From positions 14,136,001 to 14,200,000 of the forward strand of contig CM114271.1 in NCBI GenBank assembly GCA_050084515.1: a DNA stretch of 64,000 nucleotides. The letters are read 5' to 3'. Each line of letters starts with the position of its first letter. Positions within the stretch are counted from its first letter, which is position 1. The stretch comes from Blasia pusilla. Lineage: Eukaryota. The notes below the pieces were generated by a model. That model was given only the letters and a program-made list of their open reading frames with translations. It was not told the DNA's origin and ran no database searches. The position numbers and the translations under genes were made by a program. Of the stretch, positions 1 to 64,000 are shown in pieces.

Positions 1-2185
1 ACAAGTGGTTCATTGATAGCGGCGCCAGCAACCACATGATCAAAAATAAAGGTTGGTTCACATCTTACAAACCTTTGATGAATGGACTTGAAGTATCAAT
101 GGGAGACGGCTCCATTCACTCTGCGATTGGGGAAGGAGATGTGCAAGTGACATTGCCCTCGGGTGAAGATTATACAATCAAGGATGTGTGGCATATTCCA
201 GCTTTAACACACAACCTTATCTCCATTGGCCAGATCACCGAAAGAGAGAAAATGAAGGTTGTTTTTGATTCCAAAGGATGCGAGTTCTTACGAGAGGCCG
301 ACAATTCGGTCGCTGCCCAAGGAGTAAGGTATGGACGACTTTATAAACTTCTTAGCAAGCCGAGCCCTCAACTATTTTCAAGATCTTCAAACCAACTACA
401 AGTTTGGCATGAAAGACTTGGGCACTTTAACACGAAGACCTCAAGTTGTTAAGCAAAGATAATATGGTTGGAGGGTTACCTTAATTAAGTGGAGAAATAT
501 CCACTTGTGACACTTGCTTACGAGGCAAGCAATCAAGGCAAAAGTTTGACAAACATACCCTCTCAAGGGCTCCAACTCCCCTCCACCTAGTCCACATCGA
601 CCTTGGAGGTCCAATTCAAACGGCTTCACTATCAGGGGCAAGGTACTACATGCTATTAGTTGATGACCATTCAAGATTTATGTGGGTTTATTTCCTACAA
701 CACAAATCCAATGCATTAGGTATACTCAAGAAATTTCTTACATTGATAAGAACTCAATCTACTACAGCAGTGGGATCCTTGCATCTACACCTTGGTGAGC
801 CGCCCTCAAAGGTGAAGATGATACGAATGGATAGGGGAGGTGAATTCATGGGGAAAGCATTTGAGACCTTTTGTTGCGATCATGGCATCCGTCATCAACT
901 TACTACGGCCTACACCCCACAACAAAATGATATTGTTGAGAGGAGGTATCAAACTGTAGTTGAGATGGCAAGGTGCATGTTGAAGGGGCGAAATCTCCCC
1001 AACTATCTCTGGGCAGAGGCCATAAACACACCCATCTACATCCTCAACAAGTGCCCAACAAGGGCTTTGGAGGAGAAAATGCCTGAAGAAGTCTTCACTG
1101 GCATCAAACCAAATGTCTCACACCTTCGCATCTTTGGGTGTGGAGCTTATGCACATATACCAAAAGAATTGAGGAGAAAACTTGATGATAAAAGTGTGAG
1201 ATGTATATTTATTGGCTATGGCACTAGAGAGAAAGCTTACAAGCTCTTCTCCTTGGAGAACCACAAGGTGTTTATGAGCGTGACGTCATATTTGATGAAG
1301 ACACTCCCCACTCCGAAGAGCATCAATCAAACAATTGAGAGTGGCCTCAAACCTCCAAGAACGATGAGTCAAAAAATGAATCTGACAAGGATACACCATC
1401 CTCAGGGCCCACAACTCATGTAGATCGACCACCAACACTTGGTGAAAGAGGTCAAGGATTGGACGATATGGAGACCACACTAACGCTACCACCTCCACGA
1501 AGGTCAAGTCGACTACGCCAACTTCCTTCCAACTTACGAGAGGATTACATTTTACACATGGCTTTCTTTCTAAGTCATACACCATTTCAGAAAGCTCCCA
1601 TTGAGCCTCAATCTTTCCAAGAGGCATGCACTAATCCACATTGGCAACATGCAATGATCGAGGAGTACAATGCCATACTTGCAAACCGAACATGGGACCT
1701 GTTCCGTCTCCCATCAGGGAGGACTGCTATCCCTACAAAGTGGGTTTATAAGTGTAAGTATAACGCTGATGGATCGTTGTCTAGGTACAAGGCAAGGCTA
1801 GTAGCAAAAGGCTATCGACAACGCCAAGGCATTGATTATGATGAGACATATGCATCAGTTGCAAAAATGACCACGATTCGAGTGATCATATCTCTTGCAG
1901 TCATGTTTGATTGGCCCCTATTGCACATGGATGTTCAAAATGCCTTCTTAAATGGCACTTTGGAAGAAGAGGTATATCTACAACAACCTCAAGGCTTTAC
2001 TGCTCCTGGAATTGAAGATCTTGTTTGCAAGATGCGGAAAGCTCTTTATGGCCTGATGCAAGAAAATCGAATTTGGAATCAAACCTATGACCGACAATGT
2101 TAAACAAACTTGGATTTGCAAAGAGTAAACACGACCCGAACTTTTCTCTCAAGATCTCTACTTACGGGATTGTCATTGTGATCTT
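1..2185 (+). pseudogene. Copia pol 5' part: protease, integrase, RT N-terminal half (frameshifts and stops)
   Basis: ORFs 36-452, 650-1423 and 1459-2103 carry consecutive Copia pol motifs in different frames. Confidence 0.93.
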
Positions 2186-2698
2186 TGTCACGTCTTTTAG
2201 GATAGATTGGTGGGATCTAATAGAGCGCCTTCATGAGTAGTGGAGGACACGCCCAGTAGGTCGAGGGTGACCTGCTGAGGCCCTTGGAAACCTGAGATAG
2301 CAGGTTTCCCCTTCGTTGCGGCTCATTTGGAGCCATATTGAGGAACTTACTATTTTAGGTAAGTTCCATTTTGAGTATATGATGGACTTACTATTTTTGG
2401 TAAGTGGCCCTTGACCTCCTACATCAGGTCAAGAGCCAAGGAGGTGACTTGGGAGAATAGGTTACCATGGAGAGAGCTTGGGAGAGGAGAGGGGTATACC
2501 TCAAGGAGAGAGAGCTTGAGAGCTCATTCTCTTTTTGTTGAACCTCTTGGCATGAGGCGGCGGAGCTATGGTACCTTGCCTTGTGAGTGTAACCCAAGCC
2601 TCTCATTAGGAGAGTGGGTTTGGTTTGACATGAGAGAGAGTGCACACCTTTGAGAGCTATGGTGTGAGATGGTGAGAGAGAGATTGGATCTTATTTTA
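2186..2698 (+). repeat. Terminal repeat A1 of Gypsy copy 1
   Basis: Near-identical to ~11276-11787; ORF track entries 2411-2653 and 11499-11741 translate identically. Confidence 0.95.
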
Positions 2699-3264
2699 CA
2701 AAGAGAGAATGAGAGAATGAGAGAGTGAGAGAGCTTCATGGGGAGCTCGCTGGTCACTCGCTGTTTTTGCAGGTTGGGGACCGTGTTCCCGTTCAGCGGC
2801 TCATGGGAGTGCTCACGGAGCAAGGGCTGCTTTCATTACTCTTTGCATTTGCCGATTTTTCGTGTGGAAGAGTGGCGCGGAAGCGCTGCCCAATTTCTGA
2901 TAGGGATTGAGTATGGGGCGGGTTGCCCCATGCTGGTGCTCTCGGGAGCACCATGTAGCTTGCTGATTTGTATTTTTACAGATGTTACATTTTCGTTGGG
3001 AGAAATCAGCGGGAGTCTTGCCAAATTTTGTGTAGGAGAAAGAGACATTGGGCTTTACGACAGTCCCTGTCAGTTTTTACTGAAATGTCCGATTCTAAAT
3101 ATTTTTTGATGGTAGCGTAGATCGTGAAGCTGTGCACGCTGTGCAACAAACAATGCACAATTTGAAGTTGTGAGCAAAAAGTTATGGGCAATCTTGTAAA
3201 GCTGCCATTGCTAGACGATTTTTAGGGTTAAATCGTGCAAACCCTAAATCAGCCGCCACACCGG

Positions 3265-3405
3265 CGGCGACCGTCGCCATCATAGTCACCGTCAACGGTC
3301 GACGGTCAACCATCACCGTCAACGGTCAACCGTCACCGTCATCGGTCGGCCGTCACCATCAGCGGTCAACCGTCACTGTCAAGGGTCCACCGTCCATTGT
3401 CCACC
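3265..3405 (+). repeat. Degenerate short tandem repeat (ACCGTC/ACGGTC units) in the 5' leader of Gypsy copy 1
   Basis: Repeated caccgtcaacggtcaaccgtcaccgtc motifs. Confidence 0.8.
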
Positions 3406-4399
3406 CTTTGGGTGCCATTGCCGCCATTACGAAGTGGAGGGTCTTCCATGACGTTCGTTGATTCCTTGACTTGCGTCGCCACCACGTACTTTGTTTTGGA
3501 CGCCACCGTCATCGCATTTCTTCATCAACCAAGAAGCAGATGACCTCCGGTTATGGTGTTTGAGTTTTGATTTCATCTTTGCTATGTTGTGATTGGTAGC
3601 CGCCGGCGACGATCGAGTATCGTGTCGTGACGCCCGTAAGCCGCAACGCGCCCGATTGCGCGCCGTGCCGCTTTGGGTCGCACCGCACCATCTCGATCCC
3701 GAGCCGCACCGTCATTGTGGAGCGAGTGTGGGATTATTATTGATTGAAGAGGGTATGCCGCCGAGTGCCGCATCCCACCATCGAGGGCCGTGCCGTTCGT
3801 AGCCGTTCGTCGCTGCAATGCCGCACCGTTCGGGGACGGCACCTTTGTCTATCGAGGAGTTTTGAGCAAGATCGTGACGGGAGGAGTATGACTTGCTGAT
3901 TGGAGGAGTTGTCTCCACGATCGAGTTGGGGTCGAGATTTGCGATTCTTTGAGGAGCGACATCGACATGTGTTCAAAGTTACCCATTATGGTCCTTTACC
4001 CCTGACGTGTGAGGGATTCTCGGATTTATTTGGGGATATTGGGTGTGTGGATCTTTGAGAGCATCATTTATGTATGTGGTTTAGGGACATAGACCTGTGG
4101 GATGTTCGGAGTTGAGGGTAGGTTGTCAATGAGATGATAGCCTAGTCGATTTGCCGCACCACGCCGCGTCTTTGCCCGCGACGTTACACGTCTCGGGGAG
4201 AGAGTGTAGATCGAGTGCCGCATGTTTGGGATGAGTGATTGAGGGATTCCTCACGAGGTTGAGTGATTGGGTGAGAGGGGCACGGGGGTCATCACGGAGT
4301 CTGTTCGGGACTTTGAGAGGCGAGGTGGTGAACCCGAGAGTAGCTCTAGAGGTTTTACGCGGAGTGGCGCGAGGTTTTGAGGGTCTCCACGTGAGGGAC

Positions 4400-6830
4400 C
4401 ACCTCGACCTCCTTCAGTGTCATCGTCACACGAGGGGGAGGGTGTAGAGGAGTTTGTGAGCACATCGCCACACATTGTGAGTGGTCCTACCAGTTGGGCG
4501 TACGAGATGGACGACCGGGGTAGAGGACCGCGTAGGTTTTCAAGTGCGATGAGGCACGATTGAGTTACGATTTTATAGCGAGTTAAGGAGTTGGTGCGAC
4601 TCCCGGTAGGGCCAGGAACTCTAGAGAGTTCAACCCGTTTGACATGGAACGGTATGTTCCAGCATTTAGAGGGGGCGCCCATGGACGATTACCATGAGTT
4701 CTCTCAAAGATATGCATGTGAGATCGAGGCGTGGAGGCTCTACTATGACCCACATTATGTGTCATGGACGGAGCCGTTCCCAGATGAGGAGGAGGAGTCG
4801 GGGAGAGGCTCGCCTCTTCCACTAGTGATGTTTTAGGAGGGGTCACTCGACGGGAGCGATTGCACCGTCTAGTCGGGTTCGTCCCGAGTTCAACCTTGTG
4901 GTTGAGTTCTTTCTTGAGTTGAGGGCGAGCTACGGGGGTATGGACGGAGAAGTTGTGGAGTATCCACGACTTCGAGGCGCTTCGGGTGAGAGTTTGCGTG
5001 AGGCTTACACTCGATTGCGCCGGTTGATCAACGTCACTCGGGGGTGACAGAGGCTCGAGCTATCCGGTCATGGTATGCGATCTTTGGACCGGACCCTGGA
5101 CGCGCACGGGTGCGGGAGGGGTGCTTCTTATAAACACCTCCCCTACGTTGAGAGATGTTTTTAGGACCGCCGAGAACATTGAGCGCAACATGGCGGAGGA
5201 GAGCGTAGCCACCATGGGTTCTGGCGAGAGCGATCACGATTATGCACCACGTGCAAAGAACGTGACTCGAGATAGGTCGAGTGTGGCACCACGAGCTCGA
5301 GGGGAGGATACCGAGAGGCCTTGCCCACGAGACCCACGCCTTCATATGCGGCTCAGCAGTTGACCGCCTACTATTACTTGTTGGTCATGTGGTGGAGCCC
5401 ATCATCGGTAGCGATTGCACTCGTCGGGGTCATGGGCGTGTGCCTCAAAGCATGGAGGAGGAGATGGTCTGCACCAGGAGGTTATCGATGTGACTATTGT
5501 CGAGGTATGGTCATACATGCGCGAGGTGTTTTAGTTTACATCTGAAATTACGCCTGGACCGAGGGCCGAGGAGGGCACCAGAGCGAAGCCGGTCCGGGTG
5601 GGCCTAGAGATCGTGCTCAAGTGGTCCCGTTGGGGGCGAGGAGCGGAGTTGCCCGGCAGGGTGGTGGAGTGCCCGTGGAGGAGGTAGAGTACCACCACCT
5701 AGACGCCGAGGATATGCCGGACGAGGCCGGGATGGTCGCTTTCCGATACAACGACTCTCAGAGGCGATTGCCGCTATGGCATTGAGGTTACCCGATGCGG
5801 ATCCGTGGCATCGACATCATATGGAGCAGCCAGAGATCTGGAGGATCTTGGATGGATGTCTTGGGTTGCCAGATGGAGGCCGCCGCGATTGTGACGAGTG
5901 GAGCGCCCCGCAGAGTTGGATCCCAGCGAGGGATGAAGACAGACTAGGCTTCCTCGATTTTTCACGTTGTCCGAAGCGATGAGGACCCCATCGATGGGCC
6001 CTCATCAAAGTTCCTGGAGAGTTGGTAATGTTGTTGGTGTGCAAGCACGGAGGGCGATGGGAGAAGCGAGTGCGACGACTTCTATTGTTGATGCTCAGGA
6101 GGGGCATGTGTCGAGCACATTGTTGGGGGCGGCCACCGTTGTGTACCGCACTCCTTTATTTTCTGCTTCCGATGTTGTGACGTTGGGAGGTACGCCCGCC
6201 GAGGCTTTTCGGCTGGCCGCTTCACTATGTGAGCACGGAGTTGGAGTTCCTGCATCACGTTCAGAGGTGATTGCAGAGGAGGTGATGGACCTGCCCTTGG
6301 AGCGGATGCTCGGGCCGTCCACGTCAGATTCATGGCAGGCTGCGGCTGCTAGGATGGCGGAGATGCCCGCTAGATCCGTGATAGAGCGTGCCGTGGCTTC
6401 TCCTGGTGTTGTGTTGCTGGATAACCGAGGAGAGGTCTTCCACTTGGTGAGTCCTGGAGGTAGAGCTTTTAGTCCGCAGCGCGTCTTGTTGGATTGAGGC
6501 GCAACCCTTGATGTTGAGGAAAGCGTCATTGAGGATTGGGCTTGCGAGAGCCGATGTGGAGTGTTGTCCATTTCGGATCTGAGACATCCTTGGGTGGAGC
6601 GAGTACCACACGATATATCACCCGGCAGAGGTCGTGGTGAGGATTCGCCGGGACATCCTACAAATGAGTCCGTGGTGCGCGCCAAGGCGATAGTGATCTT
6701 TGAGTCCTCGACGTCTTGGTTGGTGGAGCGATGTTATACCCAATGGGGTTTTCCTGGATTCTTGGGAGGAGTCGGCGTCCCCCTGAGACCAGGATGGCGT
6801 CGGTGATGGGCGCCTTAGCTCATTACCCGT
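4400..6830 (+). pseudogene. gag (two zinc knuckles) and aspartic protease of Gypsy copy 1, heavily frameshifted
   Basis: WNGMFQHLEGAPMDDY matches copies 2 and 3; CWSCGGAH and CDYC knuckles; PQRVLLD(stop)GAQPL protease motif. Confidence 0.8.
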
Positions 6831-7192
6831 TCGATTCACAGTCTTTGTGATCGAGCACGGCTAGGAGAGATGGCGACCTTAGCGGCATTTAGCAAAGGTG
6901 CCATCACTTGGCCTGGTGATTTGATTGAGGACATGTCCATGCAGAGGATACTCCGTTCTGAAATTTCTATGGAGAGGAGTGTTATGGTAGCTGCATCATT
7001 CCGTGGAGGAGAGGTGTGCTGTGGGGCTCGGCGAGGAGCTTCAACGATTAGCGGTCGCCGCGCACGCGACCCGCGTGGAGCGAGGCGTTTGCACGAGCGT
7101 GGCGGTCTCGAGGAACCCGAGGTAGCGGGAGTGCTACGATGACACCCTTGGATACTACACCCATTGTGTGGTGTACCGGAGGAGTGTATTCG

Positions 7193-8100
7193 ATGTTAGA
7201 TCTCTTTGGAGGGATTAGCATCGGGTTAGGCTTTCTTTGTTTTGCAGCGGAGTGCGAATCAAAGATACTTGTATGTGGAGAGTGATGATGTTGCGGCGCG
7301 TCTCACTCGGCGTGTGGCGCAATTACGCCTCGTTTTCCCGACTTATTATGCGTCCGCGTCTGAAGTACGAGTTCCCCTACCGAGGATATTTTGTTGTTGG
7401 GGGCGCGCAGGACTTAGAGCGGGTAGGGACCATTGATTTGGTCATTGCCGGTTGGCCATGTCGGGCCAATCGAGTGTTGGACGAGGCAGCGGGTTGGCGA
7501 CACTCGGTCCAGGTTGTTTTGAGGGTCTTACGGCGATTCTGGAGCACCGTCTCGTTCTCCGGCCTACATTTTGGAGAATGTGCCGATGTTAGGAGACTCA
7601 GTCACGGGTCGTGACGAGTGCTCATCAGTGCGTGCCTGGATCGCCCGGCCGATGTTCTTGGATGCGGCGAGTGTAGGTTCTAGAGCCCATCGCCCGGCGT
7701 CTATGGTGGACCAACTTGGTGCCCCATGCGGTGTTATGGAGGGCGTATGCGAGAGTGGAGCGCCCCTCCCCTTTGTTAGTGGATTCCATTCTGGATCTAG
7801 GTCGTCGATCACAGGCAATGAGGCACGATGATCGACCACCGCTGATTGTGGTCAACAGGTAGGCGGGCGCGGGCGCCTTGCCCACGTTGTGAGTTTTCCG
7901 CTTCCTATGCATACAAGGAGGCGGTCCTTGCTTGGTTTGGGATGACCAGGTTCAGCGGTTGGTGGAGCCCAACGCCGACGAGAGAGAGCGGCGATGGGAT
8001 TTCCCGAGAGTGACGGCGGTACCATCGGTGTTAGAGGCATCACGACGCCATGTCTTGGGTCGAGCGATGGACTGAAGCGCTTGACATGGATCCTCGGCTT
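7193..8100 (+). pseudogene. C5-cytosine DNA methyltransferase domain inside Gypsy pol (copy 1)
   Basis: Motifs in canonical order across frameshifts: I MLDLFGGISIG (7193), II RYLYVESD, IV IDLVIAGWPC (~7432-7461), VI LENVP (7571), VIII DAASVGSRAHR, IX VEPNADERERAMGFP, X LGRAMD. Confidence 0.88.
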
Positions 8101-8559
8101 GGGAGTGGTGGCGGCGTCGTATGAGATTACGGACGAGATCACGGCGGTTGCGTTGGTGAGCCCCATGCCTACCGAGACGGTGGAAGCGGCTAGGGGCGAG
8201 ACCCGAGGAGATCTCACGCACGGGGGAGATCGGGAGAGACACCCTGGACTTCTTGGGATGTTTTGAAGGTGCGCAAGGAGATGATAGCCACGACATCGGC
8301 GTGGTTTGAACCGCACTGCGTGGAGGAGATCGAGTTTGCGGTTGGTGCGCAGGAGAGCGGCCAGTGTTGTTATTCGAGACGGGGTTGCACCATAGCAACC
8401 ACCGATACCCAGCGCCGGAGAGTCCTCTGTAGTCACGATGGAGACTTGGGAGCGGATATGGGCCCTAAGTTGTGAGGAGGAGAGCGGCGCCGAATACATC
8501 AATTCCTCGGGAGTTATAGGAGCGCTGCGTTTAGCATGGAGGATTTGGGTACGTTGAAG

Positions 8560-10966
8560 GGTCCGGGGATCCGCATTGAGTTGTCGAGTGATATGCCGAT
8601 CTTCCGGCGACCCTACAGGTGCTGATGATATGGAGAGGGCTCGATTGAGTAGGAGCCAAGACTTGGTCGGAGCAGGATTAGTGGAGATGTCGCATGGAGA
8701 GTATGCATCGCCACTATCATGCCCGCCAAGAAGGATGTGCATGGCAAGCTCGGCGGATAGGCGGATGTGTGGGGATTACCGACCTATCAATTGTGACGAA
8801 GTCCGATAGGTATGCCATGCCCACCCCGAGGAGATCTTTGATGCGATTGGTCACCCAAAGGTCTTGATTCATTGGATTTATGAAGTTGGATACCATCAGC
8901 TGCCTATCGATTGGAGGACAGGCAAAAGACGGCATTTTGGGGCATCGATCCTCACGGGAAGGATTGTTTGTACCAGTGGCGGTTCTTACCATTTGGGTTA
9001 AAGAACGCCCCGGCTGAGTTTCAGAGGGTCATGGATAGGATCTTGGCTGGTCTGGATTTTGCTAGGTGTTATATTGATGACATCGTAGTCTTTAGCGCCA
9101 CGGTTGAGGAGCATGAGCAACATCTAGAGGAGGTGTTTTGACGATTGCAATTACATGGGCTGAAGCTACATCCAGGCAAGTGCAAGTTCTTCTACGACCA
9201 GATTGAGTACTTGGGTCATACGATATACCGAGGGGGCCTTGGTGTTCAGCAGACGAAGGTAGAGGCTATCTCACGCATTCCACGCCCTACAGATGTGAGC
9301 CGTGTTTGCGCATTCATGGGATTGGTGAACTTCTATCGGTGATACGTCAAGGGATTGATTCGATTTGGCGGCTGACCTTGCTCACCAAGGTGGATCACGA
9401 GTGGCACTGGGGGGATGAGCAGGAGCGAGCATTTCGATTGCTCAGGGCGAGTTGCGTCCGCACACATCTTGAGGAGACCGATCAGGGGGCGTCCTTTCCA
9501 GTTGCACATAGATTGGAGCATATTGGGGCTTGGAACGGTGCTCACCCAGCATGATGATGAGGGTAGAGAGTTTGTGGTGGCTTACGCTAGCCGCTCGAAT
9601 AACGTTGCAGAGGCGGGCGGCTCGTATGAGGAGGGTGAGTGCTTGGTCGGTGTGGTCATCGCGCATTTTAGGTGTTACTTATTCGGCAACCCTTTACCAT
9701 CATCATCGATCATCAACCACTAAAGTGGTTGATGGAGTCCGGCTGAGCTTACGGGGGAAGCTTTGCGAGATGGGCTCTGTTGTTGCAGGAGTATGATTTT
9801 CAGGTGGTACATAGACCTGAAACGCTCAACCAGGATGCAGATGGGTTGAGTCGTAACCTATGCCCAAGTCAGCGAGATGCGATTGGAGCTCGATGGCATG
9901 GAGAGAGTGATGAGGAGTCGGTGCCAGGATGGCACGCGTCAGCCTATTTAGGCATGTTGGCTATGGAGAGCCAGAGTGTGGAGACTTCGATGGCGAGGTC
10001 TAGTGGAGAGTCTTTGGATCCCGAGGCCAGTGAGGACACGACAAGTGGCCGAGATATTCATGATGATGGAGTAGTCTTAGAGTACCTTCGTACTGGCAGC
10101 CTTGCAAGCACCATGGATGCTAGAGAGCGGGATCGGATCCTACAGCGGGCCAGACGGTTCCGTTGGGAGGGGACACATGTTTTGAGGGTTTGGGAGGAGG
10201 CAGAGTACGCGTAATGCCGCATCCTTTGCAGAGAGCACGACTAGTGCAGCATGCCCACGAGGAGTTGGGTCACTTTGGGGTGAAGCGGACGTATAGCTTG
10301 CTCCAGATTCAGTATTGGTGGCGAGGCATGCAGACTGACTAGCGTCTTTTTCACCGTACTTGCTACTTTATGGCCGAGAGCCAGATTTACCTACGGCCAT
10401 TCGTCGAGATGCTGGTGAGGTGCTGAACCTTGATGACCCAGATGTATGGGTGCGAGCATATTCTCAGAGGGCTGAGTTATTTCGGAGAGTGATGCCCATG
10501 GCGTTTGAGAACTTGGCGATTGCACAACATCAGGATACGTTGAGGTATGCGACTATTCGAGGTGGTGGTTATCGACCAACTATCCGAAGGTTTCATCAGG
10601 GAGATTATGTCTATTTGCAGCAGACGGGCACCGACGACGTTGGATGTGACTGCACGGCGTACTATCCTGAGAGTGCGTGACATTTTGCCATCGAGTCTTC
10701 TCTTGCTGGAGGGACGCGATGGTATGGTATGGAAGGACCATGTGCGTAATTGTGCGCCATGTCACCTTCCTAACATTGATGGTATTGTAGATCCGAGCTT
10801 AGAAGTAGTTCCTGCAGGCTTGCGTTGTATGTTGTGTGGTTCTGCCCGTGGTGCGGCCACGATGCTAGTCTGTGATGGGTGTTCGAGAGGATGGCATATG
10901 GCATGTTTGACGCCACCTCTCACTAGGGTTCCTCAAGGACGATGGATGTGTCCCAGATGTACATAG
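8560..10966 (+). pseudogene. RT-RNase H-integrase (core deleted)-PHD of Gypsy copy 1
   Basis: RMCGDYRPIN, KTAF, PFGLKNAPAEFQRVMD, YIDD, EYLGH, VVAYASRS, NQDADGLSR, HAHEELGHFG, PHD CMLC..LVCDGCSRGWHMACL..WMCPRC. Confidence 0.92.
10826..10960 (+). other. PHD finger (C4HC3) at the integrase C-terminus, copy 1
   Basis: CMLCGSARGAATMLVCDGCSRGWHMACLTPPLTRVPQGRWMCPRC has complete C4HC3 spacing. Confidence 0.93.
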
Positions 10967-11147
10967 AGAAGGTAGTTCTACATTCCGACTTGTGTCTATG
11001 ACATGGATGACAAGAAGGCGACTAACGATGGGGCCACATGAGCACCCCGCCTTCTTGCTCTTAGCGTCCGAGAGATGTATGTCATGGTAGGTAAGGATAG
11101 ATGGCTATCTGGAGTTAGAGGGACCTAACCACCAGCTAGGGGGGCGA

Positions 11148-11914
11148 TTGGAGATATTTTGGTTCTTCTTGTCTCGTTGTTTGGATACCATGAGTTAGCA
11201 TGGGATCATGCGTGTTTGTGTGTGTGTTCGGTGACAGCGATGTATGTTGTGTAGCGATGTGTATGCGCACGGCGGTATCCACGTCTTTTAGGATAGATCG
11301 GTGGGATCTAATAGAGCGCCTTCATGAGTAGTGGAGGACACGCCCAAAGATGGGTCGAGGTGACTGCTGAGGCCCTTGAAACCTGAGATAGCGGTTTCCC
11401 CTTCATGTGGCTCATTTGGAGCCATATTGAGAACTTACTATTTTAGGTAAGTTCCATTTTGAGTATATGATGGACTTACTATTTTTGGTAAGTGGCCCTT
11501 GACCTCCTACATCAGGTCAAGAGCCAAGGAGGTGACTTGGGAGAATAGGTTACCATGGAGAGAGCTTGGGAGAGGAGAGGGGTATACCTCAAGGAGAGAG
11601 AGCTTGAGAGCTCATTCTCTTTTTGTTGAACCTCTTGGCATGAGGCGGCGGAGCTATGGTACCTTGCCTTGTGAGTGTAACCCAAGCCTCTCATTAGGAG
11701 AGTGGGTTTGGTTTGACATGAGAGAGAGTGCACACCTTTGAGAGCTATGGTGTGAGATGGTGGAGAGAGAGATTGGATCTTACTTTATTGGAGATATTTT
11801 GGTTCTTCTTGTCTTGTTGTTTGGATGCCATGAGTTAGCATGGGATCATGCGTGTTTGTGTGTGTGTTCGGTGACAGCGATGTATGTTGTGTAGCGATGT
11901 GTATGCGGACGACA
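11148..11914 (+). repeat. B1-A2-B2 composite 3' terminus of Gypsy copy 1
   Basis: TTGGAGATATTTTGGTTC...GTATGCG occurs at 11148-11274 and 11788-11914, flanking a copy of A; preceded by PPT AGGGGGG (11138-11144). Confidence 0.93.
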
Positions 11915-12869
11915 TCTTATATGTGGATGACTTGATCATTACTGGAGATGATGTACAAGGGATACATGATCTTAAAGAAAGACTCTCCTCTTCATTCAAA
12001 ATGAAAGATCTTGGGAGTTTACACTTCTGCCTAGGACTTGAAGTAAAGCGAGGGCCGAAAATGACCTTCTTGACTCAAGAAAGGCATATAGCTATCTTGC
12101 TTCAAACTTTTGGCCTAGAGGACTGCAAATCAACGCCCACTCCGACGAGTACAAAGAGACTTACTTATAATGATCAAGAGGAGAAGGTGGACTTGAACGA
12201 GTACCAAAAATTGGTGGGCTCACTTATCTATATCACCAACTCCCGACCAGATATTGCATATGCAGTAAGCCAAATCAGCCAACATATGGCTGATCCCTGC
12301 AAGTCTCACCTCATTGCACCAAAGAGGGTGGCAAGGTATCTTAAGGGTACAAACACATTTGGGCTTGCCTACAATAGAGGCATCCAACAAGCTCCGATAA
12401 TCTTGGGATTCTCAGATGCTGATTATGCAGGTTGTCCAATAACTCGCAAATCAACTTTAGGATATTTCTTCTCCTTTGGAAGTGCGGCTGTGAGCTTCTC
12501 ATCAAAGAAGTAAGCCTCAATTTCTCTATCTTCCACGGAGGCAGAATACCGTGGATTGACATATGCCACAACGAAGCCATATGGCTTAGAGGACTATTGG
12601 CTAAAATTCGGTTTACCCAATCTAATCCTACTGTAATCTTGGGAGATAACATTAGTTCTATTTATTTGTCCAGAAATCCAATCTTCCATTCACGAACCAA
12701 GCGTATCGAAGTGCAGCATCACTTCATTCGAGGAAAGGTACTGAGTGGGGACATCAATGTTGTGTGGTGTTCGGGAGACAAACAGGTTGCTGCCATCTTC
12801 ACCAAAGGCCTTCCTACTGCTAAGTTTGAAAGATTTAGATCACTTCTTGGTGTTTTAGATTCTGTGTAA
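11915..12869 (+). pseudogene. Copia pol 3' part: RT C-terminal half and RNase H
   Basis: Removing 2186-11914 and one TCTT restores gtg atc tta tat gtg gat gac (VILYVDD). Continues MKDLG, YQKLVGSLIY, SRPDIAYAV, FSDADYAG, IFTKGLP. Confidence 0.93.
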
Positions 12870-12909
12870 AAACATCTGTGTTCAAAGAGGATATTCCGTT
12901 TAGGGAGGA

Positions 12910-13192
12910 TGTTGGAATGTGTAAACGGCAACAAGCCGCGCTGCACCGTAAACAAAGAGGCTTCAACGTAAACGCTGCAGAGGCAAGTTGGGTGCAACGT
13001 AAACGCTGCATAGACGAGTTAGGCTCATCGTTGTTAGGCTCCAATCAAACAGCATGCAACCAACACTTAGCTCATGTATAAAACGCTTCACATAATCAAT
13101 GGCAGAGACCAAAAATTCCGCTCAGCAGAATTGTTGTAATAAATTTCAGGTCGGTGGGATATCCGCTACACTTGAATCTGTGGCGTTCAACA
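12910..13192 (+). repeat. Copia 3' LTR
   Basis: Follows PPT AGGGAGGA (12902-12909), starts TGTTGG, contains TATAAAA (~13077) and AATAAA (~13138), ends TTCAACA at 13192. An alternative end CCAACA at 13065 cannot be excluded because the 5' LTR is outside the window. Confidence 0.65.
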
Positions 13193-13906
13193 GATCGATG
13201 AAAAGGTCTAATATGGAGCCGTTGGAGATATATTATACCGCATGGGAATCTGATTCTTTCAATATAACGGTTCACCTTTACGCAATCCAGACTTTCTACC
13301 TCACATTCTACTCCTATGATGTAGAATTGTCTCCGAATAATTCTCCGAACGAGGGCTGGGACTGCAACAGAATGATCAGCCCGCAGGAGCTCCTGTCGGT
13401 GTTCAATGCTCATCAGACATTTGATATTCGAAATCCCACGTTCGAGTTCAGCAAGTATGACTCAAGCAGTTCTCTTCCATCGCTGCTCAATGCATTGGAA
13501 GTGTTTGGAGAGTTCGAGGCCCTGATGCAGAGGACGAATTCTCTCCACAGTGAGGATATAATCCAAGTCTCGTTTGATCTACATATTAGCTAGTTGAGAG
13601 TGAATGTTTCCAGAATTTCCAAACATGCAGATGGCGTCAATCTACTTTTTGAGTCGTAAGCTAACATCGGCTGATGGACATAACTAAAGTTCGGTCTCAT
13701 AGTTGTACACATCTTCATAAAATGATCGGATTGACTCACAAGCTTGTCTGTGGGCATACGGCATATACAGATGAAGCCATCATCAATTTTTCCTCAAAAA
13801 TCGGAAACATTTCGCAAGGTTTGGATACAATTGGTGACCCTTGTCTACTAGTTCCATGGAACTGGCTCGTTTGCACCATTAAAGTACCACCACGAATAAA
13901 GCAAAT
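13193..13906 (+). pseudogene. Malectin-like-domain (LRR-I type) receptor-like kinase fragment, two exons (~13193-13549, 13771-13906)
   Basis: SLPSLLNALEVF, then AI...GDPCLLVPWNWLVC..PPRIKQ, typical of the malectin-like/LRR junction. GT-AG intron 13550-13770 is in phase and there is a GTAAGT donor at 13907. No LRR or kinase exons were recognised downstream. Confidence 0.7.
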
Positions 13907-14439
13907 GTAAGTTGAATCTAAGTCTAAGTTAAAATTTACTACTATTTTACATGGCACCGAAAATAAAAAAGGGTTTGAACTAGTGACATGGCACATCACT
14001 CCTAGGCACTCTCCAATAATAATACTTAAGTAATAATAACTTAAACTAGCTCCCAAACTGTTAAGACCTCTCGAGGGGCCGAAGTTAAGATGGCATTCTC
14101 AAGATGACACCCAAAATAGTAATTGGTGTCATCATCATACTCTTAACCGGGCTAACCGATTAAGATGCTCCCAGTGAACGCCACTTGTGTATTTTTTTTT
14201 CCGATATACTAAGCTAAGATTTGAATAGAAAAGAGTTGTTTTTTAAATGATTATTCATTTTTAAGATAGATTTAAATTAAAAATATAATCTCAAAAATAA
14301 ATTAATTTTTTTCATACTCAATTTATTTTTCCATTTTCTAAATTTAAATTATTATTTCAAAATTTAGTAAAAAATTAAAACTTTTAATTTCAAGTTAATT
14401 TTGGAAGGGATATTACATATTACTTTAGAAACATGTCAT

Positions 14440-14466
14440 ACTAGTAACGTGCTTGTGCGATGCACA
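14440..14466 (-). mobile_element. Helitron-like 3' terminus
   Basis: Minus strand reads TGTGC-ATC-GCACA hairpin, 9-nt spacer, then CTAG|T. Confidence 0.55.
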
Positions 14467-14698
14467 TAATATAAATAAATTTTTAAGAGTTGGTGTATAT
14501 AAATTCAAAAAAATTTCTTGTTGCCCGTAGCATGTGAAATATTTTCTTGCTGCCTAGTTGCCACGTATCAAGCAGAGAGGTGTTCGCAAATCAAGAAGGC
14601 ACTCTCCCATAATAATATAGATGTGAGAGGAAAAAGAAGGATGACCATGCATAGTTTTTCCCTCTCAATTTATGAGACACTCATTATGAGAGGGTTCA

Positions 14699-14810
14699 CA
14701 AGTTTATCCTTCGTAGTCATTTTGGGTAGATACGTCCACATGCAAGTGCCAAAAATCATGAGTTTATCCTTCGTAGTCGTTCTAAGTAGGTACAAACGCA
14801 TGGAAGCGCC
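14699..14810 (+). repeat. ~60-bp tandem duplication
   Basis: AGTTTATCCTTCGTAGTC at 14701 and 14761 with similar continuations. Confidence 0.8.
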
Positions 14811-15361
14811 GTAAGGACCGTACGAATTCTTATTTATTAGTCGCTCCTTTCCCAGACGATAGTTTTGTTTTTCGGGGAATAGTGCCAAACCCCTGGAGGG
14901 AGAATACATAGCATTGATTGCCATTGATTGCTCTATCGTGACCCATGAGCACCCCCGGGTCGGAAATGGGCCCATTGGCCGTGCCAAAATAGGGGAGAAT
15001 GCAAAAAAAATTCCCGGCGCCTCTTTCCCGTCCGCCCCCTTTGCTATTAGTTGGGTTCAGATATCCGCACCACTTGGGGGTTATTTCATGCCCATGGTAT
15101 GGCATGAATTTTTTGGATCCCATGGCCTACCCATCGGCATAGATAGCAAGGCCATGTGGAATTTGAAATTCAAATTTTGAGCATATAAGCGGAGCCGAGG
15201 GTGGCCCAGGCAAGCAAAGTGCAAGGGGATCCTGGGTGCGGAGGCTGGACTAGAGCTGCGCGGAGCTCTATTCAAGTTGTTGCACATTTGCACAGAGTCC
15301 TTCTTGTGAGCTAGGTTCCATCGTTCCATCGAGCTTTCTTTGTGTGAGTAATCTCCACCAA

Positions 15362-16080
15362 CACTAAAACAAATTGCATATTATATGACTATAATAAATG
15401 ACTAGGTTGAGTCATTGTTCACGGTAAATGACTCACGATGACTCATAACCATTAGAGTCATATAAACCAAGTCATATACAGGATATGACTCTCACTACCA
15501 CATTGGTAAATGATTGAAGTCATTAGCTACTCAGTCATTGATATATGACTAAGATGTCAAGTGTGAGAGACACGTCAGAATGCCATGTTGGCGTATGACA
15601 TGGCAAGTAGAAATGATGTGGCAAAGTGAGCATCAAATGAGATATTGCCACGTGTCAAACTTGGGATTGCTAGATTGTTTAGGCTCAATGAGACGATAAC
15701 ATATGTAATGATATGAACAAATAACAGAGTGACACGTGATTGAAATGACTGAGCCATATGTCTTGACTGAATCACACATACCAAGCACGTAATTTCCTAC
15801 GACTATATGAGTCATAAAATATGACTAGATTGGTTCTCAATTACGACTATTTTGGTCACTCTATGTGTGTTACGGTATTTCATAACTAACTGAGACATTT
15901 TATTGATGGTTTGAGTCATTTATCTCATGTCATTCATGATTGTACGAGTCATATTTCCTAACCATTTGAGTCATTGCGTTAAATGTATGAGTTATTATCA
16001 TGACTTGATCAGTCACTTTTACGACTAAATGATATTTTGGCCGTCTAAGTTATTTGATATACTGCATTAGTCATTCACAC
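15362..16080. repeat. CACTA left TIR and subterminal repeat array
   Basis: Dozens of direct and inverted TGACT(C)/(G)AGTCA motifs immediately after CACTA. Confidence 0.85.
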
Positions 16081-18164
16081 AATCCTATTAGTTGTGGTTT
16101 ATTACTAGATCATGTATTGTTCACAATTTTCCATTGCTCCTCTTGGTGATTGTTAAATGGAGGAGTTACTTTAGTAAGTAAGTGGTGGTCATCTAAGTAA
16201 CATAATCCTCTTAACATAATTAGAGACTCTCTCAGATTCAGCCAGGAGTAATGTGTGAAAACAAGTAGCGTAGACAATGGTAAGGATAGACAAAATCTGA
16301 ATCTTAAGGGCTAGAAGAGGGACATATATCAACCAAGTAATTCTAGGGTACATGCCAATTACAATGAATACTGAAAACTACAAATACATCATAATCAAAC
16401 CATTCTCTAATTAATGAAACCCAAAAATAGATTATTCATTCTATAGAAGAATTAAAGTATTTACATCTCAACAAGCTGCAAGAAGGAACCAAGAGCATAT
16501 GGAAACCAAACTACAAACGAATGATCTGATGGAATCATTGTGAAAGTTTAAACATTTCTGAAATCACCAAATCTAGATATCCTAATGAACTAGCTTTTTA
16601 AGATTCAAATGTCAAGGAAAAAAGTGAAAGCCTGACTATTTTACCCTCTACTTCTTGCTGTTTAGTACTTTCGGATCACACTCTGACTCACTACCCACAC
16701 TTGCAACCATCTTGGTGGTTGCCTTCATCTTCTTCTTGATCTTTGGTGAAGCTTGTATGTCCATTATTACTTCACCTGTAGAACATTCAACTTCAAAAAG
16801 ATTAATATATGGAACACTATTATCAATTGAGAAAATTCTCACTTGCACCACTCATAAACACGGAAGTTTATTGAATTAGTTGTTGCTATCATACATGCAG
16901 TTTGCTCCCATTCTTGAGATGTACTTCAACATTCCTAGCTCTCAGAAAGTGCCAATAGAATAATAAAAACATGGATTAGAAAGAAAATAGAGTTGAGATA
17001 TGCACCCTGGGATATTGTAGTAGTCACAAATTTAGCTTTGTTACTACTGTTTATAAGGTGAGTATGATCAATCTTCTCTTTACCTACACAAGAGCAACAG
17101 AAAAATGCCAATAAATTTTGGTATGGTCTTAGTGAGGTGAGTGAGTAATCACTCACCATATCCAACTTGAAATTTTCATTGCTGAATATGGAATAGAGGT
17201 ATGGAGAAATTGGAAAATGTAGGTACAAAATGTGGGAGATTCTTGAGTGTTACCATTGATCATTACTCTTGAAGAGCTCTTGTTCAACACCTGGCTCACC
17301 GGATCAGCATTGTGGAATTTCAGATTTACATTGCACATCATTGTATAGTTATGGTACACCTACATTAAAAATTTACAGACAACTTGCAAAGAGAATTTAA
17401 GTGATTAAACCTACAAGAAGATATGTCAAAGATTTTCACCTATCAAATTAGTCCTATCTTCAAAGCCAACATTCATGTGAGGCTTTGTCCTCCTTTTCTT
17501 AGGGGACTTTTTAGCCTGAACAAGGTTCTCAACATTGTCTGTAAGCTCATGCGATTCTCGATGACGCCTTGCACAAGCCATACATAGAAGCAATTAGATC
17601 ATGATATGGAAATGAGAAAAAGTGATCATAATTTAGAGTGCCTTAATGAAACCTAACTGGACTTATATAAGAAAAAGAACTTACTTTTCAGGGTTGATAG
17701 CTTTCTACAAGTGCATAATCAATTGACACATTGGATGTTCTTTCTTTTCCACTTTGAGCTAATTTTAAGACCATGCGCAAAAGTACACTCAACTTCTCCT
17801 CAAGAAGTTGGTGACTCGCCTGAAGATCATTCCATTTATTTTGTTGCTCCCTCTGGCCATTTTCAATTTGGGATATCATATCACGTAGACCTTCATCCAA
17901 TCTAGTCTCCACCTCATTCATGTGGGAAATGAGATATGATTCGACTCCTTGTCAAGCATAACAGATAAATAATACAAGCTGTCAATGATTTCTATGACAA
18001 ATTTCCTTCATTTTCCTTTCTATCCATGACCACTACACCAACCAAATTTAAAAACTTTTGTGTAAGTTACCCGTGAAGCCCTACTAAAATCTGTACTAGT
18101 AGGGTGTGATGATGGAATCTCTTCTCTTGCTGTTCCATGAGCAGAAATCTCTCTTTTTGGAACC

Positions 18165-18641
18165 TGTCACATCTGAGTAGCCGATAGGTCGAGATCTATC
18201 GTGGATAGGGCGTAGGAGCCAGCGGACTATCTTGAGTGTAACTTTGTCCCCCGGTGTCGGATGAGGTTGAGGATAGGTCCATTGTGTCAGGAACGTCGTT
18301 TCTGACAACTTTCATGTTGAGGTCTTTTACAGTCAGGTGACTTGTTGACTAGGTCACCGCCCCAGTACTGTGTGCGCAAGAGTTACCAAGGAAGGGCTAT
18401 TTTTAGGGGAAGAGCGTTTTGGCTCTTCCCAACCCTATATAAGAGAGGAAGATGGCTTTCCTAAGCCATCTTTCTCATGTTGGGCCGTTGAAGCACCTCC
18501 CTTGTATGTGTGTGAGCTAGGACTAGGGTGCTAGCGTCCGGATTCCGTGATAGCACAGGGTGGACGAGGCTCGATATGTCGATGTAGATTGAAGAGTGGA
18601 GTTTTAGGCCGAGTGTGCCATTTTTACTACTCTTTATTTTT
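18165..18641 (+). repeat. Terminal repeat A1 of copy 2, containing TATATAA (18436-18442)
   Basis: Highly similar to 27440-27920; differences are mostly transitions. Confidence 0.95.
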
Positions 18642-18655
18642 ACATGAGAAAGATG
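18642..18655 (+). promoter_or_regulatory. Putative self-priming primer-binding site (copy 2)
   Basis: ACATGAGAAAGATG immediately 3' of A1 is the exact reverse complement of CATCTTTCTCATGT (18467-18480), which starts ~31 nt after the start of the TATA box. Confidence 0.75.
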
Positions 18656-19827
18656 TCAGAGGGCTGGTGGGAATTTGTTGTTTGCATGTAGGCAAGCGAG
18701 TCGCCTTGGTCGGGAGCCCCTGAAGACGTGTGTGTGACGTTTTGTGTGTCATTTTTTTGTTCGGAAGGCCGTGGGCGGAAGCGCTGTCTGTTTTTCTCAG
18801 ATTTTGCTGGTGCGGATTGATGGGGACAGCAGCAGGGTGTAGCGCAGGTTGTATCGGCAGGAGTAACGTCGTCTTATAACGCGTGGAATGTCGGGAGTAC
18901 CCAGGGAGAAGAGTTAGAGCTTGCAGCCGCCAGGGGGCTGTCAAGTAAAGGGCGGGTAGGTTAGGTCGCGAAGGCTAGAAGCGCATGCAGGCGACAGCGC
19001 AGACGAGCAGACGGCAGACGGCTAACAAAGTAGGGCGCGGACAGCAGAGCCCCCTCTCTCCGTGGTAAACGTGGTAGACGGACCATAGTCGGTCGGGCTG
19101 TTGTAGCATACATGGTTGGCAGGACGGACGAGGTTAGTCCGGCAAATGTGAGTTGAGATTTGCCGGACATGCTTGGGAGCCGACCAGGGTGAGTCACGTT
19201 ACATGCCGCGCGTGGGGATTGATAGAGGGGTTTGCGCGACATGATGTTTTGGGGCGCGACAAGGCGTTGCGAGAGTTGACGATGGAGGGGCAGTGTGCAT
19301 GATGCCGACGGGTGGTCCGCATCTGTTGACGGGAGGATCGACGTGTTGGTCGAGGGGAGTGTTGTGTTGCGGAGATTTTCATCTCATGAGGAGGAGTGCA
19401 TGTTGACAGTGCAGCAGGTTGGAGGGCGTGATCAGGTTACCCATTCGAGTCCCTTTTCCCGCACTTGTCGTGTGTGATTGAGAGTGCTGGTGCTAGATGG
19501 GTGCAGTGATGGTGACGAGTGTAGATTCTTTTCATGTGTAGCATGTTGGTGGATATACGGCGGTTGTCGAGTAGGGGTCGCGTGTATGACCCGAGAGAGT
19601 GTCGCTAGGTTAGGTGATTCAGTTGGGAGGCTCATGGTGAGCCCGAGTGTTGAGCGTGCGTGAGGCCGGGTATGTCATCACGGGATTGATGTTAGCATAG
19701 GTGAGCTAGTGAGGCGTGTGGGAGACTCTCGGTGAGTCTAAGTGCTTGAGCTGGTGAGACAGGGTTTGTCATCATTGCGTTCTTCCAGGGTTCGGAAGAA
19801 CGGGGTAGTACGAGCAGTAGTAGTGGT

Positions 19828-22260
19828 GTGACACGGAGTGGAGTGAGATACCAAGGGGTTACCAGTGAGGAGCTCCCTCAACATCCATCCGTGACTGGAT
19901 CGTCATCACTGGACACTGGGTCTGGTGACAAGATCACCGACAGAGACAAAAGTACTTGGCAGGAGATGGACGACATGGGCCATCGGGGCATGCGTCGTTT
20001 CTCGGGTGCAGTGGGCACCATCGACTTAGATGATTTCATCCAGGAGTTCGACACATGGTGCGACTTCCAGGAGATACGGACCCCGACACGGTTCAACCCT
20101 TTCATGGCATGGAAGGGGTTGTTCCTGTACTTGGAGGGTCCTCCGATGGATGACTTTATGGAGTTTCGATCACTTTATTCAGTAGAGATCGATGCTTGGA
20201 GGATGTATTGGGCTCCAGGGTATGTGTCCACTAGTGGTCGCGAGGCATATGATGGGATTGTGAGAGGAGAGAGACCCACACCATCAGCCCGGAGACTAGA
20301 TGGAGAGGAGGGCAGTGAGACAGGCGATGTGGCAGAGACTTCTAGTGGTAGAGGGCCACCCAGCTTCAGCCCCACAGTGGAGTTCTTCCGAAAGTTGGGG
20401 AAGAGCTACCAGGGCGTACGCACCGACAAGCTGAAGAGTCTACACGATTTTCAGCGACGATCGAGTGAGAGTCTGAGAGAGGCATTCACACGCATGAGGA
20501 GGCTGATCATTGCTACGTTTGGAGTGACTGAGGCGCAGTCGACCCAAAGATTGGTACTGGGTTCGGACCGAGAACTACGGAGGAGAGTCCGAGATGCGGT
20601 GCTGATTCACACAGCGAAGCCCACATTGAAGGTGGTCTTTGAGTTGTCTGAGCATATTGAGCTCAACATGAGTGAGGAGCATGTAGTGACCGCTGGATTT
20701 TCTCGAGAGTCGACGGGTCCATGAGCGACGGTGACCCCACAGGTGCCACAGCGGGCATCAGTACCACGGGAGCGGGCCAATATGCCTAGAGAGCGGGGGG
20801 GTACCGTGTGAGCCTATGAGGCAACAACCCGCACCTACATATGTTGCCCAAAGACGGACCGATGTGGTCTTGTTGGGCGTGTGGAGGGGCCCATAGGCGA
20901 GAGAGCGCCCACGGCATGGGAGAGGACCACCAGCGCCCACGATTGCTCAGAAGCCACAGAGGATGGCCCCACCCACACACCGGTGTGACCATTGCCCACG
21001 AGATATGGTCACACTAGGGATAGATGTTTTGACCTTCGCCGAGGGGCACGCGTCGAGGTAGGCCGAGGGCCTGGGGCGTGCGTCTGGAGGAGGTCGGGAG
21101 TTCTTCTTGGGCGTGGTGGTAGAGGACCACCACCAGCCAGGAGGAGATGGAGCAGAGCACGAGCCGGCACTTCTCTCACGATCGATCACTTGAGTAGAGG
21201 ATTGCTTTGCCATGACGATGATGCGGCTTAGGAAGGCACGAGTGCGGCGGCTAGTGTGACTCGATTTCTACCTCTTACCCGACCCGGGTGAGGATCTCTC
21301 CAGTATGGGATTCATGTGTAGTGCAGCCCAGGTTGAGGCAGATGCAGTGGAGACTCGTGGTGCTGCGAGAGGCACCGAGCCAATCGAGAGGTGGAGTTGA
21401 GATTGACCCACCAGAGGGGACCGATGGGCGGCAGGCCAGGGTTCCACAGTCGTTCACATTGTCGGAGGCACTACACACACCATCGATGGTGCCTAGACGA
21501 CCAGCGGTGCCTATAGTTCAGGCACCTACGTCGACGTCACGAGGAGTTGGAGTGACAACTCCTATGCCGGCTCGAGTGGAGTCAGTGTTGACCATAGTGT
21601 TGGAGGTGGCCACTAGAGTGAGTCAGACTCCGCTATTTTCCGCCATAGAGTTGGCGACGTTGGGAGTTGGACTAGCTGAGGTGTTCTGGTTGGCCGCCAT
21701 GTTGTGTGAGTGTGGAGAGATGAGTGCTTCTTGTTCAGAGGTAGTTGAGGAGGTGGTGGACTTGCCCTCAGAGCCGGTGCTGGGGACGTTCCCCACAGAG
21801 TCATGGCATGCGGCGGCGGCGAAGTTGGTAGATATGCCAGCTTGACCGGCCATAGAGCGAGCAGGGGTGACACCTGGAGTAGTGTTACTGGATAACCGAG
21901 GTGGAGTATTTCGCTTGTTTAGTCCAACGGAGACGGTATACCACCCCCAGCGCGTCCTACTTGATTCAGGAGCGCAACCCTTGACGTTAGGGAAGGCGGC
22001 GTGTTTAGCGTTGGGGTTACGGAAGGCCGACATTGAGCCTTGTCCCTTCCAGATACAGACCTCGATTGGGGGCGTATCACCCACTCAGTATATGACTCAA
22101 CAAGAGATTGTTGTCAGAGTCCAGCCAGAGCATGCGACAAATAGTGCTATGGTGCGCATACGTGCGATTACGACACCACCGAGTCGCATGCGGCGTGTTG
22201 GTGGGGAGAGTCTGATGTTATATTCCTAGATTCATCCTTGACTTCTAGGAGGAGACCGTT
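19828..22260 (+). pseudogene. gag and protease of copy 2
   Basis: 298-aa gag ORF (FSGAVGTIDLDDFIQEFDTWC, FQRRSSESLREAFTR), CWAC..H..C and CDHC..YGHTRDRC knuckles, protease RVLLDSGAQP (~21955). Confidence 0.88.
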
Positions 22261-22680
22261 GCTTATCGGCCAAGATGGCGGTCGGTGTGCCGGATGAGTC
22301 GATTACGGTCGCGATTTGCGGGACGAGGTGGTCGATCACGAGGCGAGTCTGTGACCACGTAGGCAGCTTTCACAGGTAATGTTAGCTGACCAGGAGAGTT
22401 GTTGGAGGGGAACCCACATGTGGAGGATGTCCCAGCAGCGGATAGTCCCACGGAGAGACAGGCCATGGCGGGTGTCTCTTCCCATGTTGGCGAGGCCTCT
22501 TCACCATTGTGGGGTACGACTCGGGAGCTATAGAGGAGTGTCGACGACCTCGTGAGGCAATCGTGGAGTCATGTTTTTATCCCAGAGCAGCGAGAGTCAC
22601 GTGGCGCTCGGGCTCTTGGAGTGGAGACGATGACCCCACTAGATACCACACCTGTTGTGTGGTAGTGCCCAGAGGAGGGT

Positions 22681-23615
22681 GTTAGATCTCTCCGGAGGGA
22701 TTAGCACCGGATTGGCTGCACTATTGCCGGTGGGCATACGGGTGCATCAGTACCTTTATGTGGAGAGAGATGAGACCGCACGGCGAATATCATTACGTCA
22801 CGTGGCGAGATTGGTCTAGAGGTATCCTGAGTTGTTGCCGGTATCTGCAGTACGGGGATATCAGCATACGCTACCCGCCGATATCTCTTTGGTGGGGGTG
22901 CAGGATCTGGATAGAGTTGGCACCATTCATTTGGTGATTGCTGGATGGCCATGTTAGGGTCATTCATCAGCTGACTGAGGATTTGGATTGCAGGATCCGA
23001 GGTTAGGGATGTTTTGGGAGATGCTGCGAGTATTACGACACTTGAAGGAGAGCCAGATATGTTCTCCAACGTACATTTTGGAGAACGTGCCATTGTTAGG
23101 AGACACTCGTGCACGTGTGATGACGAGTGTACATCAGGTGAGGTCCAGGTTGGGACCTGCAATGTTGTTAGATGCAGCGAGAGTTGGGTCACGTGCCTAT
23201 CGTCCACGACTGTGGTGGGAACGAACCTGATACCATCAGAGGTACTGAGTCGAGCATACGGTGGAGTCCAAAGAGCACCACATCTCACCGTGGATGCTAT
23301 TTTGGGCTCAGAGCATCGATCTCAGGTGGTGACACGGGATGATAGACCACCGTTGGCCATGGCCAATAGGGTGGGGGAGTTGAGGGCAGCCTTACCTATG
23401 TTGGTGAGCTTCCCAACATCCCATGCCTTTCGTCAAGGAGGGCTAGGCATGATTTGGGATGAGGTGACCGGAGCATTGGAGGAACCTACAGCAGATGAGC
23501 GCGAGCGCGCCATGGGGTTCACTATGGTACTACGGCGGTGCCGAGGGGATGACCGAGGCATCACGGAGACAGTGTTGGGGCGGCGATGGACCTCAACTGT
23601 CTCACATGGATAGTC
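22681..23615 (+). pseudogene. C5-cytosine DNA methyltransferase domain inside Gypsy pol (copy 2)
   Basis: LDLSGGISTGLAALL (I), QYLYVERD (II), DISLVG (III), IHLVIAGWPC(stop)GHS (IV; TAG at 22955 where CAG is expected), GLQDPRLGMFWEMLRVL (V), YILENVP (VI), LDAARVGSRAYRPRLWW (VIII), EEPTADERERAMGF (IX), LG.AMD (X). Confidence 0.92.
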
Positions 23616-24049
23616 ACCTAGGTATGGCTGAGCGGCATACGGATGCAAGTGTCATCCATGCCGTCACGCCCACGAAGTTGGACCATTGCCTCTGAGTGAG
23701 TGCAGACACGCATTGGTGGGGCGAGACGAGGAGAGATAGGCACCCATGGACTTCTGGGACGTCGTTCGAGCGAGAGAGTGCGAAGGCGGCTAGAGTAGCA
23801 CATGTTCATTTTTCGGATATGGAGCATGGTGTAGGAGGGAGGGGAGTGGAGTGGTCATTTATGAGGTGGCTAGGGTTGCTACATAGCAACCAAAGCCGGA
23901 GGTTGCGTCCTCTCCGAGTGAGGTCACGATGGAGACTTGGGAGCCTGTGATAGGTCTCAAGTTGATAGGAGGAGAGCGACGGCGAGTTCATAGTTTTTAC
24001 GAGAGGGCATGTCGGTTGTTTTGCCTTGATATGAGAGACTTGGATCGTT

Positions 24050-27000
24050 GAAGGGTCCCGGATACGGATTGAGTTGGCTAGTGATACGCCGATCTTTCGT
24101 CGACCCTCTGGTATTCTGATATGGAGCGAGCCTTGATTGAGCGGGAGTCGGGACTTGTTGGAGGCGGGACTTATGGAGTTATCACATGGGGAGTATGCAT
24201 CGCCCACAGTCATGCCGGCAAAGAAGGATATGTATGGCAATTGGACGGATAGGCGGATGTGTGGTGATTACCGTCCTATCAACCGACAGACGAGGTCAGA
24301 TCGGTATGCCATGCCTACTCCTGAGGAGATCTTTGATGCGGTAGGGCATGCAAAGATCTTCAGTACTTTAGATCTCCATGTTGGCTATCATCAGCTTCCT
24401 ATCAGGTTGGAGGACAGGGAGAAGACAGCATTTTGGGGGATAGATTGGTTCGGGAGAGATTACTTGTATCAGTGGCGGTTCTTACCATTTGGGTTGGAGA
24501 ACGCGCCTGCAGAGTTTCAGAGAGTGATAGATAGGATTCTGGCTGGCTTGGATTTTGTACGATGTTACATAGATGATATTCTTATCTTCAGTTCCACGGT
24601 TGAGGAGCATGAGCGACACTTGGAGGAGGTACCTTGAAATTGGTGGTTGGTGGGATATTTATGTTACCATCAAAAAACGTTTTCTTGATCTTGAAAATTA
24701 CCTCCTTGTTTGACATGTGGCAATTGGACAGATAAAAATGTTTTCTATCTTACGGACATCAAGAAAATGTCTCCCCCTTTTGCGCCATTTTGTGTGTAAC
24801 ATGATTAATCTCTTCACTCTGCGCATGGCACGGGTATGGTAAGTGGGAGGTGTTTCGGCAATTGCAGTTACATGGACTGAAGTTACATCCAGGCAAGTGC
24901 AGATTCTTTCAGGAGCAGATTGAGTACTTGGGACACACCATATACCCGAGTGGGTTAGGCGCTCAGCAGACAAAGGTAGAGGCTATTGCATAGATTCCAC
25001 GCCCTACAGATGTGAGTCGAGTCCGAGCATTTCTTGGACTGGCAAACTTCTATCGACGGTATGTCAAGGGTTTTAGTGCGATCGCAAAGTCTTTGACCTT
25101 GTTGACGAGACTTGATCAGTTTTGGTTGTGGGGAGATGATCAAGAGCGAGCATTTCAGGAGCTCAAGGACAAGTTGACGACCTCACCCATTTTACAGAGA
25201 CCGGTTAGAGGTCGCCCATTCCACTTACATACGGATTTGAGCATGTTGGGTCTAGGAGCAGTGCTTACTCAGAGGGATGACGAGGAGAGGGAGTTCGTTG
25301 TGGCTTACGCGAGCCGATCGAACAACATTGCAGAGGCAAAGTACAGCTCCTACGAGGGAGAGTGCTTGGCTGCAGTGTGGGCCGTGGGGCGTGGCACATT
25401 TGAGGTGCTATTTATTCGGCAACCCTTTCACACTTATCACTGATCATCAGCCGTTGAGGTGGTTGATGGAGTCCGACAAGCTTACGGGAAAGCTTGCCAG
25501 GTGGGCTCTATTACTACAGGAGTATGAGTTTGAGGTGGTTCATAGGCCAGGTCGGCTGAACCAGGATGCGGATGGGTTGAGTCGTAACCCATGTCTGAGT
25601 AGAGAGACGACACAGGAGCTCAATGGCACGGAGAGAGTGATGAGGAGATGGTGCCCGGTTGGCATGCATCTGCCTATCTTTGTTGGTTGACTATGGCGGA
25701 GTCACCCACGGTGATGACTCGGTGGTGGGATTGGATGATGAGTCTTTGGATCCGAAGGTTAGTGAGGAGGCGGCAGGTGGTCGTGATATCCATGACGACG
25801 TGGAGGTTGTGGAGTTCTTTTGACCTTGGCGTCATTGCGAGAGTACAAAGTGAGTGCTAGGGAGCGGATCGGATCCTCTGAGAGCCAAGAGGTTTAGGTG
25901 GGAGGGGACTCACATTTTGCGGGTATGGGGAGATGGTAGGATACGAGTGGTACCTCATCCTTCCCAGCGAGGGCGTGTAGTGCGACATGCCCATGAGGAG
26001 TTGGGACATTTCAAGTAAAGCGTTTACGACTTACTCGATTCAGTATTGGTGGCGCGGCATGCATCCGATCAGCGATTTGTGGCGGATGTATGGTATGTGA
26101 CAGAGAGTGCGAGCATCCTTCAATGCTCCCACTCTCAGATTACATCCTTTTCCGATTATGGGTTTAGGTTATCGGTGGAGTTTAGACTTTGCGGGACCTT
26201 TGCCATTGTGATGCGTCATCATAGGTGCGTGTTGGTCATGGTGGAGCATTTCTCCAAGTGGATAGAGTTGGTGGCACTACCAGACAAGGCGAGCGAGGGA
26301 ACAGCTTATGCGTTTCTAGATCGTGTGCTTAGTCATTTTGGTGCACCGGCGGAGGTGTTGACTGACCAGGGTACCGAGTTCAGGGGAGAGTTTCAGGCCT
26401 TATGTGATCAGGCACTGATAGATCATCGCACCATGTCCAGAGATCATCCTGAGGCGGATGGGTTGGCGGAGAGAGTGGTACAGACGGTGAAGAGAGGATT
26501 GCGCAAGTATGGCTTGCAGCGGGGACAGTTGAGGGAGTGGGACCTACAGTTGCCATGGTTGGCTATGGGTTATCGCTTTAGTCGGCAGGCATCCTTGGCA
26601 TCATTTTCACCGTAATTTTTGCTCTTTGGGAGAGAGCTAGATTTACCTGCAGCCATTCGACGTTACATGGCGGAGGTGTTAGATCTTGATGATCCAGATG
26701 TGTGGGTACAAGCATGTTCTCAGAGGGTAGAAGTTTTTCGTAGAGTTATGCCTATGGCCTTTGAGAACTTAGCTATTGCCAAAGATAGAGATACATTGAG
26801 GTCGCGACCATTCGTGGAGGAGGTTATCGTCCGAGGATTAGGAGGTTTCATCCTGGAGATTACGTGTATTTACAAAGCAGCGGCACCCATGACGCTAGAT
26901 TTCATCAGGCAGGCGCACGGTCCCCCACGTGTGCGCGAGGTATTACCGACCGGAGTCCTCATGTTGGAGGGATGGGATGGTATGGTTTGGAAGGATCATG

Positions 27001-27220
27001 TGCGCAATTGTGCGCTATGTCATCTTCCGAACGTAGATGGGATGGTGGATCCGAGCTTGGCAGTGGTACCTACAGGCTTGAGGTGTATGTTGTGCGGATC
27101 TGCGAGGGGTGCAGCCACCATGTTGGTATGTGATGGTTGTTCTCGAGGGTGGCATATGTCATGTCTGACCCCCCTCTTGATGTGGTTCCCACCGGATGAT
27201 GGATGTGTCCGAGATGTGTA
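24050..27220 (+). pseudogene. RT-RNase H-DDE integrase-PHD of copy 2
   Basis: RMCGDYRPIN, FSTLDL..GYHQ, PFGL.NAPAEFQR, YIDD (24566-24577), FLGLANFYRR, LHTD, TDHQPL, integrase core VEHFSKW..LTDQGTEF..HPEADGLAER, PHD from 27084. Confidence 0.95.
24631..24845. other. 215-bp AT-richer insertion within the RT of copy 2, flanked by a GGAGGT direct repeat
   Basis: Copy 1 reads GAGGAGGTGTTT contiguously; copy 2 has GGAGGT at 24625-24630 and 24846-24851 around extra sequence. Confidence 0.8.
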
Positions 27221-27300
27221 TAGGGTAGTAGGTCATGTCAGAGAGATGTGATATTTTCTATCTAGAGTTGGGTGGATCCAACTGCCAGCTAGGGGGGCGT

Positions 27301-28058
27301 TTGTGTGATCTCCATGTATATGTATGAGTTGATTTTTGTACATGTGTGGATCGACCCGTGTGTGGGGAAGATCGGTGTTGTGTGGTGTAGATGTGACCAG
27401 CGATGTATGTTGTGTAGCGATATGTATGCGCATGACAGCTGTCACATCTGAGTAGCCGATAGGTCGAGATCTATCGTGGATAGGGCGTAGGAGCCAGCGG
27501 ACTATCTTGAGTGTAACTTTGTCCCACGGTGTCGGATGAGGTTGAGGATAGGTCCATTATGTCAGGAACGTCGTTTCTGACAACTTTCATGTTGAGGTCT
27601 TTTACAGTCAGGTGACTTGTTGACCAGGTCACCCGCCCCTGGTAACCTGTGCGCACAGGTTACCAAGGGAAGGGCTATTTTTAGGGGAAGAGCCTTTTGT
27701 GCTCTTCCCAACCCTATATAAGAGAGGAAGATGGCTTTCATAAGCCATCTTTCTCATGTTGGGCCGTTGGAGCACCTCCCTTGTATGTGTGTGAGCTAGG
27801 ACTAGGGTGCTAGCATCCGGATTCCTTGATAGCATAGGCTGGACGAGGCTCAATATGCCGATGTAGATTGAGGAGTGGAGTTTTAGGCCGGGTGTGCCGT
27901 TTTTACTACTCTTTATTTTTGTTGTGTGATCTCCATGTATATGTATGAGTTGATTTTTGTACATGTGTGGATCGACCCGTGTGTGGGGAAGATCGGTGTT
28001 GTGTGGTGTAGATGTGACCAGCGATGTATGTTGTGTAGCGATATGTATGCGCACAACA
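27301..28058 (+). repeat. B1-GC-A2-B2 composite 3' terminus of copy 2
   Basis: 137-bp B at 27301-27437 and 27922-28058; palindrome TGACAGCTGTCA (27433-27444) at the B1/A2 junction. Confidence 0.95.
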
Positions 28059-31000
28059 AACCCCCTAAAATACATCCCACATTGTAAGTGTCATTATGCA
28101 AACATTTGAAATCAGAAACAAGTACAAGTTTAGTATATAAGCTTCTGGGAATTCCTAAATTGATAGAGTAGATACCAAAAGAAGAACCTATCAATTTGAA
28201 GCTATATTTTTACAATTGAAAGTTAAAGCTCGTTCTAAGGGCTTACCGAAAAACCGTCTATGCCTGATCGGTCGTTGTTGTTCAAAGTCTGAACATGTGA
28301 CCGAGATTTTGTCATTTGCTCGGCCTTAAATTTCCCTGATTCTGACATCCAATAGTCGACCATTCGTTCCCACTATAGGAGAAAGAAAGAGAGAGAGGAT
28401 TGAAGAATCTTTGAGTTTTCAAGAAAGAGTTGCACTGAGATGGTCAAGACAGAAGTTTGAAGCTTCCCCGATAACGTAAAATTTCAGGAGGATATACTTC
28501 CAAGTGTTTCGCATTCTATGCGGCTCATGAACTCAGTGGTCAATGCTTATCCCTCAAGGCGACAGTGGAAATAATGTAGCTCACATTCAAAGACCGATTG
28601 CCTAATGGAGTGATTCGTGATGATGCTGATCTGAATGGAGAGTACAAGTAGAAGTGACTGAATCCGTAAAAGTGAAATTGACCTAAACTCCGCGAGCTTA
28701 GAAATAGCAAACATGAAAAACGTATCAAGTAACTAGTCTTTCAGGCGAACGGGAGGGAAAACTTGCAAGAATGTAAGCAAATAAATGTGACCAGCACCAG
28801 TGAACCCACTGCTCACACTAAATAATTATCTTGGCCTAGACAAGTACTCACATACAAAGCGTATTTCCTATTGTTGTCCCCCAGAAATCTGAGTTAGACG
28901 GACTAATTGTGATTTGACGAGCGGCAAACAATCAATGCCAACTGATTTCTGGCCTTAACGTGAACCTATTCCTCACCAAATAACACAGCTAAGAAAGAAA
29001 TATTCAAGTCACAGTTGGAGTGTTGCATACTCGAGGATGCCCGAGAGGATTAAGAAAATGATACTCTTATTCTATACTTGGATTTTTCTGGGGCTTGATA
29101 ACTTTTGATTCGTCGTCCATAAAAAGAACCGTGCTCATGGAATATATCATCCAAAAACACTTTTTTGAGAATGCCCACCAATGGAGATAGTCCATTTCAT
29201 GCTTTCCTCCACAGAACCGCCCCTCATTTCTTTCCATTCTGTGCTTCTCATCTTCAAACGCGCGCGAATAAAGGCTTGTACAGGTCTTCCGGGCAACTGC
29301 AAGAATAGAATCTAATCAGCTTATCCTAGTTGGATGAAGAATTCGGTGCATTTTGTACACAGGGCGAAGAAGCTCCGTATTAGGGCCCATGATTTGACGA
29401 CATCTCTGAAATTAAACACATCATAATCATACGTCGTCGATTGCTTAAGCGCCATGAGACGGTGGAAGTTACTTGGTTTTAAGATAAAAGCTATCTACCC
29501 ATTGTGGAAAAGGTCCGTGCTGGAAAAAGCTCACTTTGATGCTCATAATCAGTTCAATCCTTACAAATCGGTTTAGTTTGATTAGTTGGAGTCGAGTGGG
29601 CCAGTTCGTTGATCAACTTTTGTCACTAGGTCTTGGAAACCTACGTATCTCAACGTGGAAATCTAGTTTCATCGTGAATAGTGATATACAATCTGCAAAC
29701 CACTTCAATAGTTTAGGGGAAGACCAACTTAGTCATTCACAGATATATTCAAGCTCACAGCGCGGCGGTCAGCTGGGATTTTGCAAGGTGATGGACTATC
29801 GTGATATCTGGAACTCTAGATACTCGTTAACAAGCTGACCAGAAGCGTAGGTTTGGGGATCCAGAGCTTCTACTAACAGGAATGTTTGCACAATTCAACT
29901 ACGTGAGACTCATTCGGAAAACTGAACAGATATCTAATGATAGTACCTAAGCGACATCATCTAGATCTTTGCGTGGAAGATCAACGAGTCCGTCACGACT
30001 ATCAAGTTATAGACAGATTTCATCTCCACCTTTAAGGTCAGATTTTTGATAGATCCTGACTGGTTTTGTTACGACCACATGACTAATCAGCTTTCCCGAA
30101 ATGTAAGTTTGGGGATCAAAAAAAGAACCCCACGATGCAATTAGTGTCGATCATCCACTTACACAAAAATCTTGTGATCTTCTAGAAGTCCATATGCTAA
30201 AAACACTATTGGGAAAAAGACTCTCGGTACCATATTGACACTAGAGAATCCCTTGCCCAACGCGACGCAGCCCTCTAGGGACCGATATCGTAGAATCTTG
30301 CCCCTATAATCACCTAGCATTTTCATGTAGCATCTCAACTCGCGCGCAAGAAGTAACTCAACTCTGAGAGCGCACATTGAAAGAGTCCGCAATTGACCTC
30401 CAAGTTGGTGGAGCATCTACAAGAAATGTAGTCGCATGTGATTGCGCATATCATGTAGGAAATGGGCAAAAACATGGTTATGGTGCGTCCGGAAGGGTCC
30501 TATGTTCGTGGGTGTTGGGTTAAAATACTAGAGCGGCAGCGTCCGAGGACTTGGTAGAGAGACAGAGAGAGAGAGATTGTGTCCAGACCGATTTGGAGCT
30601 CGACCTATGGAGCGGCTTCCAAAATTTTCAATGTCAGTTTCATAACAGCCCAATTCAAATTGCACCTCACATGTGCGCGAGTCTTCCTCTCCCGCGCGCT
30701 TTTGCCTCTCTTCGCGCTCTTGCTCAACCTCGATGCTCTTGCCTCTCTTCGCGTTCTTGCCCAACGTCGACGCTCTTGCCTCTCTTCGACGTCTCTTAGA
30801 TCGTTCACACTCTCTCTCTCTCTCTCTCCCGCTTTAGTGCATCTCCAGCTCCTTGAGATCCCTCTCGTGTCCATGCATCAAAACCCTAACAAAAGAAATA
30901 AGAAAATAAAATACAAGAAAAAGAGAGCACTTGAACAAGATAACAGCGTAGGTCTTCAACCCAGTACCTCGCTTGCGGCCATGGAGACCCGGAATCAAAA

Positions 31001-31481
31001 CTGAATTGGGGCGCTTGCAAATTAAAACTTTAAGGTTCCAACTTTCTTTTTAAACCTAGTGACTAGCGATCACCGTAAGAGCGTAAAAGGGGGGTCATTT
31101 GTTTAGTTCTAATTTCAAAGTTATTACTTTTTATAGATTTTGGATTTTTAAAAAAATTTATTGGTAAGATATTTGAGATCTATCTTATGTAGCATCACTA
31201 TAATTATTGAGTTTTATTCTCCATGCCCAAAACAATTAATTAATGCTCATAATTTTCCCTTTTTTTAATGAAATTTCAAAATTCAAATCAATATTTATAT
31301 ATTAATCTTCTCCAAATTAATTTTGTTCCATAATTATGTGTGAATATGACTTGCAAATGACCAAATCATTTGTGTTACTATTTGAGTAATTGATTTATGA
31401 CTATTTCGGTTTTCGATGTCATATTAAATGATTGGACCCATTGAGTCATACTTTAAGTCATTAATTTATCACTATTTCTGT

Positions 31482-32790
31482 TTCTTGATTCTACTATTTG
31501 TGGCGAATGTATGTGCTTGCCTTTATGGACTCATTGCGACCCCTTTGTCTTGCTCTTCATGTTGGTTCTCCCTTGAGGCCGTCCACCATTGTTGATCGTA
31601 TTGGTGCAATTTCTGTATTGCGGAGCGTTGCGAGAATGCCTTCCAATGTAATCAATTGAGCGAACGTCATTGATTCATTCACTTGCATGCTAATCTTCCA
31701 GAATCGAGGTAGAGACGTCTGTCAAGAAAATGTGATAGCTATATATATAGAATAAATATTTCAATATATAGGGGTTGAGGATGATCAATGGTAGAGGCTG
31801 AATCAACAACTATGTGTGTCATCAATGTGTCCTCTAAAGTATTTCTTGATTCTACTATTTGTGGTGAATGTATGTGCTTGCCTTTATGGACTTATTGCGA
31901 GCCCTTTGTCTTGCTCTTCATGTTGGTTCCCCCTTGAGGCCGTCCACCGTTGTAGATCGTATTGGCGCAATTTCTTTGATAGGGAGTGATGCCAGAATGC
32001 CTTCTGATCTAATGAGCTGAGTGAACTCCATTGATTCATTGGCCAACATCCTAATCTTCCAAAGTTGGGGTAGAGATGTGTGTCAAGAAAATGTGACAGT
32101 TGTATATATAGAATATATATTCAATATGTAGGGGTTGAGGATTATCAACCCACATGCATGAGTTTCTAATAGCAATTTGCTAATTCTGTCATTTTTTCAG
32201 GGCAAGTGATTGAAATGCATACACTCGATAGTGTGAGTAGTGGTTTGATATTGTTATATTGCCTAAAAGCATTGAGTTTAGTTCATATTTTTGTACTTGT
32301 GGAGTTGTTGGCTATTTTTAAATGCCTCAATGGTCGAGGCTGAATGAAGAGTTCTGTGTGTCATCAATGTGCCCTCTAAATCATTTCTTGATTCTACTAT
32401 TTATGGTGAATCTATGTGCTTGCCTTTTTGGACTCACTGCAACCCCTTTGTCTTGCTTTCTATGTTGGTTCCCCCCTTGGGACGTTCGGTATTCCAAATC
32501 ATAATGGAACAATTTATCTTTTGTCTAGCGATGCTAGAATGTTTGCCGATGGATTGCCTTCATTGAGCAGCATGTTGAAATTGGAGAATCCGGTTGAAGA
32601 CTTTTATCTAAGAATGTGACAATTATAGAAAGTTGAAGAGAATGTATAGTTAAATATCTAGGTGTTGAGACCCTCAACCCCTCTATTGCGAGGGGTTGAG
32701 ATTCATCAACCCTCGTGCATGAGTTTGTAATATAATGACTTGCTTGGTTGTCATTTATGGAGCAAAAGTTAGTGAAATGCATGTACTTAT
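31482..32790 (+). repeat. Three diverged tandem copies of a ~350-450-bp unit
   Basis: TTCTTGATTCTACTATTT(G/A)TGG..AAT.TATGTGCTTGCCTTT at ~31482, ~31843 and ~32385, each followed by GGGGTTGAG..T.ATCAA. Confidence 0.9.
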
Positions 32791-35569
32791 CACGTCAAGA
32801 AGCTAAAAAGCATTATGTCCATGCCATAGCGTTTGTAATTTAGTTCCATTATCATTAGTTTAGATTTACTTTCCCGATCACTTGCTCTAGAGTGATGAAG
32901 AAAGTGAATGTAAACAAAACATTTCATTTGGAATGTTTGTCTTTCTTAGACGTGGAGAGGTGCTTAAGTTAAGGAGCACATCTAATAAAAATTGTCCCAT
33001 TCCGGTTGTGATTGAAGGGTTCGTGGCAATTCTAGTGGATACACATGGCTTCAAGTGAACCAATTGCGACAAGAGTTCCTCCAAAGCTTAACAAGGTGAA
33101 AGTTAGGAAAGCTAAATTAGAGGAAGAATTAGAGTTGGAAAAAATTACAAAAGTGAAAGCAGAATTAAAAAAACATGCAGAGGAAAGGGATAAGTTCTAC
33201 ATTGAATGTGCTATCTTTGAACAAGAGGAGAAAGAGAGGGTAGAATCTATGGCTTATGTTGAAAACCTTCAATGTGAAGAACGGTTAGCAACAAACAAGA
33301 AGAAAGTTGACAAGGAGGAGAGAAGGTGGCAAAATATAAAGGATTGGTCACCAAAATAATTCTTGCTTGTATACTTGCTTTCAAACCTAGCCTTTGAGCT
33401 AAAACTTTGTTTGAAATGGGCTTGATGGAAGTAAATTCAAAGTTTGGGGAAGCACTTTTTTTTGGTGATCCTTCAGAAGCATCAATTATGTTTTATCATG
33501 AATTTATTTTGTTATGTATTCTTTTTTATGTATAGAGTAAATACTTACGCCATGACAGTCATCTTGTGTCATATGTACCAATAGATTACTAAGATTACTC
33601 AATGGCATGTGGGCATTGTGTGATAAAGATGACTGTCATGTACTTGCTCCATAGGGTGAAGCTTTAGTACATTGGGATTCTTGGTTGAATTTATTAGGCA
33701 AAGCCTGAATTTTTGTATCCCATCTTTTTGTATTCTATCAAAGCCTGCTGTCTCAAGAAACATGGAATGAAGTTTGGAATTGGAGCACTTATTCACTACA
33801 AATGTTTATTTTGTTGGGCGTTAGGGAATGATGTCTACAGATCTCTTTCCAATCGAATATCACAAAGTTCATAACTATTGGAAGGTGTTCCGACACAGTT
33901 GTATGAAACTCATATGAATGATTTAACGCATAGTAGGAAAAAAAATATTGGAGATAACAAACCTCCATTTTCATGGAAAATTATCATAACAAAAAAAAAT
34001 TTAGAAGTTACAAAAATGAAAAGAAATATGCGTTTCTTTTTGTAGCCCCGGAATTTTTTTCCCATTTCAACTCATAATAATTTTTTTCCAATTGAAGAAA
34101 TTCAAGGAGTATATGAATTCTAATTTAAAAGAGGAAAAGGTCTCTATAAAATGTATAAAGACATTTTATAGAGACATCATCATATTCTTTCTTCCTACCA
34201 AATATGATATGAAGGGATTCCTTAGCCAAAAATTTATATCCTCACATAGGTTCTACACTTTCTCAAATTTTACGTAATTTGGTGCGGCTCCCTTAAAATT
34301 TTTAATTAGATATGATTTTTCTCATATAAATTAATTTTAAATATTAAAATAAATTAATTTTAAAATTTAAATTCATTTATCAGATTATTTTTATATTTTA
34401 GAATATTCTTGAGATGTTCTTGAATGAAAAAGTGATTTTATTTTCTTGGTTGAGACTCCCAAGAAAAGGAGACGAAAATATCATATTTTCCCAATTACTA
34501 TGAAATTAAAAGAAATATTGGAGAGGCTTCATGGACAAATTTCACATTTGGCATTCATTCATAGGTTATCAAAATGAGAATCTATGAGACTATTACCCGA
34601 ATGCCCATAATAGTTTGATCGATTTTTCTTTTTCTTTAAAGAAACCAGAATATTGGTAGATCTTATAAATATTTCTTACATGTTGTAATTATTCGAATGC
34701 AAATGGAATTCTATTATTATCCATAACTATAGGTGGAGTACTAATACGTTTCTTATTCAAATTTTTATATATAAAATATAGTATGTAGGGATTGAATTAT
34801 TATTTGAAAGAAAATGGAAAGCATTCCGCCTTGCCCATATGATTATGGAAGGATTTTTTCAAATATAATATGCTATTGTTATTTGTTGACAAATAGATGC
34901 TAAATGCTTTCTTCCTTTCTCATATCCTACCTTAGAAGACATTGAAGAATAAGAGGGAGAAGATTAAAAACATTCTTGCTTTCTGAATCCAAAATATTAT
35001 AATGTATGTAGATGGAAAGCATTCCTCGTGATACCTCTTTCATAACTTGAGCTGCGCGGTCCATTGCCGCCTTCCTCGGGAGTGGTAAGCCTAAGAAGAT
35101 TAAGTGCTCGAGTTGCGTCGACCCTTTCCGCCTTCTCCGGATGTGGTTAATCAAGGGGAGTAGTGGTGCAAGCCGCGTCCAAGGAGTTCTTGTAGTCCAA
35201 CGAGCGATTTACCATCGGAGCTACTATAGTTGGAATGTAAGATGGAATTCACTCTCTCTCTCTCTCCATTCCAACTGCGGGTTTTGGAAGCGATTCGGCC
35301 ATAGGTTTTGCATGTAGGCAATGATTTTGACCGTTGTTTTGGGTTGCTGCATTCTTGATTCAGCATTGTTGATGGTTTGCGGGATTCGAAGTTGGAACTT
35401 TAGCAATGTCATGTTTGTCTTAGACTTGCCTCCCCGTGAGGTACTTAAACTAGGCTGAACACGATAGCAGTGCAGCAGCAATGCGGCAGTAGGTCTAGCA
35501 GATTTTTCTTTTTGTCCATAGTTTTAGAAGGTAGGCAATGATTTCCGAGTGTTCTTTCTACGTAGCAGC

Positions 35570-36232
35570 ATTAAGTCGCGTCGTTGTAAACTTGACACAA
35601 GTCTTTGAGCTCAAATCCAAAGGGACATTTCAGCTTTTCCATTTCTTAGTGCCGCCTGGTGCGTACGGATGCTTAATGAATGTCCTTTGTATACCCAAAG
35701 ACATGTTGTATCACTCTCAATATCTATTCCCACATGATTATCGTCAGCGTCAAACTCCATGTTTTTTTTTGTCTCAAACTTCACAGTCAACATTCTCGGT
35801 CTGCTTCCCCGTGTCAGAGTGTAAGCATCGAAACTCCAACCATCAGCACCTATCCACGACAGCCTGTCCAACACCATAAAGGTCATTCCATCACCTTGGG
35901 ACAGGGTAAGACTCTCCACTTGTTTTGTTCGTGATGATTATCGACTCTACGCGGAAACTGAAACTTATGCTAAAAGAGACACTCTGGTTCATGAGTGGTC
36001 TGAGCACTTGAAGAGGCTCGTTGTAAAGAGCGACTGCTACGGTATTGGAATATAAATAAGATGTCTCGTTTCTGTTGACTGGATCCGGCTTGAGCTTTAA
36101 TAAGCCTCCACTGGTAGTAGTGGCGTTTCCTTGGCATGTGAGATTCTTCGTCAATCCACACGAGAAGTCTGAGTTGATATCAATCGTCAAGGAAACTACC
36201 AGGGAAAATTCAAGGAGTGCCATTACCAGCAT
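35570..36232 (-). pseudogene. Legume (L-type) lectin domain fragment with signal peptide, frameshifted; probable LecRK ectodomain
   Basis: Hydrophobic N-terminus, QGNA, ALYNEPLQV, VSFSISFSFRV, GDGMTFMV, TVKFET..N.EFDADDNHVGIDIES, LRNGK..LWI. Frameshift near 35915; no kinase domain recognised. Confidence 0.85.
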
Positions 36233-37683
36233 GAAACCGACGCCGCCGTTTATAGTTCCAGCACCCAGTAGCTATTTTTGGACTCCTGAGCCACACATGC
36301 CAGCAATGAGATTCAAGTCGTCACTGCAAAATTCAGCAAACTTTAAGTAGAGTCCCGCTTGTGATGAGCTCTCTTTCTCTGGAGCATGAACTGAAGCAAA
36401 GTTTTAAGTCAGCGAGAGGAGTGGTTTAGTGTTACAAAAACACGTCACCAAAGACAACGTCAGCTATATCCCGTGGCGGATATCAATCGAGCAAGTCGAA
36501 TCTCTATGGTAGAGTGCGACGGGAGAAGTTCACTCGGAATAAATTTTTACGTAGATCTTCTTGTTTTTGCACATGCATTCCGATTGGATCCTTTTAGAAT
36601 TTCTCACTAAAGAACAGCAAACACTGGAAGTTTCTTGTTGCAGGATAGTTTTCTATAATCGATTACCAATATCAGAACGATTGCTTACCCAACTGTCACC
36701 TCCGGCCCTTGGATGAGTGTTCACTCATTCTTCTGTGACGAAACAATCAACTACTGGTCTGAATGACTATTGTTTAAGCCATCGGCGCAAGACACGGGGT
36801 TGTGAGTCCAACAAGTGGATCATGCTAAGGCTGTACCCATTACCCAAAAAATCATCCAACTCCTTATTCTGTCTTTCCCTTCTATCGTCCATAAACAAGT
36901 GTTTGATGTACATACACATTCCGCTGGTTTTGTCCATCAGAGTAGACACTTGCAGATCCTTAGAAAATAGGTTTGGTCCCATTTTTTTTAGCTTGCCCAG
37001 CTTTTCATTCAAATATATGCTCTTCGTTAGGTTTTGAATAATCCTCGAATCTGTCTACGCATGTACAATAGAAGTTTGGAACTTCATTGGTATCCCAAAT
37101 TATCCTTGTTCTTGTTTTTCTATCAAAGCATCCTGTAGGCTTGTGCTTGCACCCCATGCCCTACCCTACTTAATGGTGTCATGACATACTCTCAATTTTG
37201 AAATGGAGATGTTGGCTCTGCACTTTTCTTCCAATCTAAGGCTTGCTTGGCAAACTCTCTATCCCTTCACATCGACATGGCGTGCAAGTGTCTGCATTGC
37301 CCTATCCTGCCTAATCTAGTGACCTTTCAATCTGGACAAGACACCGCCCACTATTTGAGGTGGTGATCTAGTTTTAACTAGTATATACTAAAGAACTCAT
37401 TGTGAGGCCAATACTCATGTCCAAAATTGTCAAGCAATCATTGTCATTCTTAGTTCCACTTCATCAAAGAGTTTTACTTTGTTGTATGTAAATTTCACGT
37501 GTAGTTGCAGTTGGCTTCTGAGAACTGGACAACTCTTACCTCAACCAGCAAACTTACAAATGAATGGATGAAATAAGTATTTGTTAAGTGTGAATTTCCA
37601 TTCCCAAGAAATTCATGGAAAAAAGGAAATAATTTATTTATATATAATAATGAGCTATCTTATATGGACAATAAGAAAATAAT

Positions 37684-38830
37684 TTAATTAGATAATAATG
37701 GATAAGAAGTTGGAACACTTGAAGCAGTTTGTAAAGTTCCAGAAACCATGACAATAGGAGTTATCTGAGCCCTACTGAAGCCATTGGCCGCCCTATCTAT
37801 AGACACTTCCATCATCGATATCCCAAGATATTGGAAAGAGGAAAAGCTTGCACGAGCCGACGGGTACTCCCCATGGATGATGAAGCTGGCTAAGTGAGCA
37901 GTCCCATAGAGTGTTCCAAATTCCATGTAGCCACTAGTCATGGGATTTTCGTGCAGGCTCGATCCACTCACACCTAATAACTTCTGATCCTGCACCATTG
38001 CTAGAGGCATCATGTGTGACAACGAAGAAACGTGTTGTGTGGTAAACCCAACTTGGGCAGCTTTCTGAATGAGAGCTACATATGCCTGTATTTGAGGGAT
38101 ATATTGGTTTGGAAATTTTGGTTGAGATAAGGTGCCCTGAGGCATGTGCTCAATAATTCTAGGCTGAGCTTGTGGAGATAGGCCTATGGATGCCTATGAC
38201 CTTTGCCCGGTAGCTCTCCTACCTCCATATTGTATATTCATGCTATTTTGTGCCTGAATTGGAAGGCCAAAATCAGTGATCGCAACACATAGAGCTGATG
38301 CCTAGTAAATCCCATGCTCTTCTGCCGAGGTGGTTGCAGCTGATGTTGCAGCTTCTGTTTAGAAAGTTGTTGATGTGCTACTTGTTGTTGTTGTTGTGCC
38401 TTCAATTGCTATTGTTGTGTCTGTTGTTGTTGCTACTACTGCAGCAACTCCTGTTTATGTTGTTGAAGTAAAAGTTGTTGTTGTTGTAGCCGTTGCTACA
38501 ACATTTCTTGTTGTTGCATTTGCTCCTGCTGTTGTTATTGATGTTGCTTATGTTGTCCCATAGAGTTAAGTCACAAGAATTTAGGCATCGGCTCATGTTG
38601 ACAGACTTGTTTTATGTGAAGAATTTTGAATGTTTGGAGTTTTATTTGCCATTGAATGACAATTTCCTACTGCGTTGTAAAATCTTCTCTTGATATTGAT
38701 GTTGTTGATGCTTTTGTAAGTGTTTCTCATGTTGTGTTAATTGTTGCTGCTGTAGCATATGCTTCTGGTATTGTAGTTGTTGATGATGATGGTGTGATTG
38801 CTGAAAAGAGCCTACAATGAAACCCTCCAA
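37684..38830 (-). other. Degenerate Gln/Asn-rich low-complexity region (CAA-type triplet repeats on minus strand)
   Basis: TTG/TGT/TGC runs at 38330-38800; minus-strand ORFs rich in Q, H or N, and a P/Q-rich ORF at 37684-38145. Confidence 0.45.
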
Positions 38831-40668
38831 TTTTTGAGATGGTAAACTTTGCCTGAATCATGGGTATGTTCCATTGCATTAGAGATATCGAACTCGAATG
38901 AGCTTGGTTGGTTAGATACATCATGGTTAGAAGATGTAAGAGAGGAGAAAGAGTAGAGGTATTTGGAATGTGTGGTGAATTGAGCCTTTAGAGTTGTGGG
39001 TAAAGCTGGAAAGGTCACAAAAACCCGTGGTTTATGCTTATTTCTAAGTATTTACGTCCTATCCTTGCATAGGGTCGTGCTAATCTTCTCTGTATCATAC
39101 CAATTCAGTCGGATGTGAGACTTATGGAGTAGTGCGTATTGTAACATATGAGAGGAGAGGGATTCTCATATAGTGTGAGTGTAGGTATGGCCAAGTGTAT
39201 GACTAAACACATCAACTATCATATCGTAGCCTTATGAACATTGAGTCTGGCTGGACTGTGTCAATGGGGAGTGGATGGAGGGAGGGATAGAAGAGAAGAA
39301 GGAAGTCATTTTGTGGAGGAGGCTATTTCTCTCAAAGTGTGAATGTTGAGTGGGCCATTGTAAGAGTCTAATCCAATATGGCATTGTCTCTTAGAGATGA
39401 TTCAAGTTTGGGAACACAAAGTGAGAGTTGAGACACATACATCAGGCATTTGCTTCATTGCACATACAACAAAGGTATTCTACAATAAGTTGTTGGTTTT
39501 TTGTTGAAGGATGTATCCAAGTTTTCATGTGCGCGAGGGAGATAGGCCTCCACAGCAAGGCCAACCACCTTCTATAGAGGAGCATCATGATGATCTACCT
39601 ATTCAACTCCATATTCACTTGCGAGGTAGATCAAGATTGCCTACTCTGGTTCAATGTATGAGATGTTTGTCGAGTGAACTTCAAGTGATCATATGTGGAC
39701 TTCATGCTCGTCACTATTGGTATTGGTATTGGCATGAACGTGTTGAGAACTGGCATTTTCATGCAGAAGCGCGCCTCACGAGTGAATGATCATTCCAACT
39801 CAATGTGGGAATAACATAATCTCGGATTGTCACTTTAGTGATGAATTTTTCTTGTGTTGTTTTGGGAGTTAAAGTACTAATAATGATGTGAGAAATCATC
39901 AGAGTGTGCTTGTATGATTTTAGTGGAGTGTGGAATCAAGCATATCTACTCAACTCTTGAAGGTAGAGAAGAAGTGGAGTGAAGATATGGATGTCATTAA
40001 AGGCCAACTTGAGGAGAAATTGGAGAAGAACCAATTGCAATTAGAAGAGAAGATGGCCAAGAACCAAACTTTGATTGAGGAGAAGTTGGAAAAACACCAG
40101 AAACAGCACAATGAGGCGTTCTCCATGCTTGTTGAAATGATCAACAAGCTATCAGAGAAGAAGAGAATGCAATCATCTACATCAAGAGACCGCATTCCTG
40201 ATGAAGGGGAGGGTACTTGGGTAAGACATGATCACTTGCATGGTTTCATTTTGGATCTTTCAAGGTATTCTTGAATAGCTGATCAGATTTCCGTGTTCTG
40301 TATATAGCAGGCCGTGTTGGTGTTGAGGTAGAGAAGGTGAAAGTTGCAGAAATTGGTGGTGGTACTTACAAAGAGATGTTGAGAGAGTCAGATGGGCATG
40401 ATCAACCATTGCGGAGTGGTAAGTGTTGAAGGTTGATGATAAACTCTTTGTTGATTATACAGAAGTACATATATTTGAATATGGTTGTACTAAATGGATG
40501 TTCTTGCTTGTGTGATAGTTAGGAAAACTTCTAAAGTGAAGGTGTGCGCCCCTTCATGAGTGGCTCCCATGTGTGTTAGATACTTTTGGGACTCTAGTTA
40601 GGTGAGTAGAAGGAGCTAGAACAACAATCTGCAATTTAAATGGGATCATTGGTACCATTCGGACCAAG

Positions 40669-41080
40669 ATGGTGGCAGCTCACACATCAGATTGGGATAG
40701 GAAATTAGCTTCAGCTGTCCATGCTTACAACACAGCTGAGAAGAGCACCACAGGGAAAAGTCCCTACTTCTTGGTGTATGGGCATAACCCTCTCTCGGTA
40801 GTAGAGTTGGAGTTGAAGACTGATCATACTCTAGAAGGGCACTTCCAACCTAAAGGTGGCATAGATAGCACGTTGGATATGATTGATGCCCTAGAGGAGG
40901 AGAGAAAGGCAGCATTAGAGAAGACCAAGGCCGTTTCAAAGCAACAAAGGAAGATGAGGTTTGATAACCGAATACTGCATGATCCAGTGAAGGAGGGGAC
41001 ATGGTGCTGATGTATGATAGTCGACCCCAAAAGTTTCCAAGAAAGCTACACATTCGACTGCTTAGGCCTTATCAGGTGAG
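40669..41080 (+). pseudogene. Gypsy integrase C-terminal remnant (unrelated family)
   Basis: DWDRKLASAVHAYNTAEKSTTGKSPYFLVYG, then KL....L.PYQV (GPY/F-like). Confidence 0.8.
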
Positions 41081-41515
41081 GAGCAGCAGGGAAGTAATGA
41101 GGAGGTGAGGAGCAGCAGGGAAGTAATGAGATCAGGTGAGGAGCTGAGGAGCAGCAGGGAAGTAATGAGATCAGGTGAGATCAGGTGAGGAGCAGCAGGG
41201 AAGTAATGAGGAGGTGAGGAGGAGCAGGGAAGTAATGAGATCAGGTGAGGAGCAGCAAGGAAGTAATGAGGAGGTGAGGAGGAGCAGGGAAGTAATGAGA
41301 TCAGGTGAGGAGCAGCAGGGAAGTAATGAGATCAGGTGAGATCAGGTGAGGAGCAGCAAGGAAGTAATGAGATCAGGTGAGATCAGGTGAGGAGCTGAGG
41401 AGCAGCAAGGAAGTAATGAGATCAGGTGAGATCAGGTGAGGAGCAGCATGGAAGTAATGAGGAGCTGAGGAGCAGCAGGGAAGTAATGAGATCAGGTGAG
41501 ATCAGGTGAGGAGCA
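41071..41515 (+). repeat. Purine-rich minisatellite, ~28-51-bp variant units
   Basis: Core (ATCAGGTGAG)n-GAGCAGCAGGGAAGTAATGAG repeated about 12 times with modular variants. Confidence 0.95.
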
Positions 41516-43089
41516 TCCAAGGGAAGCTCGAACCAGCTTGAGAAGAAGCAAGCTTGGGAAATGCTAGTTAGAACAGGTTCAGAAGTAGATGAGGTCGAAA
41601 TTTCAGGCAGTAGATGCTTAGGGGGAGGTAGATTTGTAGGAAGGTAGGAACCCAGAATGCGAGAGAAACCCAAGGAAGAAGTCTGGTAAGTGATAAGAGT
41701 TAGTGAGTGGAGAGAGAGAGAGGGTCATGCTTGAGCTCCCCTATAGGTAGAAGACCATGGGCTTAGCCTGTTAAGTCTCCTACTACCTGAACAAGAAGGG
41801 AGAACAGCGGATCAGCAAGGTAGGAGGAGAAGAAGAAGGTGATTGCACTACTTGATCAGTTAGGAGTTGGGTGTACTTTAGAGGATGCCTTGGTACATTC
41901 AACTAGTCCAAGGCAGCACATTGAAGGACCTTATGCTGCCCTGGTCATCCTTGACTGTGAATTCTAAGTAGAGTGTGCTTGTTGGGTTCCACTGGCCACT
42001 CCACTCAAAGCACTCAAGAGGAAGGAAGGAGTTTTGGTTAGTAGGGTGAGGATAGGATTGTGATACTGAAGTGGAGAGAGTTCCTCCAGCCTCTTAAGGT
42101 AAAGAGGTGGGGTTTGATGAGTTAAGGAGTACATCTTGTAGATCTTGATCTTCTGATCTGGCCCTAAGCTCTTACATGCGACCGAACTGGTGGAACTAGC
42201 AACATTTTCACCTGGGTTGTGTGCTGGCCATGTATTACCTGGTGAGACAGAAGGTATCTTCCCCATTAGAAAAAATTGGAGGTTCAACCCCAACTGGTCT
42301 ATGTCTTTCCTTTTTTTATTACATCCTGATTGGTATGATTTTCATGCAGACTAAACATTGCAATTATGGTCTTTGACACCATTAGTTCAAGACTAACTCT
42401 CAAAATGTGCAGATTCCATCCTTGTGGAGCACTTTCATGGAAATGATATTCCTCCGGGAATAGTGCGAGTGGAACTCAAGACTGTCCATCTTGCTTTTTT
42501 GGATCATAAGTTGTGGAAGCCAAATGAGCATGACTTTCCACCTCAATACACCTTGGGTGATGCTCTTGGGGCTTCAATTCTCTAACCTAAAATGAACTTG
42601 AAGAAAGTTGTACATTAGAGCATCCCTCTAGTCGTAGATATGGTTCGGTTAGTAATACTTGCTGATGTTTTGTTTCGGATACAATTTTGACAGTGTACCA
42701 ACACTAGAATTTAGTCTACATGAAGTTATCTTTGTGATATAAAATGGGCCATTTTTTTAATCATTTCTATATGCATGCCCTTGCATTTCTATCTAGCTAT
42801 GTTTCTCACTTCTTCCCAATGTTTGAGATGATATCATGTCCCTACTCACTCCTCGCCTCACTCTCTTTCAATCTGAAACTTGTTAGTAGGAGTAGAACTA
42901 GCTAATAAATAGAAAGTATTCTCTGTTAGATTTTCTTTCTTGTCTTTCTTCATTCAAGGTTGTAAGCTTGAGACAGGGAAGGGTTTTGTATATGGGGCAT
43001 CATATCCTATTTGAATGCCATACCTCAAGTATCTTCCCCTAATCTCCTGGAGATAATGAACATCAAATAATGTAAAGTTGTCATACACT

Positions 43090-43882
43090 ATAGTAAGTCA
43101 TATCAAAGAAACTGAATCATTTACAAGAGTCATATATGTCTATCTTATGTCATTTTTTTGAATCAAATTGATCAATATGACTCAGTCATATTTTATGACA
43201 TAGTCATCATGAGTCATTTCAGAAAGATCTGAATCTTCTATGTGACTCATTCATATTTTATGACTCAAGAACACAATCATTCATACAAATAAAAAAGATC
43301 AATATGACCCAAATGATCATAATGACTAACTTTTAGGTGACCTATATGACTGAATATATGACTCATGTATCACGACTCGGTCATTTTAACAAATTTTGGT
43401 AACCTCTATGACTTGGTATATGAATCAGTCATTTAAACCATCCAAGTGATTTATATGACTGAGAAGGCATCACCACCAAGTCATTTAGACCATCAGAGTG
43501 ATAGATATGACTCAGTCATAGATCATAACTAAGTCATTTTGACCAATCCAAATGATGAATATGACTAAGTCATAATTTATCATTGCCACGTGTCAACATA
43601 TAATTGTTTTCTTCGAGTCATTGCCATGTCACATGCTGACATGGCTATTGGAATATATGACTACATTCTATCATATGTTGCTTGATGATGTGTGAGTCAT
43701 TGTTAATAATGACTAGCCGAAATATTGATTAGAGTTATCCCAAAATGACTCTAGTCATGGCATGGTATATGACTAGGCTTTTATGACTCCATGAGTCATC
43801 AGTCATTGTCAATCATTTACGGACATATATGACTAACATAAGTCATATAAGCCAGTCATAAAAACCAAGATTTGTTCTAGTG
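43090..43882. repeat. CACTA right subterminal repeat array and TIR
   Basis: Same motifs as the left array, ending TAGTG. Confidence 0.85.
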
Positions 43883-43960
43883 CTACGTGTCACAAAGAGA
43901 ACCAAGTTTTGAAATGTGCAGGTCTCAACCTATGGATCCAAGACTTGCAGTGGAGGAAGG

Positions 43961-46900
43961 TGTCACATCTTAGTTTGACGTAGGTAGAGTTCTATCGCGT
44001 CAACGGCATAGAGAGTCGGCGGTTTGTTCGGGTGTAACTTCATCCCGAGATGTTCGATGAGGTTGGCGACAAGTCTGTTGTGTTGGGAACCTCGTTTATG
44101 GCGATTTCCCTATTTTGGTTTTAGCCTGAGAGGTGACTTGTTGAACGAATCAATGGCCACCCGGTAATCTGTGCATGCAGGTTACCGTTTGGAGGGCTAT
44201 TTTTGGGAGAAGAGCCTTTTGGCTCTTCCCCCAAGGGTATAAGAGTGAGGGAGATGGCTTTGTCAAGCCATCTTTCTCATGTTGAGCCTTAGGAGCGCCT
44301 CTCTTGCATAGACGTATGTGGATATGTAGGAGTTAGGGTGCTAGCGTCTGGATTCCCTCATAGTAGAGGATGGATGTGGTTCGATATGCCGATGTAGATT
44401 CATGAGTGGAGTTTTAGGCCGGATGAGCCATTTTTACTACTCTTTGATTTTGCATGAAAAAGATGCGAAGGGGTAGGGAATTTGTTGTTTGCAGGTAGGC
44501 AAGCGAGTTGCCTCGGTGGGGAGCCCTGGAGACGCGTGTGTGGCGTTTTATGTGTTGTTTTATGTTTGGAAGGTTGTGCGCGGAAGCGCTGTCCATTTTG
44601 CCTAGATTTTGCTAGTGCGGGTTCACAGGGGACAACAACAGAGTGTAGCGTGACGTATGGCATCAGATGTATGCGACCGAGTGTCTTGAGAGAAGGCGGG
44701 AAAAGACATTAGGGCTTGCAACCGTCAAGGGGTTGTCAAGTAAAGTCGGCCACAACTAGATTGTAGTTGCCTAGGCCTAGGGTTAGGTCCTATGTATAGG
44801 GCAGGAGTATAGGCGTATGAGTCACGAGTACAAGAGTACAAGTTCAAGTAGGCCAAAGACACTAACAAGGAAGAGTCGGGCGTCATAGGGTCACGTACCG
44901 CAGGGAGTTAAGGCAAGAGAGAGGCTGGACGACCGGAAGGGCGAGTGTCGCTTTAAGACGGGGTGGCAAGAATCAAGGCCGGGAATAGGGCGGCGAGCCA
45001 GACATGGTTCGGGTCGGACGTGGTTGAGTTGAGTTACGTAGTGGGAGAGCGTTGGTGACACTTAGTGTTTCGCGAGCATGGTGGGATTCAGGATGGGAGT
45101 TTGGCAGTTATTACGAGTCGATTGGGGGTCGACTCATAAGTTCCTCACCGACTGGGAATTTCCAGGGTTGTAATGGGGACACACGCGCCGACGCTGACGG
45201 GAGGTTTGACGTGTTGATTGAGGAGGGTGTCGTGTTGCGGAGGTTGTCAAATCAAATGGAGGAGTGAGTGTTGATGGTGCCATAGGTAGGAGGGCGTGAT
45301 CAAGTTACCCATTCGAGTCCTTTTCCCGCATTTATCTTATGTGATTGAGAGTGCTGGGTGTCGGATAGTTGCTGGGGCTAGATGGATGTAGCGATGGTGA
45401 CGAGTGTAGTCTCCATGCATGTGTAGCATGTTTGTGGATATACAGCGGTTGCCAAGTAGGGGTCACGTGTATGATCCGAGAGTGTTAGTGGTTTAGGTGA
45501 GCTAGTTTGGAGGCTCATGGTGAGCCTGAGTGTTGAGTGTGCGTGAGGCCAGGTGTGTCATCACGGGGTTACCATTGGCATAGATGAGCTAGTGAGGAGC
45601 ACGAGAGACTCTTGGTGAGTCTGAGTGTTTGAGCAAGTGAGACATGATGATCATCACGGCGTTCTTCCAAGGATGGGAAGAACGGGGTATTTTGAGTAGT
45701 AGTGGTGGTGTGACACGGAGTGGAGTGAGATACCGAGGGGTTACGAGTGAGGATCCGCCTCGACTTCCATCCGTGGCTGGATCGTCATCACTGGACACCG
45801 GGTCTAGTGACGAGATCGCAGACGGGGACAGTGTTACGTGGGGAGTGATGGATGACATGGGCCACCAGGGCATGCGTCATTTCTCGGATGCAGCAGGCAC
45901 AATAGATTTAGATGATTTCATCCTGGAGTTTGACACGTGGTGCAACTTCCAAGAGATACGGACTCCTACGCGGTTCAACCCTTTTATGGCATGAAAGGGG
46001 TTGTTCCAGCATTTGGAGGGTCCGTCGATGGATGATTACATGGAGTTCCGATCTCTATACTCTGTAGAGATCGATGCCTGGAGGGTGTATTGGGCTCCAG
46101 GTTATGTATTTATTAGTGGCCGCGAGGCGTATGATGGGATAGTGAGAGTGGAGAGACCTTCACCATCATCCCGAGAACTCGATGGAAAGGATGACAATGA
46201 GAGTGGTGAGGTGGCAAAAACCTCTCATGGTAGAAGACCATCGAGTTTTAGTCCTACAATGGAGTTCTTCCGACAGTTAGGGAGGAGCTATGAGGGCGTG
46301 CGGACAGACAAGCTGAAGAGTCTACATGATTTTCAACGGAGATCGGTAAGTCTGAGGGAGGCGTTCATGCGTATACGGCGGTTGATGGTTGCCACATATG
46401 AGGTGACTGAGGTGCAGTATTGGTATGGGATGCTGGATGACGAGTTATGGAGGAGAGTTTGAGATGCAATTTTACTTCACACCACGAAGCCCACATTAAA
46501 GGTGATCTTCGAGTTGTCTGGGCGGATAGAGCTCAACAGGAGTGAGGAGCAGGTGGTGACCACGAGATTTCTGCGGGATTCGACGGATTGACGAGTAGGA
46601 GTAGACCCACAAGTATCCCATCATGCACCAGGAGCACTTGAGCAGGCCGGTGGGCCCAGAGAGTAGGGCAGATATCGTGAGCCGATGAGGCAATGGCCCG
46701 TACCGACATATGTTTCCCAAGAGGGACCAAGGTTGGCTTGTTGGACGTGTGGTCAATCACATAGGCATAGGGACTGCCCACAGCATGGGAGAGGACCACG
46801 ATCGCCTTCGATTGCTCAGGAGCCACTAAGGATGGCCCCACCACAATTACAGTGTGATCATTATCACCGATATGGTCACACTAGGGATAGGTGTTATGAT

Positions 46901-49628
46901 CTTCGCCGGGAGGTATGTCTTGAGGTAGGAAGAGGACTTGGGGGCAAGAGAGTTGGTGGATATCGAGTGGTAGATGATCACGGTGGTAGAGTGCCATCAC
47001 CAATCACGGGAGATGGAGGACATGCACCTGATGCAGTGCTTCTTACGCGCATCGATCAGTTGGAGCAGAGGATTTTTCGCGACCCTCATGACCAAACGAG
47101 TGCCAAGCAGAACATCGGAACATTAGCGGGCTCACGCTAAGATGGTTTGGGCATTGGAGTAGTCTTGAAGAGGAGACAAGAGACAAGACGCAAGCAAGGC
47201 TTTGCGTTTCAGATGTTGTGGTCGCGACCGAGAAACCTGGACCAAACACGGAATGAGACTCGAAAGAAGTCGAGTCTAGAAAGTGGGTTGCCAAAAGGAA
47301 GAATCCGGATTTGGAACGCCACTAGCGTTTGAGAGTTTCCGACTGTATTTATAACCATAACTTTTAGCGTGGAGATGTGTTTGGATTAAATAAGGGTGCG
47401 TTGGAAGGCTTATGGAAAGCCAGTTCAAACGCACTAAAGATTTCTACAAAGCATAACATTCCCTTGGAGAAGGTAGACCCCTGAACATATTTGATTCTAT
47501 TCATGATATGATCACCTCCTATTATCTGCTTCAGGACTGCCATGTCCTGAAGCAGATAATAGGAGCATAAGAAGCAGCTGAGAAACAACCCGGAAACGAC
47601 TGTAAGTGGAGTCGGGTTGAGGAGCTCACACAAGGTCCGTTGAACAGTTGGGATCACTAGGCACGCAAGTGTTGTTTCAAATCCCTGGACTAACCAGGAA
47701 GTCTGTTCCAAGTCTTGAAGGACTTGCCATGTTTTGGAAACTAGGAACTAAGGAAGATTAAGCTTGATGAGACGCCGAGTTGAGGACTCGGTGGGTTGGA
47801 ACGCGGGTTGGCCCAGACCCGACTAACGAGAGTGCGTTTCTGGGTGCAGATTGGCGATGAGATTGTGACCTACTGAACGTACGCTTCCGCAACACTAAAG
47901 ATTGACGTTCAAGGAGAGTAGGGAAGCGACAGGATTGGTGCCATGATGATGATGCAACTACAGGTAGGCACAGAGTTGAGAGTAGCTAGTGTGGCGCCTG
48001 CCTCCACATCATACCACGATGCTGGTGAGGATTCTACGGGGATGGGATTTATGTGCAATGCGGCTCAGGTTGCGGCTGCTACGGTGGTGACTCGGGGTGT
48101 TGCAAGAGTAATTGAGCTATCGAGAGGTGGGGTTGAGACAGGAGGGGACCGATGGGCGGCAGGACAAGATTCCCCAATCCTTCATATTTTCGGAGGCACT
48201 ACATACACTTTTGATGGTGCCTCGATGATCGCCAGTGACCACGGGTGGGACAGTTGCGTCGACATCACAAGGAGTTGGAGAGACAACTCCTACGCCGGCT
48301 CGGGAGGAGCCTGTGTCGACCATGTTGTTGGAGGTGGCCACTAGGATGAGCCACGCTCCGTTGTTTTCCGCCATGGAGTTGGCGATGTCAGGAGTTGGAC
48401 CAGCGGAGGTGTTCCGGGTTGTCTCAACGTTATGTGAGCATGGAGAGGTGACTGCCTCTTGTTCACAGGTAGTTGAGGAGATGGTGGACTTGCCCTCGGA
48501 GCAAGAGCTCGAGACGTCCCCCATTGAATCATGACATGCGAAGGCGGTGAAGTCGGTAGACATGCCAGCTCCACCGGCCATTGACCTAACCATGATCACA
48601 CCAGGTGTGGTATTGTTGGATAACCAAGCAAGAGCGTTTCACTTGGTTAGTCCCACAGGTACGGTGTACCATCCGCATCGCATCCTACTTGATTTGGGAC
48701 CGCAGCCCTTGATGTTAGGGAAGGCGGCGTGTTTGGCGTTGGGATTACGGAAAGGCGACATCGAGCTTTGTCCCTTTCAGATACAAACCTCTATTGGGGG
48801 CATATCACCCACGTAGTTCATGACTCGACAAGAGTTGGTGGTTAGACTCCAGCCAAAGCATGAGTCAAATAGTGCGATGGTGTGCACTCGGGCGATTACG
48901 ACACCGGCAGAGTCATATGATGTGTTGGTAGGGAGTACGGTGTTATATCCCCTTGGTTTCATTCTGGATTTTTGGGAGGAGACAGTTTCTTATCAGCCAG
49001 GGTGGCCATCGGGTGATGGACGGGTGAGCAATCTACCGGTGCAGTTTACGGGAGTTAGTGATTGTCAACCGCGTGAAGATACGATGACCACGTTGGCAGC
49101 ATTCACAGGTTGTGTTCGCTGATCATGAGGGTTTGGGGAGATGAGCACACATGCGGAGGACATTCCTGTAGCGGATAGTCCCACAGAGAGACATGCCAGG
49201 GTGGGTTTCTCTTCCCATAGTGCAGGGTTGCTTTATTGTTGTTGGGGACGAGCGTTAAGATGCGTGGAGTGCAGATGAGCTAGTGAGGCAAGCATGGAGC
49301 CGTGTCTATGTTTAGAGCAGGGTACGAGAATGTTAGATCTCTTCGGAGGGATCAACATTGCGGGTTGCTGTAGTGTGCCAATGTTGCGGGGATGACGGCA
49401 CCGATGGTGCTAGATGTATGTAAGATAGGAGATCTTGTTGGGTATATATGTGTGTGCTATCTGGAGTTAGGGAGACCCAATTGCCAGCTAGGGGGGCGGT
49501 TGTGGGATCCCAGTGTATATGCGTGAGTTCTTTTGGTTATGTGTGGATCTAACCCGTAAGTTGGGGAAGATCGATGTTGTGTGGTGTGTAGATGTTACCA
49601 GCGATGTGGATTTTGTATGTGCACAACA
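43961..49628 (+). mobile_element. Gypsy-type copy 3: A-gag-PR-(DNMT motif I only)-PPT-B, internally deleted
   Basis: TGTCAC...CACAACA, 4-bp TSD AAGG (43957-43960/49629-49632). gag closely similar to copy 2, CWTCGQSHRHRDC, RILLDLGPQP, MLDLFGGINI at 49330, PPT 49490-49496, single B 49500-49628, no second A. Confidence 0.92.
47075..47931. mobile_element. Solo LTR (857 bp) of an unrelated family inserted in gag of copy 3
   Basis: 5-bp TSD GGATT (47070-47074/47932-47936); termini T(T)TCGC..CCC / GGG..GCGACA; internal TATTTATAA (~47346). Gag homology to copy 2 resumes on both sides. Confidence 0.8.
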
Positions 49629-52600
49629 AAGGGCTTAGAATCATGGAGGAGATGAACTCAGCCTCGGGTTTAGAGAAATTACCTTATATCTATTGGAGCG
49701 GAGACCTTGCTGTGGAACCAATTGTGGCTTTCAATTTTAAAGCTCAATGTGTGTATTGTAAAGAGATTATCCACTTAGCCCCTATGCATAAGAACTTGAA
49801 GACAAACCTGGAGCAGCATGTAACGAGCAAGTTCCATATGAGAGGTGTGGAACTGAGTAGAGCAAATTCTTGTGCATCTCTAAGGACAGGAAAGGCAGGC
49901 GGACCAGTAAAGCCTTATGATAGAGACACTAAGCCCAATAATGCCCTTAAGAGGTGGCTGGTGAAGTGTTCTCGGCCTGGGGGGTCTCAACATGGCGGAG
50001 GTTCTGAAGGTGAGGCTTCACATAATGAAAATCTTGTCGACTTTCCGTTATCTCAATTGTGTTGGGGTTATTGGAGAGACACTATGGAGGTCTCTGGGAT
50101 TCAGAAACAAGTAAAGCCAATTTTGCATGATCAGAAGGGAGGCAAAACATGGGAACCACATTCCAGAGGTAGGAAGAGGGTGTTCAACCCCACATCTGAG
50201 TGTTGGGTGGACATAAGGGGTTTGCTCAGACCAATTAATTGTTTGCATGTTAGTAGATTGGGAGGTGGTTTTAAGCATCTCACTTGTGATGAGTGCTTCA
50301 AGCTAACTAAAGAGGGTGATTTTAGGATGAGAGTTGACAGAGAAGACAAGACTTGGACTCGATGAGGGACAAGATCGACCTTGATGTGCATAAGATTGGA
50401 CTATCTCACAAAGCTTGAGCTGCGGTTGCAAGCTCGTACTTATGCTCGTGAGAGGAGAACATTGCTCTTGATCAATTTTGGCTTGAGAAAGAGGGTATGT
50501 GCACTCCAGACGAAGAAACATAAACTAGACTTCCTGTTAGATCGGGCACCTGATAGGAAAGATTTGCTTTCTTTCCTTCAAAACATTACAGTGGCACATA
50601 GGAGTGGATCCTTTGGAAGACGAGAAGCCCTTTGGGACTATCTCCAAGATCTAGGAAAAAATCTGAATAGGAAAGAGAAGGGGCACAGATTTTCAAAAAG
50701 AACAAAAGCCATTGCCCATGCACTTTTGCAATTTGGCGGTTGACCTGTAGCAAGATGCCTAGCGTTGAACCTTATGGGCCCAAGTTTAAGTACATTAAAA
50801 AGAGAAAGGAGAAAGTTTGTTCCCTTTCGATGCAGCATTAGATTAGAGGTGTTTAAAGAAGTGGGACGGATACTGATTGCAGTAAAGGAGAGAAATGGTA
50901 TCACTAGGGATGTCCCTGTGGTGTTTGCTGAAGACGAAACCAGGGTGAAAGGTCGTGTGAGGTATTTTCTTAATCACATGCTTTTACATTGAACTATTTG
51001 ATGTCTTGAATGGTAGAGCATACCTTGTTTTTGAAGTTGCTTTGTACTGCCTTTTGAAGAAAATCTTAGGTTTCTTTTTCTCCTTGTGGTAGGTGGGAAT
51101 CGAAGTGGGATACTCTGTTGGGTTTTTGTGGTCCGTCTGAAAACCATCAATGTAGTTTAGGCTTGGAAATTGTGGTTGGAGAGGGAGATGAGGGATATGA
51201 GAAAATCATGTCCACATTTGAGAGTAATATAATTGGTGTTTATGCTTGTGTAATTGTTGTAAGCCCTCTACAAGAAAAACTTCCCAAACTAGTTATTTAT
51301 GCCACGTGCACATGTAATGGATTTACAGTTGCTTGGGAAAGGTCTGAGTGGGAGGATATGAAAACCATGTGGGATGCATATTGTAGGGAATTGGTAGGCT
51401 CTATTATTGGGAATGCTTCTGATGGTGATGCACAAAGGCGTAAGCTTACGCTTGAAGATTATATGAGTAGAGTACTATATAGGGATCACCCTCGTAAGGG
51501 TCTGAATTGGGCAGGGTGGGGATTCACAATACATGAATAACCTAATGGGGATTATGGAGGGTTTTGTGATCAAGATCCTCCTCATTGTGGGAAGAAATTT
51601 TTGAACCCATTAGATAGAGCAAACCATCCAATTATGTTAGGTCCTTACATAGCGTCTTTAGAACAAGTACAACTGGTGTACAACCTTTATCCTAACAAGC
51701 AACATCATCTAACATTTGATGATACAAAAAGAAGGGATAGACAGAATTGGGCCTCTGCACAGAGAGTTGCCAGTAGAGGAGTGCAAGCTTGTCTTCATGA
51801 CTTGCAAACAGGTGATGATGCTCTACAGGAGAGAACTTTGGGTACAGAGATATACCTATCAATTTTTGCTAATTACATCGATGTTTTTTTCTCCCATGAT
51901 TGTGTGAAACATGATTTGTGGACTCGAATCATGCTCTGTTCAAAAATCACATCATTCCTACGACTACGGAGTTTGTGGTTGAAGTTACGTAGTGATACAT
52001 ATTCTGAAAAGAACATGATTAGTCTGCAAGCGTTTCATGATGTGAATATGTCATGTCACTATGCTATGCAACTAATTTTCCTCTTTAGAGAAAAATATCC
52101 CTTGCTTCATGTTCCTCTTCATCTAACAAGATCAGATTGTTGTGAAATCTTCTTTTCTAAAGTTGGAGGGATGGCGGATCATGAGCGGAATTATGATTTT
52201 GGAGTTCTGATGGATTCCGTCTCAGGTTTAAATAGAATTTTTGTATTAGAGTATAGTGTAGAAGGGTTGAAATTGGGAAGGGCTCACAAGAAAATGGAGC
52301 ATATTTGGCATGACTTACATCCTCTCCTTCCATGCCAATTACCAATAATTTTGGAGGATTAAAACAGTATTGCCACAGATGACCTTGTTGTGGATGCCTT
52401 GAAGCCGGGTTTGTGGGAGGCTCAAAATATTTGCATAAGATAAGAGATGAATCCACATACATCAGAGATTGATAAAAGGTGGTGGAATACACCTTGGGTG
52501 ATAGAAACCCAAATCTGGAAGAAATATGTCATTTCCATCTAGACCATGGAAATTGATCATGATGAAGAGGCGGAACCAGAAGATGACGTTACACCTCTTG

Positions 52601-55399
52601 AGGATTCAAACCTTGGGAGATCAAGATTTCCTCCACCGACTCAAGATGGAAATGGAGACGACTTGGACCTCATTGATAATGCATTGTGGAACATGAATGA
52701 TACTAGTCATACTTTACCTGGAGATGATGATATGCTAGATGATGGATTGAATGATATATATGTTGTTGGGAATGAAGTTGATAATGTTTTTGAGGAATTC
52801 ATATCTTCAGAACTTCATGGTAGGTAGGAGAGAATCAACAAAGTAACTCCTATAGTTACATTTGAGGGGAGTTAGATATAAAAGTCTAGTCTTATGAGTC
52901 TACTTGTGGAAAATCCTTCTCCTTCAAGAGATAGATTGAAGGAGAAGGTCTAGCATTTAAGGGAAGGCGAGGGAATCTATTCATTGGAATAGTTTCATGG
53001 AGAATAGAGATGATAAAAGAGAGAAGATAATTATCGATATTGGTTCTGATATTGTTGTTGTATTTGCATCATGTCCAACTGTTCTTCAACCATGTAGGTC
53101 CACTCGAGCATCATTAGCTGCTAACAAAGGAAGAGGAAAAGGAAAAGGAAAAGGGAAAACATCAAGGCCTAAAGACATTAACGAGGCATCTATTTTGAGT
53201 GGATGTGATCAAATCATTTGGATAGGAAGAGTTCAGAAAATTAGGAGGAAATATGGAGCCAAGTTTGCTCGATCTAGACGTGAAGTGGATTTGCTAAATG
53301 GACCTATCCCTCTGAATGAAGGTGGCCAATCTGTATCCCAAGTCATGTGTAATTGGTATAAGCCAGTAGGCAATAGCAAGAACAAGTTTAAATATAATGA
53401 GGTAGATACTAGATGGATTGATATTGAGATGGTAGTGAGCTTGGTGACCATGCAAGTTACATGCGGGGGTCTGGTGAAGACATGGACTTTAAATGAGAAT
53501 GATAGAAAGGTCCTTGAGAGATTTCTAGAGGAGCTACTGCATGGCTCGTCTTTCCACCAATGCACTAAACTCTTGAGGTAGATGGTTCAAAAACATGATC
53601 TTTTAGCATGGTCTCCGGTTCATGAAATAGGAAAAGACATCCATTCCTTTCCATCCAATAGTTGTTGTCTTGTAATACATGTCCTTTTGAACGTTGAACG
53701 CAACCAACACAATTCAATTGTAAGCTCCACAAATAGGGCATTGTGGGGCTTGCTATGGAATCTACTGCGATGCGATGATGGTAAATGATGGCTTGCAGGA
53801 TCACCTCATGTGACCATCTTTCTCTCTGATTCGATTTGTGGTCAATCGGTGAAAACAAGAGTTCTAATCTTTACATTGTAGCATCCGAACTTGATCATTG
53901 GGCACGAATCGAACAATCAACAGTTGACGAATTCATCACTTCAATGTTGATGCGAGCAATTTATCACTTTGAGGACCACTTCATCACTTTGAGAAGCATC
54001 TGGAGTGGAGCATCCTGATCCCGTAATCGAATTTCCGTGCGTGGTGAAACCAACGAGTGCAAATGGTGTGTGGTCCTAATCCAACTCTTTACCCTTTTAA
54101 TCCCGGGCATGTACCTACTTGTTACGGCCCCTACAAGATGTCCACTCCCAAGTGCATAGCCTGCAAGATGCAAGTTGTTATGCATGTTCTCTACCCTAGG
54201 ATATGAGTTTTTAATGGTAGGATGTTAGCATCCGTGCTAGTTTTAATTCTTTCATTAATACGCAATAGAATTGTATCCACAATGTTATTCCTAGTCCTTT
54301 TTAGCCGTCTCCCGAGTTCTCCGAGCCGTGTTACTCAAGAGTTCGATGTGTTTCTCCCTATCCTTACTGCCGTTTTCGTCCGAATTGGAATCCGAGTTAC
54401 TCGGTTATGTCCCGGTGTAGACATTACAAAACTCAAAACCCTGAAAAGGAGACGGATGGTTTCGAAGCTTCTAATCAAATTTCTGCGCAAGTCAAAACGC
54501 TGCAAGACGAATCATCAAGACTTGGGCAGTAGGTTCTCTTCGTCTTCGATAGGATTTCTGTCATTGTTGTGGATGGAGATGCCCGATTTCAGTTAGGGAG
54601 CCCAAGTAAGAAGTTCCATAAGTCCATGATTGGCACAGCTTACCTAAAGTGCCATCCGTCTTGCAAGACCAAGTGTGGGACCTTCGACTTAGGGTAGGTC
54701 CCCATGGGGTAAGTTTGAGGTCGTAGGGTCCCCCATCTCGGGGAATTTGATGGACCGAATACCAATCCCAACCCGCAAAAATCAATGCTCGGAAATTCCA
54801 CACAAAAATTCAGAAGACGATCATCGGATCGTCTTCGGGATTTTTGGGAGATATCTCTAAACCGATTTTGTAACCGGAATTGCTTGACCGCCTCCAACAG
54901 TACCCACGCGACGGACTCCACGGGACCGGGAGTGGGGTAAGGGGGTTAGGGCTTTCCGGAGTCCTACAGGCTATGAGTTGTGGTCCACTCCAGGGCAGCT
55001 GAGTCTCTCCTGCGAAACGAAACGAAGGGCTGGCGATGCACCAGCAGGAGCTGGAATTCAGAGGCCGCCATCGACCACAGACGTCAAGAGACTTTCGATC
55101 GCCACGCAAACGTGGGATCGTGTCGTGGGGCGGGTTCGTGGGAATGAGGTAGATTGCGTCCGCTAGGCGAAGCGGTGGAGTGAAGAACTGGCACTGCAGC
55201 ACTGGATCGCTTCCGTACGTTGCGGAAGGCTGATAGCGGGATGAAGTCCTGCTGCAGATGCGAAGCTTTGACAGCATTGCCAGGGTCTTCAGCTTCATCG
55301 GTGAACTCCCCGTTCTTCACAGGTGCGAGGCGGGACTCTCGCAGGATCTGGGCAGTGCTTGCGACAATTGCAAACGTTTATCCCAAAATCTGTGTCACG

Positions 55400-57722
55400 A
55401 TGGCTGGAAACGGAGTCGAAACACCTTCGCACGCGATGCCCAAGGCTATGAGCATACGCGAGATTGCAGAAGATTACATGAGTAAGGGAAGGGCGGAAAT
55501 CTCACCTAATGTCCATGTAGCCGCGGAAGAGCGCCCCACCGTAAGGTACAATGAGTACTCCTTGGATCTGCCAGTGATAGATCTCTCCCTCGCGGAGACG
55601 GACAGGTCCGCGCTTGTGAAGCAGGTGGGAGAAGCGGCTACCACATGGGGATTCTTCCAAATTGTGAACCATGGCCTCTCGGAGGAAGTTTTGGGAGAAG
55701 TGGAAGCGGAAGGCCTGAAGTTCTTCAACCTGCCGCGCGAAGAGAAGCTGAAGATCAAGCAAGGGTATACGGACAACTCCACACTGGAAAAGGCATCGAG
55801 CCTGCATTGGGCCGAGGGCTGGATGACGAGTTACTCTCCCATCTCCAACATTGAGGTGGCAATCGCCAACGTCTTCCCCGATGGCAACCCCGCACTCAGG
55901 TTTGAAATCTCTCCACTCCATGAATTCGAGCCTCCGTTTAGAGACCGCTGGCGCTGGGGCTATGGCCGACCCTGCCACATTAGGAACACGTTTCCCTTTA
56001 GGTGCGCGCAAAAATCCAATCCCTTTCACTGGCAATAAATCCTCTTCATGGGGAGCGTCCAAGAGTGAGTTAAGTGGTAAGGGATTTAAGATCCTCTCCT
56101 AGAAGACTTGTGTACCTGGGGTGGGCGCTGCCCTGTGCTCACCCCAGGGAAGTGGCGGCCCTTATCTAGGACTTGGATGATCCGTGTTCGAGAGGAAGAA
56201 CGCTTTATCTATGCTCTCTGATGAAGAACTTGGGACAAGTTCAGGCCTTCATTAAATTGCAACTGATATTCGGACGCAACATCTGAGAAATTCGCAGAAG
56301 GGTCCCTTAGGCTTCGGGCGGACTAAAAATCTAACTCGTGTCTACATAACGACTTGAGTCTCCCTCTCCATCTGGCAGGAGCTTGTTGATTTAAGAGAGG
56401 TTCCTTATCGGGCACTATGGAAAATGATGTGAATTGGGTGCTCGTGCGTGCGTCCAGGGACGCGCTCAACAGATTCGCTTCTGCTTCGGAAACCTTGAAC
56501 GAACTGATTTTGGAGGTGCTGGCGGAGAATGTGGGCCTGGATAAAGACTTCTTTTCTAAGCACTTGAACGAGAAGAGAACGACAGTCATGAGGTGGAACT
56601 TCTATCCGGCCTGCCCTTGGCCCGAGGGAACTCTCGGAGCTAAAGGCCACACGGATGGGTCTTCTCTCACGGTTCTACAGCAGGACAAAGTGGGAGGATT
56701 GCAGATTTACCGAGATGGGGCCTGGCTGGGTGTCAAGCCACTGGAAGGTGCACTGGTAGTGAATGTCGGCGACGCTATGCATGTGAGTGTTCTCCTTTCG
56801 TCTCTCACTCCCCCCACTCCCTCTTTTCTCGCGCTCTTAGACTAGCAGACAGTAAACTCAAGCACCTCATCACTTCACTAATCGTCCCCAGCCCCTCTCA
56901 TGATCTATCTGATTCTCCCGCATGATCCAATTGGGGTCTAGATGGTAACGTCATGATCGAGCTCTGTCTGCGTGGTCACGATAGCCATGATCGCCAATCG
57001 TGAATGCGCCTGTACAATTCCCGGTGGCTACCCTCCATTTGTAGATTCGGTCGTCCTCGTAGTGAACATTTGCAATAACTGGCCACCTTTTCCCAATCTC
57101 CGCTGGATAGTAGGCTCTGCTGAGTTCGAGCAGCTCGGTGACAAAAGCACCCATCGGCAATTGGAGTCTCCCCCTCGGAATTGTTGGAATTTCAAAGTGA
57201 CGAACGTTGTGATGATCGCGTCGCACTGACTCCCAATAGTCAGGTAATTCCCCCGAATGCCACAAATGTTGCAAGGAGATTCCACTCCTCCTGAGTGAGT
57301 AACGTTGTCACGCGATGAAGACCACCGACACAGAGTTAAGCGTCGTGGTTGCTTGCTCGTCTGCAGAGAAGAGGTGAGTTCTTCCATCCTCCCTGATTCG
57401 CCACAAATCTGATGAATCCGCTCCTCGTGGTGCGTGGATCCCGCAGGCGTGGAGTAATGGCATCTACAAGAGCGTGTTGCACCGAGTTGTGCTCAACAAG
57501 GACGTAGACCGTCTCTCTCTCGCCTGTTTCCTCAATGTGGACGGCAGTCTTCTCATCTCAGCACCAGACCAGCTCATCACGGAAGATCGCCCTCGCCTGT
57601 ACAGACCCTTCGAGTTTCTTGATTATGTTCATCAAGTTGTCAATTTGAGGCTTGCCCAAGCTGAAGATCCTGATTCTGTGAGCAGTGGTCATGTTCTGGA
57701 CCTGCTCAGGATCGAGAACTGA
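55400..57722 (+). CDS. 2-oxoglutarate/Fe(II)-dependent dioxygenase (plant DOXC class), exons 55400-55899, 56458-56782, 57447-57722, 366 aa
   Basis: LPVIDLS, WGFFQIVNHG, NFYPACP, HTD, QDKVGGLQI, VVNVGD, WSNGIYKSVLHRV, RLS. GT-AG introns in phase; 500+325+276=1101 nt, open to the stop. Confidence 0.95.
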
Positions 57723-58027
57723 CAGGAAGTTGACCTTAGTGTCAGTTCTGGAGACACGCAAATGTAGAAGGCCCATGTAATTATTGACATACGGTGTACA
57801 TACTCTTTTCAGACTTCAAATTCACTGGCGATGGTCATGCGGTGAGAGCTGATTCTACTGCCCAACTTTCACAAGGGTGTAATTAGGGACCCATTCTGCC
57901 GAGACGATCGGCAAGTATGGTGTTTACTACCTCGCGTATGTATACGCTTTCCTATTTCAATAATCTAGCCGGTGCCCGTGCTAGTTTATCGGAATAGACC
58001 AGGACGAATGAAAGTAGACTTATCTGA

Positions 58028-58124
58028 TGTCAAAGGAGGTTAGGGGAGAACGTTAAGTGTTAGAGGACACAAAAGACACATGTCAAGGGAGGTTAGGGGA
58101 GAACGTTAAGTGTTAGAAGACACA
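58028..58124 (+). repeat. ~53-bp tandem duplication
   Basis: TGTCAA.GGAGGTTAGGGGAGAACGTTAAGTGTTAGA.GACACA at 58028 and 58081. Confidence 0.9.
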
Positions 58125-60062
58125 TATGTGTCCTCTAAAACTTAATGTCATAAGACACCCTTATGGGTGTCAAATGGGTTATGATTTTTATGATAATGGA
58201 TGACCTTTTGAAAAAATAATTCAAAAAAGACAAAAGTAACTTAATAGAATTTTGTTCCGAATCATATTAGATGTGTGATATTAGATATTAGATATTAGAT
58301 GTGTGATAATGAATTTGATGGCGGTAGGTGTATAGTACCATAAATAGTGGGACTATTAGGAAAAAATTGCATTTTTAAAAGAATTCCTACATGATAGGAA
58401 GGGAAAACGTTTTTAATTGTGAACCATGTACATTTTGTTTAAATTTTATTGAAGAGTGAAATTATGTATGGGACAAGATGTGGCATTCATTAGAAGAAAG
58501 ATTTTATTAAAAATTTTAAAACGAAAAATATATTTGAATTTTTAAATGAAAAATATTATTATCTAAAATAATAATCGTGGCAATTCATATCTAATATGGT
58601 GAAAAAATTTTAATTTGAATGGAAATTACGAATATATAGCATTCAAACTTTTATGGAAGAATGAAATTATTTAGAGATTTAAGATATTATGGAAAAATGA
58701 TATATTCTTATTTTTTAAAATTAAAAATAAACGAGTCAAAAGGAATGTCGTGCACAAAGTGAGGAGATTTGTCCTGAGTGGAAATGCGTTACAATAAAGC
58801 TCTACGAGTTTGCCCTAGCTTCGATTTGTGCCGCGTGCGCTATATCCTGATGTCTCACACGAAATCTATCTCTTGTTGCCCTTAGAGGGAGCAAACAATT
58901 TCTTATTGCCCGTAGGATAGGAAATATTTACACCACTAGGTGCCTTGAGGATGGTCAGGGCGAAAACATGAAAACAGAGCAACCACTTGAAGTAACCGCT
59001 TCACATCGTCCAGCAGACGATGCGCGGGCTCAGAGGTCCTGAAGTAGTGAGGGAAAGGGATACCAACCCAGCCAGGCCACGAAGGCGACTAGTCAGAACA
59101 CGATCCATAGTTTTTGAAATGTCTCGAGCAAATCCTCTCGCCGGCCTACCCGAAAGAATTGTTGGCAAAGCGACGCCATTTTTTTTGTTGCCCGGCTGCC
59201 ACATGTCAAGCAAAGAAATGATAGCAAATCAAGAAGGCAATCTCGAATAAAAAAAAATCTAAATGAAAAATTTCACTCTTTTAAAGAATTCTATTTTGCA
59301 ATATAAATAAAATCTCACTCCCCTAAATAGTCTCACCATTTCATAAAAGTTTAATAATACCTATTTAAAATAATTAAATATGAACGGATGACCCTCCACT
59401 CTTCTCACCAAAATAACTTTAATTAACTATATTATTAATTAACAAAAGTATTTCTCTCTTCCATTAAAGCTTATTTTAAAAATATGACTTAGGAATTAAA
59501 AGATAAAATTTAAAATAAATTATTTTGTTATTATGTGCCTTCTCTCGACAGATGGCCCTCTTAGTAATCCCTGATAAACCGCCCTCTAACCCATTAGGAT
59601 GGTTCGTCGGAGATTTTTCATATTTGAAAAAATGTCGATATTTGTATCCTCCTCTTTTTTCATCATTTGAACGGAGCGGTATTTCCCGAGCTATTCCCGG
59701 CGAATCGGAAGTTCGCAGTACACCAACGTGGATTGATGGATGGAAGTTGCAAACAGGTCCCGGACAGCCTCTTCCACGCAGCGTGAACCGTGATACACGG
59801 AGGCCCCGTCGGCTCTCACACTCGTGGAGGCTCCCTCCCTCTGAAGTCCGCACGCACAGCTTTCTCGAGCGGGCTCCATGTGCAGCAGCAATTGCCCAAA
59901 TCTCTCATGAGCCCACTAGATAGAAGTAGCACAAATCTCTCACGAAGCTCTGGGAAGAAGCGGGAATCTCTTAGAAGAGTTTGAGAAGCAGACGAGCGGA
60001 GTACGTCTACAGCTGCGAGTCGCAGCGGCGGAATCGCGCGGGGGAGGATCGCAGAATCGAGA

Positions 60063-61412
60063 ATGAGGAAAATCCTCCATAGCCTGAGAGCCGGCTTGAC
60101 CAGCGCGCCAGCGTCCCTCAGCAGCCCAGACGCCGGAGACCCGCGGACGCGCCGCAGCGCTGAGATCTCGAACTATGACATTGGGGATTGCAGGAGCTTG
60201 AAGGTGAGTGCGAGAAATGGTAACAGTAAGGGCGGAGGAGAGCTGCACACGAAACTGGATTCACTGCGGGCTCTCCGAGACGCTTCTTCGCGGCCATACG
60301 ATTGGGAAGAGAGTCATTTAGAGTGCGGGAGAGTCGCTTCGCGTGATCAGGCGCACGCGCTGAAGGCGCTAGCGGTGGCAACTTCGCAGTGCCAATTGAA
60401 CGGAACTACTCTAGACACGCAGCCACGGCGCATTCCTCCGAAATTGCACGCTCTCAGAGCCTCCATCGCCAGTGCGCCGGCCTCCCTGCACGGGAATCTG
60501 CACTCCATCTGCTACGAGTCGCTCTTCAGAAGCGGAGATATTAGCAGTCGTCGCCCGAGGCTGGACGCGCGCGCTCTGAGATTGAGGTCGAGGAATATTT
60601 CGAGCTCTGCGTGGCCACGAGCGTCGACGCAATCCGGAATTTCAAGCTCTCCCGACTGTCACAGGCCGCCTCGCAGCGGAAATCGGAGGCCTCCCCGTCC
60701 TCCGTATGCTTCTGTGGCTTCCAGAGGCGGCGTACGAAGTGCTCCCTCGTCGCAGTCCACCGTCTCTCACGATTCCTACCGATTGCAGGCCTCCCGCCTT
60801 CGTGGATCGAATTGGCAGATGGATCACGCCAGGCCTTTCATCGCTGCAACGTCCGCGCTCGCGAGGCCTGTATCCGCTCCTGCAGACCACCAATCGCAAG
60901 CGCAGCACTTCGGACAACAGCCTATGGTGGCACCTTCTCGCAGACGTCCCACCAAAGCGGTCTCGTTCAACTGCCAATCGCCTACACCCTCTCCTTACAA
61001 CTGCCGGATGAGCAATCGCGTTAGGAAATCCGGCCATCATTTGGCCTCCGGATCGCCCGCCCGCCGATTGGCAATGCAGGAAGAATTGAACGGGCCCCAG
61101 CAATTGCAGAGCTCCTCGAGAAAGGGGAGCACAAGCGGTGGTAGCTACGCAGCTCGAGCCCGAGCTCGAAATCCATCGATGCTCTTGCATCAAGACGCCC
61201 ATAGACTGGCGTGCGACATGGGGACGCTGGAGGAGGAACTCGCGGCCACGCAGGCGTGGTGTGCAAGGCTGGGCAGAAGCTTGCAGCACCAGAAGATGAT
61301 GCTGCGTCTCATCAAGAAGAGTAATAAGCGCCCGACTTCGCTAGGGAGTGCTGTTTTGAGTGACATAAAGACCTTAGCCAACCCCATGGCCAGACGACTC
61401 ATGCCCACGTGA
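60063..61412 (+). CDS. Hypothetical Ser/Arg/Ala-rich protein, 449 aa, with an internal repeat and a short C-terminal coiled coil
   Basis: 1350-nt intronless GC-rich ORF in AT-rich flanks; no recognised domain. Confidence 0.5.
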   Translation: MRKILHSLRAGLTSAPASLSSPDAGDPRTRRSAEISNYDIGDCRSLKVSARNGNSKGGGELHTKLDSLRALRDASSRPYDWEESHLECGRVASRDQAHALKALAVATSQCQLNGTTLDTQPRRIPPKLHALRASIASAPASLHGNLHSICYESLFRSGDISSRRPRLDARALRLRSRNISSSAWPRASTQSGISSSPDCHRPPRSGNRRPPRPPYASVASRGGVRSAPSSQSTVSHDSYRLQASRLRGSNWQMDHARPFIAATSALARPVSAPADHQSQAQHFGQQPMVAPSRRRPTKAVSFNCQSPTPSPYNCRMSNRVRKSGHHLASGSPARRLAMQEELNGPQQLQSSSRKGSTSGGSYAARARARNPSMLLHQDAHRLACDMGTLEEELAATQAWCARLGRSLQHQKMMLRLIKKSNKRPTSLGSAVLSDIKTLANPMARRLMPT

Positions 61413-64000
61413 TGGTGAATTCGCCAAATCGCAAAGCGAGATCGGAAACCCCATCTCCGACTGAACCTGGTTTTAAATCGTCGATCGCCTCAGCAGCTGA
61501 GATCCAAAGCTGGAAGAGCTGTTCCAACCGGAGAACAACTTGCTTTCGAGTTTCACGCGCTAGGATCCATGGATGCCTCGCTCGGCCCGATCGAGCATGC
61601 AGCGTGGATCATGTGGAATTGCTACTAGCACTGTGGAGGTCACCACCGATCATTCAGCTTACGCCGTGCGTATCCTAGGGGAATCTTGATCACGAACATG
61701 AATTCTGAAAACGATGATTCATACCGATCCGACTACAATGAATCACCTGAGAGGTTCTCCTCGCGAGTCGTGAAGGTCCTGCTGGACAAAACCAGGAGCG
61801 CTTATTTGCTACCGGAAAATGGGAGTCCAGGGATGCAACAGGACTTTCTCCCATAGGTTTCAATCTTGTTAAGGCGGTGCATCACTTCATTGATCTCTCC
61901 GGAGAAAGAGAGAGAGCCACGGAGTGATGCACCGCCATAACAAGCTTGCTATGGCGGTGCATCAATTCATTTTCAAGGGCCTTGAGCTTAACGGAGGGGA
62001 CGGTTTGGAGCGACGAATCCATGAAGCTTGCAGATCCAGAACCGGTCCGGTCAACAATTGGGGGTATCACTCCGGATCATCCTTCTCCATACATTCATCG
62101 CCTTCGCTCTCGATCCGTGACCCATACCGTACCACGTTAGGATCTTCCCAAATGTCGGACCACATAATTTGCACTTTGAAAGTAGGAAGGTCACATATTC
62201 AACTTCGGACCCTTGTGAGATGTGATCATTTGAAAAGCGGTAAGCTCTAATGTGAATATCCTTCAACGTGAACATGTATTATTATCAGAGATTCTCTGGA
62301 ACAAAATTAGAAAAAAATTGAATTTATATGCATCATATCGCATACTATACACTAAAAAAATTCTTCAAAACACTTTTTATTTCTTTAAACAAGTTGGGGT
62401 CACTTAAGGGTAATGATGAGAGATTACTCATCATTAGCCGGTAAGGAAAGATGAACGTTCGAGCCGGTGTTTTGTGCTTCCAGAATTGACAACAGGGAGC
62501 ACAAACAAAAACCCTTCCATACATTTCAGTCCTCCTGTCATTGCCATCCATCCATAAGTTCATGGCACGGCGGTGAAACGTTGACACTCCGCTCTCGAGG
62601 CACGAGTCTTTCAGTTACTTGACGGACTGCAGACTGTAGAGATCGTTTTGTCCTCCCTCGATTATTATTAAAAAATGCATGAGGGTTCGACTTTTAGTTT
62701 CTTATTTTGATTATGGTTAGGAAAGCAGAGGAGAGCACCATGAGAGGAAATTGTTTAGAGGGTTTGAAAGGAAGGGACTACTTTTTTAAGAAATTCAAAG
62801 TAAGGTAGGTTTGGGATTTTTTTCTCCTAAATAAGAAAAAATTGTAATGAGGAGAAATTATTTTTCTTCCTAAATGAAAAGATGGATTGAAGGAATTTTC
62901 AAATAGCAAAAGGACCTGAAATTGAGATTTTTAAACGAGGGATCTCCGAAAGGAAAATTATAAAAATTATAAAAATTATTAATAAAACCCACTTTGGCTT
63001 TTCTTAATGGAAAAAATTACTATAATGAACTAATGCAACATGATGGGCATTCTATGTGGTTAGGGGATCCAACTGGCCATGGTTATCCGACTAGTGTCAC
63101 AATTCTCCTTTCTCGAATTCGGTGCCTCAATAATTTTCCTTTCACGAATGATGGACAGAGTGCTAAGTTGCTAACATGGACGGAGAATAGAAAAAAATGA
63201 GGATGGATGAAATGGAGGGGACGAACTTGCACAAAGCGGATTGAGAGGAAAAATGGCCAATAATATGGAGAGAGAAAATTTTGAAAACCCTAAGTTCAAC
63301 GTTGCAACTCAGAACTAATTCATGTAGAGATACGTAAAGATCAGGACAGAAAGTTCCATAGCGCAACAGTTATTGAGAAGACTTAGTCCGAAGAAGTCGA
63401 TCAAGGAACCAATTAATCACTGCGCGGTTTATGAACCCTCGAACATGGCAAGCACCACAACAAGAGAAAATCAATCAAGGGATCAAGTAATTTCGTCCGC
63501 TGGAAATCACACGGTGTCTTGGCAAACACCGATCAGAAAGGGATTTTGATCCATCAATGGTTTTTTGTGAGAAAAACTGGACATTACTAGCAAACAATGC
63601 TACCGTAGCCGTCAAATGCAAGCTCATGACACGCGACGATGCTAAAAGAACTGCGAATGCAGTTCACATGTTGTGAAATTTCCACGGGTCGCATAAGTTT
63701 TACGGCTGAAGAGAGTCCTCCCTCGACGCACAAAGTAGTCGAATGAATCCATATGAGCTCACGGGCCCCTGCCTGAGGACCACCTTGTCCAAACATTTTG
63801 AATCCTTCATCCTACAATCGTCTTCGCAGATTTCCTACCCCTGTCTGTATACAACGTTTTACAACGTGCATCGTTTCACTTTCCCCCAGCTTAGAGCCCT
63901 TGATCTCCACGCAAAGTCCTTTGATTGCCTCTACTAGACATTGGAAATCGAGGTAGGAGGTAGGATATCTGTCTAGAGTACGCTGCACGGGAAGCTTGCA

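Follow-up and report, generated by a model that had tools for sequence, protein, structure and literature searches.

Three copies of one retrotransposon family lie in the window

The 64,000-nucleotide stretch of Blasia pusilla DNA analyzed here (the window) carries three copies of one retrotransposon family, all on the forward strand. Copy 2 (18165 to 28053), delimited by self-BLAST, repeat analysis, and domain matches, is defective. It opens with repeat A1 (18165 to 18641; first bases TGTCAC), which is 94.8% identical to repeat A2 over 483 aligned positions. Then follow, in this order, gag (19966 to 21036; 47% identity in tblastn with residues 1 to 350 of P0004, a relative from Marchantia), an aspartic protease (PR) region that forms an ORF with the motif VLLDSGAQ (21399 to 22175; 48% identity with P0004 residues 459 to 709), a DNMT3-like C5 methyltransferase (DNMT) domain with motifs I to X (22618 to 23618; PF00145, tblastn, and motif reading), reverse transcriptase (RT) and RNase H (23996 to 25606; RVT_1, E = 1.6e-18; RT_RNaseH_2, E = 3.2e-26; tblastn), and integrase (IN) (25731 to 27191; rve, E = 2.4e-10, core at about 26223 to 26444; tblastn with P0035 residues 915 to 1405). 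A C-terminal PHD finger (about 27084 to 27173) matches its profile at E = 1e-4 and 22.7 bits, under the cut-off of 24. The polypurine-tract (PPT)-like sequence CCAGCTAGGGGGGCG (27285 to 27299) lies 2 bases 5' of repeat B1 (27302 to 27432) and recurs without any difference in all three copies (27285, 11132, and 49484). Repeat analysis placed A2 at 27440 to 27920, and the copy finishes in ...GCGCA with B2 (27923 to 28053), which is 99% identical to B1 (repeat family D14). A 221-base RT segment of copy 2 (24625 to 24845) is missing from most family copies, 987 DNA reads joining position 24624 directly to 24846.

Copy 1 (2189 to 11907) sits within the reverse transcriptase gene of a Copia element, whose sequence is found on both sides (RVT_2, E = 3.4e-45). 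Its repeats A1 (2189 to 2698) and A2 (11280 to 11787) are 97.1% identical over 514 positions, its PPT lies at 11132 to 11146, and its B repeats are at 11148 to 11267 (B1) and 11788 to 11907 (B2). It lacks the integrase (rve) core, and its PHD finger matches the profile at E = 4.2e-10. Copy 3 (43961 to 49623) comprises A1 (43961 to 44451), gag, PR, a PPT (49484 to 49498), and a single B, with an internal deletion that runs from directly 3' of DNMT motif I into the 3' untranslated region; a second A-B pair (A2-B2) was looked for in this copy and not found. The three copies diverge by 20 to 38%, and in all of them the DNMT domain or its remnant has the same position and orientation. All three are defective through stops, frameshifts, or deletions.

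The termini of copies 1 and 2 are split direct repeats arranged as A-coding-B-A-B, instead of LTR ... LTR. An earlier sequence-only reading had described the terminal repeats of these two copies as clearly diverged. The divergence holds, since BLAST finds no match between the A repeats of one copy and those of the other (internal regions are 74 to 79% identical). The split arrangement, which is not that of plain LTRs, had been overlooked. The inserted unit is bounded by TG...CA. No target-site duplication was evident at the flanks of copies 1 to 3, and an alignment of the sequence 3' of A1 from the three copies contained no convincing tRNA-complementary primer-binding site. The heptamer CAACAAA stands directly 3' of B in both copy 2 and copy 3.

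The assignment to Gypsy, made from the sequence alone, agrees with the backbone. Ty3 is the closest match of the window's RT (4.4e-31), Pfam scans of copies 1 and 2 matched RVT_1, RT_RNaseH, rve, Integrase_H2C2, and PHD (copy 1 without the rve core), and tblastn gave the Ty3/Gypsy order PR-RT-RNase H-IN with a DDE integrase. The same domain order places the methyltransferase between PR and RT, where it had been reported. The Gag-Pol order is gag, protease, DNMT3-like C5 cytosine methyltransferase, RT, RNase H, DDE integrase, and PHD finger. A land-plant host, likewise proposed earlier, is supported by a 2OG-dioxygenase exon of the host in the window, which has 58 to 70% identity to liverwort proteins versus 40 to 42% to angiosperm proteins; judged by this gene, the host is probably a liverwort.

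The Pol-borne domain is a C5 methyltransferase of probable DNMT3 type

Direct reading of copy 2 (22502 to 23800) recovered VLDLSGGISTG (motif I), IAGWPC followed by a stop (motif IV), ILENV (motif VI), and SRAYRPR (motif VIII) in frame 2, EPTADERERAMGF (motif IX) in frame 1, and GAAMDLN (motif X) in frame 3, the motifs being numbered as is usual for C5 methyltransferases. Motifs I, IV (PC), VI (ENV), VIII, IX, and X stand in canonical order. In copy 1, motif I reads MLDLFGGISIG from position 7193, and copy 3 retains 13 codons around it (49318 to 49356; RMLDLFGGINI), as had been noticed. A profile search, suggested earlier as a check, was run on copy 2 with stops replaced by X: positions 22502 to 23299 matched PF00145 (DNA_methylase) at E = 1.7e-6 with 28.1 bits, where the cut-off is 22. 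The relatives P0004, P0008, P0001, and P0019 passed the same cut-off. The whole frames of copy 1 gave no methyltransferase match in Pfam at E <= 0.01 because the domain is divided between frames. Taken with tblastn (22618 to 23618 in copy 2 and 7127 to 8072 in copy 1), the reading and the profile bear out the methyltransferase motifs that the sequence-only reading had located in these two copies.

No copy in the window has an uninterrupted frame for the enzyme. When copy 2 was searched by tblastn with P0004, three segments were aligned, each in a different frame (22679 to 23218, 72% identity; 23221 to 23520, 59%; 23574 to 23618, 80%). The domain has three in-frame stops within its first 180 codons, and its frame changes at least twice, first at about 23218/23221 and then between 23520 and 23574. 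In copy 1, the domain is divided among two or more frames, each tblastn match containing 6 stops, and in copy 3 it is reduced to the 13 codons. All three copies being broken, none could make the enzyme.

The signal is nevertheless not due to chance, since the copy 2 fragment had 37 protein matches at E <= 0.001, the best at 8.4e-78. Compared with solved structures, all 25 matches of this fragment were DNMT3A/B/C (E-value, 2.8e-4). The same was true for 25 of the 27 matches of the intact relative P0004 (E-value, 1.7e-8), the other two being M.HaeIII (1e-3) and the plant DRM structure 4onj (2.6e-3). The animal DNMT3A/3B/3C catalytic domain is thus the best and nearly the sole structure match, and P0004 aligns collinearly with DNMT3A through motifs I to VIII and IX to X. 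The likeness has its limits: the E-values are modest, the domain lies inside a retroelement polyprotein, and Pfam scans of the element frames and of the relatives found neither a PWWP nor an ADD domain. Plant DRM is also a DNMT3-related C5 methyltransferase, but its motif order is circularly permuted; accordingly, in 4onj it is the C-terminal part (residues 224 to 349 of 357) that aligns onto the N-terminal motifs of the element domain. The earlier description of a nonpermuted order therefore stands. In the Protein Atlas, PF00145 was present in all 30 named clusters nearest to the intact P0004 domain (the top three being one from Streptophyta and two from phages), a result that confirms the family and does not speak to the subfamily. 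From its ranking among solved structures, the domain would be assigned to DNMT3.

The domain is under purifying selection and is carried by the family

The sequence-only reading had also suggested a dN/dS test. Between copies 2 and 1, dN/dS of the DNMT domain was 0.25 (268 codons), versus 0.95 and 1.28 in out-of-frame controls, and the neighboring PR and RT regions gave 0.23 and 0.15. The domain has thus been under purifying selection in its own frame.

We then considered genomic reads with the same species label as the window, aligned at >=80% identity. Depth was 1110 and 1161 in the two main DNMT bins and 877 in the third, while the six gag-PR bins averaged 1117 and the left flank about 12. 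The DNMT depth is therefore the same as that of gag-PR, and the family amounts to about 95 copy-equivalents, a number derived from read depth at this identity. Among the 116,515 aligned DNA reads, 14,921 were 95 to 99% like copy 2, which is evidence for a recent spread of the family. The earlier proposal that a land-plant lineage keeps such an element is supported, with the qualification that all three copies in the window are dead.

Transcripts were sought in the raw reads of three RNA runs, also labeled with this species. RNA reads over the element were nearly all of one orientation, with a depth of 4 to 9 in the DNMT bins and 0 in the left-flank bins. Depth was about tenfold greater over RT-IN (32 to 115) than over gag-PR-DNMT (0 to 17), and the majority of the reads were <90% alike to the element. 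For these reasons, more distant elements, which possibly lack a DNMT domain, may account for much of this RNA.

Relatives occur in bryophytes and green algae

We collected 156 relative proteins and recorded their domain order. In 30 of them, gag or PR lies upstream of DNMT, and RT is upstream in none of these 30; named sources are Marchantia polymorpha, Calypogeia fissa, and Sphagnum. Catalytic motifs are largely retained among bryophyte-type relatives with a match of at least 280 residues (PC[QN] in 15 of 17, EN[VGA] in 17 of 17). No single gene model of any relative had a convincing complete gag-to-PHD frame, the models being partial or spliced predictions. Given the dN/dS of 0.25, the read depth equal to that of gag-PR, and the 30 relatives with the same gag/PR-DNMT order, the domain is a long-standing inherited component of the family and no one-off capture, as the sequence-only reading had held.

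In 100 of the 156 relatives, a homologous domain is located between RNase H and integrase. These proteins come from green algae (Haematococcus lacustris, Chlamydomonas eustigma, Chromochloris zofingiensis, Monoraphidium neglectum, Cymbomonas) and many metagenome contigs. Like the window family, the green-algal elements combine a Gypsy backbone with a PHD finger 3' of the integrase; they differ in the place of the domain (RNase H-DNMT-IN instead of PR-DNMT-RT) and in that, by simple patterns, most copies lack the catalytic motifs (PC[QN] in 37 and EN[VGA] in 41 of the 100), unlike the bryophyte type. The two types are homologous over their whole length, including the target-recognition part (P0004 versus P0035, 35% identity over 336 residues, E = 1e-45). 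In a domain tree of element-borne domains, a single branch with an SH-aLRT support of 100 divides the bryophyte (PR-RT) from the algal (RNase H-IN) type. A metagenome scan with the algal relative P0056 yielded one locus of 6714 bases with 28% identity, which ends at the contig end and has no direct repeats. The name Klebsormidium was absent among the 37 proteins from the copy 2 search and among the best 120 of 152 further matches, and our literature search found no published name for the green-algal Gypsy-DNMT-PHD elements. The bryophyte family and its algal relatives together suggest an old clade across green plants.

Comparison with known DNMT-bearing retrotransposons

The published element of this kind is KnitGypsy-Dnmt3 of Klebsormidium nitens, an LTR Gypsy element whose Pol contains a Dnmt3-like domain (de Mendoza et al. 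2018, PMC5890265). According to the Fig. 4c and 1e legends of that article, it combines Gypsy domains with the DIRS-like repeat arrangement A-coding-B-A-B, and the window family has both the Dnmt3-like domain in a Gypsy Pol and this arrangement. The two share a nonpermuted domain and a streptophyte host, and selection on the domain is similar (Ka/Ks < 0.2 in KnitGypsy-Dnmt3 versus a dN/dS of 0.25 here). They differ in host, a charophyte alga versus a liverwort with relatives in Marchantia, Calypogeia, and Sphagnum, and in abundance, the article stressing few copies in K. nitens versus about 95 in the window family. We argue that the window family would be the land-plant counterpart of KnitGypsy-Dnmt3, the likeness being one of architecture and not of sequence alignment. 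The Gypsy-DNMT3 kind is thus already published for Klebsormidium, and its occurrence in a land plant, a liverwort, is new; a literature search that covered few subscription-journal papers turned up no description of a liverwort or moss Gypsy element that bears a DNMT. The known range, previously a single charophyte alga, now takes in liverworts and mosses.

SymbioDIRS-Dnmt3 of Symbiodinium also has a Dnmt3-like domain in Pol and A-coding-B-A-B repeats, but it possesses a tyrosine recombinase and a DIRS-type RT, whereas the window family has a DDE integrase and a Ty3-type RT. Its domains methylated CG de novo in yeast (PMC5890265). The Klebsormidium domain produced no methylation there in its one published assay, from which the authors draw no verdict; human DNMT3B failed likewise (PMC5890265).

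At the other end of Pol, the PHD finger recalls the chromodomain of chromoviruses. In both, a chromatin-reader module stands at the integrase C terminus, a PHD finger in the window family versus a chromodomain in chromoviruses. The latter are Gypsy elements in which this module, 3' of the integrase, has a targeting role. They are cited in the introduction of bioRxiv 10.64898/2026.05.21.726589.

Alternative explanations

Copies 1 and 2 have split direct repeats and lack a clear target-site duplication, which would fit tyrosine-recombinase retrotransposons of the DIRS, PAT, or Ngaro type rather than Gypsy. However, scans of both copies in all three forward frames gave no match to a tyrosine recombinase family at E <= 0.01 and recovered rve and Integrase_H2C2 instead, the RT is closest to Ty3, and the inserted unit ends in TG...CA, as integrase substrates do, which makes this reading very improbable. 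Even less credit is due to the idea that the methyltransferase stretch is foreign to the family, being either a fragment of a host DNMT3 gene or an insertion, nested or chimeric, that a few copies carry. Nested insertions are indeed frequent in the window, copy 1 lying inside Copia and copy 2 having its private 221-base RT insert, but the domain has one and the same position and orientation in all three copies despite their divergence of 20 to 38%, its read depth equals that of gag-PR, the same fusion order recurs in 30 relatives from several species, and selection operates in its frame.

A more serious objection is that the domain, though selected, is no DNA methyltransferase and serves Pol as a structural or DNA/RNA-binding module, or acts as an RNA methyltransferase. 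The loss of PC[QN] and EN[VGA] from most algal-type domains, as scored by simple patterns, and the failure of the Klebsormidium domain in yeast (PMC5890265) speak for it. Against it, the bryophyte type keeps these motifs almost throughout, and, in the same article, the SymbioDIRS-Dnmt3 domains methylate CG de novo in yeast, while the failure in yeast is common to the Klebsormidium domain and human DNMT3B, a real enzyme. On balance, we regard a noncatalytic or RNA-directed role as unlikely.

A probable liverwort Gypsy family with its own methyltransferase

We consider it highly probable that the window contains three defective copies of a liverwort Ty3/Gypsy-type family whose Gag-Pol includes a selected, long-standing DNMT3-like methyltransferase. 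In intact copies, the enzyme would be made as a part of Pol and could accompany the reverse-transcription or pre-integration complex. There it might methylate CG sites in the new cDNA of the element or in the fresh insertion. A new copy would in that case arrive already marked as host heterochromatin. We put this forward tentatively, as somewhat short of an even chance, because SymbioDIRS-Dnmt3 methylates CG de novo in yeast. By analogy with the chromodomain of chromoviruses, the PHD finger at the integrase end may read a histone tail and thereby influence the choice of insertion site.

A broader proposal joins several of these points and is, as a whole, rather doubtful: bryophytes, the genetic model Marchantia among them, would host a still-active Gypsy lineage that has a catalytically competent DNMT3 and methylates its own new copies; within the green-plant DNMT-PHD Gypsy clade, the domain would have moved once within Pol, between the RNase H-IN and PR-RT positions; and these DDE-integrase elements would replicate via a permuted or circular intermediate. 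Such an intermediate would explain why the PPT lies 5' of B while the integrated copy begins with A and ends with B. If true, it would represent a route of replication and integration undescribed for integrase-bearing LTR elements.

These elements pose a paradox, since they bear the kind of enzyme that is normally used to silence them. We know of no Gypsy-borne DNMT with demonstrated activity, activity having been demonstrated only for the DIRS domains of dinoflagellates, hosts that are difficult to work with. Marchantia polymorpha is routinely transformed and gene-edited, and methylome maps are likewise routine there. A land-plant family that has close relatives in this species, transcripts at the family level, and about 95 copies makes the role of a DNMT for the element that carries it approachable.

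Liverwort gene models with the DNMT domain have gone unnoticed in public annotation. The UniRef name of Mp_8g17980, for example, is DNA (cytosine-5)-methyltransferase, although it is a polyprotein fragment, and fragments annotated in this way could inflate the counts of host DNMT genes in bryophytes.

Decayed copies of a Gypsy family carry a methyltransferase domain

The window harbors three forward-strand copies of the same retroelement family (copy 1, 2189-11907; copy 2, 18165-28053; copy 3, 43961-49623), whose G+C content is 50 to 57% versus 35 to 41% in the flanks. By BLAST, copies 1 and 2 share 74 to 79% identity in their internal regions, and their terminal repeats gave no match to each other. 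We scanned both copies with Pfam in the three forward frames, reading stops as X. Copy 2 matched RVT_1, RT_RNaseH, DNA_methylase, and rve, with a PHD match (22.7 bits) under the cut-off of 24, and copy 1 matched RVT_1, RT_RNaseH, Integrase_H2C2, and PHD. Taken across the two copies, these families confirm the Gypsy type proposed by the sequence-only reading. Using liverwort relatives as tblastn queries, we obtained the order gag, protease (PR), methyltransferase, RT, RNase H, integrase (IN), and PHD, and the methyltransferase domain indeed lies at the same Pol position in copies 1 and 2, as that reading had claimed.

All three copies are dead. Copies 1 and 2 contain stops and frame changes, and each copy shows larger damage too. 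Copy 1 is devoid of the integrase catalytic core, with about 535 bases missing (10332/10342 versus 26063/26598 in copy 2), and most of Pol is gone from copy 3. Single-base indels separate most family reads from copy 2 at 12 places and at 158 more, indicating that much of the damage in copy 2 is private to it. The RT of copy 2 also harbors a 221-base segment (24625-24845) with GT..AG ends that is absent from copy 1 and skipped by some RNA reads. Because 987 DNA reads skip it too, an intron was ruled out and the segment is a private insertion in copy 2. Between the terminal repeat A1 and gag of copy 2, the stretch 18802-19268 had a DNA depth of about 82-fold versus about 1000-fold in neighboring bins and did not align with copy 3; this leader region is hypervariable across the family.

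In copy 2, frame 2 of the methyltransferase domain reads, in order, VLDLSGGISTG, IAGWPC followed by a stop, ILENV, and SRAYRPR; frame 1 reads EPTADERERAMGF and frame 3 GAAMDLN. Positions 22502-23299 matched PF00145 (E 1.7e-6, 28.1 bits, cut-off 22), the C5-methyltransferase profile match that had been proposed as a check. Compared to P0004, an intact Marchantia relative of the PR-DNMT type, the domain aligned in three frames at 22679-23218 (72% identity), 23221-23520 (59%), and 23574-23618 (80%), with three stops within its first 180 codons. The copy 1 domain (7127-8072, + strand, motif I at 7193) is worse preserved than that of copy 2. Copy 3 keeps only 13 codons of motif I (49318-49356, + strand), everything from this remnant to the 3' untranslated region being lost. 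The coordinates and motif list of the sequence-only reading were thus correct, with the motifs read directly in copy 2 and the domain located in copy 1, and so was its claim that copy 3 retains motif I.

The domain ranks with DNMT3

The copy 2 fragment matched 25 solved structures at E <= 0.01, all of them DNMT3A, 3B, or 3C. P0004 gave 27 solved-structure matches, namely 25 DNMT3A/B/C (best 1.7e-8), one M.HaeIII, and one plant DRM. For the subfamily question, which METHYLTRANSFERASE, this ranking among solved structures, on which the assignment rests, suggests DNMT3. The P0004 domain aligned to DNMT3A collinearly over motifs I to VIII and again over motifs IX to X, in good agreement with the canonical, non-permuted motif order described earlier, whereas the motif order of plant DRM is permuted. 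Indeed, residues 224 to 349 of the 357-residue DRM chain, its C-terminal part, aligned to the N-terminal motifs of the element, as predicted by the permuted DRM order. Pfam scans of copies 1 and 2 and of some relatives found no PWWP or ADD domain beside the catalytic domain.

The domain belongs to the family

Four independent lines, namely position, selection, read depth, and relatives, agree that the methyltransferase domain belongs to the family. Its position is shared by copies that have diverged by about 38% across this stretch. The dN/dS test suggested by the earlier reading gave 0.25 between copies 2 and 1 over 268 in-frame codons of the domain, compared to 0.95 and 1.28 for out-of-frame controls (same columns shifted by one or two bases); PR gave 0.23 and two RT/RNase H stretches 0.15 each. 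These ratios are rough because synonymous change is near saturation, but the contrast with the out-of-frame controls is clear even so.

We then summed, per bin, the depth of whole-genome reads with the same species label that matched 16000-30000 at at least 80% identity. The four left-flank bins had depths of 12.4, 15.0, 9.6, and 10.7, and normalization relied on this flank only, since the right flank was poorly covered. The three methyltransferase bins (1110, 1161, and 877) were close to the six gag-PR bins (1310, 1178, 902, 944, 1375, and 994; mean 1117), indicating that the domain is as abundant as gag-PR, at about 95 copy-equivalents. Depth in the RT to integrase bins was 1093 to 2512, the excess probably reflecting more distant elements whose reads still reach 80% identity in these bins. 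Out of 116,515 placed DNA reads, 701 were at least 99% alike to copy 2, 14,921 were 95 to 99%, 39,093 were 90 to 95%, and 61,800 were below 90%, showing that the genome contains close relatives of copy 2. In the flank, the sequenced individual and the assembly disagree at fixed sites. With domain depth equal to gag-PR depth and the PR-DNMT order also found in relatives, the view that the domain is an inherited family component rather than a one-off capture holds.

Related domains occupy two Pol positions

Among the matches listed, 30 of 156 proteins had gag or protease, and never RT, upstream of the domain, and 100 had RT or RNase H upstream; 18 showed only DNMT then integrase and 8 the domain alone. 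In P0035, a relative from an ENA contig, the homologous domain comes after RNase H and before integrase, and a PHD finger comes next. The alignment of this domain to P0004 (35% identity over 336 residues, E 1e-45) takes in the stretch separating motifs VIII and IX. A search with the P0035 domain returned 152 proteins, of which the best 120 were examined; named sources among the matches listed were Haematococcus, Chlamydomonas eustigma, Chromochloris, Monoraphidium, and Cymbomonas. The copy 2 fragment itself is 72 to 73% identical to Calypogeia and Marchantia proteins.

We built a quick IQ-TREE domain tree of 74 rows. From the PR-DNMT type it took in every one of the 17 rows matching over at least 280 residues, and from the RNase H-DNMT type a sample of 36 out of 100, made up of each third row and five further named or reference proteins. 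The window fragment, 15 DNMT-IN rows, and 5 unclassified rows completed the set; 19 proteins with a domain match below 280 residues were left out. One branch (SH-aLRT 100) splits 22 PR-DNMT-type rows, namely the window fragment, the 17 proteins, and 4 unclassified fragments, from the remaining 52. Being without an outgroup, the tree would fit either a single capture followed by relocation within Pol or two captures of related genes. The window fragment sits among bryophyte sequences, nearest to the collected relatives P0001 (Calypogeia), P0002, and P0006, and does not join the well-supported clade formed by ten M. polymorpha proteins. Together with the host gene described below, this makes the host most probably a liverwort, distinct from the species named in these comparisons.

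By simple patterns, PC[QN] was present in 15 of 17 and EN[VGA] in 17 of 17 proteins of the bryophyte type, compared to 37 and 41 of 100, respectively, for the algal RNase H-DNMT type among the matches listed. Judging from these patterns, the domain in green-algal elements with the RNase H-IN position may often be a pseudo-enzyme. Public protein databases list P0012 (Mp_8g17980) and other polyprotein fragments as DNA (cytosine-5-)-methyltransferase, and such names could inflate host DNMT gene counts in bryophytes.

The element ends in split direct repeats

The sequence-only reading had treated the terminal repeats as diverged LTRs. This was not borne out, as the ends of copies 1 and 2 consist of split direct repeats, A and B. 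On the + strand of copy 2, A1 (18165-18641) is followed by the coding region, the polypurine-tract-like sequence CCAGCTAGGGGGGCG (27285-27299), B1 (27302-27432), a seven-base spacer, A2 (27440-27920), two bases, and B2 (27923-28053). Copy 1 has the same layout and strand (A1 2189-2698, tract 11132-11146, B1 11148-11267, A2 11280-11787, and B2 11788-11907). A1 and A2 are 97.1% identical in copy 1 and 94.8% in copy 2; for B1 and B2 the values are 98% and 99%. The insertion of copy 1 interrupts a reverse transcriptase gene of Ty1/Copia type (RVT_2, E 3.4e-45; 1339-2103 and 11875-12513), whose reading frame restarts directly after B2, showing that B2 is part of the inserted unit. This unit starts with TG (TGTCAC) and finishes with CA (GCGCA), and no target-site duplication was seen at the element flanks. 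Copy 3 has only A1, the tract, and a single B, which could be the product of B1/B2 recombination. CAACAAA directly follows the B end in copies 2 and 3 (28035-28065 and 49609-49635), the flanks being otherwise unrelated, and may represent terminal element sequence or a target preference.

Since the tract lies before B, textbook reverse transcription would yield a B+A LTR at both ends, and the integrated A...B-A-B is a circular permutation of that form. The same termini ("A-coding region-B-A-B") are given in the Fig. 1e legend of PMC5890265 for SymbioDIRS-Dnmt3, a Symbiodinium DIRS element, and the Fig. 4c legend of that paper assigns this layout to KnitGypsy-Dnmt3 as well. The Pfam scan of copies 1 and 2 in three forward frames found no tyrosine recombinase; the permuted termini are exposed here in a DDE-integrase element.

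Family members are transcribed

Three RNA runs carrying the same species label had the first mate nearly always on the - strand over the element, so that its RNA would be sense if the libraries are of the usual stranded type. RNA depth was 4 to 9 in the methyltransferase bins and 32 to 115 in RT-IN, and the four left-flank bins stood at 0. Most reads were less than 90% alike to copy 2, and only 18 to 29 per run were at least 99% alike, indicating that other family members or related elements, and not copy 2, are the main source of the RNA. The tenfold RT-IN excess may be due in part to elements that lack the domain. Immediately downstream of copy 2, at 28142-28608, reads of opposite orientation (first mate on +) reached a depth of 21 to 24 in all three runs, which points to an other-strand transcript in an otherwise silent flank.

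A land-plant Gypsy-DNMT3

Retrotransposon-borne Dnmts in Symbiodinium and Klebsormidium, named in the sequence-only reading, are described by de Mendoza et al. 2018 (PMC5890265). There, the Gypsy element KnitGypsy-Dnmt3 of Klebsormidium nitens has a non-rearranged Dnmt3 with Ka/Ks < 0.2 over the DNMT domain and few genomic copies, and its silent copies carry CHH and CHG methylation. In yeast, SymbioDIRS-Dnmt3 domains performed de novo CG methylation; the Klebsormidium domain gave no methylation, and human DNMT3B likewise failed there. A 2025 paper (PMC12344493) mentions DNMT3 members embedded in streptophyte and dinoflagellate retrotransposons, and a 2026 preprint (10.64898/2026.05.21.726589) refers to "streptophytes (Gypsy-DNMT3)", citing de Mendoza et al. 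2018. A literature search, mostly of open-access main texts, found no paper describing a DNMT-bearing Gypsy in liverworts or mosses.

The earlier finding is real and was correctly read: with the window element, the published Gypsy-DNMT3 kind gains a land-plant member, and no new kind of system is involved. The family behind the three decayed copies is abundant in its host, where it is also transcribed, and its domain is under selection. This extends the range of Gypsy-DNMT3 to bryophytes, including a genetic model, and places a homologous domain at two different Pol positions across green plants. As for function, de Mendoza et al. 2018 proposed that cDNA is methylated upon reverse transcription (PMC5890265). 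Our best guess, a tentative one, is that the enzyme would self-methylate the new cDNA or new insertions of the element.

Other features of the window

At 49592-53581 (+ strand), long open frames of 257, 125, 156, 273, and 206 residues may represent an unclassified transposon; the four of the five that were scanned had no Pfam match. An array of tandem-like repeats of about 50 to 110 bases (41018-41570) and a set of three 280-base direct repeats (31481-32663) have no relation to the element. Finally, a spliced 2-oxoglutarate/Fe(II) dioxygenase host gene (DIOX_N, 2OG-FeII_Oxy) lies at about 55184-57722. One of its exons had seven protein matches at E <= 1e-10, with 70% identity to MpDOXC2 of Marchantia polymorpha, 68% to two Riccia species and to Marchantia paleacea, 58% to Calypogeia fissa, and 40 to 42% to two angiosperms.

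Follow-up and report, generated by a model that had tools for sequence, protein, structure and literature searches.

How can a retrotransposon that carries a DDE integrase come to be bounded by split direct repeats? The question is raised by positions 27291-28058 of the 64-kb stretch of DNA analysed here (the window), where the G-run of a polypurine tract (PPT) is followed by repeat B1, the dinucleotide GC, repeat A2 and repeat B2, all belonging to one element that we call copy 2. Split direct repeats are the hallmark of the tyrosine-recombinase elements PAT, Ngaro and VIPER, which form no target-site duplication (TSD) according to the accessible parts of two published accounts (PMC4157794, PMC8969392). 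An earlier note on this DNA, made from the sequence alone, had proposed instead a circularly permuted LTR retrotransposon, and we followed up its claims in the window, in public sequencing runs and in metagenome contigs.

Self-comparison of the window revealed three related, mutually diverged elements, all on the + strand (Table 1). Each begins with A alone; the 3' end is PPT-B-A-B in two of them and PPT-B in the third, and all three share the 5' tip TGTCAC and the 3' tip ACRACA. The B1 and B2 repeats of copy 2 are identical at 132 of 132 aligned bases and its A1 and A2 repeats are 94.8% identical over 483 columns, while in copy 1 the A repeats are 97.1% and the B repeats 97.6% identical. The internal region of copy 1 is only ~75-77% identical to that of copy 2 and therefore represents a different family, and copy 3 (77-79% identical to copy 2) is a relative with an internal deletion. 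All three copies are broken by stops and frameshifts, so activity is deduced from relatives and from copy number.

Table 1. Coordinates of the three elements and their parts in the window
Feature	Positions	Strand	Details
Copy 2, whole element	18165-28058	+	9894 bp; order A1-int-PPT-B1-GC-A2-B2
Copy 2, left TSD AACC	18161-18164	+	exact match to right TSD
Copy 2, repeat A1	18165-18641	+	5' TGTCAC; TATATAAG at 18436; primer-site complement 18467-18480
Copy 2, primer binding site ACATGAGAAAGATG	18642-18655	+	exact reverse complement of 18467-18480 (putative self-priming type)
Copy 2, C5 DNA methyltransferase domain	22673-23600	+	PF00145 E 6.4e-5; frameshifts and in-frame stops
Copy 2, RT and Gypsy-type RNase H	24137-25687	+	RVT_1 1.8e-20, RT_RNaseH_2 3.2e-28, RT_RNaseH 1.5e-13; frameshift-broken
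Copy 2, DDE integrase core (rve)	ORF 26019-26612	+	PF00665 E 4.5e-12
Copy 2, PHD finger, C-terminal end of pol	27084-27173	+	PF00628 E 3.6e-6
Copy 2, polypurine tract AGCTAGGGGGGCG	27287-27299	+	kept in 3/3 window copies and in metagenome loci
Copy 2, repeat B1 (U3 start of RT-defined LTR)	27301-27437	+	3' end TGACA
Copy 2, LTR-internal junction TGACA-GC-TGTCA	27433-27444	+	3' tip, 2 nt and 5' tip; proposed integrase cut site
Copy 2, GC spacer between B1 and A2	27438-27439	+	
Copy 2, repeat A2	27440-27921	+	TATATAAG at 27715
Copy 2, repeat B2	27922-28058	+	3' end CAACA; A2-B2 joint is U5 end to U3 start
Copy 2, right TSD AACC	28059-28062	+	exact match to left TSD
Copy 1, whole element (diverged family)	2186-11914	+	A1-int-PPT-B1-A2-B2; TSD TCTT
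Copy 1, TSD TCTT	2182-2185 and 11915-11918	+	exact
Copy 1, repeat A1	2186-2697	+	primer binding site from 2698
Copy 1, PPT	11134-11146	+	
Copy 1, repeat B1	11147-11274	+	aberrant junction ~11272-11279 next
Copy 1, repeat A2	up to 11786	+	
Copy 1, repeat B2	11787-11914	+	
Copy 3, whole element (internally deleted)	43961-49628	+	A-int-PPT-B form; TSD AAGG
Copy 3, TSD AAGG	43957-43960 and 49629-49632	+	exact
Copy 3, repeat A	43961-44452	+	
Copy 3, PPT	49486-49498	+	
Copy 3, single B	~49500-49628	+	

Exact 4-bp TSDs flank all three window copies (TCTT, AACC and AAGG), the chance of such a match being 1/256 per element. Together with the self-comparison, these TSDs bear out the description in the earlier note of copies 1 and 2 as having A only at the 5' end, PPT-B-A-B at the 3' end, TG..CA ends and exact 4-bp TSDs. 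We mapped contigs of four public sequencing runs onto positions 11000-28300 of the window. Two contigs of run X2 connect 18160 straight to 28059, with 9898 bases absent and four letters shared by both sides; the skipped length equals the 9894-bp copy 2 plus one TSD. These contigs represent the empty site of copy 2, allelic or paralogous. Copy 1 is inserted in a copia-type reverse transcriptase (RT), the left flank corresponding to positions 1-135 of the Pfam RVT_2 profile plus 28 residues and the right flank to profile positions 167-242, so that the domain is cleanly split. Because the TSDs and the empty site of copy 2 put the 3' boundary after B2, B2 is inserted DNA and neither an assembly artefact nor flank. 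Contigs of run X6, which carries another organism label, are ~95% identical to the window elements, and one of them spans the A2-B2 joint. In run X1 the elements reach a word depth of 7,000-340,000, versus ~100-600 in nearby low-copy flank; they are very abundant in the host. Sense-strand RNA reads are present in run X20. The table of read begins and ends from the mapped runs holds one uninformative row, at 27551.

The window copies and the metagenome loci described below all have the PPT directly 5' of B1 and the primer binding site (PBS) directly 3' of A1, and B begins, in every copy, 1-3 nt past the G-run conserved in the PPT. Inspection by eye ruled out a tRNA-type primer site, there being no TGG after A in any copy. 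The PBS of copy 2 complements a segment of A1 over 14/14 nt, and this complement starts 31 nt after the TATATAAG motif. Copies 1 and 3 have the same arrangement with one mismatch in 12, and in the metagenome family the PBS ACTCAAAGAACT pairs with AGTTCTTTGAGT, located 32-33 nt after GTATAAA. A PBS complement with 0-1 mismatch in 12 is present in 10 of 17 moss-type loci, the remaining loci being more decayed; 7 of these 10 good loci have their best match 32-33 nt past a TATA-like motif, and in L019, L023 and L045 it falls at a second partial complement further downstream in A. Overall, the complement is found 30-33 nt past a TATA-like motif in three families, and the paired sequences differ among families yet remain complementary, which amounts to co-variation. 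In Tf1/sushi-type Ty3/Gypsy elements, the primer site beside the 5' LTR complements the start of the element's own transcript and the integrated ends are the LTR tips. The primer site here fits self-priming of this kind, by the RNA's own 5' end, with the RNA start placed from the TATA spacing, and as in Tf1 it goes together with the lack of a tRNA-type TGG site.

Since the PPT adjoins B and the PBS adjoins the end of A, U3 starts at B and U5 ends with A; the LTR defined by reverse transcription is B+A, and the cDNA should therefore be BA-int-BA. The TATA box, a transcription signal, is located in A. Read in this way, the integrated tips (the first base of A and the last base of B) are the B-A boundary inside the RT-defined LTR, unlike those of Tf1, which are LTR tips. 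The earlier note had likewise defined the LTR as B+A, with the integrated ends inside it, and the positions of the PPT and the primer site agree with it.

Pieces of open reading frame in copy 2 match the Pfam profiles RVT_1, RT_RNaseH_2, rve and PHD. The rve region has LTDQGTEF and DGLAER within the frame of the ORF at 26019-26612, and the first D (SLDFAG) lies upstream in another frame. Read-through of the three forward frames also yielded a C5 DNA methyltransferase (DNMT) domain, PF00145, which at E 6.4e-5 falls just above the curated cut-off. Motifs I, IV (PC), VI (ENV) and VIII share a frame, ERERAMGF lies in a different one, and DNMT motifs are visible by eye in copy 1. No tyrosine recombinase (Phage_integrase, PF00589) was found in the six read-through frames of copy 2 at E<=0.1, and the three reverse frames gave no Pfam match at all at that threshold. 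Tyrosine recombinases were also absent from the Pfam matches of the relatives L071 (three forward frames), P0039, P0044 and P0052, and no family of this kind appears in the precomputed domain lists of the protein relatives. The earlier note's observation of a DDE integrase and of no recognisable tyrosine recombinase was upheld by these profile searches.

The DNMT piece of copy 2 has 38 protein matches at E<=1e-5; those that are named belong to two liverworts, Calypogeia fissa and Marchantia polymorpha, at up to 73% identity, and to Sphagnum. No Klebsormidium nitens protein is among the named matches of this search or the domain-listed relatives. Two DNMTs in viral contigs, at 28% identity, were set aside as distant and not related elements. 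In the near-open metagenome relative L071, a single frame runs from Gag, which has a CCHC zinc knuckle, through protease, DNMT, RT, RNase H and H2C2 to rve. The intact protein P0039 (2358 aa) carries the same series from protease to rve, followed by a C-terminal PHD finger; PF00145 was also found in P0044. Further relatives come from Closterium, with DNMT, and from Haematococcus, with PHD and without DNMT. The Pol order of protease, RT, RNase H and integrase, with a Gypsy-type RNase H and H2C2 plus rve, is that of Ty3/Gypsy elements, and the DNMT sits between protease and RT. Judged by these domains, the elements are DDE-integrase, Ty3/Gypsy-type LTR retrotransposons of a streptophyte clade, whose predicted coding order is Gag-CCHC, protease, C5 DNA methyltransferase, RT, RNase H, H2C2 plus DDE integrase and PHD finger. 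The earlier reading had no place for the DNMT domain, the PHD finger or a primer site of putative self-priming type.

We scanned JGI metagenome contigs with an alignment of the DNMT matches and kept 80 of 151 matching loci, which come from a few related samples and probably from one or a few bryophyte-like hosts. Ends were counted by a motif scan of the 80 kept loci. Left out before counting were the duplicates L005, L024, L050 and L053 (3' end) as well as L052 (no 5' end); L060 was counted with L031 and L061 as a single site, and the 5' end of L048, in which the first 9 nt are replaced, was used for its TSD only. L074 and L076 end at the contig edge after B-A. The PPT-motif scan also matched 21 nt upstream of the DNMT match and at unrelated sites, and these matches were removed before the 3' counts. 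The scan found 31 A starts, of which 24 were terminal (21 distinct) and 7 internal, and B preceded a terminal A start in 0/24; among 28 B ends, 23 were terminal (21 distinct) and 5 internal. A precedes B at 6 of the 21 distinct 3' ends and the other 15 are B-only. The full B-A-B structure is present in L025, L028, L043, L048 and L061, and a rearranged A-B in L049. No BA-int-BA copy exists among the window copies and metagenome loci examined, and ordinary full LTRs at both ends of most copies were a finding that the earlier note had named as fatal to its reading. Of the forms that it had predicted, A-int-BAB and A-int-B were both seen; A-B-A-int-B, which it had thought possible, occurred at 0/24 distinct 5' ends (21 in loci and 3 in the window).

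Among the metagenome elements with both ends, 8 of 10 have an exact 4-bp TSD (TGTT, TCTC, TGTG, CATA, TTCA, AATG, CACA and TACA), L032 matches in 3/4 letters and L053 has no TSD; window and loci together give exact 4-bp TSDs in 11/13 elements. The B-only element of L031 and the B-A-B element of L060+L061 occupy the same site, with flanks 95-99% identical and the element itself 91% identical, so at least one B-only copy was made by deletion between B1 and B2. A second PHD-Gypsy family, unrelated to the first, is represented by a 3' end in locus L026 that reads PPT-B-CATGACA GT TGTCATG-A-B, and the permuted layout is therefore not limited to one family.

The B-A-B end contains two junctions, the internal B1-A2 junction and the A2-B2 joint. 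At the B1-A2 junction of copy 2, the 3' tip, GC and the 5' tip are abutted (ACA-GC-TGT), a layout repeated in L025, L028, L043, L048 and L061. Eight internal junctions were examined (two in the window, six in loci), and six of them read CA-NN-TG, or TA in place of TG in L043, which has TAT instead of TGT. The spacers are GC in three cases, AT in two and AC in one, all reachable from GC by transitions. The end variants ATGACA (B1), ACAACA (B2) and ACGACA (copy 1 tip) are those expected from CpG decay of ACGACA on either strand. The internal junction of copy 1 is GGCGGTATCC, which differs from ACA-NN-TGT at 6 of 8 bases; the tips are absent there despite 97% identity between A1 and A2. If both strands of ACAGCTGT were cut 3' of CA, each resulting end would have a recessed CA-OH and a 2-nt 5' overhang, as processed retroviral ends do.

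The A2-B2 joint is an exact joining of U5 end to U3 start in L028, L043, L048 and copy 1, and is one base off in L061 and copy 2. In L049 it retains 9 nt of PBS sequence and a further 6 nt, and in L025 it has ~20 extra nt that are PPT-like at their end. When the ends of linear cDNA are joined, the resulting 2-LTR circle junctions are mostly exact and sometimes include PBS or PPT remnants. The joints observed here, exact with occasional remnants of apparent PBS or PPT origin, resemble such junctions.

We lean towards the view that these elements form a Gypsy clade with the integrase site inside the LTR, in which the cDNA ends are joined, the DNA is cut within an LTR and the insertion is permuted. 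In this scheme, the ends of a linear BA-int-BA cDNA would be joined, U5 end to U3 start (A-B), as in a 2-LTR circle. The DDE integrase would cut 3' of CA on both strands at the palindromic junction of the PBS-proximal LTR, leaving 2-nt 5' overhangs. The linear, circularly permuted product would then be inserted by the same enzyme, with a 4-bp stagger, to give A-int-B-A-B. The B-only copies would derive from deletion between B1 and B2, as one orthologous pair shows; 1-LTR circles, or linear cDNA cut in both LTRs, may be further sources. A next round of replication would be possible only for A-int-B-A-B, which keeps a 3' R.

A 2-LTR circle is a plausible integration substrate on the strength of these joints. 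Its junction is palindromic in retroviruses and is cut there by the integrases of PFV and HIV-1, according to the accessible parts of PMC1180852 and PMC1905944. The circle proposed in the earlier note has gained from the abutted tips at 6/8 internal junctions, from the U5-U3 joints and from the PBS- or PPT-like extras in two loci, and as an intermediate it is still only plausible. That integration obligatorily proceeds through a joined-LTR circular cDNA, opened by the DDE integrase at the LTR-internal palindrome, is a stronger claim that we hold tentatively and would not bet on. A symmetric circle has two identical internal sites and should also give A-B-A-int-B, which was seen at 0/24 distinct 5' ends; a faster A x A collapse could mask this form, though that is an added assumption. 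The copy 1 junction, to judge by its lack of tips, also counts against a simple symmetric circle. In addition, B-only ends are the majority in the loci (15/21), so a route without a circle may be the main one. The main rival is of this type: reverse transcriptase would extend the plus strand past the U5 end by switching, end to end, to the U3 start of its own or of another cDNA, producing a linear ...B-A-B-(A) on the right, and integrase would cut the internal site nearest each end. This would account for an extra repeat on the right side only (A-B-A at 0/24 distinct 5' ends) and, if the primer were still attached, for the PBS remnant at A2-B2 in L049, and when no switch took place the product would be A-int-B, the commonest form (15/21 distinct 3' ends). 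However, integrase would have to cut at least 116 nt from a DNA end and switching would have to be regular, for which there is no direct evidence; exact U5-U3 joints are expected equally from blunt end-joining, and one B-only copy is demonstrably secondary (L031 versus L060+L061). We regard the template switch as rather unlikely.

Two further explanations fare much worse. The elements might be tyrosine-recombinase retroelements of PAT or Ngaro type whose recombinase was missed or acts in trans and whose rve domain is vestigial, and A1-int-B1-A2-B2 is indeed the textbook layout of PAT, Ngaro and VIPER in the accessible parts of PMC4157794 and PMC8969392. This is very improbable given the profile searches, which returned no PF00589 in six frames of copy 2 and no tyrosine recombinase in L071, P0039, P0044 or P0052, and given the exact 4-bp TSDs in 11/13 elements, whereas DIRS-type elements are without TSDs in the accessible part of PMC8969392; the TG...CA tips and the conserved D, D and E motifs also fit an integrase. 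We give equally little credence to an ordinary element whose LTR is A and whose B2 is a local duplication or an assembly artefact. A1 does start with TGT and ends with CA when read into the first PBS bases, and the primer site comes directly after it, but this reading is contradicted by the 3' boundary, set after B2 instead of A2 by the TSDs and the empty site, and the conserved PPT precedes B1, not A2. Moreover, the B-A-B layout recurs in two window families, six metagenome loci and one further family. The earlier note had itself asked whether the duplication of B could be an assembly artefact, and the X2 empty site, whose missing segment includes B2, answers this together with the A-B joint in contigs of other runs.

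A comparable element has been reported once. KnitGypsy-Dnmt3 of Klebsormidium nitens is a Gypsy element with a DNMT3 in Pol (de Mendoza et al. 2018, PMC5890265), and the legend of Fig. 4c of that paper gives it a DIRS-like repeat structure but Gypsy-typical domains. The supposition that nothing of the kind had been described for Gypsy elements was therefore mistaken, as the same combination is already in print. Going by the accessible part of the published description, the window elements are like KnitGypsy-Dnmt3 in having a DNMT in a Gypsy Pol and DIRS-like repeats, and differ in their host, which is an alga there and bryophyte-like here, where the best named protein matches are from liverworts and Sphagnum. 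The account in the accessible part of PMC5890265 does not extend to TSDs, primer type, internal junction or mechanism. The accessible part of a 2026 preprint (10.64898/2026.05.21.726589) mentions streptophyte Gypsy-DNMT3 elements and does not mention their repeats. In the part of the open literature searched, that is, outside subscription journals, Repbase reports and supplements, we found no description of split-repeat Gypsy elements beyond PMC5890265. The window elements are additional cases, in a bryophyte-like host, of a layout already noted once in an alga; what appears to be new is the junction anatomy, the putative self-priming site, the evidence from TSDs for DDE integration and the range of families involved.

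The order A1-int-B1-A2-B2 is shared with PAT-, Ngaro- and TOC-type elements (DIRS order), as is the implied opening of joined-LTR DNA inside one LTR. PAT and Ngaro, as far as the accessible accounts go, have a tyrosine recombinase and no TSD, in contrast to the rve DDE integrase, TG...CA tips and 4-bp TSDs of the present elements. Thus split direct repeats are the one mark of the DIRS order found in them, without a tyrosine recombinase or absence of TSDs; from Ty3/Gypsy elements they have the short TSD, the TG...CA termini, the PBS at the U5 end and the PPT at the U3 start, and what they lack is the same complete LTR at both ends, the 5' end being A only and the 3' end B-A-B or B. The DDE enzymes of IS3/IS911 and IS30, which have the rve fold, use circles whose two ends abut with a 2-3 bp spacer and integrate them with a short TSD. 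Unlike the elements here, IS3/IS911 and IS30 are bacterial DNA transposons without reverse transcription, and their spacer comes from the donor flank, whereas here it would come from the element's own RNA. The proposed reaction is also like the cleavage of retroviral 2-LTR circles, in that a DDE integrase would act on an internal palindrome of abutted ends and leave processed ends. In retroviruses the palindrome is formed where the LTR tips are joined, and its contribution to integration is disputed (accessible parts of PMC1180852 and PMC1905944); here, by contrast, it lies permanently within the LTR, with a 2-nt spacer, and the A-B joint of the tips is uncut in the inserted copy.

These elements break the split-repeat diagnostic and the identical-LTR rule, and will therefore be mis-bounded or mis-classified; LTR finders expect identical LTRs at both ends. 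The uncut U5-U3 joint (A2-B2) beside a used internal site can be read as a record of joined-LTR DNA that was integrated by a DDE integrase. The inserted copies thus bear on whether 2-LTR circles can be integration precursors, a matter testable in culturable, transformable bryophytes. If the circle were obligatory, the elements would represent, in natural and inherited form, the circle-junction pathway of integration that has long been disputed, and the split-direct-repeat layout would follow from opening joined-LTR DNA inside one LTR, with no need for a tyrosine recombinase. By a bolder extension, such Gypsy lineages might resemble the ancestor of tyrosine-recombinase retroelements. Finally, the DNA methyltransferase and PHD finger tie the elements to work on transposon-encoded chromatin modules.

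Copies 1 and 2, two of the three diverged Gypsy-type elements in the window, carry a C5 DNA methyltransferase domain, and the order of protease, methyltransferase and reverse transcriptase (RT) is common to both families. The domain is disrupted in the two copies alike. Its nearest proteins come from liverworts and Sphagnum, and it is a member of the Gypsy-DNMT3 kind, which is known from Klebsormidium. Copy 2 and P0039, the 2358-aa protein of an intact relative, also have a PHD finger, placed where chromoviruses have the chromodomain that ends their integrase region. Relatives from Haematococcus have the PHD finger without the DNMT. In seven related metagenome loci, the DNMT match is preceded, 21 nt upstream, by a motif resembling the polypurine tract (PPT), CTAGGGGGG; this could be a central, second site of plus-strand priming or merely coding sequence.

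Domains, motifs and host element of the methyltransferase-bearing elements
Feature	Source	Position	Context
C5 DNA methyltransferase	copy 1	about 7300-8200 (window)	between protease and RT
C5 DNA methyltransferase	copy 2	22673-23600 (window)	between protease and RT
PHD finger	copy 2	27084-27173 (window)	C-terminal end of integrase region
PHD finger	P0039	residues 2300-2344	C-terminal end of integrase region
PPT-like CTAGGGGGG	metagenome loci	L016 829; L017 642; L026 9980; L043 9980; L052 688; L053 6547; L054 1163	
Copia-type element split by copy 1	window	485-2185 and 11919-12513	rve, SH3_retrovirus, RVT_2

We found that two of eight internal B|A junctions were damaged precisely at the proposed integrase cut site. 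At the copy 1 junction (11272-11279), six of eight bases are altered, although the repeats of this copy are 97% alike. The other case, shared by loci L074 (about 6925-6940) and L076 (about 15785-15800), is a deletion of ~30 bp that removes the junction and is bounded by the microhomologies TATGAC and CATGAC. Such damage may be left by repair after integrase, acting in trans, has cut chromosomal copies. The split repeats of copy 2 have diverged unequally: A1 and A2 differ in 25 of 483 aligned columns, whereas B1 (27301-27432) and B2 (27922-28053) match at 132 of 132 bases; had both repeats decayed at the same rate, about 7 differences would be expected in B. This excess identity may have arisen by gene conversion or through assembly polishing.

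The copia-type element that hosts copy 1 has a frameshift of its own near 2100. The empty site of copy 2 (18160/28059) was found in contigs of run X2, another sample with the same organism label. Either this insertion, a fairly old one, is polymorphic, or the flank has an uninterrupted paralogue. At locus L026 (14934-17522), a second, unrelated PHD-Gypsy element contains a nested DNMT-type element, and the 3' end of the outer element also reads PPT-B-(CATGACA GT TGTCATG)-A-B. Some contigs of run X1 join 11782 to 11070: the A end and a few bases of the primer binding site run straight into the final 64 nt upstream of the PPT. Such contigs represent non-autonomous derivatives of the copy 1 family with internal deletions.

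Outside the elements, the window holds tandem or dispersed direct repeat arrays at 41018-41570 and 31481-32663; their units measure about 40-120 nt and about 280-300 nt. An open reading frame at 55184-56035, probably a fragment of a host gene, encodes the N-terminal domain of non-haem dioxygenases (DIOX_N, 4.4e-21).

Follow-up and report, generated by a model that had tools for sequence, protein, structure and literature searches.

A palindromic repeat junction inside a Gypsy-type retrotransposon of Blasia pusilla as a candidate inherited attachment site

A Gypsy-type retrotransposon family of Blasia pusilla carries internally a palindromic junction at which copies of its own two termini are joined through a GC dinucleotide, and we propose that this junction preserves, as an inherited copy, the attachment site of a DDE integrase, the element being integrated as a circular permutation of its reverse-transcription product (probability roughly 0.6). 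The proposal is built on features that were observed directly, namely the layout of the repeats, the target-site duplications (TSDs), an empty site, a conserved PPT, a self-primer pair that covaries between subfamilies, and an exact fusion of the A and B repeats. From these features we infer that the reverse-transcription product passes through a joined intermediate, and that the integrase would cleave that intermediate at the palindrome.

Copies, repeat layout and insertion sites

Three copies of the family lie in the window (the whole 64-kb stretch of DNA that was analysed), all on the plus strand. Copy 2 is a 9.9-kb Ty3/gypsy-type element at 18165-28058 with the layout A1..B1-A2-B2, where A and B are the left and right terminal repeats. 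Copy 1, from another subfamily, shares this layout, and copy 3 has the A..B form only. The copies and their repeats are as follows.

2186-11914, plus strand: copy 1, layout A1..B1-A2-B2
2182-85 and 11915-18, plus strand: TSD of copy 1, TCTT
2186-2697, plus strand: A1 of copy 1, followed by its PBS (2698-2713)
11133-46, plus strand: PPT of copy 1, followed by B1 (11147-11274)
11272-79, plus strand: mutated junction of copy 1
11277-11786, plus strand: A2 of copy 1, followed by B2 (11787-11914)
18161-18164, plus strand: left TSD of copy 2, AACC; the empty-site joint runs from 18160 to 28059 and the four letters fit both sides
18165-18641, plus strand: A1 of copy 2, left terminal repeat and first 477 nt of the element; starts TGTCAC and contains TATATA (18436-41) and the inferred RNA start and R-U5
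27300-27437, plus strand: B1 of copy 2, internal copy of the right terminal 138 nt
27440-27920, plus strand: A2 of copy 2, internal copy of the left terminal repeat, 481 nt
27921-28058, plus strand: B2 of copy 2, right terminal repeat, ending CAACA
28059-28062, plus strand: right TSD of copy 2, AACC
43961-49628, plus strand: copy 3, without A2-B2 and with an internal deletion
43957-60 and 49629-32, plus strand: TSD of copy 3, AAGG
43961-44452, plus strand: A1 of copy 3
49485-98, plus strand: PPT of copy 3, followed by B (49499-49628)

The outer limits of the element are fixed by its insertion sites. All three copies have TGTCAC....ACA ends and are flanked by 4-bp target duplications (TCTT, AACC and AAGG). 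Copy 1 was inserted into the RT gene of a Ty1/copia element, and the copia reading frame (..GIVIVI|LYVDD..) closes across the duplication. Copy 2 has an empty-site allele: contigs from other sequencing runs join 18160 to 28059, skipping 9898 nt, with support, among the joints listed, from two contigs of run X2 (59 nt on the shorter side) and one contig of run X1. Given that these contigs skip the whole of copy 2 precisely, the unit from A1 to B2 is a single, polymorphic insertion.

Within these limits the element is not bounded by two equal terminal LTRs. Its left end consists of A only and its right end of B-A-B, the PPT lies 140 nt before A2, and the coding region is bounded by A at the left and by the PPT and B at the right in every one of the three copies. 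The split direct repeats A1..B1-A2-B2 are found in copies 1 and 2, whose subfamilies are about 75% alike and have this layout in common at independent sites, each with its own TSD.

Three simpler ways of delimiting the element were tried and rejected. An LTR made of A alone is ruled out because B2 falls within the target duplication and the empty site, and tandem or nested ordinary elements are ruled out by the independent TSDs. An LTR made of A plus B, the B1|A2 boundary being a plain joint of two LTRs, would need an internal region that runs from the end of B to the start of A; it runs instead from the end of A to the start of B, which rules this reading out as well.

The palindrome and the two frames of the repeat

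Three further features of copy 2 define the junction and the sites from which reverse transcription would be primed, together with the place at which the RNA is predicted to begin.

18467-18480, plus strand: inferred RNA 5' end (self-primer), 31 nt after TATATA, the exact reverse complement of 18642-18655
18642-18655, plus strand: predicted self-priming PBS, directly after A1
27286-27299, plus strand: PPT CAGCTAGGGGGGCG, directly before B1
27433-27444, no strand: palindrome TGACA-GC-TGTCA, consisting of the right end, GC (27438-39) and the left end

An earlier note on this DNA had claimed a palindromic attachment site at the boundary of B1 and A2, and positions 27433-27444 do read TGACAGCTGTCA, a perfect 12-nt palindrome, exactly between these repeats. 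On its left, B1 differs from B2 at none of the first 128 nt and at two of the last 9; on its right, A2 (27440-27920) matches A1 (18165-18641), the first 477 nt of the element. The GC between them is absent from the integrated ends, again as the note had it, the left end (TGTCAC) and the right end (CAACA) both standing directly inside the AACC duplications. The note had also read the B ends as products of CpG decay, and the wider set of ends supports this, since B2 of copy 1 ends ACGACA, B1 of copy 2 ATGACA, and both B2 of copy 2 and the B of copy 3 ACAACA.

On a comparison of these four B ends the CpG-intact core of the palindrome is only 10 nt long (GACAGCTGTC), and the 12-nt perfection seen in copy 2 is, to judge from these ends, partly an accident of decay, owing to one CG-to-TG change. 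Perfect 12-nt palindromes number 24 in the window as against 17.3 in block shuffles (maximum 31), and a head-to-tail join of TG..CA inverted termini always yields a palindrome. The palindrome is by itself not special; its exact placement at the B|A repeat boundary is. The letters could be read for three copies and two internal junctions.

The geometry of the junction is CA-GC-TG, with a self-complementary spacer of 2 nt; were each strand cut 3' of its CA, two ends would result, each with a CA-3'OH and a 5' overhang of 2 nt. The sequences on either side are the parts of the repeat that the two subfamilies share best: the last 38 nt of B are 92% alike and the first 10 nt of A 90% alike, as against 50-61% for the rest of the LTR. 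Conserved islands where B ends and A begins are consistent with the internal junction being a heritable copy of the attachment site.

The priming sites define a different frame of the same repeat. The PPT is one and the same 14-mer in the three copies, where it occupies equivalent positions (11133, 27286 and 49485), while its surroundings differ between the subfamilies, the 46 nt upstream being 62% alike and the first part of B 61%. At the other end of the coding region, the predicted PBS and self-primer of copy 2 are complementary at 14 of 14 nt, where about 2e-6 such matches would be expected by chance. The pair at the equivalent places in copy 1 (2698-2713 and 2523-2538) has a different sequence and again pairs, over 16 nt with one G.U, so that self-primer and PBS covary between the subfamilies. 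Predicted RNA folds put the 5' end on the PBS with z scores of -2.6 for copy 2 and -3.3 for copy 1. Self-priming of the Tf1 type is thus predicted at the site directly after A1.

The boundary between A2 and B2 reflects the priming frame as well. In copy 1 the nucleotide that precedes the PBS is fused at this boundary straight to the one that follows the PPT, without gain or loss of a base (the assignment of one A being ambiguous), and the same is true of copy 2 (27920/27921), save for one T/G difference that copy 3 resolves. By analogy, the fusion looks like the U5|U3 joint of a two-LTR circle.

In LTR elements the coding region is bounded on its left by the end of U5 and on its right by the start of U3. 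Given that here A ends on its left and B begins on its right, the LTR of reverse transcription must be B-GC-A, and the palindrome sits 140 nt inside this predicted LTR. The TSDs and the empty site, on the other hand, place the integrated ends at the B|A boundary, so that the provirus is circularly permuted relative to the product of reverse transcription. Taken together, the layout, the PPT, the PBS and the A2|B2 fusion would make a joined precursor almost unavoidable.

The idea of an attachment site had been put forward in the earlier note on the strength of retroviral integrases, those of foamy virus (PMC1180852) and of HIV-1 in vitro (PMC1905944) being reported, in the available text of these papers, to cleave palindromic LTR-LTR junctions. 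Much of the comparison holds: the element has an rve integrase, 4-bp TSDs, and termini joined through a self-complementary 2-nt spacer; as in retroviral two-LTR circles, the palindrome arises from two att ends, and staggered cuts 3' of CA would give ends ready for integration. The position of the palindrome does not fit. In retroviruses it coincides with the ligation joint between U5 and U3, and the provirus is left unpermuted, whereas in the Blasia element it lies 140 nt inside U3, the A|B joint is elsewhere, and the provirus is permuted, so that a joined form would be obligatory.

The junction of copy 1 speaks against our reading. The earlier note had called it degenerate, and indeed 6 of its 8 positions (11272-11279) differ from the joined ends that would be expected, that is from the element's own termini, although its length is kept; under the proposed cycle the two would be identical at birth. 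The repeats around it are nearly identical, A 158-337 showing 0 differences in 180 and R-U5 one mismatch and one gap in 176; the other differences cluster in A 69-157 (3 mismatches and 9 gap columns). With a mutated junction beside repeats so nearly identical, the model needs a later local event, for example a conversion patch.

Transcripts bear on the state of the junction in related copies. RNA reads of the copy-1-like subfamily run through 27401-27445 at an identity of at least 88% and then into copy-1-like sequence, about 40 of them in run X20 and about 70 in run X21 among the matches listed. Given that the junction of copy 1 itself is only 82% alike over 27401-27445, below the 88% threshold, the transcribed copy-1-like copies carry a near-canonical junction, as judged from the alignment and not from the letters.

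The repeats of copy 2 diverge unevenly. Mismatches number 10 in 176 columns for R-U5, 0 in 128 for B and 2 in 179 for A 7-185, and more than 20 positions in all distinguish A1 from A2, despite copy 2 being missing from an allele in other runs. Simple homogenisation followed by uniform decay is not a process that would predict this pattern of identities, and it too speaks against our reading.

A proposed cycle with a joined intermediate, and its alternatives

In the cycle that we propose, the RNA would start in A1, about 30 nt past the TATA box, and end in A2. In the manner of Tf1, its own 5' end would prime the minus strand at the PBS that immediately follows A1, and the plus strand would begin at the PPT just before B1, giving a DNA with B-GC-A LTRs. 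The ends of this DNA (the end of A and the start of B) would then be joined head to tail, as a two-LTR circle or in some equivalent form, through ligation or through an end-to-end jump of the polymerase. The integrase would cut 3' of CA on both strands in the B|A palindrome of one LTR, yielding two CA-3'OH ends with 5'-GC overhangs, and insertion would proceed with a 4-bp stagger, the GC being lost during gap repair. If a two-LTR form were opened within the LTR next upstream of the PBS, the result would be A..B-A-B, as in copies 1 and 2, and this would be the sole form transcribed into a complete template (R-U5-PBS..PPT-B-GC-U3-R). The A..B form of copy 3 may have come from a one-LTR form, from cutting at both LTRs, or from later recombination between B1 and B2. 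If the integrase does not distinguish the two LTRs of a circle, A-B-A..B forms would be expected to be as common as A..B-A-B; they make up 0 of the 3 copies in the window, which counts against the model.

A joined precursor might also exist without a one-step cut of a single palindrome. It could be a concatemer or a branched form, made by an end-to-end jump of RT or by strand displacement that stopped early, with the left and right ends of the provirus taken from different B|A sites. The addition-free A|B fusion in copy 1 suits a polymerase jump as well as it does ligation, and the A..B form of copy 3 would be expected from two sites of one linear B-A..B-A DNA. Variant A|B joints of other copies, found in run X1 as single short contigs, also agree with it, one of them carrying 15 extra letters, the first 9 of which match the PBS. 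Nothing in the window separates this route from cutting at one site, as the same junction would be cleaved internally and the intermediate alone differs; we regard it as unlikely, if well within reason. A route like that of PAT and DIRS elements, in which the internal B1-A2 would serve as a template or bridge for recopying missing ends and a linear A..B-A-B cDNA would be inserted by the integrase, would not use the junction as a cleavage substrate at all. The repeat layout matches that of PAT, Ngaro and DIRS as described in the available text of PMC4157794 and PMC5890265, and the uneven identity of A1 and A2 hints at incomplete homogenisation in each cycle. A PBS after A1 and a PPT before B1, however, yield B-A LTRs, there is no primer site after B2 to fix the right end, and the canonical ends of copy 1 beside its mutated junction contradict templating as much as they do cleavage, and we consider this route improbable.

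The canonical ends of copy 1 could be accounted for if the family moved at the DNA level, its integrase acting like a transposase on chromosomal termini, so that the ends would be inherited directly and the internal junction would be free to decay. We know of no retroelement integrase that acts in this way; the family is very abundant and transcribed in the raw sequencing runs, and the identical repeat stretch of copy 1 (0 of 180) points to recent reverse transcription, all of which leaves such movement scarcely credible. The mutated junction, and the fact that 12-nt palindromes are common by chance, would also agree with an inert scar, that is an ordinary LTR element whose A..B-A-B structure arose from recombination after insertion, nesting or tandem rearrangement. 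Such a scar would hardly be common to two subfamilies only about 75% alike, at independent sites with TSDs of their own, nor would it be expected to coincide with an empty site that removes the whole unit precisely or with conserved islands on both sides of the B|A boundary; the layout has moreover been reported in a charophyte element (available text of PMC5890265), and we judge this explanation very improbable. We thus retain the joined intermediate, opened at an internal B|A palindrome, as the preferred reading.

Coding content and relation to known elements

The element encodes gag, PR, a Dnmt3-like methylase, RT, RNase H, a DDE integrase and a PHD finger. In copy 2 the domains occur in the order RVT_1, RT_RNaseH and rve, with a weak aspartic-protease match, and the order PR-RT-RNase H-integrase with an rve core is that of Ty3/gypsy Pol. 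The coding features of copy 2 are as follows.

22643-23227, plus strand: fragments of a Dnmt3-like C5 cytosine methyltransferase, between protease and RT, recognised through longer relatives
24137-25690, plus strand: RT and RNase H, broken by stops and by a 221-nt extra piece (24625-24845)
26019-27251, plus strand: DDE integrase core (rve), then a C-terminal PHD finger in frame after one stop

Taken alone, the short methyltransferase (DNMT) fragments give a marginal Pfam result (E 0.12), and their identity follows from longer relatives that carry a Dnmt3-like domain in one polyprotein with RT, RNase H, integrase and PHD. The fragment at 22979-23227 matches 61 longer proteins, most of them with PF00145 and some with RT and RNase H; one relative (P0094) combines DNMT, RVT_1 and RNaseH, and a 316-aa relative has DNMT3A, 3B or 3C as 26 of its 27 PDB matches. 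Other relatives carry RVT_1 with RNaseH, H2C2 with rve, or rve with PHD, and polyproteins of about 2015 aa contain RT, RNase H, H2C2, rve and PHD. Protein relatives were found in Marchantia, Calypogeia and Sphagnum, in keeping with a bryophyte host, and the neighbouring genes likewise indicate a plant.

Searches beyond these relatives bear on the recombinase and on viruses. The ORFs of copy 2 that were tested on both strands (28 of the 41 plus-strand ORFs of at least 50 aa, the 13 omitted being mostly short and in alternative frames, and 12 minus-strand ORFs of at least 90 aa) gave no Phage_integrase match that would indicate a tyrosine recombinase. The integrase ORF had no relatives in viral contigs, a 22-mer of B had 0 matches there, and a 24-sequence alignment of the C-terminal and PHD region, searched against genome contigs and viral contigs, gave pattern matches of which none was confirmed. 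A degenerate form of the B 22-mer matched one metagenome contig (L001), by chance, in an unrelated protist kinase-like gene.

The closest counterpart is KnitGypsy-Dnmt3 of Klebsormidium nitens, for which the legend of Fig. 4c in de Mendoza et al. 2018 (PMC5890265) gives a DIRS repeat structure (A-coding-B-A-B) together with Gypsy domains. As far as the available text describes it, that element combines an LTR Gypsy-type polyprotein, a Dnmt3-type methyltransferase inside Pol and A-coding-B-A-B repeats, and the Blasia element has all three; it differs in that its host is a bryophyte and in that its integrase bears a C-terminal PHD finger. The available text of PMC5890265 contains no analysis of junction sequence, TSD, PBS or PPT, and no mechanism. 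Klebsormidium-named proteins account for 0 of 27, 0 of 61 and 0 of 87 matches to the element's proteins, in a search that needs common 5-residue words and returned many matches without names. KnitGypsy is named in no other paper of the literature searched, and no description of the bryophyte family or of the mechanism was found in that literature.

The DIRS-like layout is shared with elements of another kind. PAT, Toc and Kangaroo (of the DIRS order) and Ngaro are described in the available text of PMC4157794 as split-direct-repeat elements, A1..B1-A2-B2, and TOC1 is termed a non-autonomous DIRS element in that of PMC9940879. In PAT, Toc, Kangaroo and Ngaro, as in the Blasia element, the internal B-A junction consists of joined termini and a circular intermediate is inferred. 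They use a tyrosine recombinase, whereas the Blasia element has a DDE integrase, 4-bp TSDs, TG..CA ends, a PPT and a predicted self-priming PBS. To our knowledge, DIRS, PAT and Ngaro elements insert without target-site duplication, and the 4-bp duplications in three of three copies set the Blasia family apart from them.

In its priming the family resembles Tf1 and the Sushi/Tcn1 elements, self-priming having been predicted by Neumann et al. for the Tcn1 clade of mosses and clubmosses (available text of PMC6317226). Their PBS is complementary to the first nucleotides of their own RNA, as it is in copies 1 and 2, where the RNA 5' end is a predicted one. They have a chromodomain and ordinary LTRs, whereas the integrase of the Blasia element is followed by a PHD finger in place of the chromodomain, and the element has a DNMT domain and split repeats.

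The family thus adds a bryophyte element with a PHD finger to a layout recorded once for Gypsy domains, in Klebsormidium, and the proposed mode of integration would be a new variation on the biology of LTR retroelements. In the textbook scheme LTR retroelements integrate a linear DNA bounded by the LTR ends, circular forms being seen as dead ends; Panganiban and Temin are said to have proposed long ago that two-LTR circles are integration precursors, and the Blasia family, if our reading is correct, would be a natural case of that proposal. Here priming sites and integration sites define two frames of one repeat, which is hard to explain without a joined intermediate that is cut internally. 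Were this the route, DDE integrases could use an internal palindromic site as a normal substrate, the presence of DIRS-like repeats in a Gypsy lineage would be explained, and an integrase element would have converged on the repeat logic of tyrosine-recombinase retrotransposons. LTR-finding software would then also mis-delimit these abundant elements of bryophytes and charophytes, and dating by LTR identity would be unreliable for them. The chances seem to us evenly balanced that this extends to a widespread streptophyte Gypsy-Dnmt3-PHD lineage, in which a joined or circular intermediate would be obligatory, would be opened at a palindrome inside U3, and would leave every provirus permuted.

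With a Dnmt3-like methylase of its own and a PHD finger, the family also bears on the interplay of transposons with host chromatin. Its neighbours in the window include a 2OG-Fe(II) oxygenase gene and a Ty1/copia element.

Coding domains of the element

The Ty3/gypsy-type retrotransposon present in three copies on the plus strand encodes a Dnmt3-like C5 cytosine methyltransferase, located between the protease and the reverse transcriptase (RT), and at the C-terminus of its integrase, where chromoviruses carry a chromodomain, it has instead a PHD finger. In copy 2 (18165-28058) these domains lie as follows.

22643-23227, plus strand: Dnmt3-like C5 cytosine methyltransferase (related database proteins P0089, P0090 and P0094)
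26616-27251, plus strand: PHD finger at the integrase C-terminus

When one relative was used as the query, 26 of the 27 PDB matches were to DNMT3A, 3B or 3C. Marchantia, Calypogeia and Sphagnum hold many relatives, and the PHD finger is kept in 87 database relatives; in the literature searched, the only descriptions of a retrotransposon-borne Dnmt3-like methyltransferase concern Klebsormidium and dinoflagellates.

Differences among the copies

Two local features were noted in copy 2.

24625-24845: additional 221-nt segment within the RT gene, bounded by GT..AG
27641-27664: perfect 24-nt inverted repeat (GGTAACCTGTGC / GCACAGGTTACC) in A2, the internal copy of the left repeat; the TATA box follows about 70 nt downstream

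The 221-nt piece is absent from the RT gene of copy 1 (2186-11914). The form joined across it is carried by RNA reads (11 and 8) as well as by three DNA contigs of X2, one of the other sequencing runs compared. Because the joined form thus occurs in DNA as well, the piece is not proof of splicing; copies differ here by an insertion or deletion.

The counterpart of the inverted repeat in A1, the terminal left repeat, is degenerate, with several indels, and a similar hairpin is kept in copy 3. Copy 2 (18161-28062 with its 4-bp target-site duplications) is an insertion polymorphism, the empty allele being found in runs X1 and X2. Despite this, more than 20 differences separate its A1 from its A2, mostly in R-U5 (the part of A from the inferred RNA start onward) and around the hairpin. 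This combination may point to rapid decay of CpG sites, to a deep polymorphism, or to repeats that were not fully homogenised when the copy arose.

Copy 3 (43961-49628) has no equivalent of positions 22486-27201 of copy 2, which span the end of the protease, the methyltransferase, RT, RNase H and integrase. It is thus a deletion derivative and non-autonomous, yet it retains a target-site duplication.

Base composition and neighbouring features

Across the three copies (2000-12000, 18000-28000 and 44000-50000) the coding strand is strongly enriched in G relative to C (skew 0.2-0.33) and in T relative to A, against a window background with skew near zero. Other features occupy the surrounding sequence.

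485-2185 and 11915-about 13600: Ty1/copia element (rve, SH3-like, RVT_2), broken inside its RT by copy 1, with RVT_2 matches on either side
31481-32663: direct-repeat array, 3 copies of about 280 nt
41018-41570: direct-repeat array, 7 copies of about 123 nt
55184-56845: 2OG-Fe(II) oxygenase gene of the host, with two exon-like ORFs carrying DIOX_N and 2OG-FeII_Oxy domains

Both arrays sit in G-rich, skewed DNA unrelated to the retrotransposon.

Follow-up and report, generated by a model that had tools for sequence, protein, structure and literature searches.

How did a retrotransposon with a single A repeat at one end and a single B repeat at the other come to lie between perfect target-site copies? 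The question is raised by copy 3 (43961-49628), one of three related elements in the window, the 64,000-nucleotide stretch of DNA that was analysed as a whole. An earlier, sequence-only reading of copy 3 had named three routes to this form: opening of a 1-LTR circle at the B-A joint, cutting of both LTRs of linear cDNA, and recombination between B1 and B2 after insertion. All three are compatible with the data presented here.

Structure of copy 3

Copy 3 is a fossil, a non-autonomous and decayed member of a Gypsy-DNMT3-PHD retrotransposon lineage. Its left end at 43961 reads TGTCACATC and its right end at 49628 reads ...GCACAACA. The TGTCAC and CACAACA ends and the 4-bp TSD of the sequence-only reading are thus confirmed, with AAGG on both sides (4/4). 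The boundaries follow from homology with the ends of copy 2 and owe nothing to the duplication, so the probability of such a match arising by chance is about 1/256.

The window was searched by blastn with 43761-49828 as the query. The A repeat (43958-44452) matches copy 2 at 18159-18950 and 27437-27921 with 74-75% identity. The B repeat is matched by 27921-28027 (to 49499-49607) and, together with the sequence preceding it, by 27202-27406 (to 49403-49607). The search found no internal direct repeat in copy 3, the sole self-match being a 50-nt hairpin at 47516-47565, in keeping with the earlier description of one A, one B and no terminal direct repeat. A TATA-like box is present in A at about 44237. 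Copy 3 is placed in the Ty3/Gypsy group solely through its 76-77% nucleotide identity to copy 2.

Homology to copy 2 extends to about 49385 (about 22735 in copy 2) and resumes at 49390 (27194 in copy 2). The missing ~4.45 kb corresponds to RT, RNase H, IN, PHD and the remainder of DNMT. The sequence-only reading had noticed that RT and IN are gone entirely and DNMT for the greater part, and its position for the deletion, about 49365, is within ~25 nt of the junction found. The remaining MLDLFGGI, an N-terminal remnant of DNMT, is presumably its motif I. A high-copy repeat is nested in the element (Table 1) and is skipped by at least 86 reads in X9 and at least 85 in X10; in X9 the joint 47068->47931 occurs in 77+9 reads, with loose ends at 47077 and 47922. 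No contig bridging either end of copy 3 was among the matches listed in contig runs X1 and X3.

Table 1. Positions of the three elements and their parts in the window
Feature	Position	Strand	Basis or remark
Copy 1, A-int-B-A-B, TSD TCTT	2186..11914	+	separate subfamily from copy 2
Copy 2, A-int-B-A-B, TSD AACC	18165..28058	+	direct reading, blastn, Pfam
Copy 2 A1	18165-18641	+	
Copy 2 PBS	18642-18655	+	
Copy 2 PPT	27285-27299	+	
Copy 2 B1	27300-27437	+	
Copy 2 GC spacer	27438-27439	+	
Copy 2 A2	27440-27920	+	
Copy 2 B2	27921-28058	+	
Copy 3 TSD left, AAGG	43957..43960		direct reading
Copy 3 A repeat, single, 491 bp, starts TGTCAC	43961..44451	+	blastn to copy 2 A1 and A2
Copy 3 PBS-complementary segment in A, inferred start of R	44269-44282	+	complementarity
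Copy 3 putative self-priming PBS, adjoins A	44452..44465	+	12/14 nt complementary to 44269-44282
Copy 3 gag-like remnants, stop-codon-broken	45641..46462	+	homology to copy 2 ORF 19750-20724
Nested insertion, 856 bp, unrelated high-copy repeat, not part of copy 3	47075..47930		AGGATT flanks
Copy 3 protease-like region, decayed	48535..49122	+	translation, blastn; LLDLGPQ vs LLDSGAQ in copy 2
Copy 3 DNMT remnant MLDLFGGI	49333..49356	+	translation; PF00145 match in copy 2
Copy 3 internal-deletion junction	49358..49392, best ~49386-49390	+	homology break vs copy 2
Copy 3 PPT CCAGCTAGGGGGGCG, adjoins B	49484..49498	+	same in 3 window copies and 26 metagenome loci
Copy 3 B repeat, single, 130 bp, ends CACAACA	49499..49628	+	blastn, direct reading
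Copy 3 TSD right, AAGG	49629..49632		direct reading; perfect 4-bp duplication

Domain content and layout of the lineage

Across copies 1 and 2, Pfam identified RVT_1, RT_RNaseH_2, rve and PHD domains. Copy 2 has the Gypsy Pol order PR-RT-RNase H-IN, and copy 1, which is nested inside a Copia RVT_2 (RT) gene, has part of it. Copy 2 also carries a C5 cytosine methyltransferase domain inside Pol (PF00145; 27 bits, cut-off 22; E 3.9e-6). The Pfam matches listed for the plus-strand ORFs of these two copies include rve and no Phage_integrase. A related family was sampled in 26 metagenome loci, which represent 16 unique insertions on short-read contigs and not the window genome. Local tblastn with the domain segments of copy 2 as queries found the copy 2 Pol order in metagenome loci, and DNMT segments in L006, L014, L021, L022, L009, L002 and L008.

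The elements lack identical long terminal direct repeats. At the 5' end there is A alone; copies 1 and 2 finish with B-A-B at the 3' end, and copy 3 with B. Copies 1 and 2 share the A-coding-B-A-B layout with five metagenome insertions; copy 3 and ten metagenome insertions lack it. The termini are TGTCAC...ACA, i.e. TG...CA ends. The 4-bp TSD is perfect in six of seven complete elements and matches at three of four positions in the seventh; the metagenome elements have ACTA, TGTG, ATTA and AACA/AATA.

Primer sites and repeat junctions

The PPT, CCAGCTAGGGGGGCG, lies directly 5' of B1 in all three window copies and in 26/26 metagenome loci, and the B sequences vary between families. At the other end, the putative PBS is complementary to a segment of the element's own A, 28-32 nt behind its GTATA/TATA box. 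Counted from the first base after A, the complementarity is 14/14 in copy 2, 13/14 in copy 1 and 12/14 in both copy 3 and L021. Shuffled sequences reached the match in 4/300 trials for copy 3 and in 0/300 for each of the others. Since the PBS sequences vary between families, the match appears to be kept by compensating changes. About 97% of the relatives' reads carry 44452 G>A and 44458 A>G, which would make the copy 3 PBS 14/14. By eye, no tRNA-type PBS (TGG...) adjoins A in any copy.

By the rules of reverse transcription, a PPT that adjoins B and a self-priming PBS that adjoins A would define a cDNA LTR consisting of B+A. This was the premise of the circle and linear-cDNA routes in the sequence-only reading, and the positions of the two primer sites bear it out. 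A second PPT in front of A2 was ruled out, because B is not rich in purines over its final 20 nt.

The B-A-B end has two inner junctions. The A2-B2 junction is an exact A end followed by an exact B start, without indel, in 7/7 B-A-B insertions, as would be expected of a U5-U3 junction. The B1-A2 junction reads ..GACA, then GC (variants AC and GT), then TGTCA.., and forms a perfect palindrome of 12 nt in copy 2 and 10 nt in L026. We infer that the inserted copies are permutations opened at this palindromic B-A junction (CA-GC-TG). The conserved PPT before B, the co-varying putative self-priming PBS after A and the apparent B-A permutation of the insertions are, as read from these sequences, the new features of the lineage.

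Frequency and age of the single-B form

The sequence-only reading counted on A-int-B elements being neither rare nor only old, and this is what was found in the related metagenome family. There, the 3' ends of the 16 unique insertions comprise ten single-B, five B-A-B and one aberrant. Divergence per 170 nt averages 8.3 differences in single-B and 8.9 in B-A-B insertions (Mann-Whitney p 0.81), a comparison of low power, as it covers 170 nt in each of ten and five insertions, respectively. At the two youngest metagenome loci the assembly may have collapsed B-A-B to B. All four complete single-B elements (copy 3, L008, L014 and L021) have a perfect 4-bp TSD and begin with A, not A-B-A. L014 and L021 retain gag, PR, DNMT, RT, RH, IN and PHD. 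All copies seen are decayed, and no ORF of at least 350 aa was found on the element strand in 26/26 metagenome loci. Solo A-B units were absent from ~92 kb of flanks, a weak sample.

Reads of the window's own species were used only for like-for-like counts of joints. The B->A joints are covered by at least 37 and at least 24 reads at a depth inside B of 363-393; roughly 100 would be expected if every B sat in B-A-B. The A->B joints, with at least 43-54 and at least 39-50 reads, are barely above this, which argues that solo A-B units are few. These ratios are rough, because split reads are compared with contiguous depth and the counts are among the joints listed. A census from depth, in which the A/leader ratio gave about two A per element, was dropped: the joint counts point to few B-A-B ends, and depth is dominated by the conservation of segments across subfamilies. 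In X9, 31,545/41,032 reads are less than 90% alike to the copy 3 stretch and 31,917/41,032 lie only partly on it.

Origin of the single-repeat layout

In the proposed scheme the PPT would prime the plus strand at the start of B, and a Tf1-like self-primer would start the minus strand at the end of A. The integrase end sequences, TGTCA.. and ..GACA, would then abut inside the LTR as a palindrome, composed of the CA that ends B, GC, and the TG that starts A. With the ends abutted in this way, the inserted copies would be circular permutations of the cDNA. A single cut at the palindrome, with the distal ends joined in a 2-LTR circle or its equivalent, would produce A-int-B-A-B, which would be the only form with an RNA that still includes R at its 3' end and the portion of A that belongs to U3. 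Cutting the palindrome in a 1-LTR circle, in the circular intermediate of reverse transcription or in each LTR of linear cDNA would produce A-int-B. Copy 3 would then have been a dead end from the day of its insertion, and its decay and the nested repeat would have come later; the internal deletion could have preceded packaging or followed insertion. There is about an even chance that copy 3 is such a primary A-int-B insertion, made by a lineage with a B+A cDNA LTR and permuted insertions. More tentative is the general proposal that the lineage integrates like an IS-type circle, its integrase recognising the palindrome in U3 and its circular or circle-like cDNA giving A-int-B-A-B or, more often, dead-end A-int-B. 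Symmetric cutting of a 2-LTR circle would yield A-B-A-int-B as often as A-int-B-A-B, and the absence of the former among seven elements with a known 5' end argues against the scheme.

The main alternative is that copy 3 was inserted as A-int-B-A-B and that unequal homologous recombination or single-strand annealing of B1 with B2 then removed A2 together with one B, the 4.45-kb deletion being a separate, later event. Such a loss yields exactly the form of copy 3. The TSD and the B end are kept in both cases, so that a single copy fits either. The B repeats are 130-138 bp long and ~480 bp apart, and direct repeats so near each other readily give rise to deletions, as in LTR-LTR recombination and the formation of solo LTRs. 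Time was available as well, because copy 3 is old: most reads differ from it by more than 10%, and it has suffered a nested insertion and a large deletion. Furthermore, B-A-B is the published canonical form and that of two of the three window copies. Against later loss stand the 10 to 5 ratio of single-B to B-A-B insertions, which has no age trend, and the survival of B-A-B copies to 7-13% B1-B2 divergence. Solo A-B units, the product expected from the longer A repeats, seem scarcer than single-B copies. The metagenome loci assembled in several samples have the same form in 6/6 groups, and none of these groups shows both states; the sequence-only reading had thought of seeking B-A-B alleles at the locus of a single-B copy. 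The divergence of the A pair equals that of the B pair in copy 1, copy 2 and L006 (Fisher p 0.17, 0.32 and 1.0, respectively), which gives no sign of special B-B exchange. Gene conversion between B1 and B2, suggested by 132 nt at 100% identity in copy 2, was rejected for the same lack of a significant difference, and the two differences at the B end of that copy are explained as two decay products of one CpG. A primary integration product is slightly favoured, and the later deletion is given a somewhat less than even chance.

Two further explanations are much less probable. The near-identity of B1 and B2, as in copy 2, invites collapse of short-read graphs, and no read bridging 49628 into the flank at 99% identity or more is among the pieces listed; the true locus might thus be B-A-B with its A2-B2 loop skipped in assembly. 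This is very improbable, because the same layout occurs independently in ten unique metagenome insertions, and for four of these the assemblies of 2-3 samples each agree. Assembly resolved B-A-B loci correctly in the same metagenome data, as it did copies 1 and 2 in the window, and most single-B loci are at least 3.5% from the family majority, so that their B1 and B2 would have been too different to collapse. Scarcely more credible is a short TRIM/LARD-like non-autonomous family with the A...B structure, of which copy 3 would be a member, spreading in trans as A-int-B. Copy 3 does keep A, PBS, PPT and B in the absence of RT and IN, and the low depth of its leader (13-31 over the 450 bp at 44605-45046, against ~1000 elsewhere) indicates that its close subfamily is small and distinct. 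Judging from the positions of the PBS and the TATA box, however, RNA of an A-int-B element would have no R at its 3' end and none of the U3 sequence in A, and could not regenerate A.

Significance

A Gypsy-DNMT3 family with DIRS-like repeats appears to have been reported once, in a paper whose main text offers no account of how a DDE integrase would give rise to the layout (PMC5890265). The PPT, PBS, B-A palindrome, U5-U3 junction and TSDs amount to a concrete, testable scheme, under which copies with a single A and a single B would be expected by-products and not oddities. The commonness of the single-repeat form hints at the insertion mode of the family. If the scheme is true, circular or circle-like cDNA, usually deemed a dead end, would lie on the pathway of an LTR retrotransposon. 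Were integration to proceed as for an IS-type circle, 1-LTR and 2-LTR circles could be genuine integration intermediates, and the lineage would form a living link from DIRS-like elements with split repeats to LTR elements that carry an integrase. For annotation, the single-repeat form, the majority in the metagenome sample, will escape programs that depend on a pair of terminal repeats.

Comparison with known systems

The closest relative is KnitGypsy-Dnmt3 of Klebsormidium nitens, whose A-coding-B-A-B structure was described as 'the same as that of a DIRS retrotransposon' (de Mendoza et al. 2018, PMC5890265). It has Gypsy-type domains with a Dnmt3-like DNMT inside Pol, and shares its layout with copies 1 and 2; the main text of that report makes no mention of TSDs, PBS, PPT, circles or a single-A/single-B form (PMC5890265). 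As far as KnitGypsy-Dnmt3 is described there, the present lineage differs in the PHD finger after IN and in the lack of a terminal A-B in copy 3. The host is also different, Blasia pusilla, with ~40% GC.

Elements of the DIRS order (Ngaro, PAT-like; SymbioDIRS-Dnmt3) have the arrangement A1-int-B1-A2-B2, which amounts to a circle of two repeats opened within a repeat. Their enzyme is a tyrosine recombinase and they are not known to produce a TSD, whereas the present elements have rve (a DDE integrase), 4-bp TSDs and TG..CA ends.

In Tf1/sushi elements and the plant Tcn1 chromoviruses the PBS is the complement of the element's own transcript start and not of a tRNA (PMC6317226). The putative PBS described here would resemble theirs in its complementarity to the element's own predicted RNA start. 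As reported, those elements have ordinary identical LTRs and a chromodomain, in contrast to the split or permuted repeats and PHD finger found here.

Retroviral integrases can cut palindromic LTR-LTR junctions, as reported for PFV (PMC1180852) and HIV-1 (PMC1905944). In these systems, too, the abutted integrase ends form a palindrome, and internal cutting by a DDE integrase gives ends fit for integration. The retroviral palindrome, however, is the LTR-LTR junction of a by-product, whereas that of the present lineage lies inside U3 and would be an obligatory site. The spacer is 4 bp in the retroviral junction and 2 bp here. Circle junctions of the IS3/IS30 type also have abutted ends a few bp apart, in a circular intermediate, where an integrase-related DDE enzyme cuts. 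These are bacterial DNA transposons that do not use reverse transcription, and their likeness to the present lineage lies in the closely abutted ends at the junction.

Layout and content of the three copies

Copy 3 of the window's three Gypsy-type DNMT + PHD retroelements contains one A and one B repeat, and a blastn comparison with the window detected no further internal direct repeat. Its first letters are TGTCACATC at 43961 and its last letters GCACAACA at 49628. The single A, the single B, the TGTCAC/CACAACA ends and the perfect 4-bp TSD described in the sequence-only reading are thus real, as judged by direct reading and blastn. The element termini of copies 2 and 3 are alike. Copy 1 is located within a Copia RT gene, where it splits the RVT_2 domain (profile positions 1-135 and 166-242), which confirms the start and end points of such elements.

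In copies 1 and 2, Pfam searches covering the open stretches identified RVT_1, RT_RNaseH_2/RT_RNaseH, rve and, at the C-terminus, a PHD finger. The C-5 cytosine methylase (PF00145) was found in the read-through translation of copy 2 (E 3.9e-6, 27 bits, cut-off 22). Stop codons and frameshifts are present throughout all three copies. The A1 and A2 repeats differ by 4.6% over 477 nt in copy 2 and by 1.8% over 506 nt in copy 1; B1 and B2 differ by 2.2% and 3.9%, respectively, and the difference from the A pairs is not significant.

Copy 3 is 74-77% identical to copy 2 and lacks ~4.45 kb of it (about 22735-27190); the deletion junction lies at about 49386-49390. Most of DNMT is indeed missing, as had been proposed, and the remnant is its N-terminal MLDLFGGI stretch. 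The nested insertion is a separate high-copy repeat with a read depth of up to ~2000, whose borders are marked by loose ends (808 and 1087 reads) at 47077 and 47922; at 47621/47622 relatives have additional sequence, and the hairpin-forming stretch 47442-47564 is missing from them. The ~450-bp leader segment of copy 3 (44605-45046) has a read depth of 13-31, compared to about 400-1400 elsewhere in the element. It has no homology to copy 2 and is private to the subfamily.

The window resembles nuclear DNA of a plant, and the GC content of its background is ~40%. The three copies coincide with three G-rich, C-poor blocks of GC skew +0.2 to +0.33. Over wider stretches, the GC skew of copies 1-3 (2001-12000, 18001-28000 and 44001-50000) ranges from +0.12 to +0.33, with a G-rich, C-poor coding strand, against a background of ~0. 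C>T and G>A prevail among the differences between copies (raw-read run X9: 696 and 929 of ~3170 variable places). The skew and this excess fit heavy decay driven by methylation, a family-specific bias, or both. The oxygenase gene and the lectin fragment are the only host-gene signals detected in the window.

Coordinates of the elements and neighboring features (window positions unless a locus is named)
Feature	Position	Strand	Remarks
Copy 1, A-int-B-A-B	2186-11914		TSD TCTT; ends TGTCAC...GACGACA
Copy 2, A-int-B-A-B	18165-28058		TSD AACC; ends TGTCAC...CACAACA
Copy 3, A-int-B	43961-49628		TSD AAGG on both sides; ends TGTCAC...CACAACA
Nested insertion in copy 3	47075-47930		856 bp; AGGATT flanks
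Conserved B 3' end	11875-11914; 28019-28058; L026 193-232
Copia IN and gag-pre-integrase domains	3-1420
Copia stretches beside the copy 1 insertion	1339-2103 and 11875-12513
2OG-Fe(II) oxygenase gene	55184-56842	+	at least 2 exons (DIOX_N, then 2OG-FeII_Oxy)
Legume-lectin domain fragment	35894-36271	-
Direct-repeat array, seven overlapping units of ~123 nt	41018-41570		not related to the element
Direct-repeat array, three units of ~280 nt	31481-32663		not related to the element

Polypurine tract, putative primer-binding site and LTR

In each of the three window copies, the polypurine tract (PPT) CCAGCTAGGGGGGCG immediately precedes B1. A search pattern based on it retrieved 26 metagenome loci of a related family, in which the tract also adjoins B, despite the differences in B between families. 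A putative primer-binding site (PBS) starts at the first base past A1. Its complement is found within that same A repeat, 28-32 nt after a GTATA/TATA box. The match is 14/14 in copy 2, 13/14 in copy 1 and 12/14 in metagenome locus L021, equalled in each case by 0 of 300 shuffles; the 12/14 match of copy 3 was equalled by 4 of 300. Three more decayed loci match at 9-10 of 14 positions, which is not above shuffles. The two mismatches of copy 3 are private to it, as at 44452 and 44458 ~97% of the reads from relatives have letters that pair. The PBS sequence varies among families, so that the pairing has been maintained through changes on both sides.

Ordinary reverse-transcription rules, when applied to this PPT and PBS, define the LTR as B+A, from the start of B to the end of A. 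The linear cDNA is therefore expected to be B-A-int-B-A. The families share no more of A than its first 6-7 nt. The last ~40 nt of B are kept at 85-90% across families with otherwise unrelated B, and this conserved end is a candidate that may bind integrase.

Junctions and proposed circular permutation

In all seven B-A-B copies (copies 1 and 2 and loci L005, L006, L019, L020 and L026) the end of A2 is followed directly by the start of B2 without an indel. By its sequence, A2|B2 is the putative U5|U3 junction. At B1|A2, the end of B (..GACA) is separated from the start of A (TGTCA..) by a 2-nt spacer, GC, with the variants AC and GT. The resulting palindrome is perfect over 12 nt in copy 2 and over 10 nt in L026.

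Together with an LTR of B+A, the two junctions suggest that the inserted forms represent the cDNA in circularly permuted order, with the B|A palindrome as the point of opening. A-int-B-A-B would correspond to a two-LTR circle opened at this point; for A-int-B the equivalent would be either a one-LTR circle or linear cDNA with a cut in each LTR. A pair of nicks 2 bp apart, one on the 3' side of each CA, would leave the CA-OH ends recessed behind 5' overhangs of 2 nt. Such an end is the processed state of retroviral DNA. The RNA of an A-int-B copy would lack the 3' R and the promoter part of A and would thus give no progeny, leaving B-A-B copies as the sole possible masters. The routes to A-int-B offered in the sequence-only reading, namely a one-LTR circle, cutting of both LTRs and B1 x B2 recombination, form a sound set that the PPT, PBS and palindrome anatomy places on a better foundation.

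Locus L025 (PPT on the plus strand) has an aberrant 3' end: positions 1166-1798 contain PPT-B-A and, immediately adjoining it, the first 181 nt of A in inverted orientation. The change of orientation is exactly at the start of the PBS-like complementarity, and the right terminus is the inverted start of A (...CATGACA) beside the flank. It looks like the product of a self-priming fold-back, probably cut later at the end motif.

Frequency and age of the single-B form

Comparison of flanks reduced the 26 loci to 16 unique insertions. L002 and L004, with 94.5% identical flanks, were counted as one, and L016 was left out of the 3'-end table for its short downstream stretch. The 3' end is B followed by unrelated flank in 10 unique insertions, B-A-B in 5 and aberrant in L025. 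The loci are members of the lineage found in the window, having gag, PR, DNMT, RT, RH, IN and PHD in the same order (tblastn with copy 2 segments, 44-82% amino-acid identity). None of the 26 has an open frame of at least 350 aa on the element strand; even the least diverged copies are dead.

Three single-B loci have both ends in the contig. L014 (TSD TGTG) and L021 (TSD ATTA) match all seven segments, and L008 (TSD ACTA) has no RT or RH match by tblastn. The sole complete B-A-B locus, L006, is flanked by AACA/AATA. The 5' end is known for four single-B elements, copy 3 among them, and in each of these A and not A-B-A adjoins the flank. Six insertions were assembled repeatedly, either from several samples or in the form of a diverged duplicate, and each had an identical layout every time. 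L002 and L004 represent one single-B insertion on two contigs, either a diverged duplicate or the orthologue of a related host, and the single-B state is therefore older than that split.

Divergence was compared over 170 nt comprising the PPT region and B (for D1, 21 unalignable leading columns were removed and the value rescaled). Single-B insertions have 3-16 differences from the majority (mean 8.3, n=10) and B-A-B insertions 4-13 (mean 8.9, n=5). In this small sample the two groups do not differ significantly (two-sided Mann-Whitney p 0.81), and the lowest divergence of all belongs to a single-B insertion, L008. The sequence-only reading had allowed that A-int-B forms might prove rare and only old; they are neither rare, at 10 against 5 of the 16 insertions, nor do they show an age trend. 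B1 and B2 differ by 1.7, 2.8, 7.0, 7.8 and 13% in the surviving B-A-B copies.

Reads from the window's species were examined by comparing the raw-read runs X9 and X10, of ~2,000 million letters each, with 43500-50100 at 80% likeness; the contig runs X1 and X3 were compared likewise, and no contig listed from them spans either end of copy 3. Among the joints listed, 37 reads of X9 and 24 of X10 go back from the end of B to the start of A, showing that B-A-B units are present in the family of copy 3; the end of A joins the start of B in 43 and 39 reads, respectively (54 and 50 including an ambiguous entry). These counts correspond to about 0.3-0.7 solo A-B units per B-A-B among the joints listed, so that solo units are few. 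With a read depth inside B (49551-49559) of 363-393, ~100 B-to-A reads were estimated if every B belonged to B-A-B, and a quarter to a third of these were observed among the joints listed. The shortfall is consistent with a frequency of single-B ends no lower than that of B-A-B, in a comparison that sets split reads against contiguous reads. In X9, 31,917 of 41,032 reads were placed only partly on the stretch and most are less than 90% alike, hence the depth per bin reflects conservation and not copy number.

Origin of copy 3

The chances that copy 3 was inserted as A-int-B are about even. The anatomy of PPT, PBS and palindrome already predicts this form as a by-product. Single-B copies are in the majority, show no age trend and include domain-complete copies, all of which favor a primary origin over later B1 x B2 recombination out of A-int-B-A-B. 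Single-B elements also outnumber solo A-B units, even though A is three to four times the length of B.

Nevertheless, deletion between B1 and B2 is a serious possibility, at somewhat under even chances. Its product would be identical to the observed form, direct repeats close together are readily lost, and copy 3 is old and battered in other respects. Furthermore, A-B-A-int-B, the symmetric form of the circle model, is absent from the seven elements whose 5' end is known; supposing that 50% of single-B elements had this form, the chance of finding none in four would be 0.06. An artefact or some other reading of the layout is improbable.

Comparison with known elements

In the literature searched, this kind of element is described only by de Mendoza et al. 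2018 (PMC5890265), the available main text of which is silent on any polypurine tract, primer-binding site or circular form and gives TSDs just for another element. In the available text of a 2026 preprint, 'streptophytes (Gypsy-DNMT3)' receives a passing mention. The family is thus known; what the literature searched did not contain is the form with a single repeat, the TSDs, the putative self-priming PBS and the proposed logic of a permuted LTR. Internal cleavage of palindromic LTR-LTR junctions has a precedent in the integrases of PFV and HIV-1, according to the available portions of PMC1180852 and PMC1905944. The arrangement of the putative PBS would match the self-priming layout that is known for Tf1/sushi elements and, among plant lineages, predicted for Tcn1 and TAR, as given in the accessible part of PMC6317226.
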